From an uncultured Desulfobacterales bacterium (GTDB lineage Bacteria > Desulfobacterota > Desulfobacteria > Desulfobacterales > B30-G6), in contig CAYVMI010000018.1 in the NCBI GenBank assembly GCA_964452555.1, forward strand, positions 32,329 to 96,328: a stretch of DNA of 64,000 nt, written 5' to 3'. How positions within the stretch are numbered: position 1 is the stretch's first letter; each line of letters starts with the position of its first letter. The notes beneath the pieces were generated by a model, which was given only the letters and a program-made list of their open reading frames with translations, was not told the DNA's origin and ran no database searches. Both the position numbers and the translations under genes were made by a program. Below are positions 1-64,000 of this stretch, one piece after another.

Positions 1-643
1 CGTCGTCGTCCACGCCGCAAAGCCCCGGACAGCTGTCATCGTTCATGTCGCCGGGCGGATCTTCGTCCACATTGTTGTCGCCGTCATCGTCTATTCCGTT
101 AATAGGATCATCGTTCCGGCTGCTGCTCTCATCATCTGAATCCGACCCATCCCCTCCATCCACCTCGCCACTTCCGCTATCATCAATTAAATAAATGCCC
201 GCAACCGCATCATAATTCAGGTCATCGGAAACATCTTCATCCACCAGTCCATCCTTGTCGTCATCGGCATCCGGAATTCCGTCCTGGTTCAAGTCGATAT
301 AGAGCGGCAGGGCCACCGCCAATACCGCCGTGTATTTGGTGCTGTCGTCCGTGGGCGGCGTGGGGGGTACGGTTTCCTCACGGATATTTTCGGCCCAGTT
401 GGTGCTATCCTTGTCGTTCAGGGGCAGCTGGAGATAGCGGGTATGGCTCACCGCCTTGACCATGCGCTGCATGGCAAAACGGGCCTGCCGCGTGAGGGCG
501 TTGATCTCCCGGCTGCGGTCATAGGATTGCATGGCATGCCCCACCAGCTCGGACAAGCCCAGGACCAGTATGGCCCCCATACTGATGGCCGCCAGCAGTT
601 CGATCAGGGTCAAGCCATTGTTATTTTTGATTCCGTACCGCAT
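1..643 (-). CDS. Minor pseudopilin (prepilin-type N-terminal cleavage/methylation domain) followed by acidic thrombospondin-type-3-like repeats; N-terminal part only, C-terminus lies beyond window start
   Basis: Absent from ORF track because it runs off the edge. Own translation from ATG 643..641: MRYGIKNNNG-LTLIELLAAISMGAILVLGL (G/LTLIE motif + hydrophobic helix), later DLNQDGIPDADDDKDGLVDED and DDDGDNNVDEDPPGDMNDDSCPGLCGVDDD; frame open to position 1. Confidence 0.75.
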   Translation of the reverse strand, partial: MRYGIKNNNGLTLIELLAAISMGAILVLGLSELVGHAMQSYDRSREINALTRQARFAMQRMVKAVSHTRYLQLPLNDKDSTNWAENIREETVPPTPPTDDSTKYTAVLAVALPLYIDLNQDGIPDADDDKDGLVDEDVSDDLNYDAVAGIYLIDDSGSGEVDGGDGSDSDDESSSRNDDPINGIDDDGDNNVDEDPPGDMNDDSCPGLCGVDDD

Positions 644-732
644 GGATTTTGTGTTTGGTATTTCATGTTTTGTGTTTCGTGGTACGGGTTTGTGTTATGA
701 GTCTTAGCACCCCAACGTCATAACCACTGATT

Positions 733-812
733 GTCGTTCCCGCGGAAGCGGGAAACCAGACAGAGCCTCTCGCTAAAAGCTTATCCTGGATCCCCGATTT
801 CTCGGGGATGAC
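733..812 (+). repeat. Dual-hairpin REP-like element, copy A
   Basis: gtcgTTCCCGCggaaGCGGGAAaccag ... cctgGATCCCCGatttCTCGGGGATgac; same two-hairpin layout as 4149..4234. Track ORF 663..902 is just its translation (WFPASAGTT, VIPEKSGIQ). Confidence 0.8.
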
Positions 813-1027
813 AACCGGAGACGGCTGGGATGCTGTAAGCCATGTCCTGCAACCCGAATCCCGGAACTCGTAACCCGGAACTTGAATCCTACACCCCTTC
901 AAACCTCCACCCCTACAACCCTTTATGAAAGCCTAATAGCCTAAATCTTCTGTCTCCTGTCTTCTGACTCCCCAGGCCACCATAACCCAGAGCCTGCCGA
1001 AGGGCGACGGCGGCTGACTCCTGAATT

Positions 1028-1474
1028 CTATCTTTTCGTCAACGTCTCCATCCCCTCCAGCGTATTCTCTATCTGCACCCGCGCCCACAGCAGACCGTCA
1101 TCCACCCCGGTAAAGTTGTCGTCATCGGCATCGGCATTGTCGCCGTCATAGCGCGCCAGAAAAACCAATAGGCGCCGCTCGGTACCGGCGGCGTCCGAAT
1201 AGGCCGCCACAATCACACCCGGCCCGCCGGCTGCGTCAGCCGCTGCCTGCAGTTCATCGAAGGGCTTGGCCAGGACTTCCTCCAGTTTCCCGGATATGCG
1301 ATAATGGTCGACCGCTCGGATTTCGTGGATATCACCGCCTTGGACACCCCCGAATACCGCGCTGATGGCCGGTATCAAAGTCAGAGCAATTAGTATCACC
1401 GCCACCAGCACTTCCACATAGGAAAATCCTTTTTCTATTTTTAACCAATTAAAATTATTTGAAAAAAAATTCAT
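1028..1474 (-). CDS. Minor pseudopilin (GspI/PilV-like, prepilin-type N-terminal domain)
   Basis: Internal start of track ORF 1028..1633: MNFFSNNFNWLKIEKG-FSYVEVLVAVILIALTLIPAI; ATG 1474..1472 overlaps upstream stop as ATGA. Confidence 0.75.
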   Translation of the reverse strand: MNFFSNNFNWLKIEKGFSYVEVLVAVILIALTLIPAISAVFGGVQGGDIHEIRAVDHYRISGKLEEVLAKPFDELQAAADAAGGPGVIVAAYSDAAGTERRLLVFLARYDGDNADADDDNFTGVDDGLLWARVQIENTLEGMETLTKR

Positions 1475-2019
1475 TGCACCGTAACCCTCCCGCTGATGCC
1501 GTGCAAGGTTACCACACGGGATATGGCCCCGGCTGAAAAAGTTATGTCCAGCTGGTTCACCAGTACGTCTGACGGATCGGCACACCAGGGGGTGCCGTTG
1601 GCATCGAAATACGTATTGCCGGCGACGCTGCAATTTCCACGAAATGAAATTGCACGGTTTACACTTTCAGAATAGGCAAACCTATGCGAAGCCAGATCGA
1701 TGTCGTAGAGATTTTTACTTAAAGGATGGTAAACGTCGTATATCGGCGTCCAGGGATTGGTGGTGGTGTCCAGACGAAATACGCGGATGCGGGTGACTTC
1801 CGCGCCCGCTATATTTCGAAACCCAAAGGGCGCCCCCTGCTGCATGGCCAGGCTGCGGGCATAGCGCATGCTCTGCGCAAATTCTTCGGCCGCCAGCTCC
1901 AACTTGGCGTGGCCGCCGACCGAAAAACTGGGGATCGCCAACATGGCGGCGAACCCCAGGATAGTAATCACCAGCAGCAGCTCAACCAGACTCAGACCAG
2001 CCTGTGCAGGCGCCTTCAT
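1471..2019 (-). CDS. GspH/FimT-family pseudopilin
   Basis: MKAPAQAG-LSLVELLLVITILGFAAMLAIPSF prepilin motif; 182 aa; in pilin gene run. Confidence 0.8.
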   Translation of the reverse strand: MKAPAQAGLSLVELLLVITILGFAAMLAIPSFSVGGHAKLELAAEEFAQSMRYARSLAMQQGAPFGFRNIAGAEVTRIRVFRLDTTTNPWTPIYDVYHPLSKNLYDIDLASHRFAYSESVNRAISFRGNCSVAGNTYFDANGTPWCADPSDVLVNQLDITFSAGAISRVVTLHGISGRVTVQ

Positions 2020-2024
2020 GCCAT

Positions 2025-2573
2025 TTACAAGGTGTCGTGGGCACCGTTGTCGGCGGCAATGAGCACACCGGTTACGGGATAAAATTTCCAGCCAAAATCC
2101 TGCCCAGCCGAACTTCTGACCGTAATGTCGGCCTCGTCAAAATCGGCCGTGACATCTGTTTTATTGTTATACGGGTTTGTGGGCAGGGTTTGTTTTTTCA
2201 GGTAGGGTCCGTAAATGAATGCCCCTCCCTTAGTGTCTGCGGTCTGACCATCCACGTCCGTATACCGAGTCAATTGGGGCACGATGGCCGCGATGGCTTC
2301 GGCATCCGAGGCCGTGGCCGCCCCGTCGGTATGTTTGGTGGATCCGGGATACTTGCTGTCATGCTGATGGTAATAGAGCTCGACGGCATTGCGCAAGGCG
2401 CTCAGGTTGGTTGACAGCGTGTTGAGTTTGGCATCCTCGGTCGAAACCGCCACCTGCGGAATGATGATCATGGCCAGAATACCCAGCACGATCACGACAA
2501 TCAACATCTCGATCAGGGTAAAACCGGACTGTTTCCGTAGCAATCTCAACCCCTTGTCTATGGACGTTTTCAT
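2025..2573 (-). CDS. Major pilin / GspG-like pseudopilin
   Basis: MKTSIDKGLRLLRKQSG-FTLIEMLIVVIVLGILAMIIIPQ; start moved to ATG 2573 which has AAGGAG 9 nt upstream. Confidence 0.85.
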   Translation of the reverse strand: MKTSIDKGLRLLRKQSGFTLIEMLIVVIVLGILAMIIIPQVAVSTEDAKLNTLSTNLSALRNAVELYYHQHDSKYPGSTKHTDGAATASDAEAIAAIVPQLTRYTDVDGQTADTKGGAFIYGPYLKKQTLPTNPYNNKTDVTADFDEADITVRSSAGQDFGWKFYPVTGVLIAADNGAHDTL

Positions 2574-2675
2574 GACTTGTGTCTCCTTACACATACAGGT
2601 TTTCTTCCTTAAATCTCTCTGTAAATATATATCGGCAGTTTATTGAAATCCTTTAGTAAAAAAGTTAAAGGGTGG

Positions 2676-2836
2676 GAAGCAGGAGTCAGAAAACAGCAGG
2701 CTGTAGGCTGAAGACTGTTAGGCTGTTTGGCGCCAGATGTTGACCCGTAATCCGAAATACAAACCCGAAACTCGCAACACACAACCCGATTCTGAATTCT
2801 GACTCCTGAATTCTGTCTTCTGACGCCTGTTTTCTG
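2676..2836. repeat. Low-complexity word-tile spacer with inverted words (caggagtcag / ctgactcctg; aaaacagcagg / cctgttttctg) plus aggct- and aacccg-type tiles
   Basis: Read directly; words and their reverse complements occur within 160 nt between gspF-like stop and pilin start. Confidence 0.7.
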
Positions 2837-2843
2837 TTTCGAA

Positions 2844-3995
2844 TCAATGCAAGGCTTGCGATAACTTGAACAATGGCAAAATAATCGAAGAAACTATCAC
2901 CCCCACAATCCCTCCCATCACGATCAAGGCAATCGGCTCGATCAGGGAGGCAAATTTCTTTAATTCCTGTTCGATCTCCATATCGTAAAACCGGACCAGC
3001 CGCATGAGCACCTCCGGCAGCTTACCCGCCTCTTCACCGATGGCCACCATCTGTTTCACGGTTTGAGGAATATAGGCGTACGTGGCGAAAGGCTGGGAAA
3101 ACCGCCCACCTTGATCGATATGCGTGCGGATACGCTCAACAAATTGACGGTAGTACTGATTCCAAATGGTGGGACGGGTTACGTCCATGGCTTCCAGCAG
3201 GGGTACATGGCTGTCCATGAGGTATCCCAGGGTTCTTAGCATTTCGCAGGTATATATCTTGTTCGCCAGACCGGATATGAGCGGACCGCTGATTAATACT
3301 TTGTCCAATATGCGCCGCCCCCAGGGGCTTTTGACAAACAGCATACCCCCAAAAGCAATTCCGATACTACCCAGGATGTAAACCCACCAGTACAACCGTA
3401 ACGAATCGCTGGCAGCCATGAGCAAACGTGTGGATAGGGGCAATAGGTCTTCCTTGCCTTCAAAAAATGCCGTAAACTTGGGCAGCACCGCCACCAGCAC
3501 AAATACCACCACGATCATACCAAACAGCATCAAGACCCCCGGATAGGTCAAGGCAGAGCGCAGTTGGGTCATAACGGCCTGCCGCTTTTCCTGCATCTCC
3601 ACCACCCGATCCAGAATCTTTTTAAGAAATCCGCCGGTCTCACCGGCCCGAATCATGCTGACGGTCTGTTGGTTGAATATCTTGGGGTGGCCCTGCATGG
3701 CTTCCGACAATTGACGCCCGGCCTCGATCCTCCCCGCCATATCCAGGATTGCCGCTCGAAACATTGGATTTTGAACCTCTTCGGCCACAGACTTCAAGGC
3801 CACTGTCAGAGGGGTGCCGATTTCAAGCATTAAGGCCAGCTGCGTGTTGAAAAACATCACCTCCTTGGCTGTGGCGTGCTTTTTAAACCGCTCCAGGAGA
3901 TCGCCCTGCGTAAACCCGATCTTTGGCTTCTTGATTTTAGAACCGTTTAGTGCGGCCGTATTCACGGCACCATTTGTATTAAAATTGAGAGCCAT
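2844..3995 (-). CDS. Type II secretion/type IV pilus platform protein (GspF/PilC family)
   Basis: 383 aa, duplicated GspF-type domain, three hydrophobic segments, typical ...MIRAGETGG... and ...MVAIGEEAGKL... motifs. Confidence 0.9.
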   Translation of the reverse strand: MALNFNTNGAVNTAALNGSKIKKPKIGFTQGDLLERFKKHATAKEVMFFNTQLALMLEIGTPLTVALKSVAEEVQNPMFRAAILDMAGRIEAGRQLSEAMQGHPKIFNQQTVSMIRAGETGGFLKKILDRVVEMQEKRQAVMTQLRSALTYPGVLMLFGMIVVVFVLVAVLPKFTAFFEGKEDLLPLSTRLLMAASDSLRLYWWVYILGSIGIAFGGMLFVKSPWGRRILDKVLISGPLISGLANKIYTCEMLRTLGYLMDSHVPLLEAMDVTRPTIWNQYYRQFVERIRTHIDQGGRFSQPFATYAYIPQTVKQMVAIGEEAGKLPEVLMRLVRFYDMEIEQELKKFASLIEPIALIVMGGIVGVIVSSIILPLFKLSQALH

Positions 3996-4148
3996 AATAC
4001 TACTTTAGCCTTTTAGGTATTTAGACTGTAGGCAGTAGGCGTTCAACCGCCGAAGAGCCTATTAATTCTGCTTAATGCTTCATTTGCCTTAAGCTATAAG
4101 CAACTGTGGCATTTGCCTTAGTGCTTAAAGCTGAACTCGCCCCTTCCT

Positions 4149-4234
4149 GTCATTCCCTCGGAAGAGGGAATCCAGTCAACACCGTCTGCTAATAGCTAAA
4201 GGCTTTTCTGGATCCCCGATTGCTCGGGGATGAC
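4149..4234 (+). repeat. Dual-hairpin REP-like element, copy B
   Basis: gtcATTCCCTCggaaGAGGGAATccag ... ctgGATCCCCGattgCTCGGGGATgac; the first stem differs from copy A by a compensatory pair (G-C to T-A). Confidence 0.85.
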
Positions 4235-4405
4235 ATCCGTATGTTGGGATGTTCGATGTTAAAGCAGTTTATGCTGGATACTGCTTTAGCTTTTTAGGTG
4301 TTTAGACTGTAGGCTGTAGGCGTTTAACCGCCTAACAGTCAAAAAGTCTTCAGCCTAACAGCCTTGACTCCTGAATTCTGTCTTCTGACTTCTGTCTCCT
4401 GTCTC

Positions 4406-4615
4406 CTAAACTAACGATCTCGCCTTCTTCACATCCCCCACCAGCTCGATGTTGCCGCAGTCCAGACACATAAAACCTTTTACAGCCAAGTCGGCTGTCT
4501 GCATCGCAAAAAAATTGACGCTATCCGGTCGAAAATATACCCTGCCGGATGATTGAGCCTTACCCGCGGCCATTTTTTTGCTGCCGCATCGCAAACAAGA
4601 TTTTTGATCGGTCAT
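4406..4615 (-). CDS. Small zinc-ribbon protein (CxxC ... CxxC), function unknown
   Basis: 69 aa; CLRCGS ... CLDCGN pairs; isolated between two repeat-filled spacers inside the pilus operon. Confidence 0.5.
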   Translation of the reverse strand: MTDQKSCLRCGSKKMAAGKAQSSGRVYFRPDSVNFFAMQTADLAVKGFMCLDCGNIELVGDVKKARSLV

Positions 4616-4835
4616 GGTTGTTGTCTCTTTTCCTTGGTTTTTATTAATGTCGTATTCTCATTCCCCATTTTATCGAAATGAAAAGTAAAGGCCAGGATGC
4701 CGGATGCTTGATCCTTGATGCTAGTTGCTGGATGCTGGTCAACCCGCAACCCAATTCCCGTAACCCTTCACACCTCCAAACCTACACCCTCCAACCCTCT
4801 CTAACAGCCTAACAGTCTTCAGCCTAATAGCCTGG

Positions 4836-6542
4836 TTAAATGTCCAACGACGACACCCGATGCACCTCCTCAATCGTGGTCTGGTGCTCGAGCACCTTTT
4901 GATACCCCGCCGTCTTAAGACCGCGATATCCGTTGGTGTTACAGTGCTTTCGGATCTCATCGATGGTGGGATTCTCCAGGATCAGGGTTTGCAAATCCGC
5001 ATCCATGGTCAAGAGTTCATGGATGCCGGTCCGGCCTTTGAATCCGGAGTCGTAGCATGCGCGGCAGCCTTCACCCCGATACAGCTTTTGACGCTTTTTA
5101 GCATCGATTCCCAACGCGGTCATTTCAACCTCCGAGGGGAAATAAGCCGCTTTGCACTCCGGGCATATGGTCCGCACCAGACGCTGGGACAGAGCCGCCA
5201 GCAGAGACGACGACAGCAGATAAGGCTCGATCCCCATCTCCAGCAGCCGCGTGATGGAGCTGGGGCTGTCATTGGTATGCAAGGTGGAAAGCACCAGATG
5301 ACCGGTCAGCGAAGCCTGAATTGCGATCTCGGCTGTCTCCCGGTCGCGGATCTCCCCCACCATAATCACGTCCGGGTCCTGCCGCAGGGCATGCCGGATA
5401 AAAGTGGCAAACTTGAGTCCGATGGCCGCATTGACCTGGTTTTGGTTGATATCGGCGATCTGGTATTCCACCGGATCTTCCACCGTGATGATATTGCGCT
5501 CGGGAGTGTTCAGCAGCGAAACTCCTGAATACAGGGTCGTGGTCTTGCCGCTGCCGGTGGGTCCGCATACCAGGATGAGACCATGGGAAGACCGCACAAG
5601 CGATTTAAATGTTTCCAACAAATCTTCGTCGAAACCCAGGCTGTTCAAATCCAGGATCGCCTGGCTGCGATCGAGGATCCGCATGACCACCTTTTCACCG
5701 TATACCCCCGGCATGGATGAAAAGCGCAGATCCACCACTTTGCCGTCCGCCACCACCTGGATACGACCATCCTGGGGCAGGCGTCTTTCGGCAATATTCA
5801 GCTTGGACATGACTTTCAGCCTGGAAACCACGGCCGGATGCAGCTCGATTTTTTGGGGGCGCTGTTCATACAACATACCGTCCACGCGCACCCGAATACG
5901 TAAGCGGTCTTCCTGGGGTTCGATGTGGATATCGCTGGCGCCGTCTCGTATGGCACGCAACAAAATCAAATTGGCGAGATTGACGATGGGGCTGTCCTCA
6001 GCCATTTCTGCCAGTTCAGCTATTTCAGCCTCGGAACGCCCCTCCACCACATCGATGCTGGATTCATCGGCGCTGGACATGAGTTCATCGATGCTGGCAT
6101 CTCCCTGATAGGCCTGGGGAATCGCCTCTAAAATATCTTCGGAACGACAGATGACCGGCTGAACCTCAAGATTGGTTATTTTGCGCACTTCATCAAAAAC
6201 ATTAAACCCATAGGGGTCCGATGTTGCCAGGGTGATCACTCCGTTGACCACAAACATGGGCAGAACCTGGTAATGGAGGGCTTTTTCCTTGGGTAGAATT
6301 TGGACGATCTTGGGATCCACCAGGCCTTTGCGCAGCCAGACATGCGGAATCCCCATCTGCTCACCCAGGGCCTTGGACAGTTCCTCCTTGGTTAAGATGC
6401 CCTCATCGATCAGCAGCTGTCCTAAGGGTTTGCCGGTTTCCTTTTGCAGACGCAATAAGCTGGTTAGTTTTTCCGGTTCAACCTTGCCGCTTTGAACCAG
6501 AATTTCCCCCAGCTTCCTTCTTTTTTTGATGATGCGCGTCAT
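4836..6542 (-). CDS. GspE/PilB/MshE-family secretion ATPase with N-terminal MshEN-type c-di-GMP-binding domain
   Basis: 568 aa; Walker A GPTGSGKTTT, Asp/His boxes, tetracysteine CPECK...CRAC; N-terminus carries two 24-residue MshEN-like motifs (see findings). Confidence 0.95.
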   Translation of the reverse strand: MTRIIKKRRKLGEILVQSGKVEPEKLTSLLRLQKETGKPLGQLLIDEGILTKEELSKALGEQMGIPHVWLRKGLVDPKIVQILPKEKALHYQVLPMFVVNGVITLATSDPYGFNVFDEVRKITNLEVQPVICRSEDILEAIPQAYQGDASIDELMSSADESSIDVVEGRSEAEIAELAEMAEDSPIVNLANLILLRAIRDGASDIHIEPQEDRLRIRVRVDGMLYEQRPQKIELHPAVVSRLKVMSKLNIAERRLPQDGRIQVVADGKVVDLRFSSMPGVYGEKVVMRILDRSQAILDLNSLGFDEDLLETFKSLVRSSHGLILVCGPTGSGKTTTLYSGVSLLNTPERNIITVEDPVEYQIADINQNQVNAAIGLKFATFIRHALRQDPDVIMVGEIRDRETAEIAIQASLTGHLVLSTLHTNDSPSSITRLLEMGIEPYLLSSSLLAALSQRLVRTICPECKAAYFPSEVEMTALGIDAKKRQKLYRGEGCRACYDSGFKGRTGIHELLTMDADLQTLILENPTIDEIRKHCNTNGYRGLKTAGYQKVLEHQTTIEEVHRVSSLDI

Positions 6543-6907
6543 GATCTCTTGTGGGCCAGGGCTTCGTTGATATCCTTGTAAACAAACAGTATGTTAATAA
6601 TGCGCGTGGCCAAAAGAATATCCCGACAGACTTCATTCAGGCCGGCGATTTTAAGGGCACCCCCATTCTGCATTAGATTATCATGGGTTTCCACCAGCAA
6701 CTCCAAAGCCGCGCTGTCCAGGTGATCCACCTTTTTTAAATCCAGGATGATTTCTGTATGGCCGGCGTATATTTTCTCCTTGATTTTTTTATCTAGGTTC
6801 TCACAATTTTCCCAGGTGATCGATTGCTTCAGGGCCAGAGCCGCACGCCCGTCGATATTAACGCTTTTGACGGAATCCCCCTCCTGAGCTTGTGGTTTAG
6901 TTGGCAT
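6539..6907 (-). CDS. STAS-domain protein (anti-sigma-factor-antagonist fold)
   Basis: Internal start of track ORF 6539..7252: MPTKPQ...ILDLKKVDHLDSAALELLVE...GGALKIAGLN; GGAGAGGTG SD upstream of ATG 6907; stop overlaps ATPase start (ATGA). Confidence 0.85.
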   Translation of the reverse strand: MPTKPQAQEGDSVKSVNIDGRAALALKQSITWENCENLDKKIKEKIYAGHTEIILDLKKVDHLDSAALELLVETHDNLMQNGGALKIAGLNEVCRDILLATRIINILFVYKDINEALAHKRS

Positions 6908-8417
6908 AAGACACCTCTCCCACCAGGTAGCCGGCCTCATCCACGATTTGGCTAAATACGGACACAATCTTGGGATCCAACTGACTGCCGGCCACTTCTT
7001 TAACGATAGACAAAGCTTTGTATAATGATTTGGCCGACCGGTAGGACCGGGTGGAACTGATGGCATCGAAAGTGTCGGCCACTGCGATAATTCGGGCTGA
7101 TAGGGGAATCTGCAGACGGGCCAGACCGCTTGGATATCCGTTGCCGTCATAACGTTCATGGTGATGCAGGATGCCGGGCAGAGACTCCACCAACTGTTCC
7201 ACCGGCTTGAGAATCTCAAATCCCTTGGCCGGGTGGTCTTTGACAACCTCAAACTCCTCCTCGGTCAATTTGCCGGGTTTGTTCAGAATGGTCTCCGGGA
7301 TACCGATTTTGCCGATATCGTGTAAAATTGAGGCCCAGCGAAGCGCCTCCAGTTCACCACCCTGCATACCCAATTTCCTCCCTATTTGCATGGAATACTG
7401 GGAAACGCGCTCAGAATGACCCCGGGTGTAAACGTCTTTAGCCTCGATGGCAAAGACCAGCGACTTGACCATGTTGATGATAAATACTTCCAGGTCCTGG
7501 TACAGGTTGGTGTTTGCAATCACTACACTTAACTGTTCAGCCAGAGAAACCAAAAGCTGCAATTCACCCTGGCGGAAAATTTCATTCATATTAAAGGATA
7601 CCAGCCCCAGCCAGCCATAGAATCCTTCTTCATGGTCGATCCGGACTGCCAGGAAACGGAACTCTGTCTGGGAGAATGATCGGTAGACCGGATTTGAACC
7701 GGATCGATTGACTATAAAATACTTGTCTCCGGTTGAGATAATCTCCTCGGGGATGGAATCAATCAGCCTGTGATAGAAACTCATATCTTCCCTTAGGTGA
7801 TCATCAAGGTTAGGTTGAGCAACCAGCGTATTGTATTCGGGACTATCGTTTAAGATAGCAAAGGCAGCATCTGAACGCAGGTTGATCAGCAAACTTTTGA
7901 TCAAGCTTTCCAGCATTGTGTTGGAAAATTTCAGCGTCTTGATCTGCGATGCGATTTTACCGTAAAGGAAAAGATCTTCAAAAGACTGGTCCAGCTCTTC
8001 GGCCAGGTCATTGACCTCTTCCCGCGCCTCCCAGCTTTCCTGAAGCAGCTTGGCCAAACTACCCAGAAAATTTTCCATCTCCATGGCATGTTGCCAAACA
8101 CGGGGGTCGTCAGATGCCTCCGTGGCCTGGGTACGGCTCTCATCCTCATAAGCGATCAAGGTTCCAAAGGGACCTTTTCCGTTGGACAATGGATACCCGC
8201 ACATGAATTGGCGGCCGTTATATAGGTCATGCTGATAGCGATTTTCCCTCAACACAATTTTAGACAAACCTTGAATCGCTTGGTTAAAGCTTGGATCCGT
8301 ATCATTCTGCTCCGGGTCGGGATACAGCATATGGCCGTTAAGATCCCATACCTGATAATGTAGTTGACTGATGGGTGTCAGATTTGTCAGAAATTCTTTC
8401 AGCTCGGTCAATTCCAT
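6897..8417 (-). CDS. HD-GYP c-di-GMP phosphodiesterase with N-terminal sensory (GAF-like) region
   Basis: HSERV...LHDIGKIGIP...HHERYDGNGYPSGL motifs. Confidence 0.9.
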   Translation of the reverse strand: MELTELKEFLTNLTPISQLHYQVWDLNGHMLYPDPEQNDTDPSFNQAIQGLSKIVLRENRYQHDLYNGRQFMCGYPLSNGKGPFGTLIAYEDESRTQATEASDDPRVWQHAMEMENFLGSLAKLLQESWEAREEVNDLAEELDQSFEDLFLYGKIASQIKTLKFSNTMLESLIKSLLINLRSDAAFAILNDSPEYNTLVAQPNLDDHLREDMSFYHRLIDSIPEEIISTGDKYFIVNRSGSNPVYRSFSQTEFRFLAVRIDHEEGFYGWLGLVSFNMNEIFRQGELQLLVSLAEQLSVVIANTNLYQDLEVFIINMVKSLVFAIEAKDVYTRGHSERVSQYSMQIGRKLGMQGGELEALRWASILHDIGKIGIPETILNKPGKLTEEEFEVVKDHPAKGFEILKPVEQLVESLPGILHHHERYDGNGYPSGLARLQIPLSARIIAVADTFDAISSTRSYRSAKSLYKALSIVKEVAGSQLDPKIVSVFSQIVDEAGYLVGEVSYAN

Positions 8418-8794
8418 TAGGTGGTTTCCCCATTGTATGCTTGTATATTCTGTAATATTTCCATTGGGCTGAATGGCTTTTCCAGTAATATGGTATCTTG
8501 CAGCTCTTTGACCCAGATAATGTCTTGCGGATCTATACGGGCGGTCACCACGATGGTCAGAAAAGGTTTCTCCTTTTTAAGCGGGTTGGTTCGAATGCAA
8601 AGCGTTTTGCCGTCCATTATGGGCATATTGATGTCGGTTATGACCACATGGGGCCGGTTCTCTTGAATCAATTCCAGAGCTTCCTGCCCGTTTTTGGCCA
8701 TGACTACCCGCATACCCTGCTTTTTGAGTTTGATTTCCAAAACCCGGCGGATATGGGCTTCATCGTCTACTATAAGTGCCGTTTTAATCGTCAA
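8417..8794 (-). CDS. Single-domain response regulator (CheY-like receiver)
   Basis: ALIVDDE...VVITDINMPIMDG...; I prefer the TTG start at 8794 (GGAGGA 8 nt upstream, 11-nt overlap with kinase) over track ATG 8851 (68-nt overlap). Confidence 0.8.
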   Translation of the reverse strand: MTIKTALIVDDEAHIRRVLEIKLKKQGMRVVMAKNGQEALELIQENRPHVVITDINMPIMDGKTLCIRTNPLKKEKPFLTIVVTARIDPQDIIWVKELQDTILLEKPFSPMEILQNIQAYNGETT

Positions 8795-10634
8795 TGTAGT
8801 ATTCCTCCATGGGAATGCTAATGATAAAATAGGTGCCTTTTCCGAGTTCACTTTTTACGTCGATCCTGCCACCATGCAGGTTGATAATCTCTGCAGCAAT
8901 GCATAATCCCAAGCCGGTACCTTGATTATCCTGAACCTTGGGATTGGACGAACGATAGAATTTATCGAAAATGTGATCCAGATCTTCCTGGGACATGCCG
9001 TAACCGGTATCGCTGATATCAAAAATGATATTGCCGCCCTCTTTCCGCAAGCCGAAGTCGATCACACCCTTTTGGGGCGTGTATTTAACCGCATTTCCGA
9101 GTATGTTGATAATGGCCCCCTTGAGCAGCTCTTTATCCCCCATAAAAACCGGGAAATTGTCAGGTGCATGACGCTCGATGGCGATCCCCTTTTTCTTGGC
9201 GCTGCCTTGCACCGAGACTAGACAATCCGTAAACAGCGAATCGGATTTAACAATATCTTTACTCAATGTAAGGCTGCCCATCTCGATTCTTGAGAGGTTC
9301 AGTAAATCTTTGATCAACCGCGATAGTCTCTTGGTTTCCTTGTTGATGGTATTAAAAAATTCCTTTTGGGTCTCAACATCCTCAATTTCACCTTCCATCA
9401 ACATTTCGCTGTAGGATTGAATGGTCGTCAGCGGTGTCATGATCTCATGCGACAAGTGGGCCACAAAAGCGATGGTATTTTTTTCCGCGTTTTTCTGGGT
9501 GGTAATATTGTTGAACGTAATTAAACTACCCGAAGAATGATTGTCTGCTCCGGTTAACGGCGTACAGGTGACTGAAAAGACATCTGTCTCCGAAAGCTCC
9601 GTAAGGGATAGCTCCACATGGTTTTGGGCCCGCAGCTGTTCTAGGCTGCCTTGTTGCGAAATGAAATGCACCAGAGCTGAATTGGAAAAAACTTCCTCAA
9701 AAGGCCGGTCGATCATATCGCGCCGAGTTTTGCCCAGATGCATCAACAGATAGTCATTGATGTGAACCACGCAGCCTTGAATATCGATAATCATGATGCC
9801 GTAATTAATGGTATTGAGAATATCGACGATCTGCCTTTTTTCATATTTGACGACACCCACCTGGGAGGCCAGACCCTTGTTATTTCCCTCGATTTTTTTG
9901 AGCTGTTTTTTCAATCGCACCAAAGCCACATGAAAATCTTTAATCATGCCATCAATGCTACCGATGCCGAAGGCCCGGGCCAACTCGTTTTTGGTCCGAC
10001 GCCGCGATGATTTGGGCACCAACTTGGAAACGGTCCCCCGGAGCGGCTTGACTGCCTGAAGGATGCCGTATTGGAATATGATGACGACGGCGGTAATAAA
10101 AAAGAAAAGCATCCCCAACAGGCTGATCCTTTCCTTGGTAAATAGGGATAGCGGCTCGAGCATCAGTCCGATATTAACGGTACCGGCCCGCTCCCCGTTT
10201 TCGAAAATCGGTTTTGAAAAGTCGAAAAGCCGGGCATCGTTATCTGTAAACTCAAAGGGTGAAAACACCAGCCCGGCCGCTTTTACCCTGCTTGAGTTTT
10301 GATCATTCTTGATGGCCAAATTGACCTGGGGCAGCCTAAAGGAAACCAATGTGGCCCCCGATCGATCGACAATGTGACAGTATGCCAGTCCTTCCTTGGT
10401 GGAATACTCCATCAGGGTTCTCACGAAGAAATCATGTTCCTTCTCAAAGGTTGCCATCGGTTGTAAGGCGATCAAGCTGACCAGGTGGTTGCCTTTGGTA
10501 TAGACTTCCTGGACCCGCTCCTTATTTTCGGTCCTGAGTTGAAAATTGGTTATAACAAATAGGCCCGAGAAAATGAGTAATATGAGAAAAAAATTGATGG
10601 CTTTTGTTTTCAGCACGTCGATGCTTCCCTTCAT
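8784..10634 (-). CDS. Membrane sensor histidine kinase (two TM segments, extracytoplasmic domain, PAS, HisKA, HATPase_c)
   Basis: H-box FVAHLSHEIMTPL, G-boxes DTGYGM and GTGLGL; start moved to MKGSIDV (ATG 10634, AAGGTGGTG upstream). Confidence 0.9.
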   Translation of the reverse strand: MKGSIDVLKTKAINFFLILLIFSGLFVITNFQLRTENKERVQEVYTKGNHLVSLIALQPMATFEKEHDFFVRTLMEYSTKEGLAYCHIVDRSGATLVSFRLPQVNLAIKNDQNSSRVKAAGLVFSPFEFTDNDARLFDFSKPIFENGERAGTVNIGLMLEPLSLFTKERISLLGMLFFFITAVVIIFQYGILQAVKPLRGTVSKLVPKSSRRRTKNELARAFGIGSIDGMIKDFHVALVRLKKQLKKIEGNNKGLASQVGVVKYEKRQIVDILNTINYGIMIIDIQGCVVHINDYLLMHLGKTRRDMIDRPFEEVFSNSALVHFISQQGSLEQLRAQNHVELSLTELSETDVFSVTCTPLTGADNHSSGSLITFNNITTQKNAEKNTIAFVAHLSHEIMTPLTTIQSYSEMLMEGEIEDVETQKEFFNTINKETKRLSRLIKDLLNLSRIEMGSLTLSKDIVKSDSLFTDCLVSVQGSAKKKGIAIERHAPDNFPVFMGDKELLKGAIINILGNAVKYTPQKGVIDFGLRKEGGNIIFDISDTGYGMSQEDLDHIFDKFYRSSNPKVQDNQGTGLGLCIAAEIINLHGGRIDVKSELGKGTYFIISIPMEEYYIDD

Positions 10635-11052
10635 TTGAACACCACCTTGATGTGGCAACTTTTAATTAGCCGATGCATTAAATGCCGGTCGCATGCCCGC
10701 ACATGGATATCCTGTGCTATGGTTCTATATCGGCCAACGCACCAGATTCTTTAGTTTTTCTTTATAAAACCATAAAATCGTCGGGTGATTTTATTTTTTC
10801 TAAAGCTTTGTGATATTTTTCCGATATTAAAAACGTAAACCTAAATTTGCTATAGCTTGTCTCAAAATGAAGCTATGAATCTCTGGCAACGCATAGGAGA
10901 TTCCAGCCTGTTAGGTTATTAGGCTATGCCGGACAAGCGAAAAAAGGAGCTTACTCCGGGCATGTGAGCATTTGAACTGCTCTGCAATCCCGCCTAAACC
11001 GGGATCAGGGGGACCTTATTTTTTGTGAGGTTGGCTATAGAAGGAGCATGTT

Positions 11053-11874
11053 GTGAACGATCGTAATCGAACCAAGCTGACCACCATGGAGGTTCTGACT
11101 ATCATATTTTTTTCGTTGATATGCACCATCATCATGGACCACTTGGATGCATATGAGCGTCTGCAGTTGTTCATTATCGAAAATAATATATCTGTGTTTG
11201 ACGAATTCATTGTTTTCTTTCCGGCATTCATAGCCATGGGATTCATCCTGTTTTCAACTAAGCGAGTACAGGAACTAGGCTCGGAAGTTATGCGCAGACA
11301 GAAAGCGGAAGCGGCCTTAGTTGAAAGTGAAAAAAAATACCGCGAACTCAGCATCACAGACGGACTGACCGGGCTCTATAACCAACGGCACTTCTACCAT
11401 CGTCTGGACGCTGAGATTGATCGGGCGCAACGCTATTCAATACCTTTGACCGTTCTCTTAATGGACGTGGATGACTTTAAGCTATTCAATGATACCTATG
11501 GTCATCTGGACGGAGATAAGGTTCTCAAAGAAATTGGCCGCATCATCCACGCCTTTATTCGCAGGTCGGATTCTGCCTTCCGTTATGGCGGCGAGGAATT
11601 CGTCGTTATCATGCCGGAAACAAATGGCAGCAGCGCTCATACGGTGGCAGATCGAATACGCGAAGGCTTTAAACAGCACATTTTCATCACCCACAATAAA
11701 TCAGCCGAACAATTAACCCTGAGCTTGGGTATAGCCGAATGTAATCCCGGTGAAGATTCCCGCACCCTTGTAAAAAGGGCTGATTTCAACATGTACTGCG
11801 CCAAGAAAAACGGCAAAGACCAAATCTGTTATTCCAACCAGGATCCCAACCTCAAACATGCCATCGGATTTTAG
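11053..11874 (+). CDS. Membrane-anchored diguanylate cyclase (GGDEF)
   Basis: GTG start with AAGGAG 6 nt upstream; active site RYGGEEF with RxxD I-site (RRSD) five residues upstream; two N-terminal TM helices. Confidence 0.9.
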   Translation: MNDRNRTKLTTMEVLTIIFFSLICTIIMDHLDAYERLQLFIIENNISVFDEFIVFFPAFIAMGFILFSTKRVQELGSEVMRRQKAEAALVESEKKYRELSITDGLTGLYNQRHFYHRLDAEIDRAQRYSIPLTVLLMDVDDFKLFNDTYGHLDGDKVLKEIGRIIHAFIRRSDSAFRYGGEEFVVIMPETNGSSAHTVADRIREGFKQHIFITHNKSAEQLTLSLGIAECNPGEDSRTLVKRADFNMYCAKKNGKDQICYSNQDPNLKHAIGF

Positions 11875-12068
11875 GGACATCCTATAAAAGAAGGCTTGCA
11901 ACTACCGGCATCGGTCCTATATTTTCACCTATATTGTTTGATTTTATCTCTTGTAAAATTCATATTTAATGGAAATTGGGCCAAAATCGACCTGTAACCG
12001 ATAATCAATGCTAACAGCAAAGAGCCACAAGTTAATGGCTGGCTTAAACGAGATCCGAGAGGTGAATT

Positions 12069-13538
12069 ATGCTTAAACTGAAAACTATTGATCTCCAAAA
12101 GGAAAAGGTTGCCACAGTGGCGGTGCCCGTATGTGAGGATAAAGACATTCACACAGGGGTTTTATCCAAACTTGTGGCCCAGGCCAAAAAGATAGAAGAA
12201 TTTAGCGCCAAAAAAGACGAGGTTCTCACCCTTTACAATCCTGATGGAATCCAAGCTGAACGGGTGGTATTTATTGGCCTGGGAAAACAAGCTGACCTTG
12301 AGCCTGAAAAACTTCGCTCGCTTGCCGGTAAGGCTGTAGCGGCTTGCATTAAAAATGGTCTCAAAGAAATTGTCATCGCCGCCCCGACCCTAAAGAAAAT
12401 TCCCACTTCCGAATCCGATACGCTGACCGCTTTGCTGGAAGGTGCCTGTCTGGCAAATCACGTATTTGACCGCTATAAAAAAGAAAAAAAACTCAAACCG
12501 CTTAAAAACATATCTCTGCATGTATCCGCCGGGAGTGCTAAAAAATATGCGCGAATGCCCAAACGAATCCAAACGATCTGTCAGGGAACACTGTTAGCCC
12601 GAGATTGGATCAGCACGCCCTCCAATGATAAAACCCCGGCTCAGTTGGCCCGGGCCTTTGTCAACCTGGCCCGCAAAGCCCAACTCAGAACCAGCGTTTT
12701 AACCCCCAAACAGCTGCAACAGGGTAAATTCGGCGCACTGCTGGCTGTCGCCGCCGGTAGTGACAATACGCCCCGTCTGGCTACCCTGGAGTATGCCCCC
12801 AAGAATTGGAAAAAAACGGTTGTTCTGGTGGGCAAAGGGGTCACCTTCGATTCCGGCGGCATCAATCTGAAACCTTCCGGTGGTTTAGAGGATATGAAAA
12901 TTGATATGTCCGGTGCCGCCGCCGTGGCGGCTACGCTATTGACCGTGGCCAAACTCAAACCCCGATCACGCGTCATCGGCGTCATGCCGCTGGTGGAAAA
13001 CATGGTTTCCGGAAGGGCAACGCGACCGGGTGACATTATTAAAAGCTATGCCGGTAAGACCGTCGAAATCGGCAATACCGACGCGGAAGGAAGACTGATC
13101 CTGATCGATGCCATGGCCTATGCCCTAAAAAAATACAAGCCGGATGTGATGGTGGACATCGCCACCCTGACAGGTGCCTGTGTGGTAGCTCTGGGCGAAA
13201 AAATCGCCGGCCTGTTTACCCGCGACGATGCCTTGGCCGAAACCCTTTTGTCTGCCGGCGAAAAGACCCATGAGCGCCTGTGGCGGATGCCCTTGCCCGA
13301 TGACTATTTAAAACTCATGAAAAGCGAGTTTGCCGACCTGAACAACATGAGCAGCACCCGCTGGGGCGGCGCCATTACGGCGGCCCTGTTTCTGTCCGAA
13401 TTTACCGAAGGCACGCGCTGGGCCCATATCGATATTGCCGGCCCGGCCTACCAGAAAAAGGCCAGCGAATACTGCCCGGCCGGCGGAACCGGATTCGGTG
13501 TGAGGCTGTTTTGTGATCTGATTGACAACCTTAAATAG
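12069..13538 (+). CDS. pepA: Leucyl aminopeptidase (M17)
   Basis: 489 aa; VGKGVTFDSGG, NTDAEGRL motifs. Confidence 0.95.
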   Translation: MLKLKTIDLQKEKVATVAVPVCEDKDIHTGVLSKLVAQAKKIEEFSAKKDEVLTLYNPDGIQAERVVFIGLGKQADLEPEKLRSLAGKAVAACIKNGLKEIVIAAPTLKKIPTSESDTLTALLEGACLANHVFDRYKKEKKLKPLKNISLHVSAGSAKKYARMPKRIQTICQGTLLARDWISTPSNDKTPAQLARAFVNLARKAQLRTSVLTPKQLQQGKFGALLAVAAGSDNTPRLATLEYAPKNWKKTVVLVGKGVTFDSGGINLKPSGGLEDMKIDMSGAAAVAATLLTVAKLKPRSRVIGVMPLVENMVSGRATRPGDIIKSYAGKTVEIGNTDAEGRLILIDAMAYALKKYKPDVMVDIATLTGACVVALGEKIAGLFTRDDALAETLLSAGEKTHERLWRMPLPDDYLKLMKSEFADLNNMSSTRWGGAITAALFLSEFTEGTRWAHIDIAGPAYQKKASEYCPAGGTGFGVRLFCDLIDNLK

Positions 13539-13554
13539 AATTTGTTGAGTTAAT

Positions 13555-13595
13555 AAAAAATTCCCAATCGGTGATACCGTTTGGGAATTTTATAT
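13555..13595 (+). terminator. Rho-independent terminator after pepA
   Basis: aattcccaa(13 nt loop)ttgggaatt followed by tttat. Confidence 0.6.
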
Positions 13596-13661
13596 GGGAT
13601 TGACAAATCCATATCGATGATGATATTGTAATACGAAATTAATATCGATTGAGGAGTTGTT

Positions 13662-13868
13662 ATGCAAACAGTTACTGTATCGCCGAAATTTCAGGTCGTT
13701 ATACCAAAGGTCATTCGTGAGGCTATGCAGATCCGTCCCGGCCAAAAGTTAAAAATCATCGAGTATGATGGACGAATCGAATTAATCCCAGAAAAGGACA
13801 TCGTAGAATTACAAGGATTTCTTAAAGGTATTAATACGAATTTCATTCGAGAGGACGACCGCCTATGA
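13662..13868 (+). CDS. vapB: AbrB/SpoVT-fold antitoxin (VapB-type)
   Basis: MQTVTVSPKFQVVIPKVIREAMQIRPGQKL; 4-nt overlap with the PIN gene. Confidence 0.8.
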   Translation: MQTVTVSPKFQVVIPKVIREAMQIRPGQKLKIIEYDGRIELIPEKDIVELQGFLKGINTNFIREDDRL

Positions 13869-14242
13869 ATATTGTGGATTCCTCGGGATGGCTTGAATAC
13901 TTTTCAGACGGCTTCAATGCAGAGTATTATAAGCAACCGCTTCAAAATCCTTCTGACTTGATCGTTCCATCCATAACTATTTACGAAGTTTTTAAGGTTG
14001 TTCTACGCGAAGCCGATGAAAAAAATGCACTGCTATCCATAGCTGCCATGCAAAAAGGAACGGTTGTTGATTTAAATCCCAGCATTGCCATCAATGCTGC
14101 CAAGCTGAGTCTTAATCATCATCTCCCTATGGCGGACAGCATTATATTAGCCACTGCAAAAAAGTATGACTGTCTTATTTGGACTCAGGATTCCGATTTT
14201 AAAAATCTACCAAATGTTAATTATTTTCCGATTAAAAAATAA
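13865..14242 (+). CDS. vapC: PIN-domain ribonuclease toxin (VapC)
   Basis: IVDSSGWLEY ... ADSIILATAKK ... WTQDSDF acidic PIN residues. Confidence 0.85.
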   Translation: MNIVDSSGWLEYFSDGFNAEYYKQPLQNPSDLIVPSITIYEVFKVVLREADEKNALLSIAAMQKGTVVDLNPSIAINAAKLSLNHHLPMADSIILATAKKYDCLIWTQDSDFKNLPNVNYFPIKK

Positions 14243-14260
14243 CGATATTCCCTATATTCA

Positions 14261-14300
14261 AAGCCCCAATCGGTTACTAACCAATTGGGGCTTTTATTTC
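14261..14300 (+). terminator. Rho-independent terminator after vapC
   Basis: agccccaat(13 nt)attggggct + ttttattt. Confidence 0.7.
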
Positions 14301-14351
14301 ATATCAATTTAAGCGGCGATGCCACACCCGCTGTAAAATTGCAAAGGATTG

Positions 14352-14480
14352 GTACCTGAGTTGAGCGATTGTCGAGGTTGCCGCATATACAAGGAAGATG
14401 CTTTTCCGCTATAGTTGACTATGCGGGACAGCATCTGACGCCGTAGATGTGGTGAGATCGGCAATCCCGGAGGGTTTTAG
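14352..14480 (+). repeat. Rod-like structured repeat (about 113-nt core), copy 1
   Basis: attgtcgaggttgccg...agatgct..ccgctatag-ttga-ctatgcgg..agcatct...gatcggcaatccc; near-identical to 18842..18969. Confidence 0.8.
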
Positions 14481-14561
14481 TCTTTGGGATATAAGATCGA
14501 TATCATTCCTTGATTTAAAGTATTCACAATTCACCCCAAAAACTAAAACGCTCAGTTCAGG

Positions 14562-15527
14562 TTAGAGCTCTTCGATCGCTTCCGTCAACTCCGGCAGAAA
14601 ATCGAGGATGTCGGCTTCGATGCCCACATCCGCCACCTGAAAAATAGGGGCCTTGGGATTTTTATTGATGGCCACGATAAAGGGATTGCCTTTGATCCCG
14701 CCCAAATGCTGGAAGGAGCCGCTGATCCCGCAGGCCAGGTAAACCTTGGGCTTGACCGTCTGGCCGCTCGTACCCACCTGCCGTGATTTTTCCAGCCATT
14801 TGGCGTCTACGATGGGACGCGAACAGCTCACTACGGCACCCATGGCCTTGGCCAGGTCTTCGGCGATTTCAATATTGTCTTCGTCTTCGATGCCGCGACC
14901 AATGGATACCAGCACATCCTCTTTGGTAATATCCACGTCACCTACTTCTGCCACCACGGTTTCAAGGTAGGTCCGCTTGGTGGACAAATCACCGGCTTCC
15001 CCGGATTTATCTACCACCTGGCCGGAAGCGCTTTTGCTTTCATCCGGTTGAAATGCCCCGGGCCTTACATTGACAACGGCTCCGGCGGCAATATCACAGG
15101 TTACATGGGTGCTGACCGCACCGCCATATTCCTGGCGCACGCATTTGAGAACCGAACCGTCCATGCCCTCAAATCCGACCACATCGGCCACAAAAGCCGA
15201 GTCCATTTTAATGGAAAGACCCGGTGCCAGATCCATACCAAAAGTATCGTGGGGCACCAAAAGCGTGCCATCGGCAGGCAATATGTTTAGTAAAACATTG
15301 CGGATGATTTCAGCATTGGGGTATGCCAGGGCCTCGTTTTCCACCTTCCAAACCTCGGCATAAGATGCCGCCAGATCATTGCAGAGCGCTTCGATCCCCG
15401 AACCCACGACTATGGCTGTGGGCGCTGCACCGGCATCGAGCTGTTTGGCCGCAGTTACCAGCTCCAGAGCTGAATCATCAGGGACCCCGTCCTTATACGT
15501 AATATAACTAAAAATCTGTCCTGACAT
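14562..15527 (-). CDS. etfA: Electron transfer flavoprotein alpha subunit
   Basis: 321 aa; C-terminal FAD-binding signature ...YLACGISGSFQHLGG... Confidence 0.95.
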   Translation of the reverse strand: MSGQIFSYITYKDGVPDDSALELVTAAKQLDAGAAPTAIVVGSGIEALCNDLAASYAEVWKVENEALAYPNAEIIRNVLLNILPADGTLLVPHDTFGMDLAPGLSIKMDSAFVADVVGFEGMDGSVLKCVRQEYGGAVSTHVTCDIAAGAVVNVRPGAFQPDESKSASGQVVDKSGEAGDLSTKRTYLETVVAEVGDVDITKEDVLVSIGRGIEDEDNIEIAEDLAKAMGAVVSCSRPIVDAKWLEKSRQVGTSGQTVKPKVYLACGISGSFQHLGGIKGNPFIVAINKNPKAPIFQVADVGIEADILDFLPELTEAIEEL

Positions 15528-16318
15528 TATTTGAGCCCTCCTTTGGCCTTGAGTAGTTCAATCAGTTTCTCAACGATCTCTTCGGTACTGCCTTCCAGCA
15601 TCTCAGCACCTTCTCCCAGCTCCGGAACGAAATAGTCCAACCGTTTGACACCGGCACCGGCGGCGCCGACGGCCTCGGCCGCCAGCCCCAGGTCTCCGGG
15701 ACCATGCACTGGGATATCAATGGATGCAACCTTGCGGATGCCGCGGATACCGACATAGCGCGGTTCGTTGATACCGGTCTGGATGGAAAGTACGCAAGGC
15801 AAAGTTATTTCACTCATTTCCTGGTTGCCGCCTTCGATTTCCCGCCCAATCTTAAGCTTTTTGTCATCAACGACCTCTATGGCGTTGACCAGCGATGCAT
15901 AGGGCACATCCAACATGGCCGCCAGCATGCCACCCACCTGACCGGCACCGTCGTCAGCCTGGGCTCCGGTCAAAATCAGGTCGTAATTACCTTTTTCCAC
16001 AGCGGCCTTCAGGATGGATGCAATGCCTTTACCATCGGAGTCTTCAAAGGCATCATCGGAAAGCAGCAGGCCGTTGTCGGCACCCATAGCCATTTCGCGC
16101 CGGACCACCTCTTCGGATTCCTCATCACCCACCGAAACCACGGTGACGCTGCCGCCTTTGTCATCCCGGATCTGGATGGCTTCCTCTACGGCATAATTGT
16201 CCCATTCATTGACCGAATATACCAGATCATCAGTTTCAATCCCGCTGCCGTCGCTGTTGACCTCGATTTCATTCTCTGCTGTATCCGGTACTCTTTTGAC
16301 ACATACCAAGATTTCCAT
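15527..16318 (-). CDS. etfB: Electron transfer flavoprotein beta subunit
   Basis: MEILVCVKRVPD... typical EtfB N-terminus; TAATG junction with etfA. Confidence 0.95.
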   Translation of the reverse strand: MEILVCVKRVPDTAENEIEVNSDGSGIETDDLVYSVNEWDNYAVEEAIQIRDDKGGSVTVVSVGDEESEEVVRREMAMGADNGLLLSDDAFEDSDGKGIASILKAAVEKGNYDLILTGAQADDGAGQVGGMLAAMLDVPYASLVNAIEVVDDKKLKIGREIEGGNQEMSEITLPCVLSIQTGINEPRYVGIRGIRKVASIDIPVHGPGDLGLAAEAVGAAGAGVKRLDYFVPELGEGAEMLEGSTEEIVEKLIELLKAKGGLK

Positions 16319-16390
16319 GTCCTACCTCCCATGATTTAATGTAGTTCTTTTTCTATTTGGAAGTCATATTTTTAACCGATCATATACCCA

Positions 16391-16543
16391 CTAAGGGTTC
16401 CAGGAGTCAAGGATCCAAGGGGTCGAGTGAACAAACAAATCGCTGTGAGCTTTTTGCTTTAAGCTGCAAGATAAGGAGCCAAGAGCTAAAAACGAAGAGC
16501 TTATCACTTGAATCCTCGGCTCCTTGAATCCTCGAATCCTTAG
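16391..16543. repeat. Word-tile inverted arms in the etfB / FeS-oxidoreductase spacer
   Basis: ctaagggttccaggagtcaaggatccaagg (16391..) versus cttgaatcctcggctccttgaatcctcgaatccttag (..16543); both arms end in ctaagg/ccttag. Confidence 0.75.
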
Positions 16544-16556
16544 ACCATCAGATCCT

Positions 16557-18659
16557 TTACTCAGCCGCATCTCGGGGGCTTGATTGATTGCTGCCAATAT
16601 GTTGGGCCACCAGTTCGACCAGATCAATGGCTTCCATTTTACCTTCCATGCCGGCAACCTTAATGGCATCTTCCATATTGACCAAACAGAATGGACAGGC
16701 CGTAACAATTACATCGGCACCGGCCTCGGCCGCCATTTCCACCCGTAAAACCCCCATGCGCTGTTCTTCCTCGGGCTCATAAAAAAGCATCAGCCCGCCA
16801 CCCCCACAGCAAAACGACCGATCACGACACTTAAGCATATCGACCCGTTTTAACCCCGGAATGGCATCCAATACTTCTCGGGGCTCGTCATAGAGACCGT
16901 TGTGCCGCCCCAGATAGCAGGGATCATGATAGGTGTAAACCTTGCCGTTGCTGCCGTTCGCCGCCAGCTTTAGATCGCCCGACTTTATCTTTTCCAGGAT
17001 AAGTTGGCTGATATGCTCAACCGGTGGCATCTCATCATAATCGTTTTTGAGCGCGTTGAAGGCATGCGGATCAGCCGTAATGATTTTTTCAACGCCACTG
17101 TTTAAAATCGCGTCTGTATTTTTGTCGCGCAAGTCTTGAAACAGCATTTCCTCGCCGAAACGGCGAACTTCATGACCGCTGTCCTTTTCAGCCTTGCCCA
17201 GGATGCCGAAATCCTCGCCGGCAGCGGACATCACCCTGGCGGTGGCGCGGCCGATATCCTGCATGCGGTCGTCATAAGAAGTGATGCTGTCCACAAAATA
17301 GAGGGTCGCTGCCGACTCTTTTTTACCCAGGACTTTAACCGGGCTATCTTCAGCCAGTTCCTTGGTCCAGTCCACACGTTTTTTCTCCATCTTGCCCCAG
17401 GGATTGCCGCGTTTTTCCAGCGCGCGCAGCGGTTTTTGCAGCGACTGCGGCACCGCGCCTTCATCCACCATCCCCCGGCGCAGATCCACAACCTTGTCGA
17501 TGTATTCGATCCCCAAAGGACATTCCTGCTCACAGGCACCACAGGTTGTGCAGGACCAGATCTCATCATCGTCATACACACTTTCCATCAGCGGCTTACT
17601 TTCCGGAGGAGCGGCTCCCAAAGGATAGATGGGATGGCTTTCAAACAACGCATCACGACCTTTGATGGAGATAAAGCGGGGAGACAAGGGTCGTTTGACC
17701 GCGTTGGCCGGACATTGGTCCGAGCAGCGGCCGCAATCGGCGCAGGAATAAAAATCCAGCATGTGCTTCCAGGTAAATTCGGTAAGATTTTTAACCCCAA
17801 ACGACTCCAGGTCGTCCAGTTGTTCGTCGCTGATACCATGTCGGACCGGCTTGACATTGCCCCGGTCAATCCGCATGAAAAACACATTAAATACAGACGT
17901 GATCACATGAAAATGCTTGCCCAGCGGCAAAAAACACATGAAGAAGAAGAAGGTGATATCATGAATGTAATACATGCCCAGATGGGTCGCCTGAAGACCG
18001 TTTATGGATGCCCCTCCCAGCAATAGCTTGAAAAACCAGGCTAAACTCAGGGGTGCGATCACCTCGGCATGCAGGCCTTTTTGGATCTGGGCGGCTGCAG
18101 TGCTGGCTTCAAACAAACCCTCCGAGATCATGAGCGTGGAAATCAGGCAGAGGACAAACACGGCTTCACCGGTATGGTCTTTACCATAGCGCTCCGGCAC
18201 GGCATAACGTGCCGGTTTGATGATACCCCTGCGTATCATGGCAATGATGCATGCCACCAGCACGGCGGTAGCGGCGTAATCTTTGAGCAAACTATAGACC
18301 ACCCCCAGGCCGCCCCCCAAACCGGGAAAAACAAAATCCGATGAGATGCCGATGATCACCAAGGAAGTGGACCGGATACCCAATATTAGAAAGCCGAAGA
18401 AAATGACAATGTGCAGAACGCCGGCCAGCATGTAGCGCGGCTGTCTCCATTGCAGCAGCCAAATTTTAATCAGCTTGCCGAACCTTTCACCAAAACGGTT
18501 CCAGCGCGGATCCGGTGCCGCCTTGAGCAAGGGAATAATGCGCATGGCCATGATATACGCAAAGACCACCACACCAATTAGGGGAATTAACCATGAAAAA
18601 GTTACTGTCGCAATCCCGATGAAAGATGCATCCGCCGGGGGAATCAACACAGTTTCCAT
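16557..18659 (-). CDS. Membrane-bound FeS oxidoreductase (N-terminal multi-TM domain + 2x[4Fe-4S] + two CCG domains; HdrD/DsrK/GlpC-like, candidate ETF:quinone oxidoreductase)
   Basis: 700 aa; CADCGRCSDQCP and CTTCGACEQECP ferredoxin motifs; FCCGGGG and VTACPFC CCG-domain motifs; sits next to etfBA and an acyl-CoA dehydrogenase. Confidence 0.85.
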   Translation of the reverse strand: METVLIPPADASFIGIATVTFSWLIPLIGVVVFAYIMAMRIIPLLKAAPDPRWNRFGERFGKLIKIWLLQWRQPRYMLAGVLHIVIFFGFLILGIRSTSLVIIGISSDFVFPGLGGGLGVVYSLLKDYAATAVLVACIIAMIRRGIIKPARYAVPERYGKDHTGEAVFVLCLISTLMISEGLFEASTAAAQIQKGLHAEVIAPLSLAWFFKLLLGGASINGLQATHLGMYYIHDITFFFFMCFLPLGKHFHVITSVFNVFFMRIDRGNVKPVRHGISDEQLDDLESFGVKNLTEFTWKHMLDFYSCADCGRCSDQCPANAVKRPLSPRFISIKGRDALFESHPIYPLGAAPPESKPLMESVYDDDEIWSCTTCGACEQECPLGIEYIDKVVDLRRGMVDEGAVPQSLQKPLRALEKRGNPWGKMEKKRVDWTKELAEDSPVKVLGKKESAATLYFVDSITSYDDRMQDIGRATARVMSAAGEDFGILGKAEKDSGHEVRRFGEEMLFQDLRDKNTDAILNSGVEKIITADPHAFNALKNDYDEMPPVEHISQLILEKIKSGDLKLAANGSNGKVYTYHDPCYLGRHNGLYDEPREVLDAIPGLKRVDMLKCRDRSFCCGGGGLMLFYEPEEEQRMGVLRVEMAAEAGADVIVTACPFCLVNMEDAIKVAGMEGKMEAIDLVELVAQHIGSNQSSPRDAAE

Positions 18660-18841
18660 TAATTTTTTTCCTTCATTGCATTGAACGATGATTCATTTGT
18701 AGCTATATTGTAACCAAACCGTCGATATCATAAAAGCATCAACCGGGCAAGTCCCCATAAAAAACTGCGCCAAGTTCAGCTTTCTATTGAAAATTGCCGA
18801 ATTATACTTTTAAGATCCGGTCTACAGCTGCAAGTTACAGT

Positions 18842-18969
18842 GGCCTGATGTGGGCAATTGTCGAGGTTGCCGTAGCTACAAGGAAGATGCTGTTTCGCTA
18901 TAGTGTACTATGCGGGATGGCATCTGACGCAGTAGATGCGGTAAGATCGGCAATCCCGTAGGGTTTCAG
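18842..18969 (+). repeat. Rod-like structured repeat, copy 2
   Basis: About 14 mismatches over roughly 113 nt relative to copy 1 (aligned by eye); same orientation. Confidence 0.8.
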
Positions 18970-19054
18970 ATTTTAAGAAATTAAATGATTAGAATCCTAA
19001 TTGTTATATAATTTCTATCGATTATTCTTAAAATCTGAAATGCTCCCATTAGGC

Positions 19055-20878
19055 TTATTTTCCGCCGAAACTATCCTCCCCAATCTGGGTAATGGCATCG
19101 CTGCTGTTTAGAATGGCGTTCATTTTTCCCATGCTGACGGGCAGTATCGACTGCATAAAAAATTGGGCGCTTTTAATTTGTCCTTCATAAAAAGCCCGGT
19201 CTTTTTTCTTGGCGCCGGCTTCGAGCAGTTCGGCTGCAATGGATGCCCGCCATAGAAGCATCCAGGCCATAACGGCATCGCCCATGACCTCCATAAAAGG
19301 ATAGGCATGGGCAAAGGCATCCATGACTTTATCCGACATGGCTGTTTTGCCCAAATGCATGGCGACCTCGCCCAGCTTGTTGACGGCTTCGGTAAGCTTG
19401 TCCGCCAGGCCGGCCAACGACGGCACGGCTTTGGCCCTGGCGATGGCAGCCTGGACCTCACCCAGCAGGTCCATTATCGGCCGGCCTTCGTTCATCCCCA
19501 ATTTACGGCCCAGCAGATCCATTGCCTGGATCCCGTTGGTGCCCTCGTAAATCATGGTAATGCGGCAGTCCCGGACGAGTTGCTCCTGAGGATACTCCTT
19601 AATATAACCATAGCCGCCGTAAACCTGCATACCCATGTTGCAGACATCATAGGCGCGATCAGAGACATAGCCCTTGGCAATCGGTATCAGAATATCTACG
19701 AGGCCCTTCAATTTTTCTATTTCAGCATCGTCATCGGAAATTTCGACGCGATCGTCGCACAAGGCCACATAATAGAGCAAACTGCGCATGCCTTCCACAT
19801 AAGCTTTCATGGTCAACAGTTGACGGCGCACATCGGGGTGTTGAATAATGGGGATGGATTTGGCTTCTTTTTCCCCGCTCATAACGGCTTGCAGGTTTTT
19901 TCCCTGTATTCGTTCCCGTGCATAGTTGATGGCATTGACATAGGACGCACTGGCGCAGCTCAGGCCCTGCATCCCCACCAGCAGGCGGGCTTCGTTCATC
20001 ATCAGAAACATGGCTCGCATGCCTTTATTTTCTTCTCCCAACAAAAACCCGCGGCAGCTGTCCTTGCCGCCCAATGTCAACGAACAGGTCGAGTTGCCGT
20101 GGATACCCATCTTTTCTTCAACGCCCGTGCAAACCACGTCGTTGGCATCGCCCAGGCTGCCGTCTGCATTGACCCATATTTTGGGGACCAGAAACAGTGA
20201 TATCCCTTTGGTTCCTTCGGGCGCGCCCTCGATTCGCGCCAGTACCGGGTGAATGATGTTTTCGGCCAAATCGTGCTCCCCGGAGCTGATAAAAATTTTG
20301 CTGCCGCTAATACTATAGGTACCATCATCATTCTTGACCGCAGTCGTAGTCAAAGCGCCCACATCCGATCCGGCCTCGGGCTCGGTCAGCAGCATGGTCC
20401 CGGTCCATTCACCGCTGTACATCTTCTTCAAAAACAGTTTTTTGAGCTCGTCGGTTCCAAAGGCTTCCACCAGTTTACCGGCGCCGTGTGTCAGTCCCGG
20501 ATACATCATAAAGGCATAGTTGGCGGCGTTGAAATAATCACTCGCCGCAAGTGCCACCGTACGGGGCATCCCCTGGCCACCCCATTCAGGATCTTCGGTC
20601 ATGGCCAGCCATTCCCCCTCTTTAAAAAGGTCCCAGGCCGAGTGAAACTCTTTGGGGACGGTGACCTGGCCGTTTTCAAAACGGGTGCCTTCCCTATCGC
20701 CGATTTCCCGCGTGGGCAGGATCTCCTTGATAGCCAGATTGCGCGCTTCGGATATAATCAAATCCACTGTTTTGCGGTTAAATTCCGCGAACGATTCATG
20801 TTTGCTGATATCGGCCACATCCAGCTGCTCATGCAGCACGAAATCCACATCTCTTCGATCTGCGAGTTGTTGTGCCAT
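19055..20878 (-). CDS. Long acyl-CoA dehydrogenase (with C-terminal extension domain)
   Basis: 607 aa; ...YEGTNGIQAMDLLGRK... ACAD signature. Confidence 0.95.
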   Translation of the reverse strand: MAQQLADRRDVDFVLHEQLDVADISKHESFAEFNRKTVDLIISEARNLAIKEILPTREIGDREGTRFENGQVTVPKEFHSAWDLFKEGEWLAMTEDPEWGGQGMPRTVALAASDYFNAANYAFMMYPGLTHGAGKLVEAFGTDELKKLFLKKMYSGEWTGTMLLTEPEAGSDVGALTTTAVKNDDGTYSISGSKIFISSGEHDLAENIIHPVLARIEGAPEGTKGISLFLVPKIWVNADGSLGDANDVVCTGVEEKMGIHGNSTCSLTLGGKDSCRGFLLGEENKGMRAMFLMMNEARLLVGMQGLSCASASYVNAINYARERIQGKNLQAVMSGEKEAKSIPIIQHPDVRRQLLTMKAYVEGMRSLLYYVALCDDRVEISDDDAEIEKLKGLVDILIPIAKGYVSDRAYDVCNMGMQVYGGYGYIKEYPQEQLVRDCRITMIYEGTNGIQAMDLLGRKLGMNEGRPIMDLLGEVQAAIARAKAVPSLAGLADKLTEAVNKLGEVAMHLGKTAMSDKVMDAFAHAYPFMEVMGDAVMAWMLLWRASIAAELLEAGAKKKDRAFYEGQIKSAQFFMQSILPVSMGKMNAILNSSDAITQIGEDSFGGK

Positions 20879-21178
20879 TTTTCCTCTCCTATTTATAAGG
20901 CTGTAGGCTATAGACTGTTAGGCTATTAGGCGCCTATAGCTCATTGTTATATGTTATAAGTTCTGTCTTAAACCTTTTAAACTTTTATACTTTATTCGCT
21001 CCCTCCAAAACTGTGATGCTGGTTGCTGGATGCTAGTTGCCGGATGCTGGGGCGCTAGGACGCTTTATAGCTGTACCGCGTAACCCGAATCCCACGACCC
21101 GAAACACAAAACCCGACCCCCGCAACCCGTTCTCTGCTTACTGCTTACTCCATACTGCTTACCGCTTCTGTCTCCTGA

Positions 21179-21823
21179 CTACTGCTCATCGCTGCTTCCA
21201 ATCCCGTGGATAAAAAGAGATACCAGCGGATCGGTCATGGATGCCAGGTCATATTTACTTCCGGAATGCAGCCACGTGTTGATAACCTCGTCCACCGCAC
21301 CTAAAATGAAGCGTTTGACCAAACCCACATACAAATCTTTACGGATGCTGCCCTCGGCCTGGCCCTGTTCCACAATTTCGGTCACAATATCCAGATACAT
21401 ATCAGACATTTCACGTATCTGGTCTTCCACCATGCGGGTCCGCTGGTGGGTTTCCGATTGGTACAAAATCGCCATATGGCGATCGGCCTGAAACTCCTGC
21501 AGATGCCGGCGGATCAGGTTGCCCAGCTTATCAATGGCGTTATCGGCCTTGTTCACCTCTTCCCGGAATCGCCCAAAAACCTGTTTGGTTTTGTAATTAA
21601 AAAACTGAAGCAGAATGTCATCTTTATTTTTAAAATATAAATAGATGGTACCGTCAGCCACCCCGGCTTCTCGGGCGATCTGGGCCACAGTTGACTGAAA
21701 AAAACCATTCTCGGCAAATATCTTGATGGCTGCCTCGAGGATGCGATGGTATTTGTCGTTATTTTTGCGCTTCTTGGGAATAATGCACCTCCGGTCTTTG
21801 AACCATTGTGAATGAATGCTCAT
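21179..21823 (-). CDS. TetR-family transcriptional regulator (FadR-like by context)
   Basis: HTH ILEAAIKIFAENGFFQSTVAQIAREAGVADGTIYLYF; start codon uncertain (see findings). Confidence 0.9.
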   Translation of the reverse strand: MSIHSQWFKDRRCIIPKKRKNNDKYHRILEAAIKIFAENGFFQSTVAQIAREAGVADGTIYLYFKNKDDILLQFFNYKTKQVFGRFREEVNKADNAIDKLGNLIRRHLQEFQADRHMAILYQSETHQRTRMVEDQIREMSDMYLDIVTEIVEQGQAEGSIRKDLYVGLVKRFILGAVDEVINTWLHSGSKYDLASMTDPLVSLFIHGIGSSDEQ

Positions 21824-21828
21824 TCATT
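21811..21828. promoter_or_regulatory. Candidate TetR operator: AATGAATG-ct-CATTCATT palindrome
   Basis: Perfect 8+8 inverted repeat spanning the annotated ATG and overlapping the predicted -10. Confidence 0.55.
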
Positions 21829-21854
21829 TTATTAGCCAATTAAGCGCATGTCAA
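21826..21854 (-). promoter_or_regulatory. Candidate sigma70 promoter of the tetR gene
   Basis: On coding strand TTGACA-17 nt-TAAAAT. Confidence 0.55.
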
Positions 21855-22110
21855 GCACTTTTTTGGATCATGTGTACCCAGTCACACCTGCCATTCTATC
21901 GAATAAGTAATTAATAATATTAGATAAAATAAAACATACCGATCAAACCGCCATTTTCAATTGCGGCAATAAAATTAAAATGAACTTATATTCATAATTT
22001 AGAACGACAGGGATAGTCCTGGAGAGACGGAAGGCAGAATATAGAATCGGGTTGTGGGTTGCATCTTGCAGGTTTCAAATTCGGTTTGCAATTATCATCC
22101 TCAATAAACT

Positions 22111-22195
22111 TGTCCCCTTGGAGGAGGGGATCGGGGATCCGGATTAGGCTCTGGGCCATCTGCAGGGACAGGATTCCCTCTTCCGAGGGAATGAC
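22111..22195 (-). repeat. Dual-hairpin REP-like element, copy C (inverted orientation)
   Basis: ggATTCCCTCttccGAGGGAATgac is the exact reverse complement of the copy B hairpin; the second hairpin is variant (gtccccttggaggaggggat). Confidence 0.75.
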
Positions 22196-22469
22196 GGGAA
22201 GGGCAAATGAAGCAGAAAGCAGTAAGGTCTAAGCGGTCAGCGGCCTAAAGCTGAAGGCTGTCAACTGCCGAACGGCATTCCAACCGCCAGCACCGAGAGT
22301 CCAGGATCAAGCATCAAGCATCCAGAACCCGGCATCATATTTTAGGGGTCAGCCGCCGTCGCCCCTTCGATATACTCAGGGCTATGACGGCCAGGGGAGA
22401 CAGAAGACAGAATGATGCTACGAGCTGCAGGTTACGAGTTGCAGGTTACGAGTTGCGAGATGCGGATCC

Positions 22470-22550
22470 GCTCATCCCCGAGAATCTGGGACTCAGATTC
22501 AGCTATTATCTGATAGCTTTCTCCGGAGCCCCTCTTCCGAGTGAGTGACG
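22470..22550 (-). repeat. Dual-hairpin REP-like element, copy D (degenerate)
   Basis: gctcatccccgagaatctgggact ... ggagcccctcttccgagtgagtgacg; decayed stems. Confidence 0.5.
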
Positions 22551-22633
22551 AAAGTAGTTAACTGTTAAGGAGTAAAATCAGATAACAAGAAGCTATAGGC
22601 GCCTAACAGTCTTCAGCCTAATAGCCTATCGGC

Positions 22634-24205
22634 CTAAACGATCTCAGAGGCTGAGTCCAGCATGGCCAAGGCTTTTTCCTTACCCACTAACTTAACAAAA
22701 GTGCCGAATCGGGGGCCACGCTCCTGTCCGAAAATAACCTCGTAAAACATGCGAAAGAATTCTTTGGGCTCCACCTCATATTTCCGGGCCACTGAAAAAG
22801 GCAGGGTCTGCATCTCCGCTTCTTGATCCCCGGCAAAATCGGCCAACACCTGACGGAGTTGGCCCAACATTTCCTGCTCTTTTGGCGTGGGATGACGATA
22901 TTGTTTTTGCGGTAAAATAAAATCCCGGTAATACGCCATGGCTTTGTCCACGAGATCGTTAACAATAGCCGTATATGCATTCACATTTGGATCGTAGCGT
23001 TTCAAATACCGGACAATCAATTCTTTGTCGTCGGCACCCAAAGCCGAAATCAGGTTGTTGATCACGGAAAAGTTTATGGGTGAAGCATATGATGGAATTT
23101 GTTTACCTTTATTAAATAGATGCCAGGCAGGCGTATCCGGTTGTTTCTCTACGGCCAGATCCGGATATTGCTTTAGGCCGGCCAGATAATCATCCACCGA
23201 TTTGGGTACGATACCCCAGTAGAGTCGTTTGGCCTGTTTAGGATTCTGGAACAGATAAAACAGCAGGGATTCAAGCGGTGCGTAAGTGGTCCAGGAGTCG
23301 ATGGTTAAACCTTTCCCAACACTCTTTGAAATTTTGCGGCCGTCTTCATCCAGAAAAAGCTCGTAAAAGAGACCTGTGGGCGGCTGCTTTCCCATGATGC
23401 GCGTAATTTTGCCCGAAAGCCGGGCCGAATCAATTAAATCCTTGCCATACATTTCATAGGCAATGTCATACGAGTACCAGCGTAAAGCCCAGTCAATTTT
23501 CCAGCCCACCTTAACGTTGCCGTCAAATACCGTGGTGTTGCCATGGTGTCCGCAGCAACGCAAGCGATCGTCTTCTTGATCGCAGACATAGTCGATGCTG
23601 TTGCTTTCAACATGGTAGGCGGTGACGCGGGTGCTGTTGATGCGACCGCACGATTCACAGATGGGAAAAAAGGGAGACCAGTCCACACGCTTCGCTTCAC
23701 TCATGGTGGGCAGGATCACATTCTTGATGGCATCCACATTCTTCAATATGACCGCCAGGCCCGGGTTAAAATCACCGCGTGCATATGCTTCGGCCGAGCT
23801 TTGAAAGCGGTAGTCAAATCCATAGTTATCCAGAAACTGATTCAGTTTCTGGTTCATGTAACCACTGTAGCTGTCACACTCCCCAAACGGATCGGGAATA
23901 TGACACAGCGGCTTGCCGATATGTTCCTTTAGCATCTCTTGTTGAGGCATATTCAGCGGAACTTTACGAAGTCCATCCATGTCGTCACTGAACGTAATCA
24001 GCTCTGTCGGCCATCCGGTCTGATGGGCAAAAGCATGTTGAACCCAGGTGGTCCGGGCCACTTCCCCAAAGGTACCGATATGCGGTAATCCACTGGGTCC
24101 GAATCCGGTTTCAAATCGGACCGGTTCCGAAGGTTCTTGGGAGAATCGTTTCTGAAGCTTGGCAGCCTCTTTGAATGGCCAGGATTTGTAATTGGCAGAT
24201 GACAT
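22634..24205 (-). CDS. lysK: Lysine--tRNA ligase, class I
   Basis: 523 aa; GPSGLPHIGTFGE (HIGH-like) and KISKSVGKG (KMSKS-like). Confidence 0.9.
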   Translation of the reverse strand: MSSANYKSWPFKEAAKLQKRFSQEPSEPVRFETGFGPSGLPHIGTFGEVARTTWVQHAFAHQTGWPTELITFSDDMDGLRKVPLNMPQQEMLKEHIGKPLCHIPDPFGECDSYSGYMNQKLNQFLDNYGFDYRFQSSAEAYARGDFNPGLAVILKNVDAIKNVILPTMSEAKRVDWSPFFPICESCGRINSTRVTAYHVESNSIDYVCDQEDDRLRCCGHHGNTTVFDGNVKVGWKIDWALRWYSYDIAYEMYGKDLIDSARLSGKITRIMGKQPPTGLFYELFLDEDGRKISKSVGKGLTIDSWTTYAPLESLLFYLFQNPKQAKRLYWGIVPKSVDDYLAGLKQYPDLAVEKQPDTPAWHLFNKGKQIPSYASPINFSVINNLISALGADDKELIVRYLKRYDPNVNAYTAIVNDLVDKAMAYYRDFILPQKQYRHPTPKEQEMLGQLRQVLADFAGDQEAEMQTLPFSVARKYEVEPKEFFRMFYEVIFGQERGPRFGTFVKLVGKEKALAMLDSASEIV

Positions 24206-24371
24206 AAGGTTTCACTTTCGTTTGCGCTAATCATAAGCCACCGACCTAGTCGGTGGTCGTTGACTCTCGTATTACCTTTTAAATTCGTTTGTTATCATCG
24301 CTATCGGGATCGCTATCGGGATCGGGATCGTTTCTTGATGAGTTATGCTCTGATGTTAGTGTTTCGATTTC

Positions 24372-24419
24372 GATACCGATACCGATACCGATACCGATAC
24401 CGATACCGATACCGATACC
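24372..24419. repeat. Perfect tandem hexamer (GATACC)x8
   Basis: Counted directly; flanked by degenerate units; imperfect inverse partner atcgctatcgggatcgctatcgggatcgggatcg at 24294..24330. Confidence 0.95.
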
Positions 24420-24680
24420 GATGGGGAAGATAAGCATATCCCCATGATTTTTCAAGCAAAGAAATAGATTGGTTTTAAGTTTTAGGTTTTAAGTTTTATG
24501 CTTGTATCAAGCTGAACGCCATCAGCCTAAAACAATCCTAACACTTAAAACCTAAAACCTAAAACTGAATATAAAACCTAAAACATAGACATCAATATCA
24601 GATTTTTATATATAATTTCAATTAGTTGAGTCTTTGCCCCCCCTAAAAACATATCAAGTACCACCTAGTGCCAATTTCTA

Positions 24681-24709
24681 TTGACAAGCCGCAGTCCGGC
24701 ATATACAAA
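24681..24709 (+). promoter_or_regulatory. Candidate sigma70 promoter for the hdr/met operon
   Basis: TTGACA-17 nt-TACAAA; weak -10. Confidence 0.35.
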
Positions 24710-24734
24710 TCTCCTTTGGTTTGCGAAGCTGATT

Positions 24735-24771
24735 TGCAAACGTTTGCGCTGCTGGGATGCAAACGTTTGCG
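24735..24771. promoter_or_regulatory. Two identical 14-mers TGCAAACGTTTGCG (12-bp perfect palindrome core), 23 bp apart; candidate LacI/PurR-type operators
   Basis: Cores at 24736..24747 and 24759..24770; extra half sites gtttgcg at 24719..24725 and ttgcaaac at 24780..24787. Confidence 0.6.
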
Positions 24772-24819
24772 GTCCCGAATTGCAAACCGAGAACAGGACT
24801 ACAACCAGGAGAATTAATT

Positions 24820-27800
24820 ATGCCAAAAGACGTTATCGGAGCGACGATGGTGGTCGGCGGTGGAATCGCAGGGATGCAATCAGCCCTGGATTTGGCCGAA
24901 TCCGGCTATTATGTATATCTGGTGGAAAAGTCACCGGCAATCGGCGGACTCATGTCCCAGCTGGATAAGACCTTTCCCACCAATGACTGTGCCATGTGAG
25001 TCATTTCACCCAAACTGGTCGAGGTCGGCCGGCATCTCAACATTGAACTGCTCACCAATACGGAACTCGTCAATCTGGAAGGAGAACCGGGCAATTTTTC
25101 GGCAAAGGTTCATCAGACACCCCGCTACATCGATCTGGATAAATGTACCAGCTGCGGTGAATGTGCCAAAGTTTGCCCCATTACCCGCCCCAATGAATAT
25201 GACCAGGGCCTCTCAACACGTCAGGCGGCCTTCAAAAAATACGCCCAGGCCATACCGGGTGCTTTTGGAATTGAAAAACGGGGCACAGCCCCGTGTAAGG
25301 CCACCTGCCCTGCGCATGTCAGTATCCAGGGCTACATCGCCTTGATCAACCAGGGCAAATATCAGGAAGCGCTGGAACTATTCAAAAAAGACCACCCTTT
25401 TCCGGGAATTTGCGGCCGCGTCTGTCATCACCCCTGTGAAGAAATCTGTACGCGCAATGATGTAGACCAGCCCCTGGCCATACGGGAACTGCATCGCTTT
25501 TTGGCTGATTATGAAAGACAACAGGGTGAATTCTATGTCCCCGAAGTCACCGAAACCCGTGAAGAAAAAGTAGCCGTCATCGGCTCCGGCCCGGCTGGTT
25601 TAGCAGCCGCTTATAGCCTGGCCCTTCAGGGTTATCAGGTCACGGTGTTTGAAAAATTGCCGGTGGCCGGTGGTATGATGTCCGTGGGCATTCCCGAATA
25701 TCGACTGCCCAGAGATATCATTGCCGAAGAAATTCGCGTGATTGAAAAAATGGGCGTGACCATCCAGACCGGCGTCACCTTTGGTGAAGACATTACCCTG
25801 GACAGTCTCAAACAGGATGGCTTTTCAGCTGTATTTATGGCCATCGGCCTGCATGGCGGCCGTAATCTGGGTGTTGAAAATGAAGATGCCGAAGGCGTTC
25901 TCCAGGGGGTTGATTTCCTGCGTGACAGTGCCATGGGCAAAGATGTGCCCATCGGTGAAGACGTACTGGTTGTCGGCGGCGGCAATGTGGCCATCGACGT
26001 GGCCCTCACAGCTAAACGCAAGGGCTCCAAAAACGTCACCCTGATCTGCCTGGAAGCCCGGGACGAAATGCCGGCCTGGCAGCACGAAATCGAAGAAGCC
26101 CTCGAAGGCGACATTGAGATTGTCAACAGCTTTGGCCCTAAGTCATTCTTCATTGACAAAAGCAACAAGGTCTCGGGGATTGAATTTAAAACCTGTACGG
26201 CCGTATTTGACGATGAGGGACGCTTTAATCCCCGGTATGACGACAATGTGTGTCAGCCCTTCTTTGGCGACACCGTCATTATCGCCATTGGTCAGAGCGC
26301 CCAACTCGAGCACATCGAGTCCCAGGGAATTCCGGTCACCCCCAGGGGCGGCCTGGAAGCCGATCCGCTTACGTTGCAAACCAAACTGGACTGGGTCTTT
26401 GCCGGCGGCGATGCCTTCTACGGTCCCAAATCGGTTGTGGACGCCGTTGCTTGCGGCAAGGAAGCCGCCGAGTCCATTCATCGTTTCATAAACGGCCAGG
26501 ATCTGGCCGCTGATCGGGAGCAAAACTGGGAATTTGATAAACCCGATATTGAAAACGAACCACACATGGATCGCACCACGGTACGCTGCCTGGATCCCGA
26601 AGCGCGTGAGTGTAACTTTTTGGAAGTCTCTTTTGGCTATAATGAAGATGAAGCCAAAACCGAAGCCCAGCGCTGCCTGGAATGCGGTATCTGTTCGGAA
26701 TGTTACCAGTGCGTCGAGGCCTGCCTGGCCGAAGCCGTGGATCATGACCAGAAACCCATGGACCGTGAGATCAAGGTGGGTTCCGTGGTCCTGTCTTCGG
26801 GGACGGATCTGTATGATCCCAGCGACCTGGCCCAGTTCTATCATTACGGCATCAATCCCAACGTCATGACCAGCCTCGAATTTGAACGCATCTTGAGCGC
26901 CTCCGGCCCGACCATGGGGCATCTGGTGCGGCCGTCCGACGAAAAAGAACCCCAGAAAATTGCCTGGCTCCAGTGCGTTGGTTCCCGCGACACCAACCGG
27001 TGCGGCAACGGCTACTGCAGCAGTGTCTGCTGTATGTACACCATCAAGGATGCCATGATCGCCAAGGAGCATTCCGGCGGCGATCTCGACTGCGCCGTGT
27101 TTTACATGGACATCCGTTCCTTTGGCAAAGATTACGAACAGTATTACGACCGCGCCCGCGACAAAGAAGGTGTTCGTTTTGTAAAAGCTCGCGTGCACAC
27201 CATCGCCGATGATCCCGAGACCCGCGATTTGATCATCTCTTTTGCGGACGAATCCGGGCAGATGCAGACCGAACGTTTCGACATGTTGGTTCTGTCCGTG
27301 GGCCTGCAGGTTTCTCAGGCGTCGGTCGATCTGGCCAAAACACTCGATATCGATCTGAACCATTACAACTTCGTGGACACCGATCCGTTTGCTCCGGTGG
27401 CCACCTCCCGTCCGGGTGTTTATACCTGCGGCATCTTTCAGGGCCCCAAGGACATCCCCTCTTCGGTTACCGAGGCCAGTGCGGCGGCCAGTGCCGCCGG
27501 CGTGGAAGTGGCCGCGGCCCGGGGAACGGCCATTAAGAAAATCACCCTGCCCGCAGAATTGGATGTGAGTGAGGCGGATCCGCGCATCGGTGTGTTTGTC
27601 TGCAACTGCGGCATCAATATCGGTGGCGTGGTGGATGTGCCTGCGGTGCAGGAATATGCCGGCACCCTCCCCGGTGTGGTTTATACCGACAACAACCTCT
27701 TCACCTGCAGCCAGGATACCCAGGAAATTATCAAGGAAAAAATCAAGGAAGAAAAATTGAACCGGGTGGTGGTTGCGTCCTGCAGTCCCAAAACCCACGC

Positions 27801-29253
27801 CCCCATGTTCATGGAAACCCTTGAAGCCTGCGGCCTGAACAAGTACCTGTTTGAAATGGCCAATATCCGCAACCAAAACTCATGGGTGCATGCCAATAAT
27901 CCGGATATCGCCACCCAAAAGGCCAAAGACCTGGTTCGCATGGCAGTGGCGCGGTCGGAACGATTGAGACCCCTCAAGGAAAAAATAATTGGGGTCAACA
28001 AGCGCGCCCTGATAATTGGCGGCGGAATCGCCGGCATGAATGCGGCTCTGCATATCAGTAAGCAAGGTATGCCGGTGACGCTGCTGGAAAAGAACAAAGA
28101 GCTGGGCGGCATGGCTAATAAACTTCACCATACCATCGAGGGAGCCGACATCCAGGCCTATATCAAGGAATTGATCGAAAAAGTCAGCGCACGTGAGGAA
28201 ATCGAAATCCTGACCGATGCGGTGGTCCTGACTTTTGACGGATTCCAGGGCAACTTTGCCACCGAAGTGGGTGTGGGGCCCATGCGTGAACCCCAGGTTA
28301 TCGAACATGGCGTCATTCTGGTAGCCACAGGGGCCAATGAATATCAGCCCACGGAATTTCTGTATGGCCAGGACGACCGTGTCAAGACCCAGGTGGAGCT
28401 GGCCGATGCCCTGCACCAGGGCTCCACCGGAGATCTGGATTGCGTGGCCATGATCCAATGCGTAGGATCGCGCAACGAAGATAATCCCAACTGCTCTCGC
28501 ATCTGCTGCCAATCGGCGGTTAAAAATGCCCTGACCATCAAGAAAGCCAACCCCGAAACACAGGTTTTCGTACTCTATCGGGATATGCGCACCTACGGCC
28601 TTTTGGAGGATTACTATACCGAAGCGCGCAAACAAGGCGTTATCTTCGTACGCTTTGACAAGACCGAACCTCCGGTTGTTGAGTCTGCTGACGAGGGTCT
28701 GCTGATCACGGTAAAGGATCATGTATTGCAGCAGCCGATCCAGATCCGTGCCGACCTTCTGGCCCTGAGCGCCGGGGTTGCGGCCGCGGACACCGAGGAT
28801 ATGAGCCGCATCATGAAGCTCAACCGCAATCCCGAGGGCTTTTTTATTGAAGCCCACGTCAAACTCAGACCGGTGGATATGGGCAGCGACGGCACCTTCC
28901 TGTGCGGTACCGCCCATGCCCCCAAGCTAATTACCGAAACCATCGCCCAGGCTCAGGCGGCGGCTTCACGCGCCATGACTTTCCTGGCCAAGGATGAAAT
29001 CAAGCTTTCGGCCATAACAGCCCAGGTGGATGTGGAACACTGTGTGAAATGTCTCACCTGCGTGCGGTCGTGTCCCTTTGAGGTACCCAAGTTTGATATC
29101 GAAAAAGGCGAAATCGTAATCGACGAGGCCATGTGCCACGGCTGCGGTGTTTGCGCCTCGGTTTGTCCCAGACAGACCATCAGTTTAAATTTTTATGAAG
29201 ACGACCAGATTATCTGTAAAATAGATGCTCTGCTTGCAGGAGGCGTTTCATGA
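24820..29253 (+). CDS. Giant HdrA-like flavoprotein (HdrL-type: two HdrA modules + inserted GltD/NfnB-like NAD(P)H module + ferredoxin domains), selenoprotein with UGA-Sec at 24997..24999
   Basis: Track ORFs 24757..24999 and 25342..29253 are in the same frame with no other stop between them. Sequence reads ...[18 protein letters not shown]... where HdrA has CxxC. ATG 24820 has AGGAGA upstream. [19 protein letters not shown] and [10 protein letters not shown] dinucleotide folds; CVGSRD/CVGSRN HdrA motifs. Confidence 0.85.
25021..25038 (+). promoter_or_regulatory. Weak candidate SECIS hairpin for the HdrL UGA
   Basis: gaggu(c)-ggccg-(g)caucuc, 21 nt after UGA; imperfect. Confidence 0.3.
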
Positions 29254-29672
29254 CCGACTTTGAACCGACCATTATCGCATTTTGCTGTGATTACTGAGGA
29301 TATTCGGCCGCGGACCTGGCAGGTTCCATGCGACTCGATTATCCGGCAAACATCAAGATTATCCGTGTGCCCTGCACCGGAAAAGTAGACGTAATGTATC
29401 TCCTCAGATCGATCCAAAAAGGCGCCGACGGCGTGTATGTGGTCGGCTGTCTGGAGGGGACTTGTCATTATAAGGAAGGCAACTTCAGGGCCCGCGAGCG
29501 GGTCAATTATGTGCGCTCGCTCCTGGAGGAAATAGGCCTTGAAGCTGATAGGGTTAGAATGTATAATCTCTCTTCTGGCGAAGGGCCGACGTTTGCGGCT
29601 TATGCCAGGGAAATGACGGAAAATATCAAGGCGCTGGGTCCCAATCCCATCAAGGAAAAGGACCAAGCCTAA
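29250..29672 (+). CDS. mvhD: MvhD/VhuD-like protein, selenoprotein with UGA-Sec at 29295..29297
   Basis: ATG 29250 overlaps the HdrL stop (ATGA). [25 protein letters not shown] matches the FCCNWC motif with Sec at the third Cys. Same frame as track ORF 29328..29672. Confidence 0.85.
29312..29327 (+). promoter_or_regulatory. Candidate SECIS hairpin for the mvhD UGA
   Basis: ggacc-uggca-gg(u)ucc with bulged U, 14 nt after UGA. Confidence 0.45.
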
Positions 29673-29687
29673 AACGGAGGAACAATT

Positions 29688-31007
29688 ATGGCTCAAGAAG
29701 CAATCAAGTTGGGCGGGAAAAAGAAAAGCATTTTCCTGGACAAAGTTAAAGAGCTTCTCCCCGAAGGGGGAAACCTCAATCTTTGTCTGACATGTGGAGC
29801 ATGCTCTTCCGGATGCCCGGCCACAGGTATCGGCGGAATGGATCCCCGAAAATTCCTACGCATGGCCGCACTGGGAATGGATGAAGAAATCATGAAATCG
29901 GAATGGGTATGGTGGTGCAGCATGTGTCAGCGCTGCATTTATGTGTGCCCCATGAAAATCGACATACCCCAGCTGGTTTTTAATGCCCGCGGATCATGGC
30001 CCCGGGAAGAACGACCCAAGGGAATTGTCGGTTCCTGTGACATGGCCCTGCGCAACGACACCTGCAGCGCCATGGGTGCCACCGAAGAGGACTTTCAGTT
30101 CGTGGTGGAAGATGTGCTCGAGGAATATCAGGAAAGTCAACCCGAATTCGCCGACATGCTAGCCCCCGTCAACAAAGAGGGTGCTCATTATTTCCTGAAC
30201 CAGAATTCACGTGAACCGGTTACCGAACCGGACGAAATGGTGCCGCTCTGGAAAATTCTGCACCTGGCGGGTGCCGACTGGACCTATGGAACCAAGGGTT
30301 GGGCCGCCGAGAACTATTGCATGTTCATGGCCGATACCAAAAACTGGGAACACATTGTGCGGGTAAAAGCCAAAGCCGTCGACGATCTAGGCTGCAAGGT
30401 CTGGCTCAACACCGAGTGAGGGCACGAACTTTTCGCAGTCCGGGCCGGACTGAAAAAATTCAATATCGAACATAATTTCGAAATCCAGAGTATCATTCAG
30501 CTTTATGCCCAGTGGGTCCGCGAGGGCAAACTCAAGGTCAACTCCGATTGGAACAAGGAACGCCAGATCAAGTTCACCGTCCAGGACCCCTGTCAATTGG
30601 TGCGTAAAACCTATGGCGACCCGGTTGCCGATGACCTGCGATACGTGGTCAAGGCGGTTGGGGGGGAAGAAAACTTCGTAGAAATGTATCCCAACCGCTC
30701 CAACAACTATTGTTGCGGCGGCGGCGGCGGATTCCTGCAAAGCGGATATCCGGAAGAACGGCGGGCCTATGGCAAGTGCAAGGCCGACCAGATCCTGGGC
30801 ACAGGGGCCGCTTACTGCATTACCCCGTGCCATAACTGCCACGCCCAGGTTCACGATCTATCAGAGCAGCGCGACCATCCGTGGGAAACCCTGCATCTGT
30901 GGACATTGATCTGTCTGTCTCTGGGTATACTGGGCCCCAATGAAAGGGCTTACCTGGGGGATGATCTCAAAGATGTCGACGTATTTCATCCTGAATCGGA
31001 GATGTAG
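29688..31007 (+). CDS. HdrD-like FeS protein (2x[4Fe-4S] + two CCG domains), selenoprotein with UGA-Sec at 30417..30419
   Basis: Track ORFs 29688..30419 and 30597..31007 share a frame, and the 177 nt between them has no stop. CLTCGACSSGCP and CSMCQRCIYVCP motifs, then ...KVWLNTE-U-GHELF..., then DPCQ...NYCCGGGGG...TPCHNCH. Confidence 0.8.
30431..30458 (+). promoter_or_regulatory. Candidate SECIS hairpin for the HdrD-like UGA
   Basis: cagtccg-ggc-cggactg perfect 7-bp stem (30436..30452), extended by tttt/aaaa; starts 17 nt after UGA. Confidence 0.6.
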
Positions 31008-31015
31008 GAGGAAAC

Positions 31016-31687
31016 ATGATAGTCGCCAAAAGGAAACCTTTTGATGAAATAAAAGAGCTGATCAAGGACCACAAAAAGGTCCTCATCGCCGGCTGCGGCA
31101 CCTGTGTGGCTGTCTGCCTGGCTGGCGGTGAAAAAGAAGTCGATGTCCTCAATGCAGAGCTCGACATGGCTCGGAAGCTGGACAACGATCCCATCAAGAC
31201 CGGCACCATCACTGTGGAAAGACAGTGCGATGTGGAATACCTGGAACCTTTTGATCCCATCGCCAAGGATTATGATGCCATCTTATCCATGGCCTGCGGG
31301 GTTGGTATTCAGTTTTTGGCCGAACGCTTTCCCGGAATTCCGGTCTATCCGGCGGTAGACACCACCGGCATGTCGGCCAACCTGGCTGTGGGCTGGTACG
31401 AAGAACGCTGCCGCTCCTGCGGTGAATGTGTTCTGGGAATGACCGGCGGCATATGCCCCGTCACCATGTGTGCCAAGGGACTTTACAACGGTCCCTGTGG
31501 TGGTACCAATGAGGGGAATTGTGAAATCAGCGACGATCAACCCTGTGCCTGGTTCCGAATCTACGAACGCCTGGCCACCCAAGATCGTCTGGACTGTATT
31601 CTGAATATCAAGGAGCCCGTGGGCTGGGACGACCAGGTACCGCGAACTTTGATTCAACCAGGATATAAAAAGCCAGAACAAGATTAA
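31016..31687 (+). CDS. metV: MetV-type methylenetetrahydrofolate reductase C-terminal-domain protein (Cys-rich small subunit)
   Basis: 223 aa; LIAGCGTCVAVC ... CRSCGECVL ... CPVTMCAKGLYNGPCGG; immediately upstream of metF. Confidence 0.8.
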   Translation: MIVAKRKPFDEIKELIKDHKKVLIAGCGTCVAVCLAGGEKEVDVLNAELDMARKLDNDPIKTGTITVERQCDVEYLEPFDPIAKDYDAILSMACGVGIQFLAERFPGIPVYPAVDTTGMSANLAVGWYEERCRSCGECVLGMTGGICPVTMCAKGLYNGPCGGTNEGNCEISDDQPCAWFRIYERLATQDRLDCILNIKEPVGWDDQVPRTLIQPGYKKPEQD

Positions 31688-31735
31688 CAGGTCTCATGGA
31701 GTGAATGACCTCATATACGACATAAGGTGATGCAT

Positions 31736-32680
31736 ATGAGCACAGAGGGAAACGGTTTTAAGTCAGATAGCAACTTGGAAAAGATTTTGCGGGCCGGTCA
31801 TTTCGCCTTTACCGGCGAACTCGGTCCCCCCCGAGGATCCGATGCGGTTGAGGTTCGTGAAAAAGCCAAGCATTTAAAGGGTATGGTAGATGCGGTTAAC
31901 ATCACCGACAACCAGACCGCCATGGTGCGTATGTCCAGCTGGGCCGCCAGTCTTTTGATCATGCAGGAAGGTCTCGAACCCAATTATCAGATGGTCTGCC
32001 GTGACCGCAATCGCTTGGCCATGCAGTCCGATATCTTAGGCGCTTACGCCCACGGCGTTCGCAACATGCTGTGTCTTTCCGGTGATCATCAAAAATTCGG
32101 TGATCATCCCAACGCCAAAGGCGTTTTCGATATTGATTCGATCCAACTCATCAGTATGGTCAAAAAAATGCGGGATGAGAGTAAATTTTTGGGCGGGGCC
32201 GAGTTGGAAGGCGCCCCTAAAATGTTTATTGGCGCAGCCGCAAACCCCTTTGCCGATCCGTTTGAATGGCGTGTTCACCGTTTGGCTAAAAAAATTCAAG
32301 CCGGTGTTGATTTTATCCAGACCCAGTGTATTTACAACATGGATAAATTTCGCAAGTTCATCAAACAGGCCAACGACATGGGACTAACCGAAAAGGTGTA
32401 CATCCTGGCCGGTGTCACCCCCATGAAGAGTGTCGGTATGGCCAAGTACATGAAGAGCAAGGTGCCCGGTATGGACGTCCCCGATGACATTATCAAGCGC
32501 CTCCAAGGCGCGGAAAAAGGTAAAGTTGCGGCCGAGGGTATCAAGATCGCCTGCGAGCAGATCGAAGAGTTTAAAGAAATGCAAGGCGTTGCCGGCGTCC
32601 ATCTAATGGCAATTGAATGGGAACATAAAGTCCCGGAAATCGCAGAACAGGCTAAGGTGCTGCCTCGCCCAGAGGTATAA
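31736..32680 (+). CDS. metF: Methylenetetrahydrofolate reductase
   Basis: ...FTGELGPPRG...VNITDNQ...LCLSGDH... MTHFR motifs; ATG 31736 preferred (AAGGTG 6 nt upstream) over track start 31727. Confidence 0.9.
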   Translation: MSTEGNGFKSDSNLEKILRAGHFAFTGELGPPRGSDAVEVREKAKHLKGMVDAVNITDNQTAMVRMSSWAASLLIMQEGLEPNYQMVCRDRNRLAMQSDILGAYAHGVRNMLCLSGDHQKFGDHPNAKGVFDIDSIQLISMVKKMRDESKFLGGAELEGAPKMFIGAAANPFADPFEWRVHRLAKKIQAGVDFIQTQCIYNMDKFRKFIKQANDMGLTEKVYILAGVTPMKSVGMAKYMKSKVPGMDVPDDIIKRLQGAEKGKVAAEGIKIACEQIEEFKEMQGVAGVHLMAIEWEHKVPEIAEQAKVLPRPEV

Positions 32681-32699
32681 CAATTATGAAAGGAGTGTC

Positions 32700-33242
32700 A
32701 TGAAAACATCACGTTTGATCAGCGTTTTTGTTCTCGTAGGGGTTCTAATGGCAAGTCCGCTAATGGCCAAAGATTTAAAAGGTAATCTGGGTGTCGGTTT
32801 CAACTCTCAATTCAGCCCCCATGGCGTGGACGCCATCTCCGGCAAATATTGGATCAACAATGAACTGGCGGTTCAGGGTCTCCTGGGATTCAGTTACTCC
32901 GACTCGCGCGACGTAATTGATTTGGGTGGCAGGGTATATTTCAAAATCAAGGACGAAGAAAACCTGCATGTGGATGCCATTGGCGGCCTCGGCTTCGCCC
33001 GTGTTGATCCGGATGAAGGCGACTCAGAAACCGCCACGTGGTTTAGTTTTGGGGTGGGTATCGAGTATTTCTTCAGCGGCCTCCCCAATCTCGGTTTTTC
33101 CACCGAGGTGGGTTTAACCATCAGGGATTACGAAGATGACACTTCCTTTGGAACCATGGCCGATTCCTTTATCGGTGCCGGCATCCACTACTACTTCGAT
33201 TTTATGTCGCCGACGGTTAAAAAGCCGGCGGAAACAGAGTAA
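32700..33242 (+). CDS. Small outer-membrane beta-barrel protein
   Basis: Internal start MKTSRLISVFVLVGVLMASPLMA (signal peptide, AAAGGAG upstream); alternating beta-strand pattern, C-terminal aromatic-rich strand. Confidence 0.7.
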   Translation: MKTSRLISVFVLVGVLMASPLMAKDLKGNLGVGFNSQFSPHGVDAISGKYWINNELAVQGLLGFSYSDSRDVIDLGGRVYFKIKDEENLHVDAIGGLGFARVDPDEGDSETATWFSFGVGIEYFFSGLPNLGFSTEVGLTIRDYEDDTSFGTMADSFIGAGIHYYFDFMSPTVKKPAETE

Positions 33243-33352
33243 CGAAAGGGTTTAGGGTTGAAGGGGTGAAGGGTGCCATTAGCTGATAGCAATCAGTTAA
33301 TAGCGAAATTCTCATTTCCTAAGGCTATTTTAAAATCCCGATTCAATCACTC

Positions 33353-33392
33353 AAAAAGCCATAGGCGATTGCCTATGGCTTTTTTGCTTTTT
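33353..33392 (+). terminator. Rho-independent terminator of the hdr-met-OMP transcription unit
   Basis: agccataggc-gatt-gcctatggct + tttttgcttttt. Confidence 0.8.
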
Positions 33393-33504
33393 ACCGAAAA
33401 CGACCCTTTAAATCCTCCAAATCCCCAACCCTAAGACCCTCAGATTCTTACCCTTTAATCCTTGAACCCGATTGACGACAGATAAGCTTTTAACTACGGA
33501 TAAA

Positions 33505-33560
33505 ATAGAAAAGCCATAAGCGGTCAGCGATCAGCTGCTCACTGCTTATGGCTTTTTGCT
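33505..33560. terminator. Bidirectional terminator (serves fdhA on the minus strand)
   Basis: agccataagc-(22 nt)-gcttatggct with T-runs on both strands. Confidence 0.65.
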
Positions 33561-33627
33561 TAATGCTTCTCTTTAGACCACCCTTAAACCCTACAAACCT
33601 CCAACCCTTCAACCCTCTCGAAAGCAG

Positions 33628-36399
33628 CTACGCCGCTTTCGAAATTCGGACCGCACAAACCTTGAGTTCGGGGATTCCGGAAACCGGATCCAGAGCAGCG
33701 TTGGTTAGTTTGTTGGCAGCTGCCTGGGCATAATGAAAAGGAATGAAAATCGTGCCCGGCACTGCCTGGTCAGAAACTTTAACGGCGGCCTCAAGATCTC
33801 CACGACGAGATTCTACTTTTACCATGGCGCCATCTTCCAGTTCATAGTTACGCGCGTCCTCAGACGATATTTCCACGTAACAAGCCGGAGCGCGCTCATT
33901 CAAGCCATCTGATTTCATGGTCATGGTGCCGGTATGGTAGTGATACAGGATCCGGCCGGTGGTCAGGGACAGCGGATAATCCGCGTCGATCTTTTCAGCG
34001 GGACCGTTGTAATCAATGGGATGCATGAGGCCTTTGCCGCGGGTGAACTGCTCTCTATGTAGAATCGGTGTCCCGGGGTGGTCTTTGCTGGGACAAGGCC
34101 AGTGCAGCCCCACCGCTTCGATGCGCTCATAATCGATCCCGGCATATGACGGGGTAACCGCGGCCAGTTCCTGCATAATGTCCTGGCTGGTATCGTAGGA
34201 CATGGCCACCCCCATACGCGTGGCTATCTCAGCCGTAATTTCCCAATCATCCTTGGCCTGGCCGGGAGCATCCACGGCTTTGCGTATACGCTGAACGCGC
34301 CGTTCACTGTTGGTGAAGGTACCTTCCTTTTCGGCAAAACATTTGGAGGGCAGTACCACATCCGCCAGTTGAGCCGTCTCGGTCATGAAAATATCCTGCA
34401 CCACCAAAAAGTCGAGATTTGTGAAACATTTTTCGGCATGATTCAAATCCGCATCCGACACCATCGGATTTTCACCCAGGATATACAAACCTTTGAATTC
34501 GCCGTCATGCGCTTTGGGCAGCATTTTGGTAATCGTCAATCCAGGCTCCGTGGAAATCCCGCTCACGCCCCAGGCGGTCTCCATTTTTTTGGCGGCTTCT
34601 AAGTCGGTCACCGGCTGGTAGCCGGAAAATACATTGGGAAGTCCGCCCATGTCGCAGGCGCCCTGGACGTTGTTTTGACCCCGTAAAGGATTGACACCGC
34701 CCCCTTCCACACCCATGTGACCGCAAAGCATGGCCAGATTGGCCAATGATTTCACATTATCGGTGCCATTGGTATGCTGGGTAATTCCCATGCAATAACA
34801 GATGCTGCCGGCCTTGGCCTGGGCATACGCTCTGGCAGCCTCGGCCAACTGCGCCTGGGGAATGCCCGTAATCTCTTCCACATAAGCCGGTGTATACTCG
34901 GCCACTGTTTTTCTGAGATCTTCGAATCCCTCGGTCCGTTTCTCAACAAAGTCCTGGTCATACAGGGCTTCATTGATGATGACATTCATCATGCCGTTGA
35001 TCCAGGCCACATCGGTACCCAGATTTTGACGCAACCAATAATGGGCAAATGAAGCCATCTTGATAAAACGCGGATCCACGACGATAAGCTTGGCACCATT
35101 GAAGCTGACCGCCCGTTTGATAAACGATGAAAGCACCGGATGGTTTTCGGTGGTATTGGATCCGGTAACCAAGATTACATCGGCCTTCTCGATTTCGCCA
35201 ATGGTATTTGTCATGGCGCCACTTCCGAATGCTGCAGCCAGACCGGCTACGGTGGAGGAATGTCAGAGCCGGGCGCAATGATCGATATTGTTGGTTTTTA
35301 ATACTCCCCGGGCAAATTTGTTGGCCAAGTAATTTTCTTCATTGGAAATCCGAGCCGAGGTGAGCACCCCCAGGCTGTCTGAGCCGTGGGATTCTTTGAT
35401 TTCACTGAATCGCTTGGCAACCAAATCCAGGGCTTCATCCCAGGTAGCCTTGCGAAAGCTGCCGTTCTCTTTGATCATGGGGTCGGTCAGTCGCTCGGGT
35501 GAATGAATAAAGTCGTATCCGAAGCGGCCTTTGACGCAGAGGCTGCCGTAGTTGGGTGCGGCCCCCTCCACACCGCTGACCTTGACCACCCGGTTGTCTT
35601 TGACATGCAGATAAAGCTGGCAGCCCACACCGCAATAGGAGCAGGTTGTACGGACCTTCTCGGTTTCCCATTGGCGTACCTGATAGCGGGCATCCTTTTC
35701 CACCAGCGCTCCCACAGGGCAAACCTGCACACATTCGCCACAAAATACACAATCCGAATCCTTGAGGGCCTTGTCCTCTTTACCCGCAATAATTTTGGAC
35801 TGGTTACCGCTATACCCGAACTCAATGGCATTGTTCACCTGGACTTCGTTACACGCCTGAACGCAGCGGCCGCATTTGATACAACGAGAGAAATCCCGGA
35901 TGATAAACGGATTGGCCGTTTCCATTGGATAAGGTGCCTGCGCATCTGCGAAGCGTTTCGGTTCCACCTGGTAACGGTAAGCCAAGTCCTGCAGACGGCA
36001 GTCCCCCCAGACCGGGCACAATTCCGAGCTGTCATCGTACTGCTGAACGTTCATCTGAAACTGGGACCAGTCATCGCTGCTGGTGCCCCGGATGGCGCAG
36101 TTGTGGTTCCCGGTGGACAGCATGAGCTGAATGATGGCCCGGCGCGCGGAAACGACGCGCGCTGATTCCGTCTGGACAATCATACCAGCCTCTGCCAAGG
36201 TGTCACAGGACGGTAGCAGGTCCTCTACACCCTCGACTTCAACCACACATATACGGCAGTTGCCTGTGGGCGCAGCGCCTTTCAGATAGCAAAGGGTGGG
36301 AATATCGATGCTGTTTCGTCTGGCCACGGCCAAGATGGTTTCATCTTTTTCAAAAGCCAAAGAGTTTCCGTTGATGATGATGTTCGGCTGATCACTCAT
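33628..36399 (-). CDS. fdhA: Formate dehydrogenase catalytic subunit with NuoG-like N-terminal [2Fe-2S]/[4Fe-4S] domains; selenoprotein with UGA-Sec at 35263..35265
   Basis: Track ORFs 35263..36420 and 33628..35214 are in frame. Junction reads [29 protein letters not shown], the canonical FdhA Sec site. Start either ATG 36420 or ATG 36399 (GAGGAAG 7 nt upstream). Confidence 0.9.
35234..35250 (-). promoter_or_regulatory. SECIS hairpin of fdhA
   Basis: On the mRNA: GUAGCC-GGUCU-GGCUGC, 12 nt after UGA. The loop GGUCU resembles my recollection of the E. coli fdhF SECIS apex (UGCA-GGUCU-GCA). Confidence 0.75.
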
Positions 36400-36742
36400 A
36401 TACGCTTCCTCTACATTCATTGGTTCCTAGATTCGGGTTATTAACTGAAATTTTTCAGCTGATACAACTCAGGATATGTATCCAAAAGCAATGCTTTTGT
36501 CAATGATGCGCGATACAAAACAAACGGTTGACGTTTTTGTATATCAAGAATTTTATCTTTGTCAAAAATATGTCTTCCTCGCGCGGGAATAAATGTAATG
36601 TCATACCGACAATACTTAACGTTTTCGGACATTTAACTAAAGTTTTATCATAAATTTGCCGATACCATTACGACGGGTATTTGTGGAATAGTCATTGCGT
36701 CCTGTTGCAGGTTGCGTTATAATAATTGTTGTCTCTGATTCG

Positions 36743-37051
36743 ATGTTACCTTTAAAAAAAATATATTTAAAATATATACCTACTCAGGCCCTGGATCCAG
36801 CAGAACCGCGCCACTGGAAAGAAAAGGTCCTGTATAATTTTATCGTCCTCTCGATTCCCCTGCTAGTGGTTCTGATAGTATTTGCCTTACCGCTAATCAT
36901 CGAAAAACAGCTCTGGTTTCTACTGACGGTTGCCCTCAGTGCATTCAGCGCATGCATCCTATCTGGTCCTCAAAAATTCCCTTTACGCTCCGCTCGGCAT
37001 TGGTTTCCCTTCTCATATTCATGTTCGGTATGGCTGTTATTTTTGCTGTAA
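36743..37051 (+). pseudogene. Multi-TM N-terminal fragment, probably the frameshifted 5' part of the downstream hybrid kinase
   Basis: MLPLKKIY...VLSIPLLVVLIVFALPLII...LLTVALSAFSACILSGPQK is hydrophobic up to the A5 run at 36972..36976. Beyond that run the TM-like reading continues only in the kinase frame. Confidence 0.45.
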
Positions 37052-38586
37052 ACCCGTTTATAGCTTCTCGGGAATGGTTGCTGCTATTCAGCATCGTTGC
37101 GTCGATTTTACTCGGCTGGCCCGGTGCCATCATCTCCATTCTCCTGAACACCACGGCGTTGATCGGCATCGGCGTCTTGCTTCAGTATGGATTTTGGGGA
37201 AATTTGCCGGTACCGGGCAATTCGGTATCATATTGGATCCAGGTTGCCCTGGACATTTTTTTTATCAATGTGACCGCGACCTTCTTTGTGACCTATCTGT
37301 TTTTTCGGCTCGAGACTTCTGACAGAACTACCCGCTCAACCACCATACTCCTGGAAGATGAACGCTCCAAGCTTCAAAAAGCCAATCAAGACCTGGAAAT
37401 GGAATTTGCTGAGCGCAAAATATTGGAGCAACAACTGACCCGGGCGCAGAAAATGCAGGCTCTCGGTACTCTGGCCGGCGGGGTGGCCCACGATTTGAAT
37501 AATATTCTCAGCGGCATCGTTAGTTATCCGGATCTTTTATTACAGGATATTGACGAGGGCAGCCCCCTCCGGGATCCTTTGCTGGCCATCAAACAATCCG
37601 GTGAAAAAGCTGCCGATATCGTTCAAGACCTGTTGACCCTGGCACGCCGGGGGGTCGATACCCGAAAGGTCGTCAGCCTGAATCAAATCGTCACTGATTT
37701 TTTGGTATCACCTGAGTATGATAACATTTTATCACACCATGCAAATGTACGTGTCAATTCGATCCTGAAACCAAATACGCTAGATATCGTTGGATCCGAA
37801 ATCCATATCTTCAAATCCTTGATGAACATCGTGACCAATGCTGCCGATGCCATGCCGGCCGGCGGAGATGTAACCATCAGAACAAAGAGCCGCTATCTGG
37901 ATTATACGTATAGCGGCTTTGAGAATATCCCTGAGGGCGAATATACAACCCTGGTAATTTCCGATAATGGAATCGGCATGCCCAAATCCGATCTGGAACG
38001 AATTTTTGAGCCTTTTTATACCAAAAAAGTGATGGGTCGAAGCGGCACCGGTTTAGGCATGTCGGTTGTATGGGGAACTATCAAGGACCATGAAGGGTTC
38101 ATCGATATCAAGACCGAAGAGGGATCGGGCACCACCTTTGTCTTGTATTTCCCGGCAACTCGGAAGGAAAAAGAAATCATTGAATCTGTGGTCATAGAAG
38201 ACTATCTCGGCCAGGGCGAGTCCATACTGGTGATCGATGATTCCAAAGAACAACGCTTGCTGGCCGGCAATATGATGCGACGGCTCGGATACTCGGTGTC
38301 GGTCGCGGCCAGTGGCGAGGAAGCCCTGGAAATGATAAAAGAAAATTTCTATAACCTGATCATCCTCGATATGATCATGGATCCGGGTATCAATGGTTTA
38401 GAAACCTATCAACAAATTCTCCGATTTGCGAGCAATCAAAAAGCAATTATCGCCAGCGGATTTTCCGAAACAGACATGGTTCGCGAAACTCAACGACTCG
38501 GGGCCGGGGCATATGTAAAAAAGCCGTATACATTAGAAAAGATCGGCCTGGCTGTCCGATCTGAGCTGGATCGCAAAAAGAATTAG
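36952..38586 (+). CDS. Hybrid sensor histidine kinase / response regulator
   Basis: TM segments, coiled coil, H-box LAGGVAHDLNNIL, HATPase GTGLGMSVV, C-terminal receiver ILVIDDS...LIILDMIMDPGINGLE. Confidence 0.9.
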   Translation: MHPIWSSKIPFTLRSALVSLLIFMFGMAVIFAVNPFIASREWLLLFSIVASILLGWPGAIISILLNTTALIGIGVLLQYGFWGNLPVPGNSVSYWIQVALDIFFINVTATFFVTYLFFRLETSDRTTRSTTILLEDERSKLQKANQDLEMEFAERKILEQQLTRAQKMQALGTLAGGVAHDLNNILSGIVSYPDLLLQDIDEGSPLRDPLLAIKQSGEKAADIVQDLLTLARRGVDTRKVVSLNQIVTDFLVSPEYDNILSHHANVRVNSILKPNTLDIVGSEIHIFKSLMNIVTNAADAMPAGGDVTIRTKSRYLDYTYSGFENIPEGEYTTLVISDNGIGMPKSDLERIFEPFYTKKVMGRSGTGLGMSVVWGTIKDHEGFIDIKTEEGSGTTFVLYFPATRKEKEIIESVVIEDYLGQGESILVIDDSKEQRLLAGNMMRRLGYSVSVAASGEEALEMIKENFYNLIILDMIMDPGINGLETYQQILRFASNQKAIIASGFSETDMVRETQRLGAGAYVKKPYTLEKIGLAVRSELDRKKN

Positions 38587-38664
38587 CTTAGGAAACTATA
38601 ACCCATAATAAGGTTATCAGAACCTATCTCAAAAATATCTTTTTGCCCCACATCTGTGTTCTGA

Positions 38665-40185
38665 TCAAAGAACAGCGCCGATTTGCCAGGGCACGAATTC
38701 CAGGTCTCCAATGCCCAGATTCTCACTCTTGGTTGGTTTGCCGGACGCCGTTTCGATGATGTGCTCGTATATCACCGATCCCATTTCAGTAACACTGCGA
38801 AGGCCCTTCGCGATGGGACCGCAATCGATATCCATATCCTCGGCCATCTGCGCATATATCCGGGAATTGGAGGCCAGTTTGACAACCGGAACCGGCTTGC
38901 ATCCCAATACCGATCCGCGGCCCGTGGTAAAACAGATCATATTTGCGCCGCCGGCAACCATGCCGGTAATGGATACCGGATCGTAGCCGGGTGTATCCAT
39001 AAAGACCAGACCTTTGGACCGAACCGGGGCGGCGTATGGGTAAACATCCAATAAAGGCGTCGCGCCGGCTTTGGCCACCGCCCCCAGGGCTTTTTCAAGT
39101 ATCGTTGTCAAGCCCCCAGCCTTGTTACCCGGACTGGGATTATTGTTGATTTCAGATTCGTGCATGCGTGTATGGTTCCGCCACCAATTAACGACATCCA
39201 GGATCTTCCGGCCGACCTCCGGCCGAATGGCACGGCGGGCCAGAAACTGTTCGGTGCCGTAAATTTCAGTGGTTTCCCCCAATATGGCGGTACCGCCTTT
39301 GGCCACCAGAATGTCCACCGCAGCACCCAAAGCCGGATTAGCTGTCAGACCGGAAAATGCATCTGAACCGCCACATTCCAGACCCAGTGTCAAATGGGAT
39401 ACGGGAAGGGTTTGTCTTTTGATGCGGTTCACCTCGGGCAGCATGGCCGTAATTGTCGCGATGCCCCGCTCAACCGTCCGGCGCGTTCCGCCCAGCTTTT
39501 GGATATTCAAAACCGGTACGGGAATACCTGAACAGTTGACAAACTGCTGTGAAAAGGCATCCACATCCAGGACTTCACATCCCAAACCGACCATCAGTAC
39601 ACCACCAAAATTCGGATGCCGGCAAAACCCGGCCAGACAACGCTGCAGGTTCTGAATGCCGGGACTGGCGGCATTGTCACCGCATCCCATGCCATGCGTC
39701 AGGCTGACGACACCGTCGATATTGCCGTAGGGTGACAATCGATCCTGGTTGAAATGTCTAGCGATAAAACTGGCCACCGAGGCCGAGCAGTTGACGCTGC
39801 TGAGAATCCCGATGTAATTGCGGGTGCCCACACGGCCATCGGCTCTTTGGATTCCGGCAAACGAGCTGCTTAAATCATCGTAACGCCCGGATTTGGAGAC
39901 CGGCTGGCCCTCCTGGGGCTTAGGCTCATCCGGGTGAACCATATCAACATTATGAACATGAACGTGATCTCCGATATTTATATCACGCGAGGCGATGCCG
40001 ATGACTTGACCGTATTTAATAATTGGTCTGCCGCTATCGATAGGCTCACAGGCAATCTTGTGGCCCGCCGCAATGGTGTGATTGCTGGCGATTTGCGCGT
40101 TTATCCCGGTTCCCTCGCGTACGTCTTCCAGAACCACCATGACATTATCGCGCGGATTGATTTTTATATGATGTGTATTGCCCAT
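38665..40185 (-). CDS. UxaA-family dehydratase/lyase (SAF N-domain + altronate/galactarate dehydratase-like C-domain)
   Basis: 506 aa; N-terminal SAF-like segment, ...GTRNYIGILSSVNCSA...THGMGCG... typical of the family. Confidence 0.8.
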   Translation of the reverse strand: MGNTHHIKINPRDNVMVVLEDVREGTGINAQIASNHTIAAGHKIACEPIDSGRPIIKYGQVIGIASRDINIGDHVHVHNVDMVHPDEPKPQEGQPVSKSGRYDDLSSSFAGIQRADGRVGTRNYIGILSSVNCSASVASFIARHFNQDRLSPYGNIDGVVSLTHGMGCGDNAASPGIQNLQRCLAGFCRHPNFGGVLMVGLGCEVLDVDAFSQQFVNCSGIPVPVLNIQKLGGTRRTVERGIATITAMLPEVNRIKRQTLPVSHLTLGLECGGSDAFSGLTANPALGAAVDILVAKGGTAILGETTEIYGTEQFLARRAIRPEVGRKILDVVNWWRNHTRMHESEINNNPSPGNKAGGLTTILEKALGAVAKAGATPLLDVYPYAAPVRSKGLVFMDTPGYDPVSITGMVAGGANMICFTTGRGSVLGCKPVPVVKLASNSRIYAQMAEDMDIDCGPIAKGLRSVTEMGSVIYEHIIETASGKPTKSENLGIGDLEFVPWQIGAVL

Positions 40186-40187
40186 AC

Positions 40188-41339
40188 TTATACCTGATTC
40201 GGGTGGTCTAACCGCTGTACGGCCGTCACAACTACATCCACGGCCTTGTCAATATCTGCAGAGGTGGTCATCCTTCCGGTTGAGAAGCGCACGGTCCCTT
40301 TGGCCCATTCCAGCGGAACACGCATGGCTTCCAGTACATGCGAAAGGGTTACCGTGTCCGAATGACAGGCCGCCCCGGCTGAAGCCGCCACCTCCAGACC
40401 GATTTCTTCCAAAATACGATTGGCCTCAAGGTTTTTAAATGACAGGCTGAGCGTATTGGGCAGGCGCTTTTCCGGATGACCATTCAGGCGAACCTGCGCA
40501 AATTGAGCCGTGATGCCTGCATGTAGGCGATCGCGCATATCCTGGAGATATGCGGCCGATTTATCCGGATTTTGGGCCGCAATTTCACAAGCCAGGCCCA
40601 TGCCTGCGATCTCAAGTACATTTTCCGTACCAGCCCGCCAACCGCTTTCCTGGCCGGCCCCGTGGCAAAATTTTTGCGGCAGCATACCCTTGCGTACATA
40701 CAAGGCGCCAATACCTTTGGGAGCATAGATTTTGTGGCCGGCCACCGAAAGCAGATCAACGTTCATCTTTTGAACGTCAGTGGCAATTTTGCCAACGCTC
40801 TGAGCCGCATCGGTATGCATGCAAATGCCCTTTTGCCGGGCCACCCGAGCAATTTCTTCAATCGGCTGGATGGTGCCCACCTCGTTGTTGGCGTGCATGA
40901 TGGTGATTAAAATGGTTTCCGGCCGAATGGCGGCGGCGATGTCTTCGACACTTACCATCCCGGTGTCATCCACATCCACATAGGTGGTTTTGAATCCCTC
41001 TCCCTCAAGATATTGGCACACCTCCAGTACGGCCGGATGCTCGATTGTGCTGGTTATGATATGCTTACCCTTGTCTTTCAGAGATCTGGCCATGCCTATG
41101 ATGGCGTGGTTGTTGGATTCGGTGCCGCCGGATGTAAACAACACTTCTGCTGGTTGACAGTTCAGGAGTGCCGCCACTTGGTTTCGGGCTTTTTCTACGG
41201 CTTTTTTTGGTGCGATACCGTACCAGTGGGAACTGGAAGGGTTGCCGAACTCAGTTTCCAGATACGGCCGCATGGCCTCAATCACCTGTGGATCGTGCGG
41301 CGTGGTGCCATTATAGTCCAGATAGATAGGTTGAATCAT
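40188..41339 (-). CDS. Cysteine desulfurase (NifS/IscS class V aminotransferase)
   Basis: IYLDYNGTTP ... FTSGGTESNN ... SVAGHKIYAPKGIGALYVR (PLP lysine). Confidence 0.9.
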   Translation of the reverse strand: MIQPIYLDYNGTTPHDPQVIEAMRPYLETEFGNPSSSHWYGIAPKKAVEKARNQVAALLNCQPAEVLFTSGGTESNNHAIIGMARSLKDKGKHIITSTIEHPAVLEVCQYLEGEGFKTTYVDVDDTGMVSVEDIAAAIRPETILITIMHANNEVGTIQPIEEIARVARQKGICMHTDAAQSVGKIATDVQKMNVDLLSVAGHKIYAPKGIGALYVRKGMLPQKFCHGAGQESGWRAGTENVLEIAGMGLACEIAAQNPDKSAAYLQDMRDRLHAGITAQFAQVRLNGHPEKRLPNTLSLSFKNLEANRILEEIGLEVAASAGAACHSDTVTLSHVLEAMRVPLEWAKGTVRFSTGRMTTSADIDKAVDVVVTAVQRLDHPNQV

Positions 41340-41345
41340 GGTTTT

Positions 41346-41903
41346 TTATTCCTCGTAGGCATCACCCAATATACGTTTAATAACAGCCTGTTTCAATTTT
41401 GCATAATCATCCGTATCGCATACACCTGCTGAAACAATACGCTCTTTTTCCTTGATGTAATCCGCAAGCAGAACCCTGTCTGCGCACAACCTGTCCCGGA
41501 ATATACGGAATCGGACGGCCTCGTAGGAATCTTTCCTGACCACATGCACATACACCAGAAACGACGTACGGTCATAATTAAATGTCCCCATGAACACCGG
41601 CCGATCGTCAGGAAAGCGGTTTCGAAACTCTAATCCCTGCCGTTGAAAGCCCATCGCCGCCAGCAAGGATGTAGTTGTTTCCAATCGGTCTTCAGGATAG
41701 AGCGCCATCATATCGATCACACCTTTACCCGGGCACCCGGGTATGGCCGTGCTGCCAATGTGTTCCATCTTAAGTTCCGGACAATAACTTTCAGTTTTTT
41801 CTTTTATTATCCTGGCCACCTCCGGAGCCCTGTAATCATAGGGATGAAATCCGGCCAGTGGCTTCTCATATGACCCGATATACTTTTCCACGTGTTCAAA
41901 CAT
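41346..41903 (-). CDS. GrpB-family protein
   Basis: ...MEHIGSTAIPGCPGKGVIDMM... GrpB nucleotidyltransferase-like motif. Confidence 0.7.
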   Translation of the reverse strand: MFEHVEKYIGSYEKPLAGFHPYDYRAPEVARIIKEKTESYCPELKMEHIGSTAIPGCPGKGVIDMMALYPEDRLETTTSLLAAMGFQRQGLEFRNRFPDDRPVFMGTFNYDRTSFLVYVHVVRKDSYEAVRFRIFRDRLCADRVLLADYIKEKERIVSAGVCDTDDYAKLKQAVIKRILGDAYEE

Positions 41904-41921
41904 CGTGTCGTTTATGCCTCA

Positions 41922-42338
41922 TTAGCTTGTTATATTTTTGTAGACGGCAAGGAATTGCTTAGGATTGACAATGTCAATACCCATATAATTTTCAATCGCC
42001 AGAAGCGCTTTATCTCCGGATAAGATATAATCTGCTTTTAAAGCCACCGCGCATTCTATGAATTTGTCATCATCAGGATCATCAGCTACTATTTGCAGTT
42101 CTGGTGTTTTGGCCGTAAAGATGACATGAGTGCCGGTCGCGAAAAGACCCAGAAGTTCACCAAGCTCCTTTTCATCTTGAAGCCCCATACGTCGAAGGAC
42201 TTCCACATATTCGTCAATTATGGGTTTTGACAAACACAGCGAAATCTCGCCAGTTTCCCAAAAGCCTATAACCTTACGAGGGTTACCGCCAAAAAAGGAT
42301 GAGATAAAAACATTTGTATCCAGAACAACCTTGATCAC
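41922..42338 (-). CDS. PIN-domain toxin
   Basis: MIKVVLDTNVFISSFF ... ILSGDKALL; ATGA overlap with the upstream antitoxin. Confidence 0.85.
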   Translation of the reverse strand: MIKVVLDTNVFISSFFGGNPRKVIGFWETGEISLCLSKPIIDEYVEVLRRMGLQDEKELGELLGLFATGTHVIFTAKTPELQIVADDPDDDKFIECAVALKADYILSGDKALLAIENYMGIDIVNPKQFLAVYKNITS

Positions 42339-42583
42339 CTTTTATTTCTCACTTCTTGAATGACGCGCTGTATGTCCTTTGGCTCATAACCGCCGTTTTC
42401 TATTTTTCCGCCGATGCGGCCCCACAAATCATCAATATAAGTGCCGATATCTCTATCCCGGACATACGCTTCAAGTAGTTCGCGCACAACCTCACTGACG
42501 TTTTTTCCTTCAGATTTTGCGAGCTTATAGACCTGGGTCTTGAGGTCGGGATTTATCCGCACAATCATTTGAGTCGTCATCAT
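42335..42583 (-). CDS. Ribbon-helix-helix antitoxin
   Basis: QMIVRINPDLKTQVYKLAKSEGKNVSEVVRELLEAY RHH pattern. Confidence 0.75.
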   Translation of the reverse strand: MMTTQMIVRINPDLKTQVYKLAKSEGKNVSEVVRELLEAYVRDRDIGTYIDDLWGRIGGKIENGGYEPKDIQRVIQEVRNKR

Positions 42584-42626
42584 GTACCCCCAGATTAGTA
42601 TATATTGTATATACGATATATATCAA

Positions 42627-43628
42627 TTAATCGTTTGTCAAAGTAATTACGACTTGTCCTTTTTTATGCCCATTTTCAACATATCGATGGGCCTCAGCCG
42701 CCTGATCCAATGGAAAACGGCGATCGATTACTGCTTTTAAATCGCCCGCCTCGATCAGCCCGGTGATAAATTCGAGATCCTCGGCCTTGTCGCCGGCCAG
42801 GGTACAGATAACCCTTTTATCGCCGGCCATTTTTGTCCAAAGCATTTGCAAAAGCTGTTTCATTTTAAAACTGGCCAATAAATAGCGACCATTTGGCTCG
42901 AGCACGCGTCTACTACGACCAAAAGAACTGCGGCCTAATATATCAAAAATAAGATTATAGCTTTCTTTGCCGGCGGTAAAATCATCTCGGGAATAGTCGA
43001 TTACGGCATCAGCCCCCAGAGCTGTGACAAATTCAATGCGGCGTGTGCTGCAAACACCGGTTACGTGTGCCCCAAAATACTTGGCAAGCTGGACGGCCTG
43101 GGAGCCGATGCCGCCGGAAGCCCCGTTAATAAGAACTTTTTCACCTGGCTGCAGGCCGGCTTTTCTAAGCAGATTTAAAGCCACGATGGCGCCATAGGGG
43201 AATACGGCAGCCTCGGCGTGCGTCAAATTGATCGGCTTTTTTGCCAGGGTCCCCTCTGCCGGCATACACACATACTCGGCATAAGCCCCCATGTTCATAC
43301 CGCGATAACCGTAAACCGGATCGCCCGGTTTAAAGCGCTTTACCTGCCGGCCGGTTGTTTCGACAACTCCGGAAAATTCGCTGCCCAGGATATTGATTTT
43401 GGGGGTAAAAAAACCAAAAGCAAGTCGCGAAGGGTAATACAGCACAAGCGGCATGTTGAATTTGCGCAACGGCATATGCCGAAAATTGCGCGCCGTTAGA
43501 TCGCCATAATTAACCGTCGTCGCCTGGACTTGTATTCTGACCTCATTGTCTTTCGGAACCGGTTTCTCGATCTTTTTGAGTTGCAGTACACCCGGTCCGC
43601 CGTATTCTTCATAGATAATCGCTTTCAT
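42627..43628 (-). CDS. NAD(P)-dependent medium-chain dehydrogenase/reductase
   Basis: GDPVYG ... VLINGASGGIGSQAVQLAK Rossmann motif. Confidence 0.85.
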   Translation of the reverse strand: MKAIIYEEYGGPGVLQLKKIEKPVPKDNEVRIQVQATTVNYGDLTARNFRHMPLRKFNMPLVLYYPSRLAFGFFTPKINILGSEFSGVVETTGRQVKRFKPGDPVYGYRGMNMGAYAEYVCMPAEGTLAKKPINLTHAEAAVFPYGAIVALNLLRKAGLQPGEKVLINGASGGIGSQAVQLAKYFGAHVTGVCSTRRIEFVTALGADAVIDYSRDDFTAGKESYNLIFDILGRSSFGRSRRVLEPNGRYLLASFKMKQLLQMLWTKMAGDKRVICTLAGDKAEDLEFITGLIEAGDLKAVIDRRFPLDQAAEAHRYVENGHKKGQVVITLTND

Positions 43629-43779
43629 GATTTTCCTTAATGCACGTATCCGAAAAGTTCAAGTTTGGGCGGAAGCGGTGCCTAGGCCGGCACCCCTCGA
43701 TGCCCACTTTCAGCTCTTTAAAAACCGCGTTTCTTACGGAATAAGCATTCCATCGGCAATTTCACTGTTTGAGCCGTAT

Positions 43780-44778
43780 TTATGTCTCATGGCCACAGAT
43801 GCTCTCAAATCGCTTGTCCTGCTTATACTTGCTTCTGGATGGATTTCCCTCCGCCCTGTAAATTTTGCCGCTTTCCATATCAAAAATTGATGACCAAACC
43901 GTATCGAAATTCATTTCTTTTTCGTATTGGCACATGAATCCGAGTTTGCCACTTAGTATTTTTTTTGCACGGCTAACCCCGTCTTCCTCAAAAGGTTTTT
44001 TTAGGGTCGTCCTGCCGGTTGCATACCTTTCGTGAGATTGAAATAAATCCTTGGCCTCTTCGAACGTTTTCATTTCCTCGGAGATAAAATGGTTGGTTGC
44101 AGCCGCATGATCACATTGGGTGATTTTGACCTTTTGCGGGCTACACTCCATATGAGCGATTTGATGTTTATCCGCCAAAATCAGATGATAAGCACCTCCG
44201 ATTGGGGTGTTCTGGACGGCTTTGACACCCGCCGCCACATCCGCGCATTTTTCCAGTAAATAGCGCACCAAAAACATAGAGTTAAGTCCGGGTTTGAGAT
44301 CCTTGGCCCAGACATAGGTCATCCCCACAGCCAACCCATTTTCGTTGATGCCTTCTTCGGCACTGACAAAAGCGGATGAATTGGCGATAAATGCGTATCC
44401 GCCAGCCGGTCGGTATAAAGCACTACTGCTTAGTTTGCGGAATATGGGTGGCAAATCATTATTGCGCCCAAAAACAACCCGGTCATTTTTCTTAAATGCA
44501 ATCATTGTACAGCCGGGTATTTCTAAGCAGACGCTGATACACATGAGCCAGGCCGCTAGCCGGTCATATGCCATACCCAGTCCATCCGCCATGCCTCGGA
44601 TCTCCTCACAGGCTTCCGGAAAATGCTTTCGTAAAAAAGATTCGGATTGGGATCCGTATTCGAACTGAAATGCATCCAAACCGGTCAGACCCAAAAATAC
44701 GGCCTGATTCCGCTTTAGCGATCTGGCATATTTCAATCCAATATCGTAGTGACTGCCGATGAATCTGGGATGGTACAT
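43780..44778 (-). CDS. Ntn-hydrolase, C45 / acyl-CoA:6-APA acyltransferase-like
   Basis: IPGCTMIAF...VFGRNND pattern (nucleophile Cys, RN(x)D); assignment from memory of the family. Confidence 0.55.
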   Translation of the reverse strand: MYHPRFIGSHYDIGLKYARSLKRNQAVFLGLTGLDAFQFEYGSQSESFLRKHFPEACEEIRGMADGLGMAYDRLAAWLMCISVCLEIPGCTMIAFKKNDRVVFGRNNDLPPIFRKLSSSALYRPAGGYAFIANSSAFVSAEEGINENGLAVGMTYVWAKDLKPGLNSMFLVRYLLEKCADVAAGVKAVQNTPIGGAYHLILADKHQIAHMECSPQKVKITQCDHAAATNHFISEEMKTFEEAKDLFQSHERYATGRTTLKKPFEEDGVSRAKKILSGKLGFMCQYEKEMNFDTVWSSIFDMESGKIYRAEGNPSRSKYKQDKRFESICGHET

Positions 44779-44891
44779 AGAGCCCCCCGTGGTTAAATGT
44801 GATTTCAGGGAACACTACAAAGGAATAAAAAATTAATGTCAACACATAAATATGAATCGATTTGCGAATTTCGGTAGGATTGTAAGGATCT

Positions 44892-45959
44892 CTATTTTCC
44901 CGGAAGTATCCGCGTCTCACCGATTTTCAGAATCCAGGCATCTTCAGGTCGAAAGCCCGCGTTTTGAGCCGCAGATTCGAACCGTTTGGGCGGCTCCCAC
45001 GGATCCTCCTCGGACAAATCGATAGTACCCCAATGGATTCCCATCAGTATCCTGGCATTAATTTCCCTGCCGATCTCAACGGCTTCTTCCGGATCCGTAT
45101 GATTGTTGACACCATATTTCCGATTACCATATGTGCCGATGGTTAGCATGGCCAGATCGAATGACGTGAAATTTGCCCCGATTTCCTTGAACAAAGAAGG
45201 CGAATAAGCCGAATCCCCGATAAAATAATAATTCCCGGAAGGATGGGATATTGACCAGGAACACCATAATGACTTGTTTTTGTCCCCCATGCCTCTACCT
45301 GAATAATGAACTGTCGGCAAGGCTGTAAATCCGAAATTGCCGATGGTCCGGTTTGCGTACCAATCCAATTCGTGGATGTGACGATATCCAAGCCCAGTGA
45401 AAAAAGGCTCCAGACCAAGTGGGACGCAAACATGAACATTCTTGTTGGGAAATGATTTTAAAAATTTGGCATCCAGGTGATCGTAGTGGTTGTGCGATAT
45501 GAGAATGACATGGATGTCAGGTAGGTTTTCAGCACTGATGCCGGGGTCCACATACCGGCGCGGTCCCATTGACAGAGGAGATGCATAGGGTGAGAAAAAA
45601 GGATCCGTCAATATAACCGTACCGGCAATCTTGATGAGTAGGGTACTTTGCCCGATCCACGTAAGGGTGTTTTCTTGTTCCAACTTACTGTAAAGTTGAA
45701 TGGCTTTCTCTTCAGACAAAACATGGCCCTCCGGAATCTCCGGCGCGTTGAAAGATGCCTTAAAACGACGCCAGTAAAAACCAAAACCTAAAGCGGGCGC
45801 TTCTTCCACGACCGGAAAATTGCGAAAGCCCTCAGTTGTGTGGTGACGTGGTTTACCTGTCTCCCAGACTGGGCTGGAGGCGCAAGCCTGCATGGCGGTC
45901 AGAAAAAGTAATAAAATAGCGTTTACAAGCCAGCAGCTGATATGAATTGTTTTTCTCAT
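44892..45959 (-). CDS. Secreted/lipoprotein MBL-fold metallohydrolase
   Basis: ILISHNHYDHLD (HxHxDH). Start moved to MRKTIHIS (ATG 45959), giving an ATGA overlap with the methyltransferase stop; signal peptide ending AMQAC. Confidence 0.85.
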   Translation of the reverse strand: MRKTIHISCWLVNAILLLFLTAMQACASSPVWETGKPRHHTTEGFRNFPVVEEAPALGFGFYWRRFKASFNAPEIPEGHVLSEEKAIQLYSKLEQENTLTWIGQSTLLIKIAGTVILTDPFFSPYASPLSMGPRRYVDPGISAENLPDIHVILISHNHYDHLDAKFLKSFPNKNVHVCVPLGLEPFFTGLGYRHIHELDWYANRTIGNFGFTALPTVHYSGRGMGDKNKSLWCSWSISHPSGNYYFIGDSAYSPSLFKEIGANFTSFDLAMLTIGTYGNRKYGVNNHTDPEEAVEIGREINARILMGIHWGTIDLSEEDPWEPPKRFESAAQNAGFRPEDAWILKIGETRILPGK

Positions 45960-46588
45960 GATTCTTTTGTGGCAACCGCGCAATGAAAGTTCAGTTTACC
46001 CCTAGACCTAGATTCAATTCGAACACCGCCTGCAAATCCGGCCTTGTGTAGAAGGTCTTTTACATCGTCTCGGGCATATAGTCGAAATACATCATCGCTT
46101 AGATTTCTCTGCGCCAGTTGCTCAATGTCCTCAAATGCAACGACAAATTTACCGCCGGGGATAAGGAGATCCGCCACTTTCTTTACAGTCTCTTCCGGTT
46201 CCGGCCAGAAATAAAGCGTGTTGACGCTGCAGGCCTTGGTAAAATCGTGCCCTGCAAAATCCATCGCATCAAAATTACCTTCTATCAATTTTACGATACC
46301 GTTAGCGATATGAGTTCGATTTCTTTTTCGGGCGACAGACAGCATGGTCCCTGAAAAATCAACCCCTTCAATCAGGCCATGGTTGATCTGTTTGGCCATG
46401 GTCTGAATCAGCTTGCCGGTACCAAACCCAATTTCAAGGATTCGATCACCTGGCTGCACCGACATCGTTTCATTTACGAAATCGTTCAAAAAAGCATTGC
46501 CCTTGTCAAAAACCAAAGACATGACAATCCTGCCAAACCAACCTGATGGTTTCCGGGCTTGTTCTGAAAAAAATGAAGAAAAACTCAT
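45956..46588 (-). CDS. Class I SAM-dependent methyltransferase
   Basis: ILEIGFGTGKL motif I. Confidence 0.85.
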   Translation of the reverse strand: MSFSSFFSEQARKPSGWFGRIVMSLVFDKGNAFLNDFVNETMSVQPGDRILEIGFGTGKLIQTMAKQINHGLIEGVDFSGTMLSVARKRNRTHIANGIVKLIEGNFDAMDFAGHDFTKACSVNTLYFWPEPEETVKKVADLLIPGGKFVVAFEDIEQLAQRNLSDDVFRLYARDDVKDLLHKAGFAGGVRIESRSRGKLNFHCAVATKES

Positions 46589-46604
46589 ATTTTGTGTCCA
46601 ATCC

Positions 46605-47009
46605 CTATAGCCTTTTAGGGCTTAATCTGTTTGATATAATCCGGGCTGCAACGGCACCGATGAAACTTCCGACGGTATTGGCCAGCATATCGGCCAAGCT
46701 GAAGGTTCTGGAAGGGACAAAATATTGATGCACTTCGTCGCTGATACCATAGGCGCTCGAGGACAAGGCGCTAATGAGTATAAGCAAGATTGCAGTTCTA
46801 GGAATCCGAGTGGTTTGAAAAGCACGGTAAAACAAAAAACCCAGCAGGGCGTAAGCGCCGGCATGCATCAGTTTATCTGCATGCGGAAACGCCGGCAGGC
46901 TATCGGATGTCGGGAGAGACGATTGGATAAAAATGGCCAGGCAGTAGATGATGATGGGGAACCAGTAGAAAAGGAAAATTTTAGTACGTGGATTTAAAGG
47001 TTTTAGCAT
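46605..47009 (-). CDS. VanZ-family membrane protein
   Basis: DKLMHAGAYALLGFL ... SDEVHQYFVPSRTFSLADMLANTVG. Confidence 0.8.
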   Translation of the reverse strand: MLKPLNPRTKIFLFYWFPIIIYCLAIFIQSSLPTSDSLPAFPHADKLMHAGAYALLGFLFYRAFQTTRIPRTAILLILISALSSSAYGISDEVHQYFVPSRTFSLADMLANTVGSFIGAVAARIISNRLSPKRL

Positions 47010-47092
47010 GAAGGTTTGTAACTACCAGTTTATCTATCAACAACTTTGCAGCTCAACTGTATTAAATACATTTTCATCATAAGATATTTTCT

Positions 47093-47200
47093 AACATCGA
47101 ACATTCAACATCCAACACTGAACATCGAATGACTTTCTCGCTAATTGCCAATAGGTTCGATGTTCGATGTTGGAAGTTCGATGTTCAATGTTCGATTCGG
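47093..47200. repeat. Inverted word-tile arms, cgaacatccaaca family, locus 1
   Basis: aacatcgaacattcaacatccaacactgaacatcgaatg / ggttcgatgttcgatgttggaagttcgatgttcaatgttcgattcgg. Confidence 0.85.
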
Positions 47201-47234
47201 CCCTATCTTGATAAACACCTCGAATGAACATCCA

Positions 47235-47462
47235 TTAAAAGCCTGTTGTCGGTCTCCGCTTACCAAACTCCTTCTCGCAGGGCGCGTTCTTGGTAACATG
47301 TTTTTTCAGCGCACCGCACCACAGGGACTGAAAGGTGTGACAACTGCCATCCAATGCATCCATTTTGGCAAAATCCGCATGCTCACAGCGCAGATCGCAC
47401 CATTTGATACGATGGGTGGTTACGCCGGCGTTATCCTTTTTTTTAACTTCTGTCTTTCCCAT
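47235..47462 (-). CDS. Small cysteine-rich hypothetical protein
   Basis: 75 aa, coding-like codon usage, 5 Cys (WCDLRCEH, GSCHTF, LWCG, APCE); no clear SD. Confidence 0.45.
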   Translation of the reverse strand: MGKTEVKKKDNAGVTTHRIKWCDLRCEHADFAKMDALDGSCHTFQSLWCGALKKHVTKNAPCEKEFGKRRPTTGF

Positions 47463-47563
47463 AACTTACATAGCTTTTTAGGTGATTAGGCTGTTAGATT
47501 ATTTGGCGGTTTTCGGTTGGCAGCCTAACAGCCTAATAGTCTTCAGTCTAACAGCCTATTGAT

Positions 47564-49477
47564 CTATTTAAATATAGCCAGGTCCAATGCCCGCTTCTCG
47601 ATATGTTCACAGGCAGTTTGGATAAAAACCTCATGGGAGACACCCATTTTAACCTTGCCATCCAATGTCCGCACGGCCAGGGTGCGCGATTCCTTTTCCT
47701 TGCCGCCGATGGTGAGGATCAAGGGAATATTGGCCAACTGGGCTTCACGAATTTTCTTGTTGAGACTTTCAGTGCGGCTGTCCACTTCCGTGCGCAGGCC
47801 GGCCTTCTCCAGGGTCTCGGTCACTTCCTGCGCATAGGGAATGAGTTCATCATTGATGGGCAGGGCCACCACCTGAACCGGTGCCATCCATAAGGGGAAC
47901 TTGCCGGCAAAATGCTCCACCAAAATACCGAGGAACCGTTCGATGGATCCCAGTACCGTGCGGTGGATCATGATGGGTCGATGGCGCTCATTGTCCTTGT
48001 CGATATATCCCAGGTCAAAGCGCTCCGGTAAAGACATATCCAATTGGATCGTACCGCACTGCCAGGTGCGCTTGAGGGCATCCTGAATATGCAGATCGAT
48101 CTTGGGGCCGTAAAAAGCGCCGTCACCTTCATTGAGCACGTATTCGCGCCCGTATTCATCCAGCGCTCCCCGCAAACCATCCGTTGCAACCTCCCATTGC
48201 TCGTCCGTGCCGATGGATTTTTCCGGTCGAGTGGAGAGCTCCAGATGGAAATCGAGTCCGAATGTTTCATAAATGCGCTGTTCCAGTTTTAAAACACCGA
48301 GTATCTCGGATCGAATCTGATCCGGTGTCATGAAAATGTGGGCATCATCCTGATGAAAGGCCCTGACGCGAAATAAACCGGATAAGACACCACTCAACTC
48401 ATGACGGTGTACCAGGCCAACCTCGGCCGCCCGGATGGGCAGTTCCCGGTAGGAATGGGGCCGATTGCCGTAAAGCAGCATACCGCCGGGGCAATTCATG
48501 GGTTTGATGGCATATTCCTCTTCATCCACCTCGGTAAAATACATGTTTTCGCGGTAATTATCCCAATGGCCGCTGCGCTCCCATAAGTGCCGTCTCAGGA
48601 TAATCGGCGTTTTGGTTTCCACATAGCCGGCGGCTTTATGTTCCATGCGCCAATAGTCCAGCAGCGTATTCCAGACAACCATACCCTTGGCATGAAAAAA
48701 TGGCATGCCCGGCGCCTCATCGTGAAAGCTGAACAGTTCCAGCGCTTCGCCGATTTTGCGGTGATTACGCTTTTTGGCCTCTTCTAGGAATCGAATGTGC
48801 TCTTTTAGCTCCTTTTTATTGAAGAAAGCCGTTCCATAAAGTCGCTGCAGCTGGGCCTTGCTCTGATCCGCGCGCCAGTAAGCACCGCTAACTTTGGTAA
48901 GCTTGATGGCTTTGACAAAACCGGTGTGCGGTACATGCGGCCCCCGACACAGATCAGTGAAATCCCCCTGCTCATAAAAAGATATGGCGCCGTCTTCCAA
49001 ATCAGAAATCATTTCGAGTTTGTAAGGTTCATGTTTATAAAAATCCAGTGCTTCTGCCTTGGGCACCTCTCTTCGTCGAATGGGAATTTTTTTCTTTATC
49101 AGTTTTTTAATTTCCGCTTCGATTTTTGGAAAGTCATCCTTGGAAATCGGCGGCATATCGATATCATAGTAAAATCCGTCTTCAATTACCGGTCCGATGG
49201 TCAGTTTGGCATCTTTATATAAGCGTAGTACTGCTTGGGCCATGACATGGGCAGCACTGTGACGCATAATATCCAGGGCTTCTTCATCCCGGGTGGTGAT
49301 CAATCGGACGGCGGCATCCTGATCTAGTTCGGTATATAGATCTACGATCTGGCTATTGAGCTCCATGGCCACGCTATCTCGCGCCAATCCTTCAGATATG
49401 CTTGCCGCAATATCCCAGCCGCTGGGATGTCCTTCAAAAGACTTTTTGCTTCCGTCTGGAAATGTGATATTGATCAT
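47564..49477 (-). CDS. thrS: Threonine--tRNA ligase
   Basis: TGS, editing, class II core and anticodon-binding domains recognisable. Start moved to MINITFPDGS (ATG 49477, AAGGTGGA upstream). Confidence 0.95.
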   Translation of the reverse strand: MINITFPDGSKKSFEGHPSGWDIAASISEGLARDSVAMELNSQIVDLYTELDQDAAVRLITTRDEEALDIMRHSAAHVMAQAVLRLYKDAKLTIGPVIEDGFYYDIDMPPISKDDFPKIEAEIKKLIKKKIPIRRREVPKAEALDFYKHEPYKLEMISDLEDGAISFYEQGDFTDLCRGPHVPHTGFVKAIKLTKVSGAYWRADQSKAQLQRLYGTAFFNKKELKEHIRFLEEAKKRNHRKIGEALELFSFHDEAPGMPFFHAKGMVVWNTLLDYWRMEHKAAGYVETKTPIILRRHLWERSGHWDNYRENMYFTEVDEEEYAIKPMNCPGGMLLYGNRPHSYRELPIRAAEVGLVHRHELSGVLSGLFRVRAFHQDDAHIFMTPDQIRSEILGVLKLEQRIYETFGLDFHLELSTRPEKSIGTDEQWEVATDGLRGALDEYGREYVLNEGDGAFYGPKIDLHIQDALKRTWQCGTIQLDMSLPERFDLGYIDKDNERHRPIMIHRTVLGSIERFLGILVEHFAGKFPLWMAPVQVVALPINDELIPYAQEVTETLEKAGLRTEVDSRTESLNKKIREAQLANIPLILTIGGKEKESRTLAVRTLDGKVKMGVSHEVFIQTACEHIEKRALDLAIFK

Positions 49478-49618
49478 TGGTCCACCTTGTACGTCGAAGA
49501 ATAAATAACTTGGGGTTAAAACCTTAACAATCCACGCCAACCGGCGTGAAAACTCTATTTGAGAATGGACCCAAGTTAGGTCAATAGGTGCAATGGGTCA
49601 AGAGCAAATTGAGGTGAT

Positions 49619-50758
49619 ATGCCCTTCAACATGAATCCAAAATATGAATTAATCGACACGCCGGAAGGTTTGGAGCGCCTCGTATGCAACCTCGGGGGGC
49701 TAAATGTAATGGCCGTGGATCTGGAAGCCGACTCCATGTATCATTTCCAGGATCAGGTGTGCCTTATTCAACTGGCAATAAATGGTAAAATTTATATTAT
49801 CGACCCCATCAAGCTTGGATCGATTGAGCTGCTCGAACCATATTTTCTCGACCCACGCATCCGCAAGATCTTCCATGGTGCTGATTATGACATTCGCTCG
49901 CTATTTAGAGATTTCGATATCGTCATTCATAATCTGTTTGACACGGAACTTGCCTGCAGGTTTTTAGGCATCCAGCAAAGTGGTCTGGATGCTGTGATCC
50001 AAACCTTTTTCCAGGTAAAACTGGAAAAAAAATACCAGAAGAAGGATTGGTCCAAGCGGCCCCTGCCGCCGGACATGATAAATTATGCTGCCAAGGATGT
50101 AGAGTATCTGCTTCAGCTTTCAGAGATCTTGGAGCAAAAACTAATCCAAAAAAATCGGCTCAGCTGGGTCGAGGAAGAGTGCCGGCTGCTCAGCAAAGTC
50201 CGCCCCAATACCAACCATGATGCGCCGCTGTTCCTGAATTTCCGAGGGGCGGGCAAGCTGAAACCCAGGGAGCTTGCCATCTTGGAGGAAGTATTGATCT
50301 GGCGCCGGGAAACCGCACGTAAGAAGGACCGACCGCTTTTCAAAATAATAGGGAATCACAATATTTTGAAGCTAGTCCACAAGCTGCCTCGAAGCAAAGA
50401 TGAATTGGTTGAAAGTAAAACCCTAAGTACCAAACAGCTTCACATGTTCGGCCACCAGTTGATAGAGGCCGTCGAACGAGGTCTCAATGCGCCGGAGGAT
50501 GATCTGCCGGTATATCCCCGAGGGCGGGCACCGCGTATTTCCGAAACCGCCTCTCGTAAAGTCAGCCGATTGAAAAACTGGAAAGAAGCTAAAGCTGAAA
50601 AACTGTCCATTGATCCGGCCTTGATCTTGAACAAAACACAAATCATGGAGATCGTAAAAACGAAGCCGGTTGACCTTCAGGATCTGAGTGACATCAATGG
50701 TATCAAGGCCTGGCAGGTACGAGAATTTGGTGAGGAGATTGTCAGGTGTCTGCAATAA
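49619..50758 (+). CDS. rnd: Ribonuclease D (DEDD 3'-5' exonuclease + HRDC)
   Basis: VAVDLEADS ... FHGADYDI ... YAAKDVEYL motifs. Confidence 0.85.
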   Translation: MPFNMNPKYELIDTPEGLERLVCNLGGLNVMAVDLEADSMYHFQDQVCLIQLAINGKIYIIDPIKLGSIELLEPYFLDPRIRKIFHGADYDIRSLFRDFDIVIHNLFDTELACRFLGIQQSGLDAVIQTFFQVKLEKKYQKKDWSKRPLPPDMINYAAKDVEYLLQLSEILEQKLIQKNRLSWVEEECRLLSKVRPNTNHDAPLFLNFRGAGKLKPRELAILEEVLIWRRETARKKDRPLFKIIGNHNILKLVHKLPRSKDELVESKTLSTKQLHMFGHQLIEAVERGLNAPEDDLPVYPRGRAPRISETASRKVSRLKNWKEAKAEKLSIDPALILNKTQIMEIVKTKPVDLQDLSDINGIKAWQVREFGEEIVRCLQ

Positions 50759-50768
50759 GGGCAGGGAT

Positions 50769-50862
50769 GGTGGGTTGAAGGGTTGAGATTTGGAGGGTTA
50801 GCCGAAAATGGAATTGAGTTGGCCCTACCCTAATACCCTCCACCCCTAATCACCCTAAACCC
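50769..50862. repeat. Inverted word-tile arms directly after the rnd stop
   Basis: ggtgggttgaagggttgagatttggagggttag / ctaccctaataccctccacccctaatcaccctaaaccc. Confidence 0.8.
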
Positions 50863-50920
50863 TATGGCCAATCCCATACTGAATCTATAAACTAGAAAAA
50901 TCGTTTAAAAATCAGATCAA

Positions 50921-52864
50921 ATGAAAAAAGTACACACCGTCTGCTCGCGTGACTGTCCGGATGCCTGCTCCTTGATTTTTGAATTAAATGCACAGCATCA
51001 GATCCATTCGGTTCACGCAGATTCCGACCACCCCCTTACCCGCGGAATCATCTGTCCCCGCAGCGCTCGCGATCGGGATCGTCTGCAAACCAATCGCATT
51101 GATGCCCCCTACTTGAAGGGATCCGCAGGATTCAAAAAAATCAGTTGGGCCCGCGCCCTTGATCTGGTTTCCCAAAAACTGGGCAAGACCTTGGCAGAAC
51201 AAGGGCCTCAGCAAATTCTCTACCTGAGTTATCCCGGCAATACCGGTATGCTCGCCAACACATATCCAAAACGGTTATGGAATGCCATCGGGGCTACTCA
51301 AACTGACAGGGCCCTGTGCAGCAAATCCGGTCATAGCGGCATTTCCCTTCATTACGGCGAAAGCTACGGTGCCAATCCGCTGGATATATCTGATATGGCC
51401 CTCGTGAATTTCTGGGGGCTTAATGCCGCCGTTAGTGCTGCTCATTATTGGCAGCTGGCTCGTCATGCACGCAAGTACAATCAAACCAAGATTGTGGTTG
51501 TGGATCCCATTGAAACGGTCAGCGCCCAAAAAGCAGACCTCTGGATTCGCCCTAATCCCCAAACCGATGTGGCCTTGGTTTATGGGGTTTTAAACCAACT
51601 CATCTCAGACGGCAGACATGATCAAGACTTTCTAGAAAAATGGACCACCGGATTTGAAGCTTTGCGGGCTGAGGCAGCCAAGTGGACGCCCGACAGGGTG
51701 AGATCCGTCACCGGGGTATCAATAGACGATCTTAAAGCATTGACCGAACTAGTTGATACCCATCGACCCAGCCTGACGATGATCGGTATCGGCTTGCAGC
51801 ATTGTGACAGTGGTGCAGACCAAGTCCGGGCGGTTGCTCTGCTACCTGCGGTATTGGGAATTCACCGCGGCTTTTTTTATGGTAACGGCAGTGCCTATGA
51901 CTTTGATGCCGCCCGCATCTCGGGCACATCTTTGGCCCATCAGACATCGCCAAAAATTTCTCAGGTAGCCCTGGCTGAATCCATAGCCCATGGAGAGTTT
52001 TCAGTGGTCTACGTGAGTTGTATGAACCCTGCCATGACCATCCCGAATCAAAACCTATTCCGGCGCGGTTTAGCTCGCCCAGATCTAACCTTGATAGTCC
52101 ATGAGACCCATTGGAGCGAAACCGCTCAACTGGCCGATCTGGTTCTGCCGGCGCCGACCTTTCTGGAAAAAGAGGACATCGTTATCCCCGACAGCCATAA
52201 CCGTGTACAATTCAGTCACCAGATCCTTCCGCCTGTGACCGACAGTCGCCACGAAATTTATGTCATGCAGGAAATTGCCAAACGGCTTGATCTCAATGAA
52301 CCCTGGCTGTATGAAGATGCGCTGTCGGTTGTCACTGAAATCCTGGCAGATGCCTTTGAAGACGGCCAGACAAAGGATCTGATAGACGGTAAGCGGCTCA
52401 AGCTTCGCCGCAAGCCCCTTGACCATTACGCCACGCCGTCGGGTCGCCTGGAGTTTTATGCCTATTCTGCCAAACGGCACGGCCATGCACCCCTGCCGGT
52501 TCAAAAAAACCTTTTAAGCGAAACGGACACATTCAGATTAATGGCGAGCTCGGATTCAAAATATACTCACACCCAGTTTCAGGAAGTATACGGCAATATT
52601 CCGGCAGTTGTGCATATCAATAGAGAAGATGCCACCCGATTTCAGATTTCGAACGGAGAGGAAGTTATAATCGAAAACCGAGAGGGTCGACTCAAGCTTG
52701 AAGCCGTCATATCTGATATCTTGCCAGCCGGCGTGGTGTGGTGCCCCAAAGAAGCCGCCGACCTTGATGGCGCGCCCCAGAACTGCCTGATCAGCAGCCG
52801 GCCGCAATCCCTCGGCAAAGGTCCGCGATTTAATTCAACGCGGGTGAAACTTCGTAAAGCTTAA
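50921..52864 (+). CDS. Cytoplasmic molybdopterin oxidoreductase, substrate unknown
   Basis: N-terminal [4Fe-4S] motif CSRDCPDAC; 647 aa; no signal or Tat motif. Confidence 0.8.
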   Translation: MKKVHTVCSRDCPDACSLIFELNAQHQIHSVHADSDHPLTRGIICPRSARDRDRLQTNRIDAPYLKGSAGFKKISWARALDLVSQKLGKTLAEQGPQQILYLSYPGNTGMLANTYPKRLWNAIGATQTDRALCSKSGHSGISLHYGESYGANPLDISDMALVNFWGLNAAVSAAHYWQLARHARKYNQTKIVVVDPIETVSAQKADLWIRPNPQTDVALVYGVLNQLISDGRHDQDFLEKWTTGFEALRAEAAKWTPDRVRSVTGVSIDDLKALTELVDTHRPSLTMIGIGLQHCDSGADQVRAVALLPAVLGIHRGFFYGNGSAYDFDAARISGTSLAHQTSPKISQVALAESIAHGEFSVVYVSCMNPAMTIPNQNLFRRGLARPDLTLIVHETHWSETAQLADLVLPAPTFLEKEDIVIPDSHNRVQFSHQILPPVTDSRHEIYVMQEIAKRLDLNEPWLYEDALSVVTEILADAFEDGQTKDLIDGKRLKLRRKPLDHYATPSGRLEFYAYSAKRHGHAPLPVQKNLLSETDTFRLMASSDSKYTHTQFQEVYGNIPAVVHINREDATRFQISNGEEVIIENREGRLKLEAVISDILPAGVVWCPKEAADLDGAPQNCLISSRPQSLGKGPRFNSTRVKLRKA

Positions 52865-52882
52865 GATCCATGCGGCCTGGAC

Positions 52883-53896
52883 TCAATCTCTAAATAGTTC
52901 TAAATACGCTCCATAGCCTTCCTTTTCCAAATCTTCCTTGGGAATAAATCGAAGCGCAGCCGAATTGATACAGTAACGCTGCCCGGTTGGTGCGGGGCCA
53001 TCCGGAAAGACATGACCCAGGTGAGAATCACCATGGCGGCTGCGTACTTCCGTACGAACGGTGAAGAGCTTGCAGTCTTCTTTCTCAACCAGATATTGGC
53101 GATCCAGGGGACGTGTAAAACTGGGCCAACCCGTACCGGAGTCAAACTTGTCTGTGGAGCTAAAGAGCGGTTCACCCGAAGCCACATCCACATAGATGCC
53201 TTCCCGTTTATTATCCCAGTATGCGTTCCGAAAAGGGGGTTCGGTGGCGTCCTGACGGATCACCTGATACTGATCCTCAGTCAAACGTTCACGTAACTCG
53301 TCCTCTGACGGCCGCTTGTATTTAGATTCTTCCGGCGAATCAGGCCGGCCCGTTTTGCTTACCTGCCAAATGGCCTGCAAAAATTGGTCGCGGCCGGAAC
53401 CCTGGCGGTAACGGGCATAGTGCGCTGGGTTCTTATGATAATAGTTTTGATGGTAATCCTCGGCAGCATAAAATGTCGAAAATGGCACAATTTCGGTTGC
53501 AATGGGCTTAGCATACACATCCGATTCTTCCAGATCTTGTCGCGATTTTTCAGCTATCTTCTGCTGTTCTTCAGAATGTGTAAAAATCACAGTTCGGTAC
53601 TGGGGCCCGCGGTCTACAAATTGCCCGTCGGCATCAGTGGGATCCACTGAGCGCCAGAATGCATCCAATAAGTCTTTATAAGTCACCTGGCGGGAGTCAT
53701 ATTGGACTTGAATTGCTTCCACATGACCGGAAATACCGCTGGCCACATCCTGATAGGTCGGATCCGGCATGCGTCCACCGGTGTAACCTGAGGTCACTGA
53801 TTGAACACCCTTGATTTTCTTAAAATCCGCCTCAATACACCAGAAACAGCCGCCAGCAAAGGTTGCCACTTCCATTTGTCCGGTATTAATTGCCAT
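52883..53896 (-). CDS. msrAB: Bifunctional methionine sulfoxide reductase MsrA-MsrB fusion
   Basis: GGCFWC (MsrA) and GWPSF ... RYCINS (MsrB). Confidence 0.9.
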
Positions 53897-54199
53897 ATTA
53901 AAATTCCTTAATATTTTCTAAATGTTATAAATTCTTTTTTCTTGTTAGATCACATATCACGCCGAAATCTCTTTGAATAAGGGCAGAATCGTAACAATTT
54001 AAAATCTTAGATTAATTATGCCCTAACTACAGTTAAGCATGCCCCGGTTGCTTGTCAAAACAGGAAGGCAATGTTGCCATTTTTACTTGCATTCTGATTT
54101 GGCTGCACTAGGTTATATCATGTTTACAAATCGCAACCATAGTATAACCTACTGAAATCAATTGTTAATTTTTTTTCTTTTTTAGAAGGAGGTTAAAAA

Positions 54200-54928
54200 A
54201 TGAAAAAGAATTCTATCTATCTGATCTTACTGGCTTGTCTTATTTTGCCATCAATGGCGATTGCAGAGGAAAGCCAATGGCAGGATGAGGCCGAACTGTC
54301 TTATGTCAGCACGGGCGGTAATACCGAGGTAACCAGTTTATCCGGTAAAAACAAACTTACCTACCAGTTCACGGAAAACTTCAAAGGCCAGTGGGACGTC
54401 AGTGCCCTATACGGTGAAACAGAAGATGTAAAAACTGCAGAGCGTTATGCAACCGAAGTTCGCCTGGACTATAATTTTACGGATAGGATTTATTTAGCCG
54501 GCATCGGTGGTTGGTTGCAAGATGAGTTTGCCGGGATTGAGCAACGTCTGTATCTAGGACCTGCCGTGGGCTATAAAATTCTCACCGGTCCCAAACAAAT
54601 ATTGAGCGCTGAAGGTGGTATTGACTATGTTACTGAAGAATATACCAATGACGAAGATGCCAACTTCATGCGTGGGCGTGCTTTCGGGAGCTACGAATTT
54701 ATACTGACCGAAAAAAGCAAGTTCACCCAAACCCTTGAATTGCTATATGATTTTGAAGACAGCGACAATTACAACGTCAATTCGGTTTCAGCCTTGATCA
54801 CGTCACTCAGCGATACATTTTCGATCAAGACCAGCTATGAAATTCACTACGACAACGAACCTGTTCCGGATACCCTGGAGGAAACCGACACGATCCTCTC
54901 TGTAGCCTTGATCGTCAACTTCAAGTAA
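54200..54928 (+). CDS. DUF481-family outer-membrane protein (YdiY-like)
   Basis: Signal peptide, then WQDEAELSYVSTGGNTE, typical of DUF481. Confidence 0.75.
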   Translation: MKKNSIYLILLACLILPSMAIAEESQWQDEAELSYVSTGGNTEVTSLSGKNKLTYQFTENFKGQWDVSALYGETEDVKTAERYATEVRLDYNFTDRIYLAGIGGWLQDEFAGIEQRLYLGPAVGYKILTGPKQILSAEGGIDYVTEEYTNDEDANFMRGRAFGSYEFILTEKSKFTQTLELLYDFEDSDNYNVNSVSALITSLSDTFSIKTSYEIHYDNEPVPDTLEETDTILSVALIVNFK

Positions 54929-54938
54929 GGAGAATAAA

Positions 54939-55916
54939 ATGGCCAAAGCCATCAAACTCTATCAGAACGGCGGACCGGAAGTTTTAAAATGGGAGGATCA
55001 TGATCCTGGTCCGCCGGGACCTGGTGAGGCACGCATTCGCCATCACGCTGTGGGTCTTAATTTTATTGATGTATACCATCGCACCGGTCTGTATCCTCTG
55101 CCTGCTCTGCCGGCCATTCCCGGTATGGAAGGTGCCGGGGTAGTGGAATCCGTCGGGGAAGGCGTAAGCACGGTTGCAGAAGGCGACCGGATTGCCTATG
55201 CCAGCTTACCTACCGGCGCCTATGCTCAGGTTCGCTGCATACCCGCTGATCGGCTCGTAAAAATTCCGGCGGAAATATCCTTCGATACGGCTGCCGGCAT
55301 GATGCTCAAAGGTATGACGGCGCGCTACCTCATTCGGGGTTGCTACCCGGTAACCGCTTCGGATACAATCCTCGTTCACGCCGCCTCCGGCGGGGTCGGA
55401 TCGATTGTATGCCAGTGGGCCAAACATATCGGTGCCACAGTCATCGGCACTGTGGGTTCTTCTCACAAGGCTGATCTGGCGCGATCCAACGGGTGCGACC
55501 ACCCCATTCTGTACTCCCGGGAGGATTTTGTTGAAAAAGTCCGTGAAATTACCACCGGCAAAGGTGTCGATGTGGTGTATGATTCTGTGGGACAGGCAAC
55601 TTTCCTGCAGTCGCTGGACTGCCTGCGCCCCCTTGGAACCATGGTAAGCTTCGGGCAATCTTCAGGGTCGGTTCCGCCCTTTGAATTAGGGCTCTTGGCA
55701 GCCAAGGGCTCGCTCTTTCTGACACGACCGAGCCTTATGACTTATACGGAAAATCAACAAGACCTTGTGGCCCACGCTGAGGATTTAATCGATGTGGTTC
55801 AACGGGGGGCGGTTAAAATCGATATCGGCCAAACCTATGAGCTTGCCGAGGCAGCCACAGCACATCGCGACCTGGAGGGGCGTAAGACCACCGGATCGAC
55901 CATCTTGATCCCTTAG
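54939..55916 (+). CDS. qor: NADPH:quinone oxidoreductase
   Basis: AVGLNFIDVYHRTGLYP ... PGMEGAGVV ... AASGGVGS. Confidence 0.9.
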   Translation: MAKAIKLYQNGGPEVLKWEDHDPGPPGPGEARIRHHAVGLNFIDVYHRTGLYPLPALPAIPGMEGAGVVESVGEGVSTVAEGDRIAYASLPTGAYAQVRCIPADRLVKIPAEISFDTAAGMMLKGMTARYLIRGCYPVTASDTILVHAASGGVGSIVCQWAKHIGATVIGTVGSSHKADLARSNGCDHPILYSREDFVEKVREITTGKGVDVVYDSVGQATFLQSLDCLRPLGTMVSFGQSSGSVPPFELGLLAAKGSLFLTRPSLMTYTENQQDLVAHAEDLIDVVQRGAVKIDIGQTYELAEAATAHRDLEGRKTTGSTILIP

Positions 55917-56071
55917 ATCAAATAAAACTTACTGCGAATATCGAATTATGAATTTCGATTTCATGAATTACGAAGGATGTTGTCCGTAAAATTAGTACGG
56001 ACAGTCAGGATCAAGTCCTGATTAAAAGTTGTCACTATTTAAGCTTAAAACAGTCATTCTTATTTGCCTCA

Positions 56072-56219
56072 AAATGAACATCGAACATCCAACGTCCAAC
56101 ACCCAACGTCGATTTGTGTTTGTCAGCTAATTGTATTCAGCATTTGTGGGCTTTCAGCCATGAGCAAAGAGCTACATTTCGATGTTCAGTGTTCGATGTT
56201 CGATGTTGGACGTTCATTT
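56072..56219. repeat. Inverted word-tile arms, cgaacatccaaca family, locus 2 (nested inside outer arms 55935..55975 / 56245..56272)
   Basis: aaatgaacatcgaacatccaacgtccaacacccaacgtcgat / atttcgatgttcagtgttcgatgttcgatgttggacgttcattt. Confidence 0.85.
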
Positions 56220-56272
56220 GTTACCGTCATTCAACATTTCCTGTTCAGCATTCGATATTCAAATCGATACGG

Positions 56273-57280
56273 CTAGCTGTTTTGTGTAACTTCCTTTAAC
56301 AGCTCCCGATAGTAACAATAGTTTTCAAAGGGCACGTCTGCTCTCACCCGACCATCTGCCAAGGGAATGTAGCCGCCCTGTTCAATCAGCGGCGGTACTT
56401 TACGTAAGATTTCCCTTTTTATGGCCGCTTTCCCTTTACGCAATGCATCCAGATCGATACCGCCGATGAGGCGCAAATCTTTGCCAAATTGTTTGCGCAG
56501 GTCGGTATAGTCCATGGCCGGGGTATAGACTTCACACGCCCACAAAGTATTGAATCCCCATTCCAATATACTGGGAATCAGAATCCGGGCATTGGCGTAG
56601 GTCTGGAAGATAATGGTCTCCACCTGATAACGTTTGAGTACCGCCATGATTGGCTGATAGCTCGTCAACACGAGATCTGCATACATCTGGGGGGATATCA
56701 AAGGCCCCTCATTTCCGCCGATTGGCTCACTGAAAACAGCGGCATCGATTTGAACTTTCCTGAGAAAACGTTCCAGGAGTCCGGCACAAAAATGGCCTTG
56801 AATCGCCATCATCTCACGCATCAAAGCAGGCTGATCCGTAAGCATTGTCATGACGTCGTAAAATCGAGACCAGTCCCTAACACCCATGGTCAGGAAAAAA
56901 CCGCGATGAACGTCCAACAAGAGTACGTGATCACGATCGCGCCATTTATTTTGGTGGATTTTCCAGCGCAGGGGCCAGCGCCTTTTATCATCCGGATTTA
57001 AACTTTTTTTAAACGCCTTTAGCTCTGAGTGAGTTGTCGGCCATTTCTTGATCTCCGGACGTGGTTTCGTATCCAGATCCAGGTCCTCGCGTACATCCGA
57101 AGGAAACCTGACTTGCAGTTCCCGCTTTCCGGACAAGCCCTGTCTTCGCCAGGATTTGATAACATTATCCCGAATGCCTTCCTCAAAATAGGGAACCCGG
57201 TCCGTTTCTTGGAATCCCATCACCGCGTTAAAACGCTGCCGGCTTGTCATGGATCCGGATATCTTCTGTGATTGTGTCAT
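56273..57280 (-). CDS. Uroporphyrinogen-decarboxylase-family protein (URO-D / MtaA-like)
   Basis: N-terminus MTSRQRFNAVMGFQETDRVPYFE, typical of the family. Confidence 0.7.
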   Translation of the reverse strand: MTQSQKISGSMTSRQRFNAVMGFQETDRVPYFEEGIRDNVIKSWRRQGLSGKRELQVRFPSDVREDLDLDTKPRPEIKKWPTTHSELKAFKKSLNPDDKRRWPLRWKIHQNKWRDRDHVLLLDVHRGFFLTMGVRDWSRFYDVMTMLTDQPALMREMMAIQGHFCAGLLERFLRKVQIDAAVFSEPIGGNEGPLISPQMYADLVLTSYQPIMAVLKRYQVETIIFQTYANARILIPSILEWGFNTLWACEVYTPAMDYTDLRKQFGKDLRLIGGIDLDALRKGKAAIKREILRKVPPLIEQGGYIPLADGRVRADVPFENYCYYRELLKEVTQNS

Positions 57281-57565
57281 AAGCTCTATTATTTTAATCC
57301 GAACCAGAATGAAATAGCGAGTGTCTACCGAAAATTTAATGAAACTCTATTTGGACACCGGTCTCAAGTCAATTCAATTTGAACATTTGTCTTTAAATTA
57401 TTTTTATGCCACCATTGCCTACCAAACTCAGGACCATATATAGAGATTGTCAAAATGACACTCCGATTGCGATAGAAGGAGTATCCCTGTTTTTTGGGAT
57501 ACTCCTTCACTGTGGATATGAATCGGATTATACTTTTGAAAACTGCTATAAAGGGAGAAATATTC

Positions 57566-58384
57566 ATGCCAAAGGAAAATCGACCAATAGTTTATGAAGA
57601 AAAAAACCAGGTCGCTTTTATACGCTTCAACCGGCCGAAAAAAAAGAATGCCATTAACACCGAGTGCTGGCAACTTCTTGATACCCATCTCAAAAAGATT
57701 GCTTCGCGACCGGATATACGCGCTTTGGTTATCACGGGCGCCAAGACGGGTATTTTCTCGGCAGGCGTCGATGTGAATCCTACGGACGCCTTGATAGACA
57801 GGCTCTTTACGGCCCTGCAAGGGAAAGACCGTCAAACCATTTTAGACGGTATTGCTTATATGCAGGGCATTCTCTCCGGCTTGGCAGATCTGCCCTTCCC
57901 AACCGTCGCTGCTATTAACGGAATCTGTTACAGTGGGGGTCTCGAACTGGCCCTGGCCTGTGATATCCGCATTGCCAGCCAAGATGCCGAGCTCTGTTTC
58001 CAGGAAACACGGTTGGGACTCATTCCGGATCTGGGCGGTACTGTCCGTCTGGCACGATTGGTGGGCCCGTCCAGGGCTAAAGAGCTTATTTTTTCAGCAC
58101 GGAAATTTGATCCGGCCCAGGCCCTGGCCCTGGGCCTTGTGAATTGCGTATTCCCTTCCGAGAATTTCATGCCCCAAATTCTGCAATATGTTGCCGATTT
58201 GACAGCGAACAGCCCGCGTGCCATTGAGGCCGTTAAGCGGATCATTACAGAGAGTATAGACCTGCCTGTGGACGTGGCCCTCAAACTGGAACGCGAACAA
58301 GCGGCCGACACGATTCTGAGCGGCCAGTGTATCGAAGGCATCGGTGCTTTTCTGGAAAAAAGAGCCCCCCGTTGGACATCATAG
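57566..58384 (+). CDS. Enoyl-CoA hydratase/isomerase family protein
   Basis: Start MPKENRP (AGGGAGA upstream); NRPKKKNAI ... FSAGVD ... GGLELALACD. Confidence 0.9.
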   Translation: MPKENRPIVYEEKNQVAFIRFNRPKKKNAINTECWQLLDTHLKKIASRPDIRALVITGAKTGIFSAGVDVNPTDALIDRLFTALQGKDRQTILDGIAYMQGILSGLADLPFPTVAAINGICYSGGLELALACDIRIASQDAELCFQETRLGLIPDLGGTVRLARLVGPSRAKELIFSARKFDPAQALALGLVNCVFPSENFMPQILQYVADLTANSPRAIEAVKRIITESIDLPVDVALKLEREQAADTILSGQCIEGIGAFLEKRAPRWTS

Positions 58385-58684
58385 CCCCCTTGTGATTGTC
58401 AGCAACCACCATTCTTGTCGTTAGCTTATGATTGGAGTTAAGTGAAACGTCCTGTCTTAAAAATCAGGGCAACTTGCACCCAATGAAGTTATCCCTAGAT
58501 TGAGTCTCAAATTCATTCGCGCCAGTTATAACGCGCCTCAAATGGCGCAGTTTTATGCGGAAGTTTATAGATGGGTGTTAGGCTTGACAGCCATGGTTTT
58601 CGTTCACAGATTATGCCACAGGGTGGTATCACCAAAATGGAAATTTAAAAGACACACCCCCTTTTTTAAAAGGAGTTTAAGCCA

Positions 58685-58858
58685 ATGACAACCCGAATAG
58701 ATCATACCAATAAATGCTGTAGCCTTGAAAAACAGCGATTGATGGAAGAATTGCGCAAATGCGACCTGTGCTCCACGAGTTATGCAGAATTTCAGCGTTG
58801 TTATAGTGAAACGGCCCGTGAGAGTGGCAGGCGTGCGCGGGCCTGCATGAATTCCTGA
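58685..58858 (+). CDS. Candidate 57-aa cysteine-rich small protein (below the track threshold)
   Basis: Own translation MTTRIDHTNKCCSLEKQRLMEELRKCDLCSTSYAEFQRCYSETARESGRRARACMNS; AGGAG 9 nt upstream of the ATG. Confidence 0.4.
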   Translation: MTTRIDHTNKCCSLEKQRLMEELRKCDLCSTSYAEFQRCYSETARESGRRARACMNS

Positions 58859-58930
58859 CAATTCTGACCGAATAAGATCCGGGATTACCCATATAACTCA
58901 GGGGTCGGGGCGTTTTTCAATCAAATTCTT

Positions 58931-59051
58931 GTCTGGCTTGGAAATGCTATCGGCAACGGAAGCGGACACTGTCTGAATGTATTAGGCATCGTCGGATGCC
59001 TTATGCATGCGTTTGGGCGCTGAAGTCGCTGATAGCATTTCCAAGCCAGAC
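58931..59051. repeat. Perfect 21-bp inverted repeat with 79-nt spacer containing an inner 7-bp hairpin
   Basis: gtctggcttggaaatgctatc (58931..58951) / gatagcatttccaagccagac (59031..59051); inner aggcatc-gtcg-gatgcct 58984..59001. Confidence 0.9.
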
Positions 59052-59204
59052 ATAAAAAAACTCCCCGAGGGCTCATATAACTATCTCTCAAAATCTCCCC
59101 CGGCGCATGGTTTGAATCCGGGGAAATTGCTCTTTCCGTCCTTCGATGACCACGACAACTTGTCGTATTTTTCAATAAAAAAACTCATATTAAAAGGATA
59201 TGAT

Positions 59205-60836
59205 ATGTATCAAATCAATATTTCTTCATCGACCCTGGGCAATGAACCCATAAAAGCCTATCGGCCGGGTTCCGAAGAGAGGGTTAAACTAAAATCGGAA
59301 CTGGAGAAGCAATATAACCAAACCATTGAAATTCCGCTGATCATTGGTGGGAAACAGATCTTTAGCGGCCGAACAGCAGAGGTGGTATGTCCGCACGATC
59401 ATCAGCACGTGCTGGCTGTCTATCATCAAGCAGGTCCCAAAGAAGCCAACATGGCCATTGATGCCGCCTTGGAAGCCAAAAAACAATGGGCCGCAAAAGA
59501 GTGGTCCCAGCGAGCCGATATATTTCTAAAGATGGCCGATCTGATATCATCGGATTACGGCCGGGTGCTTAATGCGGCTACGATGTTGGGCCAATCTAAA
59601 TCGATTCATCAAGCTGAAATTGAGGCCACAGGTGAGTTGGCGGATTTTATGCGCTTCAATTTATCGTCCGCCGATGATATCTATTCCAAACAGCCGCTGA
59701 TGGCGCCGAATGTCTTGAATCGTATCAATTATCGACCCCTGGAAGGATTTATTTTTGCCATATCACCGTTCAACTTCACCGCTATTGCCGGCAATCTACC
59801 TTGCGCCCCTGCCATCATGGGTAACACCGTGGTCTGGAAACCCTCATCCGGATCCGTTTTGTCCAACTATTATCTGATGCAGTTGTTCGCAGATGCAGGC
59901 TTACCGGATGGCGTAATAAACTTTATTCCCGGTTCCGGCACCTTAATTTCCGAAGTCGTCCTGGACCACCCAGAGCTGGCTGGGGTTCATTTCACAGGAT
60001 CGGCCGAGGTATTTCAATCCATCTGGCAGGAAACGGCGCTGAGGATCGGTCGTTATAAAAACTACCCCAGAATTGTGGGCGAGACCGGCGGCAAGGACTA
60101 TGTCTTTATGCATCATTCGGCCGATATTGATGAGACGGCGACCGCCGTCATTCGGGCTGGGTACGAATACCAGGGTCAAAAATGTTCTGCCTGCTCCCGT
60201 GTTTACGTACCCCGTAGCCGATGGCCTGCCTTAAAGTCGAAGCTGCTGGCCTTGATACAAACCATCAGCATGGGTGATGTAATGGATTTTTCCAACTTCA
60301 TGAACGCAATTATCGACCAAAAATCTTTTACTAAAATTATGGGCTATATCGAAAAGGTGCATACATCTCCTGATGCCGAAATCATTGCCGGCGGTCGTGG
60401 CGATGACAGTAAAGGCTATTTTATCGAGCCAACCTTGATTCAGGCCTTTGATCCCCACTTTATAACCATGGAGGAGGAAATATTCGGGCCGGTTGTAACG
60501 ATTTTTGTCTACGAGGATGATCAATATCACGCCACCCTCGAATTGTGTGATAAAACCTCACCCTACGGTTTGACCGGCGCCATATTTGCGAAAGATCGAG
60601 CCGCAATTTCACAGGCGGAAGAAATATTGCGTCACAGTGCGGGCAACTTCTACATTAACGATAAGCCCTCCGGAGCCCTGGTGGGTCAACAGCCATTTGG
60701 CGGCTCCAGGGCCTCCGGCACCAATGACAAAGCCGGCAGTTATCTGAATTTGGTTCGTTGGATTACGGCGCAGTCCATAAAGGAAAACTTTGCCCCTCCC
60801 AGGGATTATCGCTATCCTTTCATGCTGGAAGCCTAG
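59205..60836 (+). CDS. pruA: L-glutamate gamma-semialdehyde (1-pyrroline-5-carboxylate) dehydrogenase
   Basis: Start MYQINISS (AAGGA upstream); ALDH motifs ...VGETGGKD... and ...YEYQGQKCSACSR... Confidence 0.9.
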   Translation: MYQINISSSTLGNEPIKAYRPGSEERVKLKSELEKQYNQTIEIPLIIGGKQIFSGRTAEVVCPHDHQHVLAVYHQAGPKEANMAIDAALEAKKQWAAKEWSQRADIFLKMADLISSDYGRVLNAATMLGQSKSIHQAEIEATGELADFMRFNLSSADDIYSKQPLMAPNVLNRINYRPLEGFIFAISPFNFTAIAGNLPCAPAIMGNTVVWKPSSGSVLSNYYLMQLFADAGLPDGVINFIPGSGTLISEVVLDHPELAGVHFTGSAEVFQSIWQETALRIGRYKNYPRIVGETGGKDYVFMHHSADIDETATAVIRAGYEYQGQKCSACSRVYVPRSRWPALKSKLLALIQTISMGDVMDFSNFMNAIIDQKSFTKIMGYIEKVHTSPDAEIIAGGRGDDSKGYFIEPTLIQAFDPHFITMEEEIFGPVVTIFVYEDDQYHATLELCDKTSPYGLTGAIFAKDRAAISQAEEILRHSAGNFYINDKPSGALVGQQPFGGSRASGTNDKAGSYLNLVRWITAQSIKENFAPPRDYRYPFMLEA

Positions 60837-60849
60837 CGGTGTCCGGTAT

Positions 60850-60880
60850 GCAAAAAGGAAAGGGGAGATACCTCCCCTTC
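60850..60880 (-). terminator. Rho-independent terminator of sodB
   Basis: aaggggag-atac-ctcccctt; on the minus strand followed by tcctttttg. Confidence 0.6.
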
Positions 60881-60964
60881 CTTCCGGCTCTATTGCCTGC
60901 ATGGGAATTACGCCACAGGTTTTTTATAAAAAACAGAGCGCAAATCTATCCGCGGCGAGCCCCA

Positions 60965-61567
60965 TCAGCTCACGAATTTTAAGTTCTGGTTGACCACATC
61001 CCAGTTGATAACGTTAAAAAATGCCTCGATATACTCTGGTCTGCGGTTCTGATATTTCAGGTAATACGCATGTTCCCAAACATCCAGTCCCAGAATGGGC
61101 TTTTTATCCTGAGACAGCGGATTATCCTGGTTGGGGGTCGTGATAATTTCGAGTTTGCCTTGATCCCATACCAACCAGGTCCAGCCGCTGCCGAATAGCA
61201 GCGTGGCGGAATTGGAAAACGATTCTTTGAACGTGTCGAAGCTTCCGAAGCTTGAATTGATGGCATCAGCGATCTCACCGCCGAAACTCACATTTTTTTT
61301 GAGCGTCGGCCAAAAAAACAAATGATTGGCATGGCCGCCCCCATGATTTCTGACTGCAGTTCTGATGGCCTCCGGAATTTGATCCAGATTTTCAAGCAGT
61401 TTCCCCGGGGGCATTTCCCTCAATGAATCCTGGCCCTCGAGGGCCGCGTTTAATTTATCCACATAGGTTTGATGGTGTTTTCCATGATGGATTCGCATGG
61501 TTTGTTCGTCAATATAAGGTTCCAATGCATCATAGGCATAGGGTAATGGTTCTAATGTATGTGTCAT
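60965..61567 (-). CDS. sodB: Fe/Mn superoxide dismutase
   Basis: Start [17 protein letters not shown] (AGGAGGTG upstream); HHGKHH ... DVWEHAYY. Confidence 0.95.
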
Positions 61568-61769
61568 ATTCGCACCTCCTACTTCCTCGGAGTTCTGTAT
61601 AGTATAAAAGCACCCGACCATTCGGCAGTTTTTTTGCCTTATTTGCAGCCAGGTGTCCTCTTGGGATCTGGTTTCAGCGGGTATTTTCACCCGATCCTAA
61701 AATTTAACCATTCGTTTGCCTGAGGCAAGTATCTGCCATTTTTTAGTGGTTCTAAACTTGGCAGGTCCG

Positions 61770-61802
61770 CTTCTCGACCACTTCTCGACCACTTCTCGAC
61801 CA
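61770..61802. repeat. Tandem 11-mer (cttctcgacca)x3
   Basis: Counted directly, about 200 bp upstream of the sodB start. Confidence 0.9.
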
Positions 61803-62442
61803 CATCCTGTGTAAATGCGGTTTCAAGCGACCATGTCCGCAACGGTTATGGGAGCGACCGATCTTGTGTTCAACACCGCCACGAATTTTTATCGACCGCC
61901 GCAGAAACATTAAGCCGCGCGGCCAGGCCACAAGCACCGTTCCGATTGGGAATGCATGCAGGTCAGTAGCGGCTTTTTTGGAGAAAAAAACAGCGGTGGG
62001 TATTACGTCAGGCTGCCCACCTTAAGATTTTAGGCTGTATAATTAGTGTGTTAGAAAGCTTACAAGCTACAACTTCCTGCGTCTGTTAACCGTTGTCAGG
62101 ACACCAAAGAAAACCCAAAATGGCGGCTCCACCCGATTTTTTTGACGGCTTTGGTTGTCATGATACAAAACTTTAGCATTGAATAAGGTGTTGACGCACA
62201 AACTGCAGTTTGGCATATTCGATCTTTAAATTTATCTCCCATCTTTCAATTTCCTAATAATCTGTAATGACGGCAACGGCGGCGGCGATGTTTCAGTTGA
62301 TTTTCAGCCTAATTCATATGTTCTTTTCGAGCATCATTCAGAAACATCATTTTGCTTCGATCATTAACAAAATAACAAATGATACGGTTATCAGCTAGGT
62401 TTGGCGGGGTACTGTTAACGTACAATTCGATGAGAGGAAATA

Positions 62443-64000
62443 ATGAAACGGCAACTCACACTGACTCTGATCCTTGGCTTCCTTGCAGCAACAACCTTTA
62501 TTACGAATGCGCTTGCATCAACAAAAACAGATAGGGAACTGGCCTATGGCGCACAATTAGGAACGGTTCAGATGCCCTTTATGGAAAATAAGGGTCAATA
62601 CCCGGACGGCATCATTTTTCACGCAGACACGCCCATCGGCAAAATATATGTTACCGACAAAGGGGAGTTGAATTACCTGATCCCCAAGCCCCTGGCCGGC
62701 GTCTCAGCAAGGGCCAACCTTGCGGAAATCATGGTGGGGGCCAACCCCATCATCCCCCGGGGGGTTAAATCCACGCACAGCAGAGTCAATATTCTCAGGG
62801 GCAACAACCCGGCCTTGTGGCGTAAGAATATCCCGGCCTACGGGACAGTTACCCTGGGCGAGGCATATGAAGGAATTACCATTACCCTTAAGGCCTATCG
62901 CAATAATATTGAAAAACTCTTTCATATCAAGGCCGGCGCCGATCCGTCGGCCATACGGATTCAGGTCAAAGGATCGGATGGACTCAAAGTCCTGGCCGAT
63001 GGCCAATTGGCCATTGGAACCTCCCCGGGCGTCGTCCACATGACCCGACCGATCGCCTTCCAGCAAATCAACGGGGAGAAACATATGGTTCAGGCTTCCT
63101 ACCGGGTGACGGGAGACACCTATGGTTTTGATCTCGGAGCCTATGATACCGGCCATCCTCTGATCATCGATCCGATGTTTGCCACCTATTTGGGCGGCAG
63201 TGGTCTGGAGAACGGGTATGGGCTGAAAACCAATGTCATCACCGGTGATGACGGCTCACAATTGTATATCTATGTAACGGGGAATACCACTTCCAGGAAT
63301 GATTTCCCCGGGCTTGAAGGCGGCGCCCAGTCTGATCCGGGCTGGGGCGGCCAGGATGCTTTCGTTGCCCGCCTGGACCAGGACCTAAAAGTACTTGATA
63401 CCACTTATATCGGCGGCATAGGTGAGGATACGGGCTGGGATCTGTGCATCAGCCCCGAGACGGACGATGTTTATGTTGTCGGCGCAACTGATTCCAACGA
63501 TTTTCCCGGGGCATACTCGGGCTCCCGCGGAGGGGAAACCGACGGTTTTATCGTCCGTTTGAGCGCCGATCTGTCCACCATCCTGGCATCACGCTACCTC
63601 GGCGGCAGCGCTTATGATCTTGCCGTAAGCCTGGACCTCGATCTGCGTGAGGAACCCGACACGACCCCTGATTCCCTCTATGTGGTCGGCCGTACCATGT
63701 CTTCGGATTTTCCTGTTTCCGCTTCCGCAGCCCAGACCACCCACGGACCGAATTACTCCCTGAGCGACGGATTTATTACCCGATTGAACGTGGAGACCCT
63801 GACCCGTTACCAGTCCAGTTTCCTGGGTGGCTGTAGTACGGATCATGCCCACGGCGTCGAGATCCACGACACTACTCATGAAGTTTACGTGGTGGGCCAA
63901 ACCGCCTACAATGGGAGGGAAGGCATCTGGGTAGGGTGCTTCCCTTGGCTTGAACCCAACGATTTCGGCGGCCAGATCGATACCTATGTGGTCCGCATGG
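62443..64000 (+). CDS. Secreted SBBP beta-propeller-repeat protein; N-terminal 519 codons, continues past window end
   Basis: Absent from the track (no stop in window). Own translation: MKRQLTLTLILGFLAATTFITNALA signal, then repeated ...DAFVARLD...YIGG...D.G.....D..VYVVG.T.S.DFP... units; GAGAGGA SD. Confidence 0.8.
   Translation, partial: MKRQLTLTLILGFLAATTFITNALASTKTDRELAYGAQLGTVQMPFMENKGQYPDGIIFHADTPIGKIYVTDKGELNYLIPKPLAGVSARANLAEIMVGANPIIPRGVKSTHSRVNILRGNNPALWRKNIPAYGTVTLGEAYEGITITLKAYRNNIEKLFHIKAGADPSAIRIQVKGSDGLKVLADGQLAIGTSPGVVHMTRPIAFQQINGEKHMVQASYRVTGDTYGFDLGAYDTGHPLIIDPMFATYLGGSGLENGYGLKTNVITGDDGSQLYIYVTGNTTSRNDFPGLEGGAQSDPGWGGQDAFVARLDQDLKVLDTTYIGGIGEDTGWDLCISPETDDVYVVGATDSNDFPGAYSGSRGGETDGFIVRLSADLSTILASRYLGGSAYDLAVSLDLDLREEPDTTPDSLYVVGRTMSSDFPVSASAAQTTHGPNYSLSDGFITRLNVETLTRYQSSFLGGCSTDHAHGVEIHDTTHEVYVVGQTAYNGREGIWVGCFPWLEPNDFGGQIDTYVVRM

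Follow-up and report, generated by a model that had tools for sequence, protein, structure and literature searches.

Two intergenic hairpins with arms of the same words raise the question of what kind of element occurs twice in the window (here, the whole 64,000-nt stretch of DNA analysed, from an uncultured Desulfobacterales bacterium). Locus 1 has vanZ on one side and a small ORF on the other, whereas locus 2 is situated between qor and a URO-D-like gene. The original prediction regarded them as members of a dispersed, structured family and implied a role in bidirectional termination.

Tandem-heptamer hairpins and the nested spacer

Both loci are long imperfect hairpins (Table 1), and their arms consist of imperfect tandem heptamers of the AACATCG type (TRF period 7/14), five units being recognized by a heptamer detector in each of the four window arms. 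At locus 1, arms of 40 nt with 83% complementarity enclose a loop of 26 nt; at locus 2, the arms are 46 nt long, 78% complementary, and separated by 56 nt. The ends of locus 2 read aaATGAAC...TCGAtt/TCGAAat, and the inner end of locus 1 reads TCGAAT. The two predicted pairs of inverted arms form stable folds, with energies of -43/-47 kcal/mol for locus 1 (z -6.6/-7.4) and -55/-56 kcal/mol for the inner hairpin of locus 2 (z -5.7/-7.8). With up to two mismatches, AACATCGAACAT occurs 21 times in the window versus 6.7 +/- 2.7 times in shuffled sequence (0/100 shuffles reach 21), and 15 of these occurrences fall inside the two loci. The octamer gctaattg is indeed shared by both loops (47140-47147 and 56128-56135), as had been claimed, but it constitutes weak evidence of kinship: an 8-mer common to two loops of such composition is expected by chance with P of about 0.025, and gctaattg is not a feature of the wider hairpin family.

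Table 1. Coordinates of the arms, loops, arrays, and small hairpins in the window
Feature	Coordinates	Composition	Match or remark
Locus 1 left arm	47090-47129	AACATCG AACATTC AACATCC AACACTG AACATCG	Profile match 47093-47132 (+), E 1.2e-8
Locus 1 loop	47130-47155	26 nt, includes gctaattg	No similarity to cassette interior
Locus 1 right arm	47156-47195	Five CGATGTT-type heptamers	Profile match 47193-47156 (-), E 3.7e-11
Locus 2 outer left array	55935-55975	AATATCG AATTATG AATTTCG ...	Weak profile match 55935-55952 (+), E 0.64
Small hairpin 1	55981-56003	8 bp, perfect	In fold MFE
Small hairpin 2	56004-56022	8 bp	In fold MFE
Segment missing from orthologous qor/URO-D spacers (L124/L125, L209-L211)	56027-56222, approximate		Boundaries by eye from alignments
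Locus 2 inner left arm	56072-56117	Begins with the family's ATGAAC end	Profile match 56072-56112 (+), E 8.1e-11
Locus 2 loop	56118-56173	56 nt, includes gctaattg	S23p remnant undetectable
Locus 2 inner right arm	56174-56219		Profile match 56218-56178 (-), E 2.4e-11
Locus 2 outer right array	56228-56272	Inverted partner of outer left array	Profile match 56260-56228 (-), E 0.069
Solitary short word-array fragment	4236-4262 (-)	AACATCG AACATCC ...	Profile match 4260-4248 (-), E 0.15

The spacer containing locus 2 (55917-56285) folds as a whole at -107/-106 kcal/mol (z -5.6 on both strands), and its minimum-energy structure includes an outer stem, the inner hairpin, and the two additional small hairpins that had been predicted; the stretch homologous to the first of these does not fold in this way in relatives. 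The predicted outer inverted pair exists but is weaker than had been implied (17 nt at 88%, 55936-55952 / 56244-56260). Its left array belongs to the same heptamer family with C-to-T changes and is ancestral, because it is nearly unchanged in the relative L209; its right array is homologous to an array in L124/L125, the L125 counterpart of which matches the arm profile at E 1.4e-5. The fold is nested, as the description of the spacer as one nested palindrome requires, but a better interpretation is that a young AACATCG hairpin lies inside a pair of arrays from the same word family that is older and has decayed. A TYCTGA-type word (MTYCTGA) is also found in the window, in the arrays at 2789-2837 and 4365-4407.

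Comparison with relatives shows the hairpin copies to be insertion/deletion polymorphisms. The qor/URO-D spacer measures 356 nt in the window versus 125 nt in L124/L125 and 169 nt in L209, and the inner hairpin is absent from the spacers of these relatives; the missing segment comprises this hairpin and about 45 nt on its left. In L123, the same spacer holds a different palindrome. The position of locus 1 is occupied by a different hairpin in L125 and by none in L209. The msrAB/rnd spacer, only 18 nt long in the window, contains in L125 an arm whose first 24 nt equal those of the locus 1 left arm.

S23p cassettes with the same arms

In sediment metagenomes, the same arms enclose a 121-aa S23p gene (PF05635/TIGR02436 '23S rRNA intervening sequence protein', Avd-like). 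The full-length cassette is approximately 0.5 kb long and consists of two arms around this gene, the product of which is a four-helix bundle; the ORF matches PF05635 (8e-14), TIGR02436 (1e-24), and PDB ID: 2RLD (2e-16), and its dN/dS is 0.11. Among 80 surveyed loci encoding close relatives of the L006 S23p protein (87-97% aa), a strict detector recognizes an AACATCG arm at most 80 nt upstream of the start codon in 61/78, an inverted arm at most 220 nt downstream of the gene in 65/70, and both arms in 46/68, and only one array in the remaining 81 kb of flank. The cassettes occupy 79 distinct genomic contexts and the sequences beyond their arms are unrelated (identity of 0.53 versus 0.78 for the arms). 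The cassette arms pair at -54 kcal/mol versus -27 kcal/mol after shuffling. None of 20 sampled cassettes touches an rRNA gene. Other S23p subfamilies carry other inverted heptamer arrays, i.e., AGGCACA/GGGGCAA (L009, L213, and L222), GGTGTCA (L101), and AATGAC (L070).

The arms of the window are homologous to those of the cassettes. A profile HMM of 119 distinct arms, all from metagenomic S23p cassettes, matches all four of them over profile positions 2-46 (nhmmer, E 2.4e-11 to 1.2e-8). Family arms comprise about five AACATCG-type heptamers with an outer end ...ATGAAC and an inner end ...TCGAAT, and the number of heptamers per arm has its maximum at five with a steep fall at six (62 to 10 and 79 to 6). 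The arm word is found in at least 120 genome stretches, mainly of Desulfobacterota and PVC bacteria, frequently as inverted pairs. The original notion of a dispersed, structured family rather than random low complexity is upheld by the profile matches (E 1e-8 to 2e-11), the occurrence in many phyla, and the insertion/deletion polymorphism. At the gathering score, no Rfam covariance model matches the window or any of 36 related loci; permissive E-values yield sub-threshold generic miRNA-hairpin matches only.

Deletion derivatives are present in other genomes. Short-loop forms keep nothing of the S23p gene but its start and stop; the loops of L092, L110, and L118 retain 'gggaaaagATGAAGAAACAGAAATAG', the L005 loop retains a C-terminal S23p fragment, and one further type of loop is a 3' segment of the cassette. 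The window encodes no S23p gene in any frame and contains no rRNA. As neither of its two loops resembles the cassette interior, the descent of the window copies from an ORF-bearing cassette is deduced from the family and not seen directly. On the whole, loci 1 and 2 are rather probably ORF-less 'solo stems' of an insertion-prone, IVS-like S23p cassette family. Since the cassette arms enclose an S23p gene, this family would correspond, outside rRNA genes, to the S23p-type intervening sequences (IVS) found in 23S rRNA.

Alternative explanations

Foremost among the alternatives, and in itself unlikely, is a MITE in which the hairpin came first, being moved in trans by a transposase or recombinase, with S23p as cargo captured in some loops. 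Two features of a MITE are present here: a short non-coding element bounded by terminal inverted repeats, and orthologous-site polymorphism with similar copies at other sites. An S23p gene or its remnant adjoins an arm at only 5 of 120 loci chosen by the arm word alone, so that ORF-less copies are the majority; together with solitary arrays (89), they far outnumber the ORF-bearing ones, and no linked S23p was seen for the copies in PVC bacteria (Verrucomicrobiota, Planctomycetota, and Lentisphaerota). However, every S23p subfamily is associated with a heptamer word of its own, which speaks for gene and arms moving together as a unit, and nearly all L006-type S23p members bear AACATCG arms. Moreover, short-loop copies with the start and stop of S23p still in place show the direction from cassette to hairpin. 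No transposase or recombinase was identified with the elements, the ORF-bearing relatives encoding S23p only, so the related autonomous element of a MITE is missing as well; likewise, no consistent direct repeat that could represent a target site duplication (TSD) lies beside the arms in the window or at other loci, where filled/empty junctions can be placed only approximately.

Ranking next, and improbable too, is the view that the hairpins are immobile RNA structures selected by the host at gene 3' ends (mRNA stabilizers, processing sites, or terminators) and made in situ by heptamer slippage and inverted duplication. The word-array hairpins of the window start at or near stop codons, and only 3 of 61 elements with two neighbors lie between divergent genes versus 54 of 400 background spacers. 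Furthermore, the GGCTGTTAGG hairpin downstream of thrS is kept in L125, which also has some hairpin at the position of locus 1. In contrast, neither AACATCG hairpin is kept at its orthologous site in relatives with genes about 80% identical. Moreover, one 33-nt arm string reappears, its ends and its variant unit (AACGTCC) unchanged, in genomes and contexts that are unrelated to one another, a pattern that independent slippage would not yield. No covariation indicative of RNA structure under selection was found, and an arm pairs no better with its own partner than with arms taken from different elements. Bidirectional termination, as had been implied, gains no support from the sequence because a U-tract is absent and a consensus scan of both strands yields 0 terminator-like sites at locus 1 and at locus 2. 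An intrinsic (Rho-independent) terminator, which requires a short GC-rich stem with a U-tract behind it, is thereby rejected. Canonical terminators are present elsewhere in the window, e.g., at 33343-33390.

The arms might alternatively represent iterated protein-binding sites on DNA or RNA, for nucleoid proteins or for pentameric S23p, an idea that appears quite improbable. Paired sets of five MTYCTGA heptamers in Geobacter metallireducens are putative IHF/HU global regulator sites (PMC2700814), and the same word occurs in the two window arrays mentioned above. The maximum of arm length at five units would suit a pentamer: S23p of Xanthomonas is a homopentamer (PMC4990558), and PDB ID: 2RLD contains five chains. 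Heptamer word and S23p subfamily also co-vary, but co-inheritance explains this equally well; besides, a period of 7 bp is mismatched to the DNA helical repeat, and other S23p subfamilies are devoid of a clean five-unit count.

Integron attC sites or gene cassettes are very improbable. The attC core consensus is RYYYAAC / GTTRRRY, which the arm units GTCCAAC / GTTGGAC fit, and small promoter-less ORFs with imperfect inverted repeats in sediment bacteria would suit such an origin. Nevertheless, the two arms surround the ORF and pair mutually instead of forming, as attC sites do in arrays beside intI, a self-contained hairpin after each ORF with R''/L''-L'/R' boxes at the stem base, an architecture by which attC identity is effectively ruled out. 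In addition, the stem base is ATGAAC/GTTCAT with no R box, the window copies are flanked by syntenic housekeeping genes (thrS and qor) rather than a cassette array, and no integrase was seen near any examined copy.

Finally, chance low-complexity sequence or an assembly artefact is scarcely conceivable: tandem heptamers are of low complexity and short-read contigs break in the right arm of locus 2 (the Logan contigs L001/L002 from the same organism stop at window 56185-56187), but the explanation is refuted by the shuffles (0 of 100-200 attain the observed word count or fold energies), by the strong arm profile matches, and by three independent short-read assemblies (L206-L208) in which locus 1 is base-for-base the same and therefore not an assembly artefact.

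Known systems and a proposed mechanism

The closest parallel to the S23p cassette family is provided by rRNA. Coxiella burnetii and Leptospira carry S23p-type IVS in 23S rRNA; the Coxiella IVS contains 3-4 tandem GACAGAT heptamers ahead of the S23p start codon, and its stem was shown experimentally to be cut by RNase III at the first heptamer (PMC4990558). Full-length members of the present family likewise have a PF05635 ORF within complementary termini that form a long stem, with a 5' arm of tandem heptamers (AACATCG x4-5 here versus GACAGAT x3-4 in Coxiella). Both systems have an ORF that is readily lost by deletion, both extend a hairpin loop or take its place, and both are suspected of spreading horizontally. 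In contrast to the IVS, the elements described here lie between protein-coding genes and not in helix 9, 25, or 45 of 23S rRNA, their heptamer word differs, and the two window copies are ORF-less.

As solo stems of this family, the hairpins probably enter transcripts by read-through and, by analogy to Coxiella, are probably cleaved by RNase III. The elements would insert into spacers facing the 3' ends of genes, and frequently into the loop of a pre-existing palindrome, which would explain the nesting at locus 2. Read-through would then produce RNA arms able to pair into a duplex of 40-46 bp with a mismatch about every 7 bp, an expected RNase III substrate. Such processing would not terminate transcription but set or uncouple the ends of transcripts.

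Heptanucleotide arrays have been described in distant phyla, e.g., the cyanobacterial STRR, long SSRs, and the TAACTGA repeats of Beggiatoaceae (PMC4679880), as well as the MTYCTGA/GGACCGG arrays of G. metallireducens, the class-3 sites of which, made up of paired five-heptamer sets, are drawn as hairpins (PMC2700814). They resemble the present arms in being intergenic tandem heptamers of 2-6 units with unexplained function; the TAACTGA repeats differ in being direct repeats immediately upstream of start codons. The published studies of these arrays make no link to a PF05635 gene or an IVS. It is conceivable, though unlikely, that heptamer-array hairpins generally are cis-sites of S23p cassettes, with one heptamer word per S23p subfamily and a pentamer binding the arm, in this genome, many Desulfobacterota, PVC bacteria, and perhaps cyanobacteria and Geobacter. 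One S23p protomer would contact each heptamer, a pentamer would occupy about five tandem units, and ORF-less hairpins such as loci 1 and 2 would be bound, processed, or mobilized in trans by an S23p encoded elsewhere in the genome. If true, a very large family of orphan proteins would thereby acquire a function, and both the heptamer repeats of prokaryotes and the way in which rRNA intervening sequences arose would be explained.

The REP/BIME elements of enterobacteria and Pseudomonas are single palindromes of 20-40 nt with a GTAG/CTAC head and a linked Y1 (IS200/IS605-like) RAYT transposase. They share with the present hairpins the character of short imperfect extragenic palindromes mostly 3' of genes, often in clustered or nested mosaics of species-specific sequence, as well as assembly breaks and, as presumed here, transcription within mRNAs. 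The arms differ in being tandem heptamers of 35-46 nt, the linked gene is S23p, and no RAYT was seen; REP/BIME identity is rejected because the arms end in ATGAAC/GTTCAT and not in a GTAG/CTAC head. Neisseria Correia elements and enterobacterial ERIC are non-coding inverted-repeat MITEs of 100-150 bp that are processed at the RNA level by RNase III or RNase E. Intergenic insertion, long hairpins, and presence/absence polymorphism are common to them and the present elements, and co-transcription and RNase cutting may be so too. Correia elements carry DDE-type terminal repeats and duplicate a TA target; here, in contrast, no TSD was found and the ORF-bearing relative is without a transposase. 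Unlike in diversity-generating retroelements (DGRs), no reverse transcriptase or template/variable repeats were seen beside the examined cassettes. The cassette protein nevertheless belongs to the same four-helix-bundle superfamily as the DGR accessory protein Avd (PF05635-like; PMC10053308), and the L009-type protein matches the Avd model weakly (1.3e-5, under the cut-off).

The two hairpins of the window

The hairpin pair predicted at two loci of the window is real, with arms of 40 nt at locus 1 (L1) and 46 nt at locus 2 (L2, the inner hairpin of the qor/URO-D spacer). Every one of the four arms is an imperfect period-7 array according to Tandem Repeats Finder, and a heptamer detector (AACATCG, at most two mismatches per unit, at least three units) counts five units in each. 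The 12-mer AACATCGAACAT occurs 21 times in the window with up to two mismatches, versus 6.7 +/- 2.7 times in shuffles; 15 of the 21 occurrences fall within L1 and L2. The rare unit AACACTG (9 of 1643 units) occupies the fourth position of both the L1 left arm and the L2 right arm, and the two hairpins are, judging from their sequences, close relatives of one another.

The stems are thermodynamically strong, and both hairpins fold equally well on either strand. For L1 the two strands give -43.1 (z -6.6) and -47.2 kcal/mol (z -7.4), for the L2 inner hairpin -55.0 (z -5.7) and -56.2 kcal/mol (z -7.8). The stems contain one mismatch per ~7 bp, at the variable heptamer positions 4, 6, and 7. The entire qor/URO-D spacer, described in the original prediction as one nested palindrome, folds at -107/-106 kcal/mol (z -5.6), and its outer stem, two 8-bp hairpins and inner hairpin are all part of the fold, although the outer pair is modest (17 nt, 88%). 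The word gctaattg is indeed common to the L1 and L2 loops, but such sharing has a chance probability of ~0.025 and is not a family feature: gctaattg is not enriched near arrays elsewhere, being found nearby only as two overlapping matches in one fetched locus (L096), where it belongs to a neighbouring array.

The L1 unit number shows no sign of phase-variation-like slippage, since L206-L208, Logan assemblies made independently from three sequencing runs, are identical at L1. Two further Logan contigs of the same organism terminate within the L2 right arm, as expected of a multi-copy repeat.

L1 follows thrS and a conserved 75-aa Cys-rich ORF (MGKTEVKKKDNAGVTTHRIKWCDLRCEHADFAKMDALDGSCHTFQSLWC...) that lacks Pfam and NCBIfam matches, and precedes vanZ. 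Intrinsic-terminator features are absent from both loci, the terminator scan having found no U-tract or terminator-like site at L1 or L2, while a promoter scan gave one promoter-like match, not above shuffles. Rfam has no match at gathering score in the window and 36 related loci; at permissive E-values, L1 and L2 yield only far-sub-threshold matches to miRNA-type hairpins. The window contains no tRNA or tmRNA genes. Judged by the names of homologues, the organism belongs to Desulfobacterales.

Hairpins, neighbouring genes and other repeats (window positions)
Feature	Position	Strand	Remarks
L1 arms	47090-47129 / 47156-47195		40 nt, 83% complementary, 26-nt loop
L2 inner arms	56072-56117 / 56174-56219		46 nt, 78% complementary, 56-nt loop
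8-bp hairpins of the L2 spacer	55981-56003, 56004-56022
vanZ	46605-47009	-	beyond L1
75-aa Cys-rich ORF	47235-47462	-	directly downstream of thrS
thrS	47564-49540	-	L1 side
qor	54939-55916	+	convergent neighbour of L2
URO-D-family gene	56273-57280	-	convergent neighbour of L2
GGCTGTTAGG-type arrays	47481-47563, 4296-4364, 3997-4057, 2695-2727, 20899-20935, 22597-22633, 4801-4835
TYCTGA(C) heptamer arrays	2789-2837, 4365-4407
Further inverted word-array pairs	50759-50870; 33243-33275 with 33580-33627; 24472-24584; 16400-16545
(CGATAC)x8.7 with preceding arrays	24297-24422
GTTTGC-N11-GCAAAC units	24719-24787
~115-nt hairpin repeat	14355-14480, 18844-18969
cattccctcggaagagggaatcc / ggatccccgattgctcggggatgac-type repeat	4150-4239, 732-817, 22167-22227, 22341-22410, 957-1025
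11-nt x3.1 tandem repeat	61770-61803

Arms shared with an S23p gene cassette

The reading of L1 and L2 as members of a dispersed, structured element family proved right. The 17-mer AACATCGAACATCGAAC, contained in both, occurs in at least 120 stretches of GTDB species-representative genomes, and among the matches listed its distribution is strongly skewed taxonomically: by record titles, 44 are Desulfobacterota or 'Deltaproteobacteria', 51 belong to PVC (Verrucomicrobiota, Planctomycetota, Lentisphaerota, and others), and 25 to other groups. Many of these stretches hold + and - matches separated by 20-250 nt. AACATCG hairpins also occur in the cultivable Desulforapulum autotrophicum (L097). Neighbouring arrays no more than 700 nt apart stand in the AACATCG...CGATGTT order 34 times versus nine in the opposite order, while 89 arrays are solitary. 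The number of units per arm peaks at five and falls steeply at six (62 to 10; 79 to 6). The Desulfobacterota arm is a conserved string, (A)TGAACATCGAACATCGAACGTCCAACATCGAAT; its variant unit AACGTCC and identical arm ends recur across unrelated contigs, which independent slippage would not yield. Two neighbouring genes were called for 61 elements; the pair is convergent in 20 of these, tandem in 38, and divergent in three (background 102/244/54). Of 132 elements, 39 were scored as lying inside an ORF, a figure that is not trusted because spurious long ORFs span stop-free arrays in GC-rich genomes.

In some genomes the arms enclose a gene. The hairpin 'loop' of L010 and L076 is a 121-aa ORF; in L006 this ORF sits between one arm and a complete hairpin, in L052 its start follows an arm, and a C-terminal remnant of it remains in the loop of L005. 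The ORF matches Pfam PF05635 ('23S rRNA-intervening sequence protein', S23p; 8e-14), NCBIfam TIGR02436 ('four helix bundle protein', 1e-24), and PDB 2RLD (2e-16). From the gene side, the S23p protein was used to fetch JGI metagenome loci, giving more than 600 pattern matches and 347 confirmed relatives. In the best 80 of these 347 (87-97% identical), almost all show by eye the layout aaaaATGAACATCGAACATCGAACGTCCAACATCGAAtgttgaatgggaaaag-ATG ... TAG-ccgttgaatgttcggtattggatgtttgtttttcATTCGAcGTTGGACGTTCGATGTTCGATGTTCgacGTTCAT. A strict detector finds the left arm in 61 of 78, the right arm in 65 of 70 and both in 46 of 68, and only one array in the remaining 81 kb of flank.

These cassettes lie in 79 different genomic contexts, and none of 20 sampled is inside an rRNA gene; cassettes and hairpins occupy many unrelated sites. 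Identity between copies is 0.87 in the CDS, 0.78 in the arms, and 0.53 (unrelated) outside them. The CDS is under purifying selection (dN/dS 0.11 at dS 0.48), and 52 cassettes versus 11 are co-oriented with their upstream neighbour. A profile HMM built from 119 distinct cassette arms and nothing else matches the four window arms over nearly its full length (E 2.4e-11, 3.7e-11, 8.1e-11, and 1.2e-8); window and cassette arms are homologous. The outer arrays of L2 also match the profile, though weakly (E 0.069 and 0.64), and both are correctly oriented.

Many cassettes (e.g., L127, L130, L141, L150, L151, and L160; also L005 and L110) are nested in another inverted pair, ccataagcgctaagtt(g/a)ttttt ... 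aaaataacttagcgcttatgg. In L136, L137, L149, L162, L163, and L165, arm-leader units or truncated S23p 5' ends stand in tandem upstream of a full copy. Across L126-L205, these tandem leader units and nested pairs suggest that elements inserted into one another or that arms recombined.

Other genomes document how a cassette becomes a bare hairpin, because ORF-less loops there keep segments of the gene or cassette. The short loops of L092, L110, and L118 retain 'gggaaaagATGAAGAAACAGAAATAG', corresponding to the S23p leader, first codons, and stop. A second conserved loop type, ...ggagcgaagcga..tcatc (L007, L056, L105, L112, L119, and L120), corresponds to the stretch lying just ahead of the right arm in many cassettes. 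The window copies may likewise derive from ORF-bearing cassettes; their loops match nothing in cassettes, and together with their immediate flanks give only chance-level 12-14-mers against 200 fetched loci (blastn-short). Searches of all six frames of the window with three S23p types (tblastn, phmmer) returned nothing below E 0.2.

Turnover in orthologous spacers and possible mechanism

Three relatives, with URO-D-like proteins 75-81% identical, are syntenic across the entire 46.6-57.3 kb stretch. The qor/URO-D spacer measures 356 nt in the window, 125 nt in L124/L125, and 169 nt in L209-L211. Both groups of relatives keep the outer AATATCG-type arrays, whose L125 counterpart matches the arm profile (E 1.4e-5), and the stretch homologous to the first small hairpin. 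Since the inner AACATCG hairpin is absent from them, the L2 inner hairpin (~56027-56222) is best read as a derived insertion into an array pair of this word family that is older and has decayed. In the relative L123, the spacer holds a different long palindrome of ~230 nt, nearly perfect, with the ends aaggcggatcaggtattttttcaaagcgacatatc... (L123 ~5100-5330).

At the L1 position, L125 has a different hairpin and L209 none, the flanking 75-aa ORF and vanZ being conserved in both. The convergent msrAB/rnd spacer comprises only 18 nt in the window; in L125 it contains a solitary arm that matches the L1 left arm exactly over its first 24 nt, and in L209 a GGCTGTAGG hairpin. The window copies are indels relative to these relatives, and such rapid turnover at spacers facing gene 3' ends is the pattern of an insertion-prone repeat.

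Neither a target-site duplication (TSD) nor a transposase was found for AACATCG elements. Insertion would favour the loops of palindromes already in place, as well as spacers that follow genes. By analogy with intervening sequences (IVSs) of rRNA, read-through transcription would reach the hairpins and RNase III would cleave them. Such a cut at L1 would uncouple vanZ from the transcript of thrS and the small ORF, and at L2, where qor and the URO-D-like gene converge, it would set the 3' end of each transcript.

Selection on the RNA fold receives no support from compensatory change, because arms pair equally well with the arms of other elements: in 64 cassettes the energies of own-arm and cross-element duplexes do not differ (-54.1 vs -55.5 kcal/mol), and a set of 30 short hairpins drawn from many phyla likewise shows no difference (P = 0.28). 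Nor is identity in the arms clearly above that at synonymous sites (0.78 vs 0.75).

Known systems and other word arrays

The known kinds nearest to L1 and L2 are rRNA IVSs and REP- or MITE-like palindromic repeats. As classical IVSs the two hairpins fail in two defining features, being without an ORF and outside rRNA. They fit best among the ORF-less members of a family of S23p-associated, IVS-like hairpin cassettes, and are themselves probably selfish relics.

The S23p IVS of Coxiella 23S rRNA has been studied experimentally. Its terminal inverted repeats pair into a 28-bp stem, and its S23p start codon is preceded by three tandem GACAGAT heptamers and a fourth, degenerate one; the heptamer copy number varies among strains, RNase III makes the 5' cut at the first repeat, the ORF is undergoing deletion, and the extended stem-loop stands in place of a helix tetraloop (PMC4990558). 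In the fetched DNA, other S23p subfamilies have inverted arrays of different heptamers on both sides: AGGCACA/GGGGCAA in L009, L213, and L222 (downstream side only in L232), GGTGTCA in L101, and AATGAC in L070. PF05635 is also homologous to Avd, a protein of the DGR system (PMC10053308). The literature search found no paper connecting PF05635 genes outside rRNA with heptamer-array hairpins, and a search for the arm sequence string gave unrelated papers only.

The link between heptamer repeats, an orphan four-helix-bundle family, and rRNA IVSs is apparently general and undescribed. Bacterial intergenic heptamer arrays (STRR, long SSRs, TAACTGA, Geobacter 'global regulator sites') are very common and unexplained, and so are PF05635/TIGR02436 'four helix bundle' genes. 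The evidence joins the two, and both to the classical rRNA IVSs, whose origin has been a puzzle since 1990. Should the link prove general, IVSs would be copies of a widespread hairpin-bounded cassette that landed by chance in rRNA helices. The elements break short-read assemblies, as at L2, and would give rise to long double-stranded RNA within 3' untranslated regions, a point that bears on annotation and transcript-end mapping in sulfate reducers. Their defined 35-nt arms offer an experimental handle for RNase III cleavage and S23p binding.

The window is rich in other intergenic arrays of 7-8-nt words (GGCTGTTAGG, TYCTGAC, GGATGCT, AACCCGA, GGGTTGA/ACCCTAA, and GGTTTTA), many of them inverted pairs beginning at or near stop codons. 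The GGCTGTTAGG-type words form a second hairpin/array family, usually right after stop codons; its copy after thrS is kept in L125 (13090-13180), and L209 has other word arrays instead. The TYCTGA(C) word is that of the 'class 3 global regulator binding sites' of Geobacter metallireducens (five tandem MTYCTGA), in whose genome paired sets of five MTYCTGA heptamers are putative IHF/HU sites (PMC2700814); this word also forms arrays in the window. TAACTGA direct repeats of Beggiatoaceae and cyanobacteria constitute a further unexplained heptamer class (PMC4679880).

Further inverted pairs comprise GGGTTGA/ACCCTAA, GGTTTTA/TAAAACC, and GGATCCAAGG/CTTGAATCC. Inside the pair at 33.2-33.6 kb, two canonical U-tract terminators lie where two genes converge. 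The perfect hexamer microsatellite (CGATAC)x8.7, preceded by ATCGGG/ATCGCT arrays, lies unusually in a divergent (5'-5') spacer. Three tandem 23-nt palindromic GTTTGC-N11-GCAAAC units, ~70 nt upstream of a gene starting at 24860 (+), resemble an array of operators recognised by a dimeric regulator. A different long-hairpin repeat of ~115 nt is present in two copies, 86% identical over 126 nt; the + strand folds at -56/-61 kcal/mol (z -4.5/-6.3) versus -37/-32 for the - strand, and the copies show apparent compensatory differences and no Rfam match, suggesting a strand-specific structured RNA or another MITE. A dispersed repeat with cattccctcggaagagggaatcc / ggatccccgattgctcggggatgac-type small hairpins has several partial copies in array-rich spacers, and the unit CTTCTCGACCA forms a perfect 11-nt tandem repeat.
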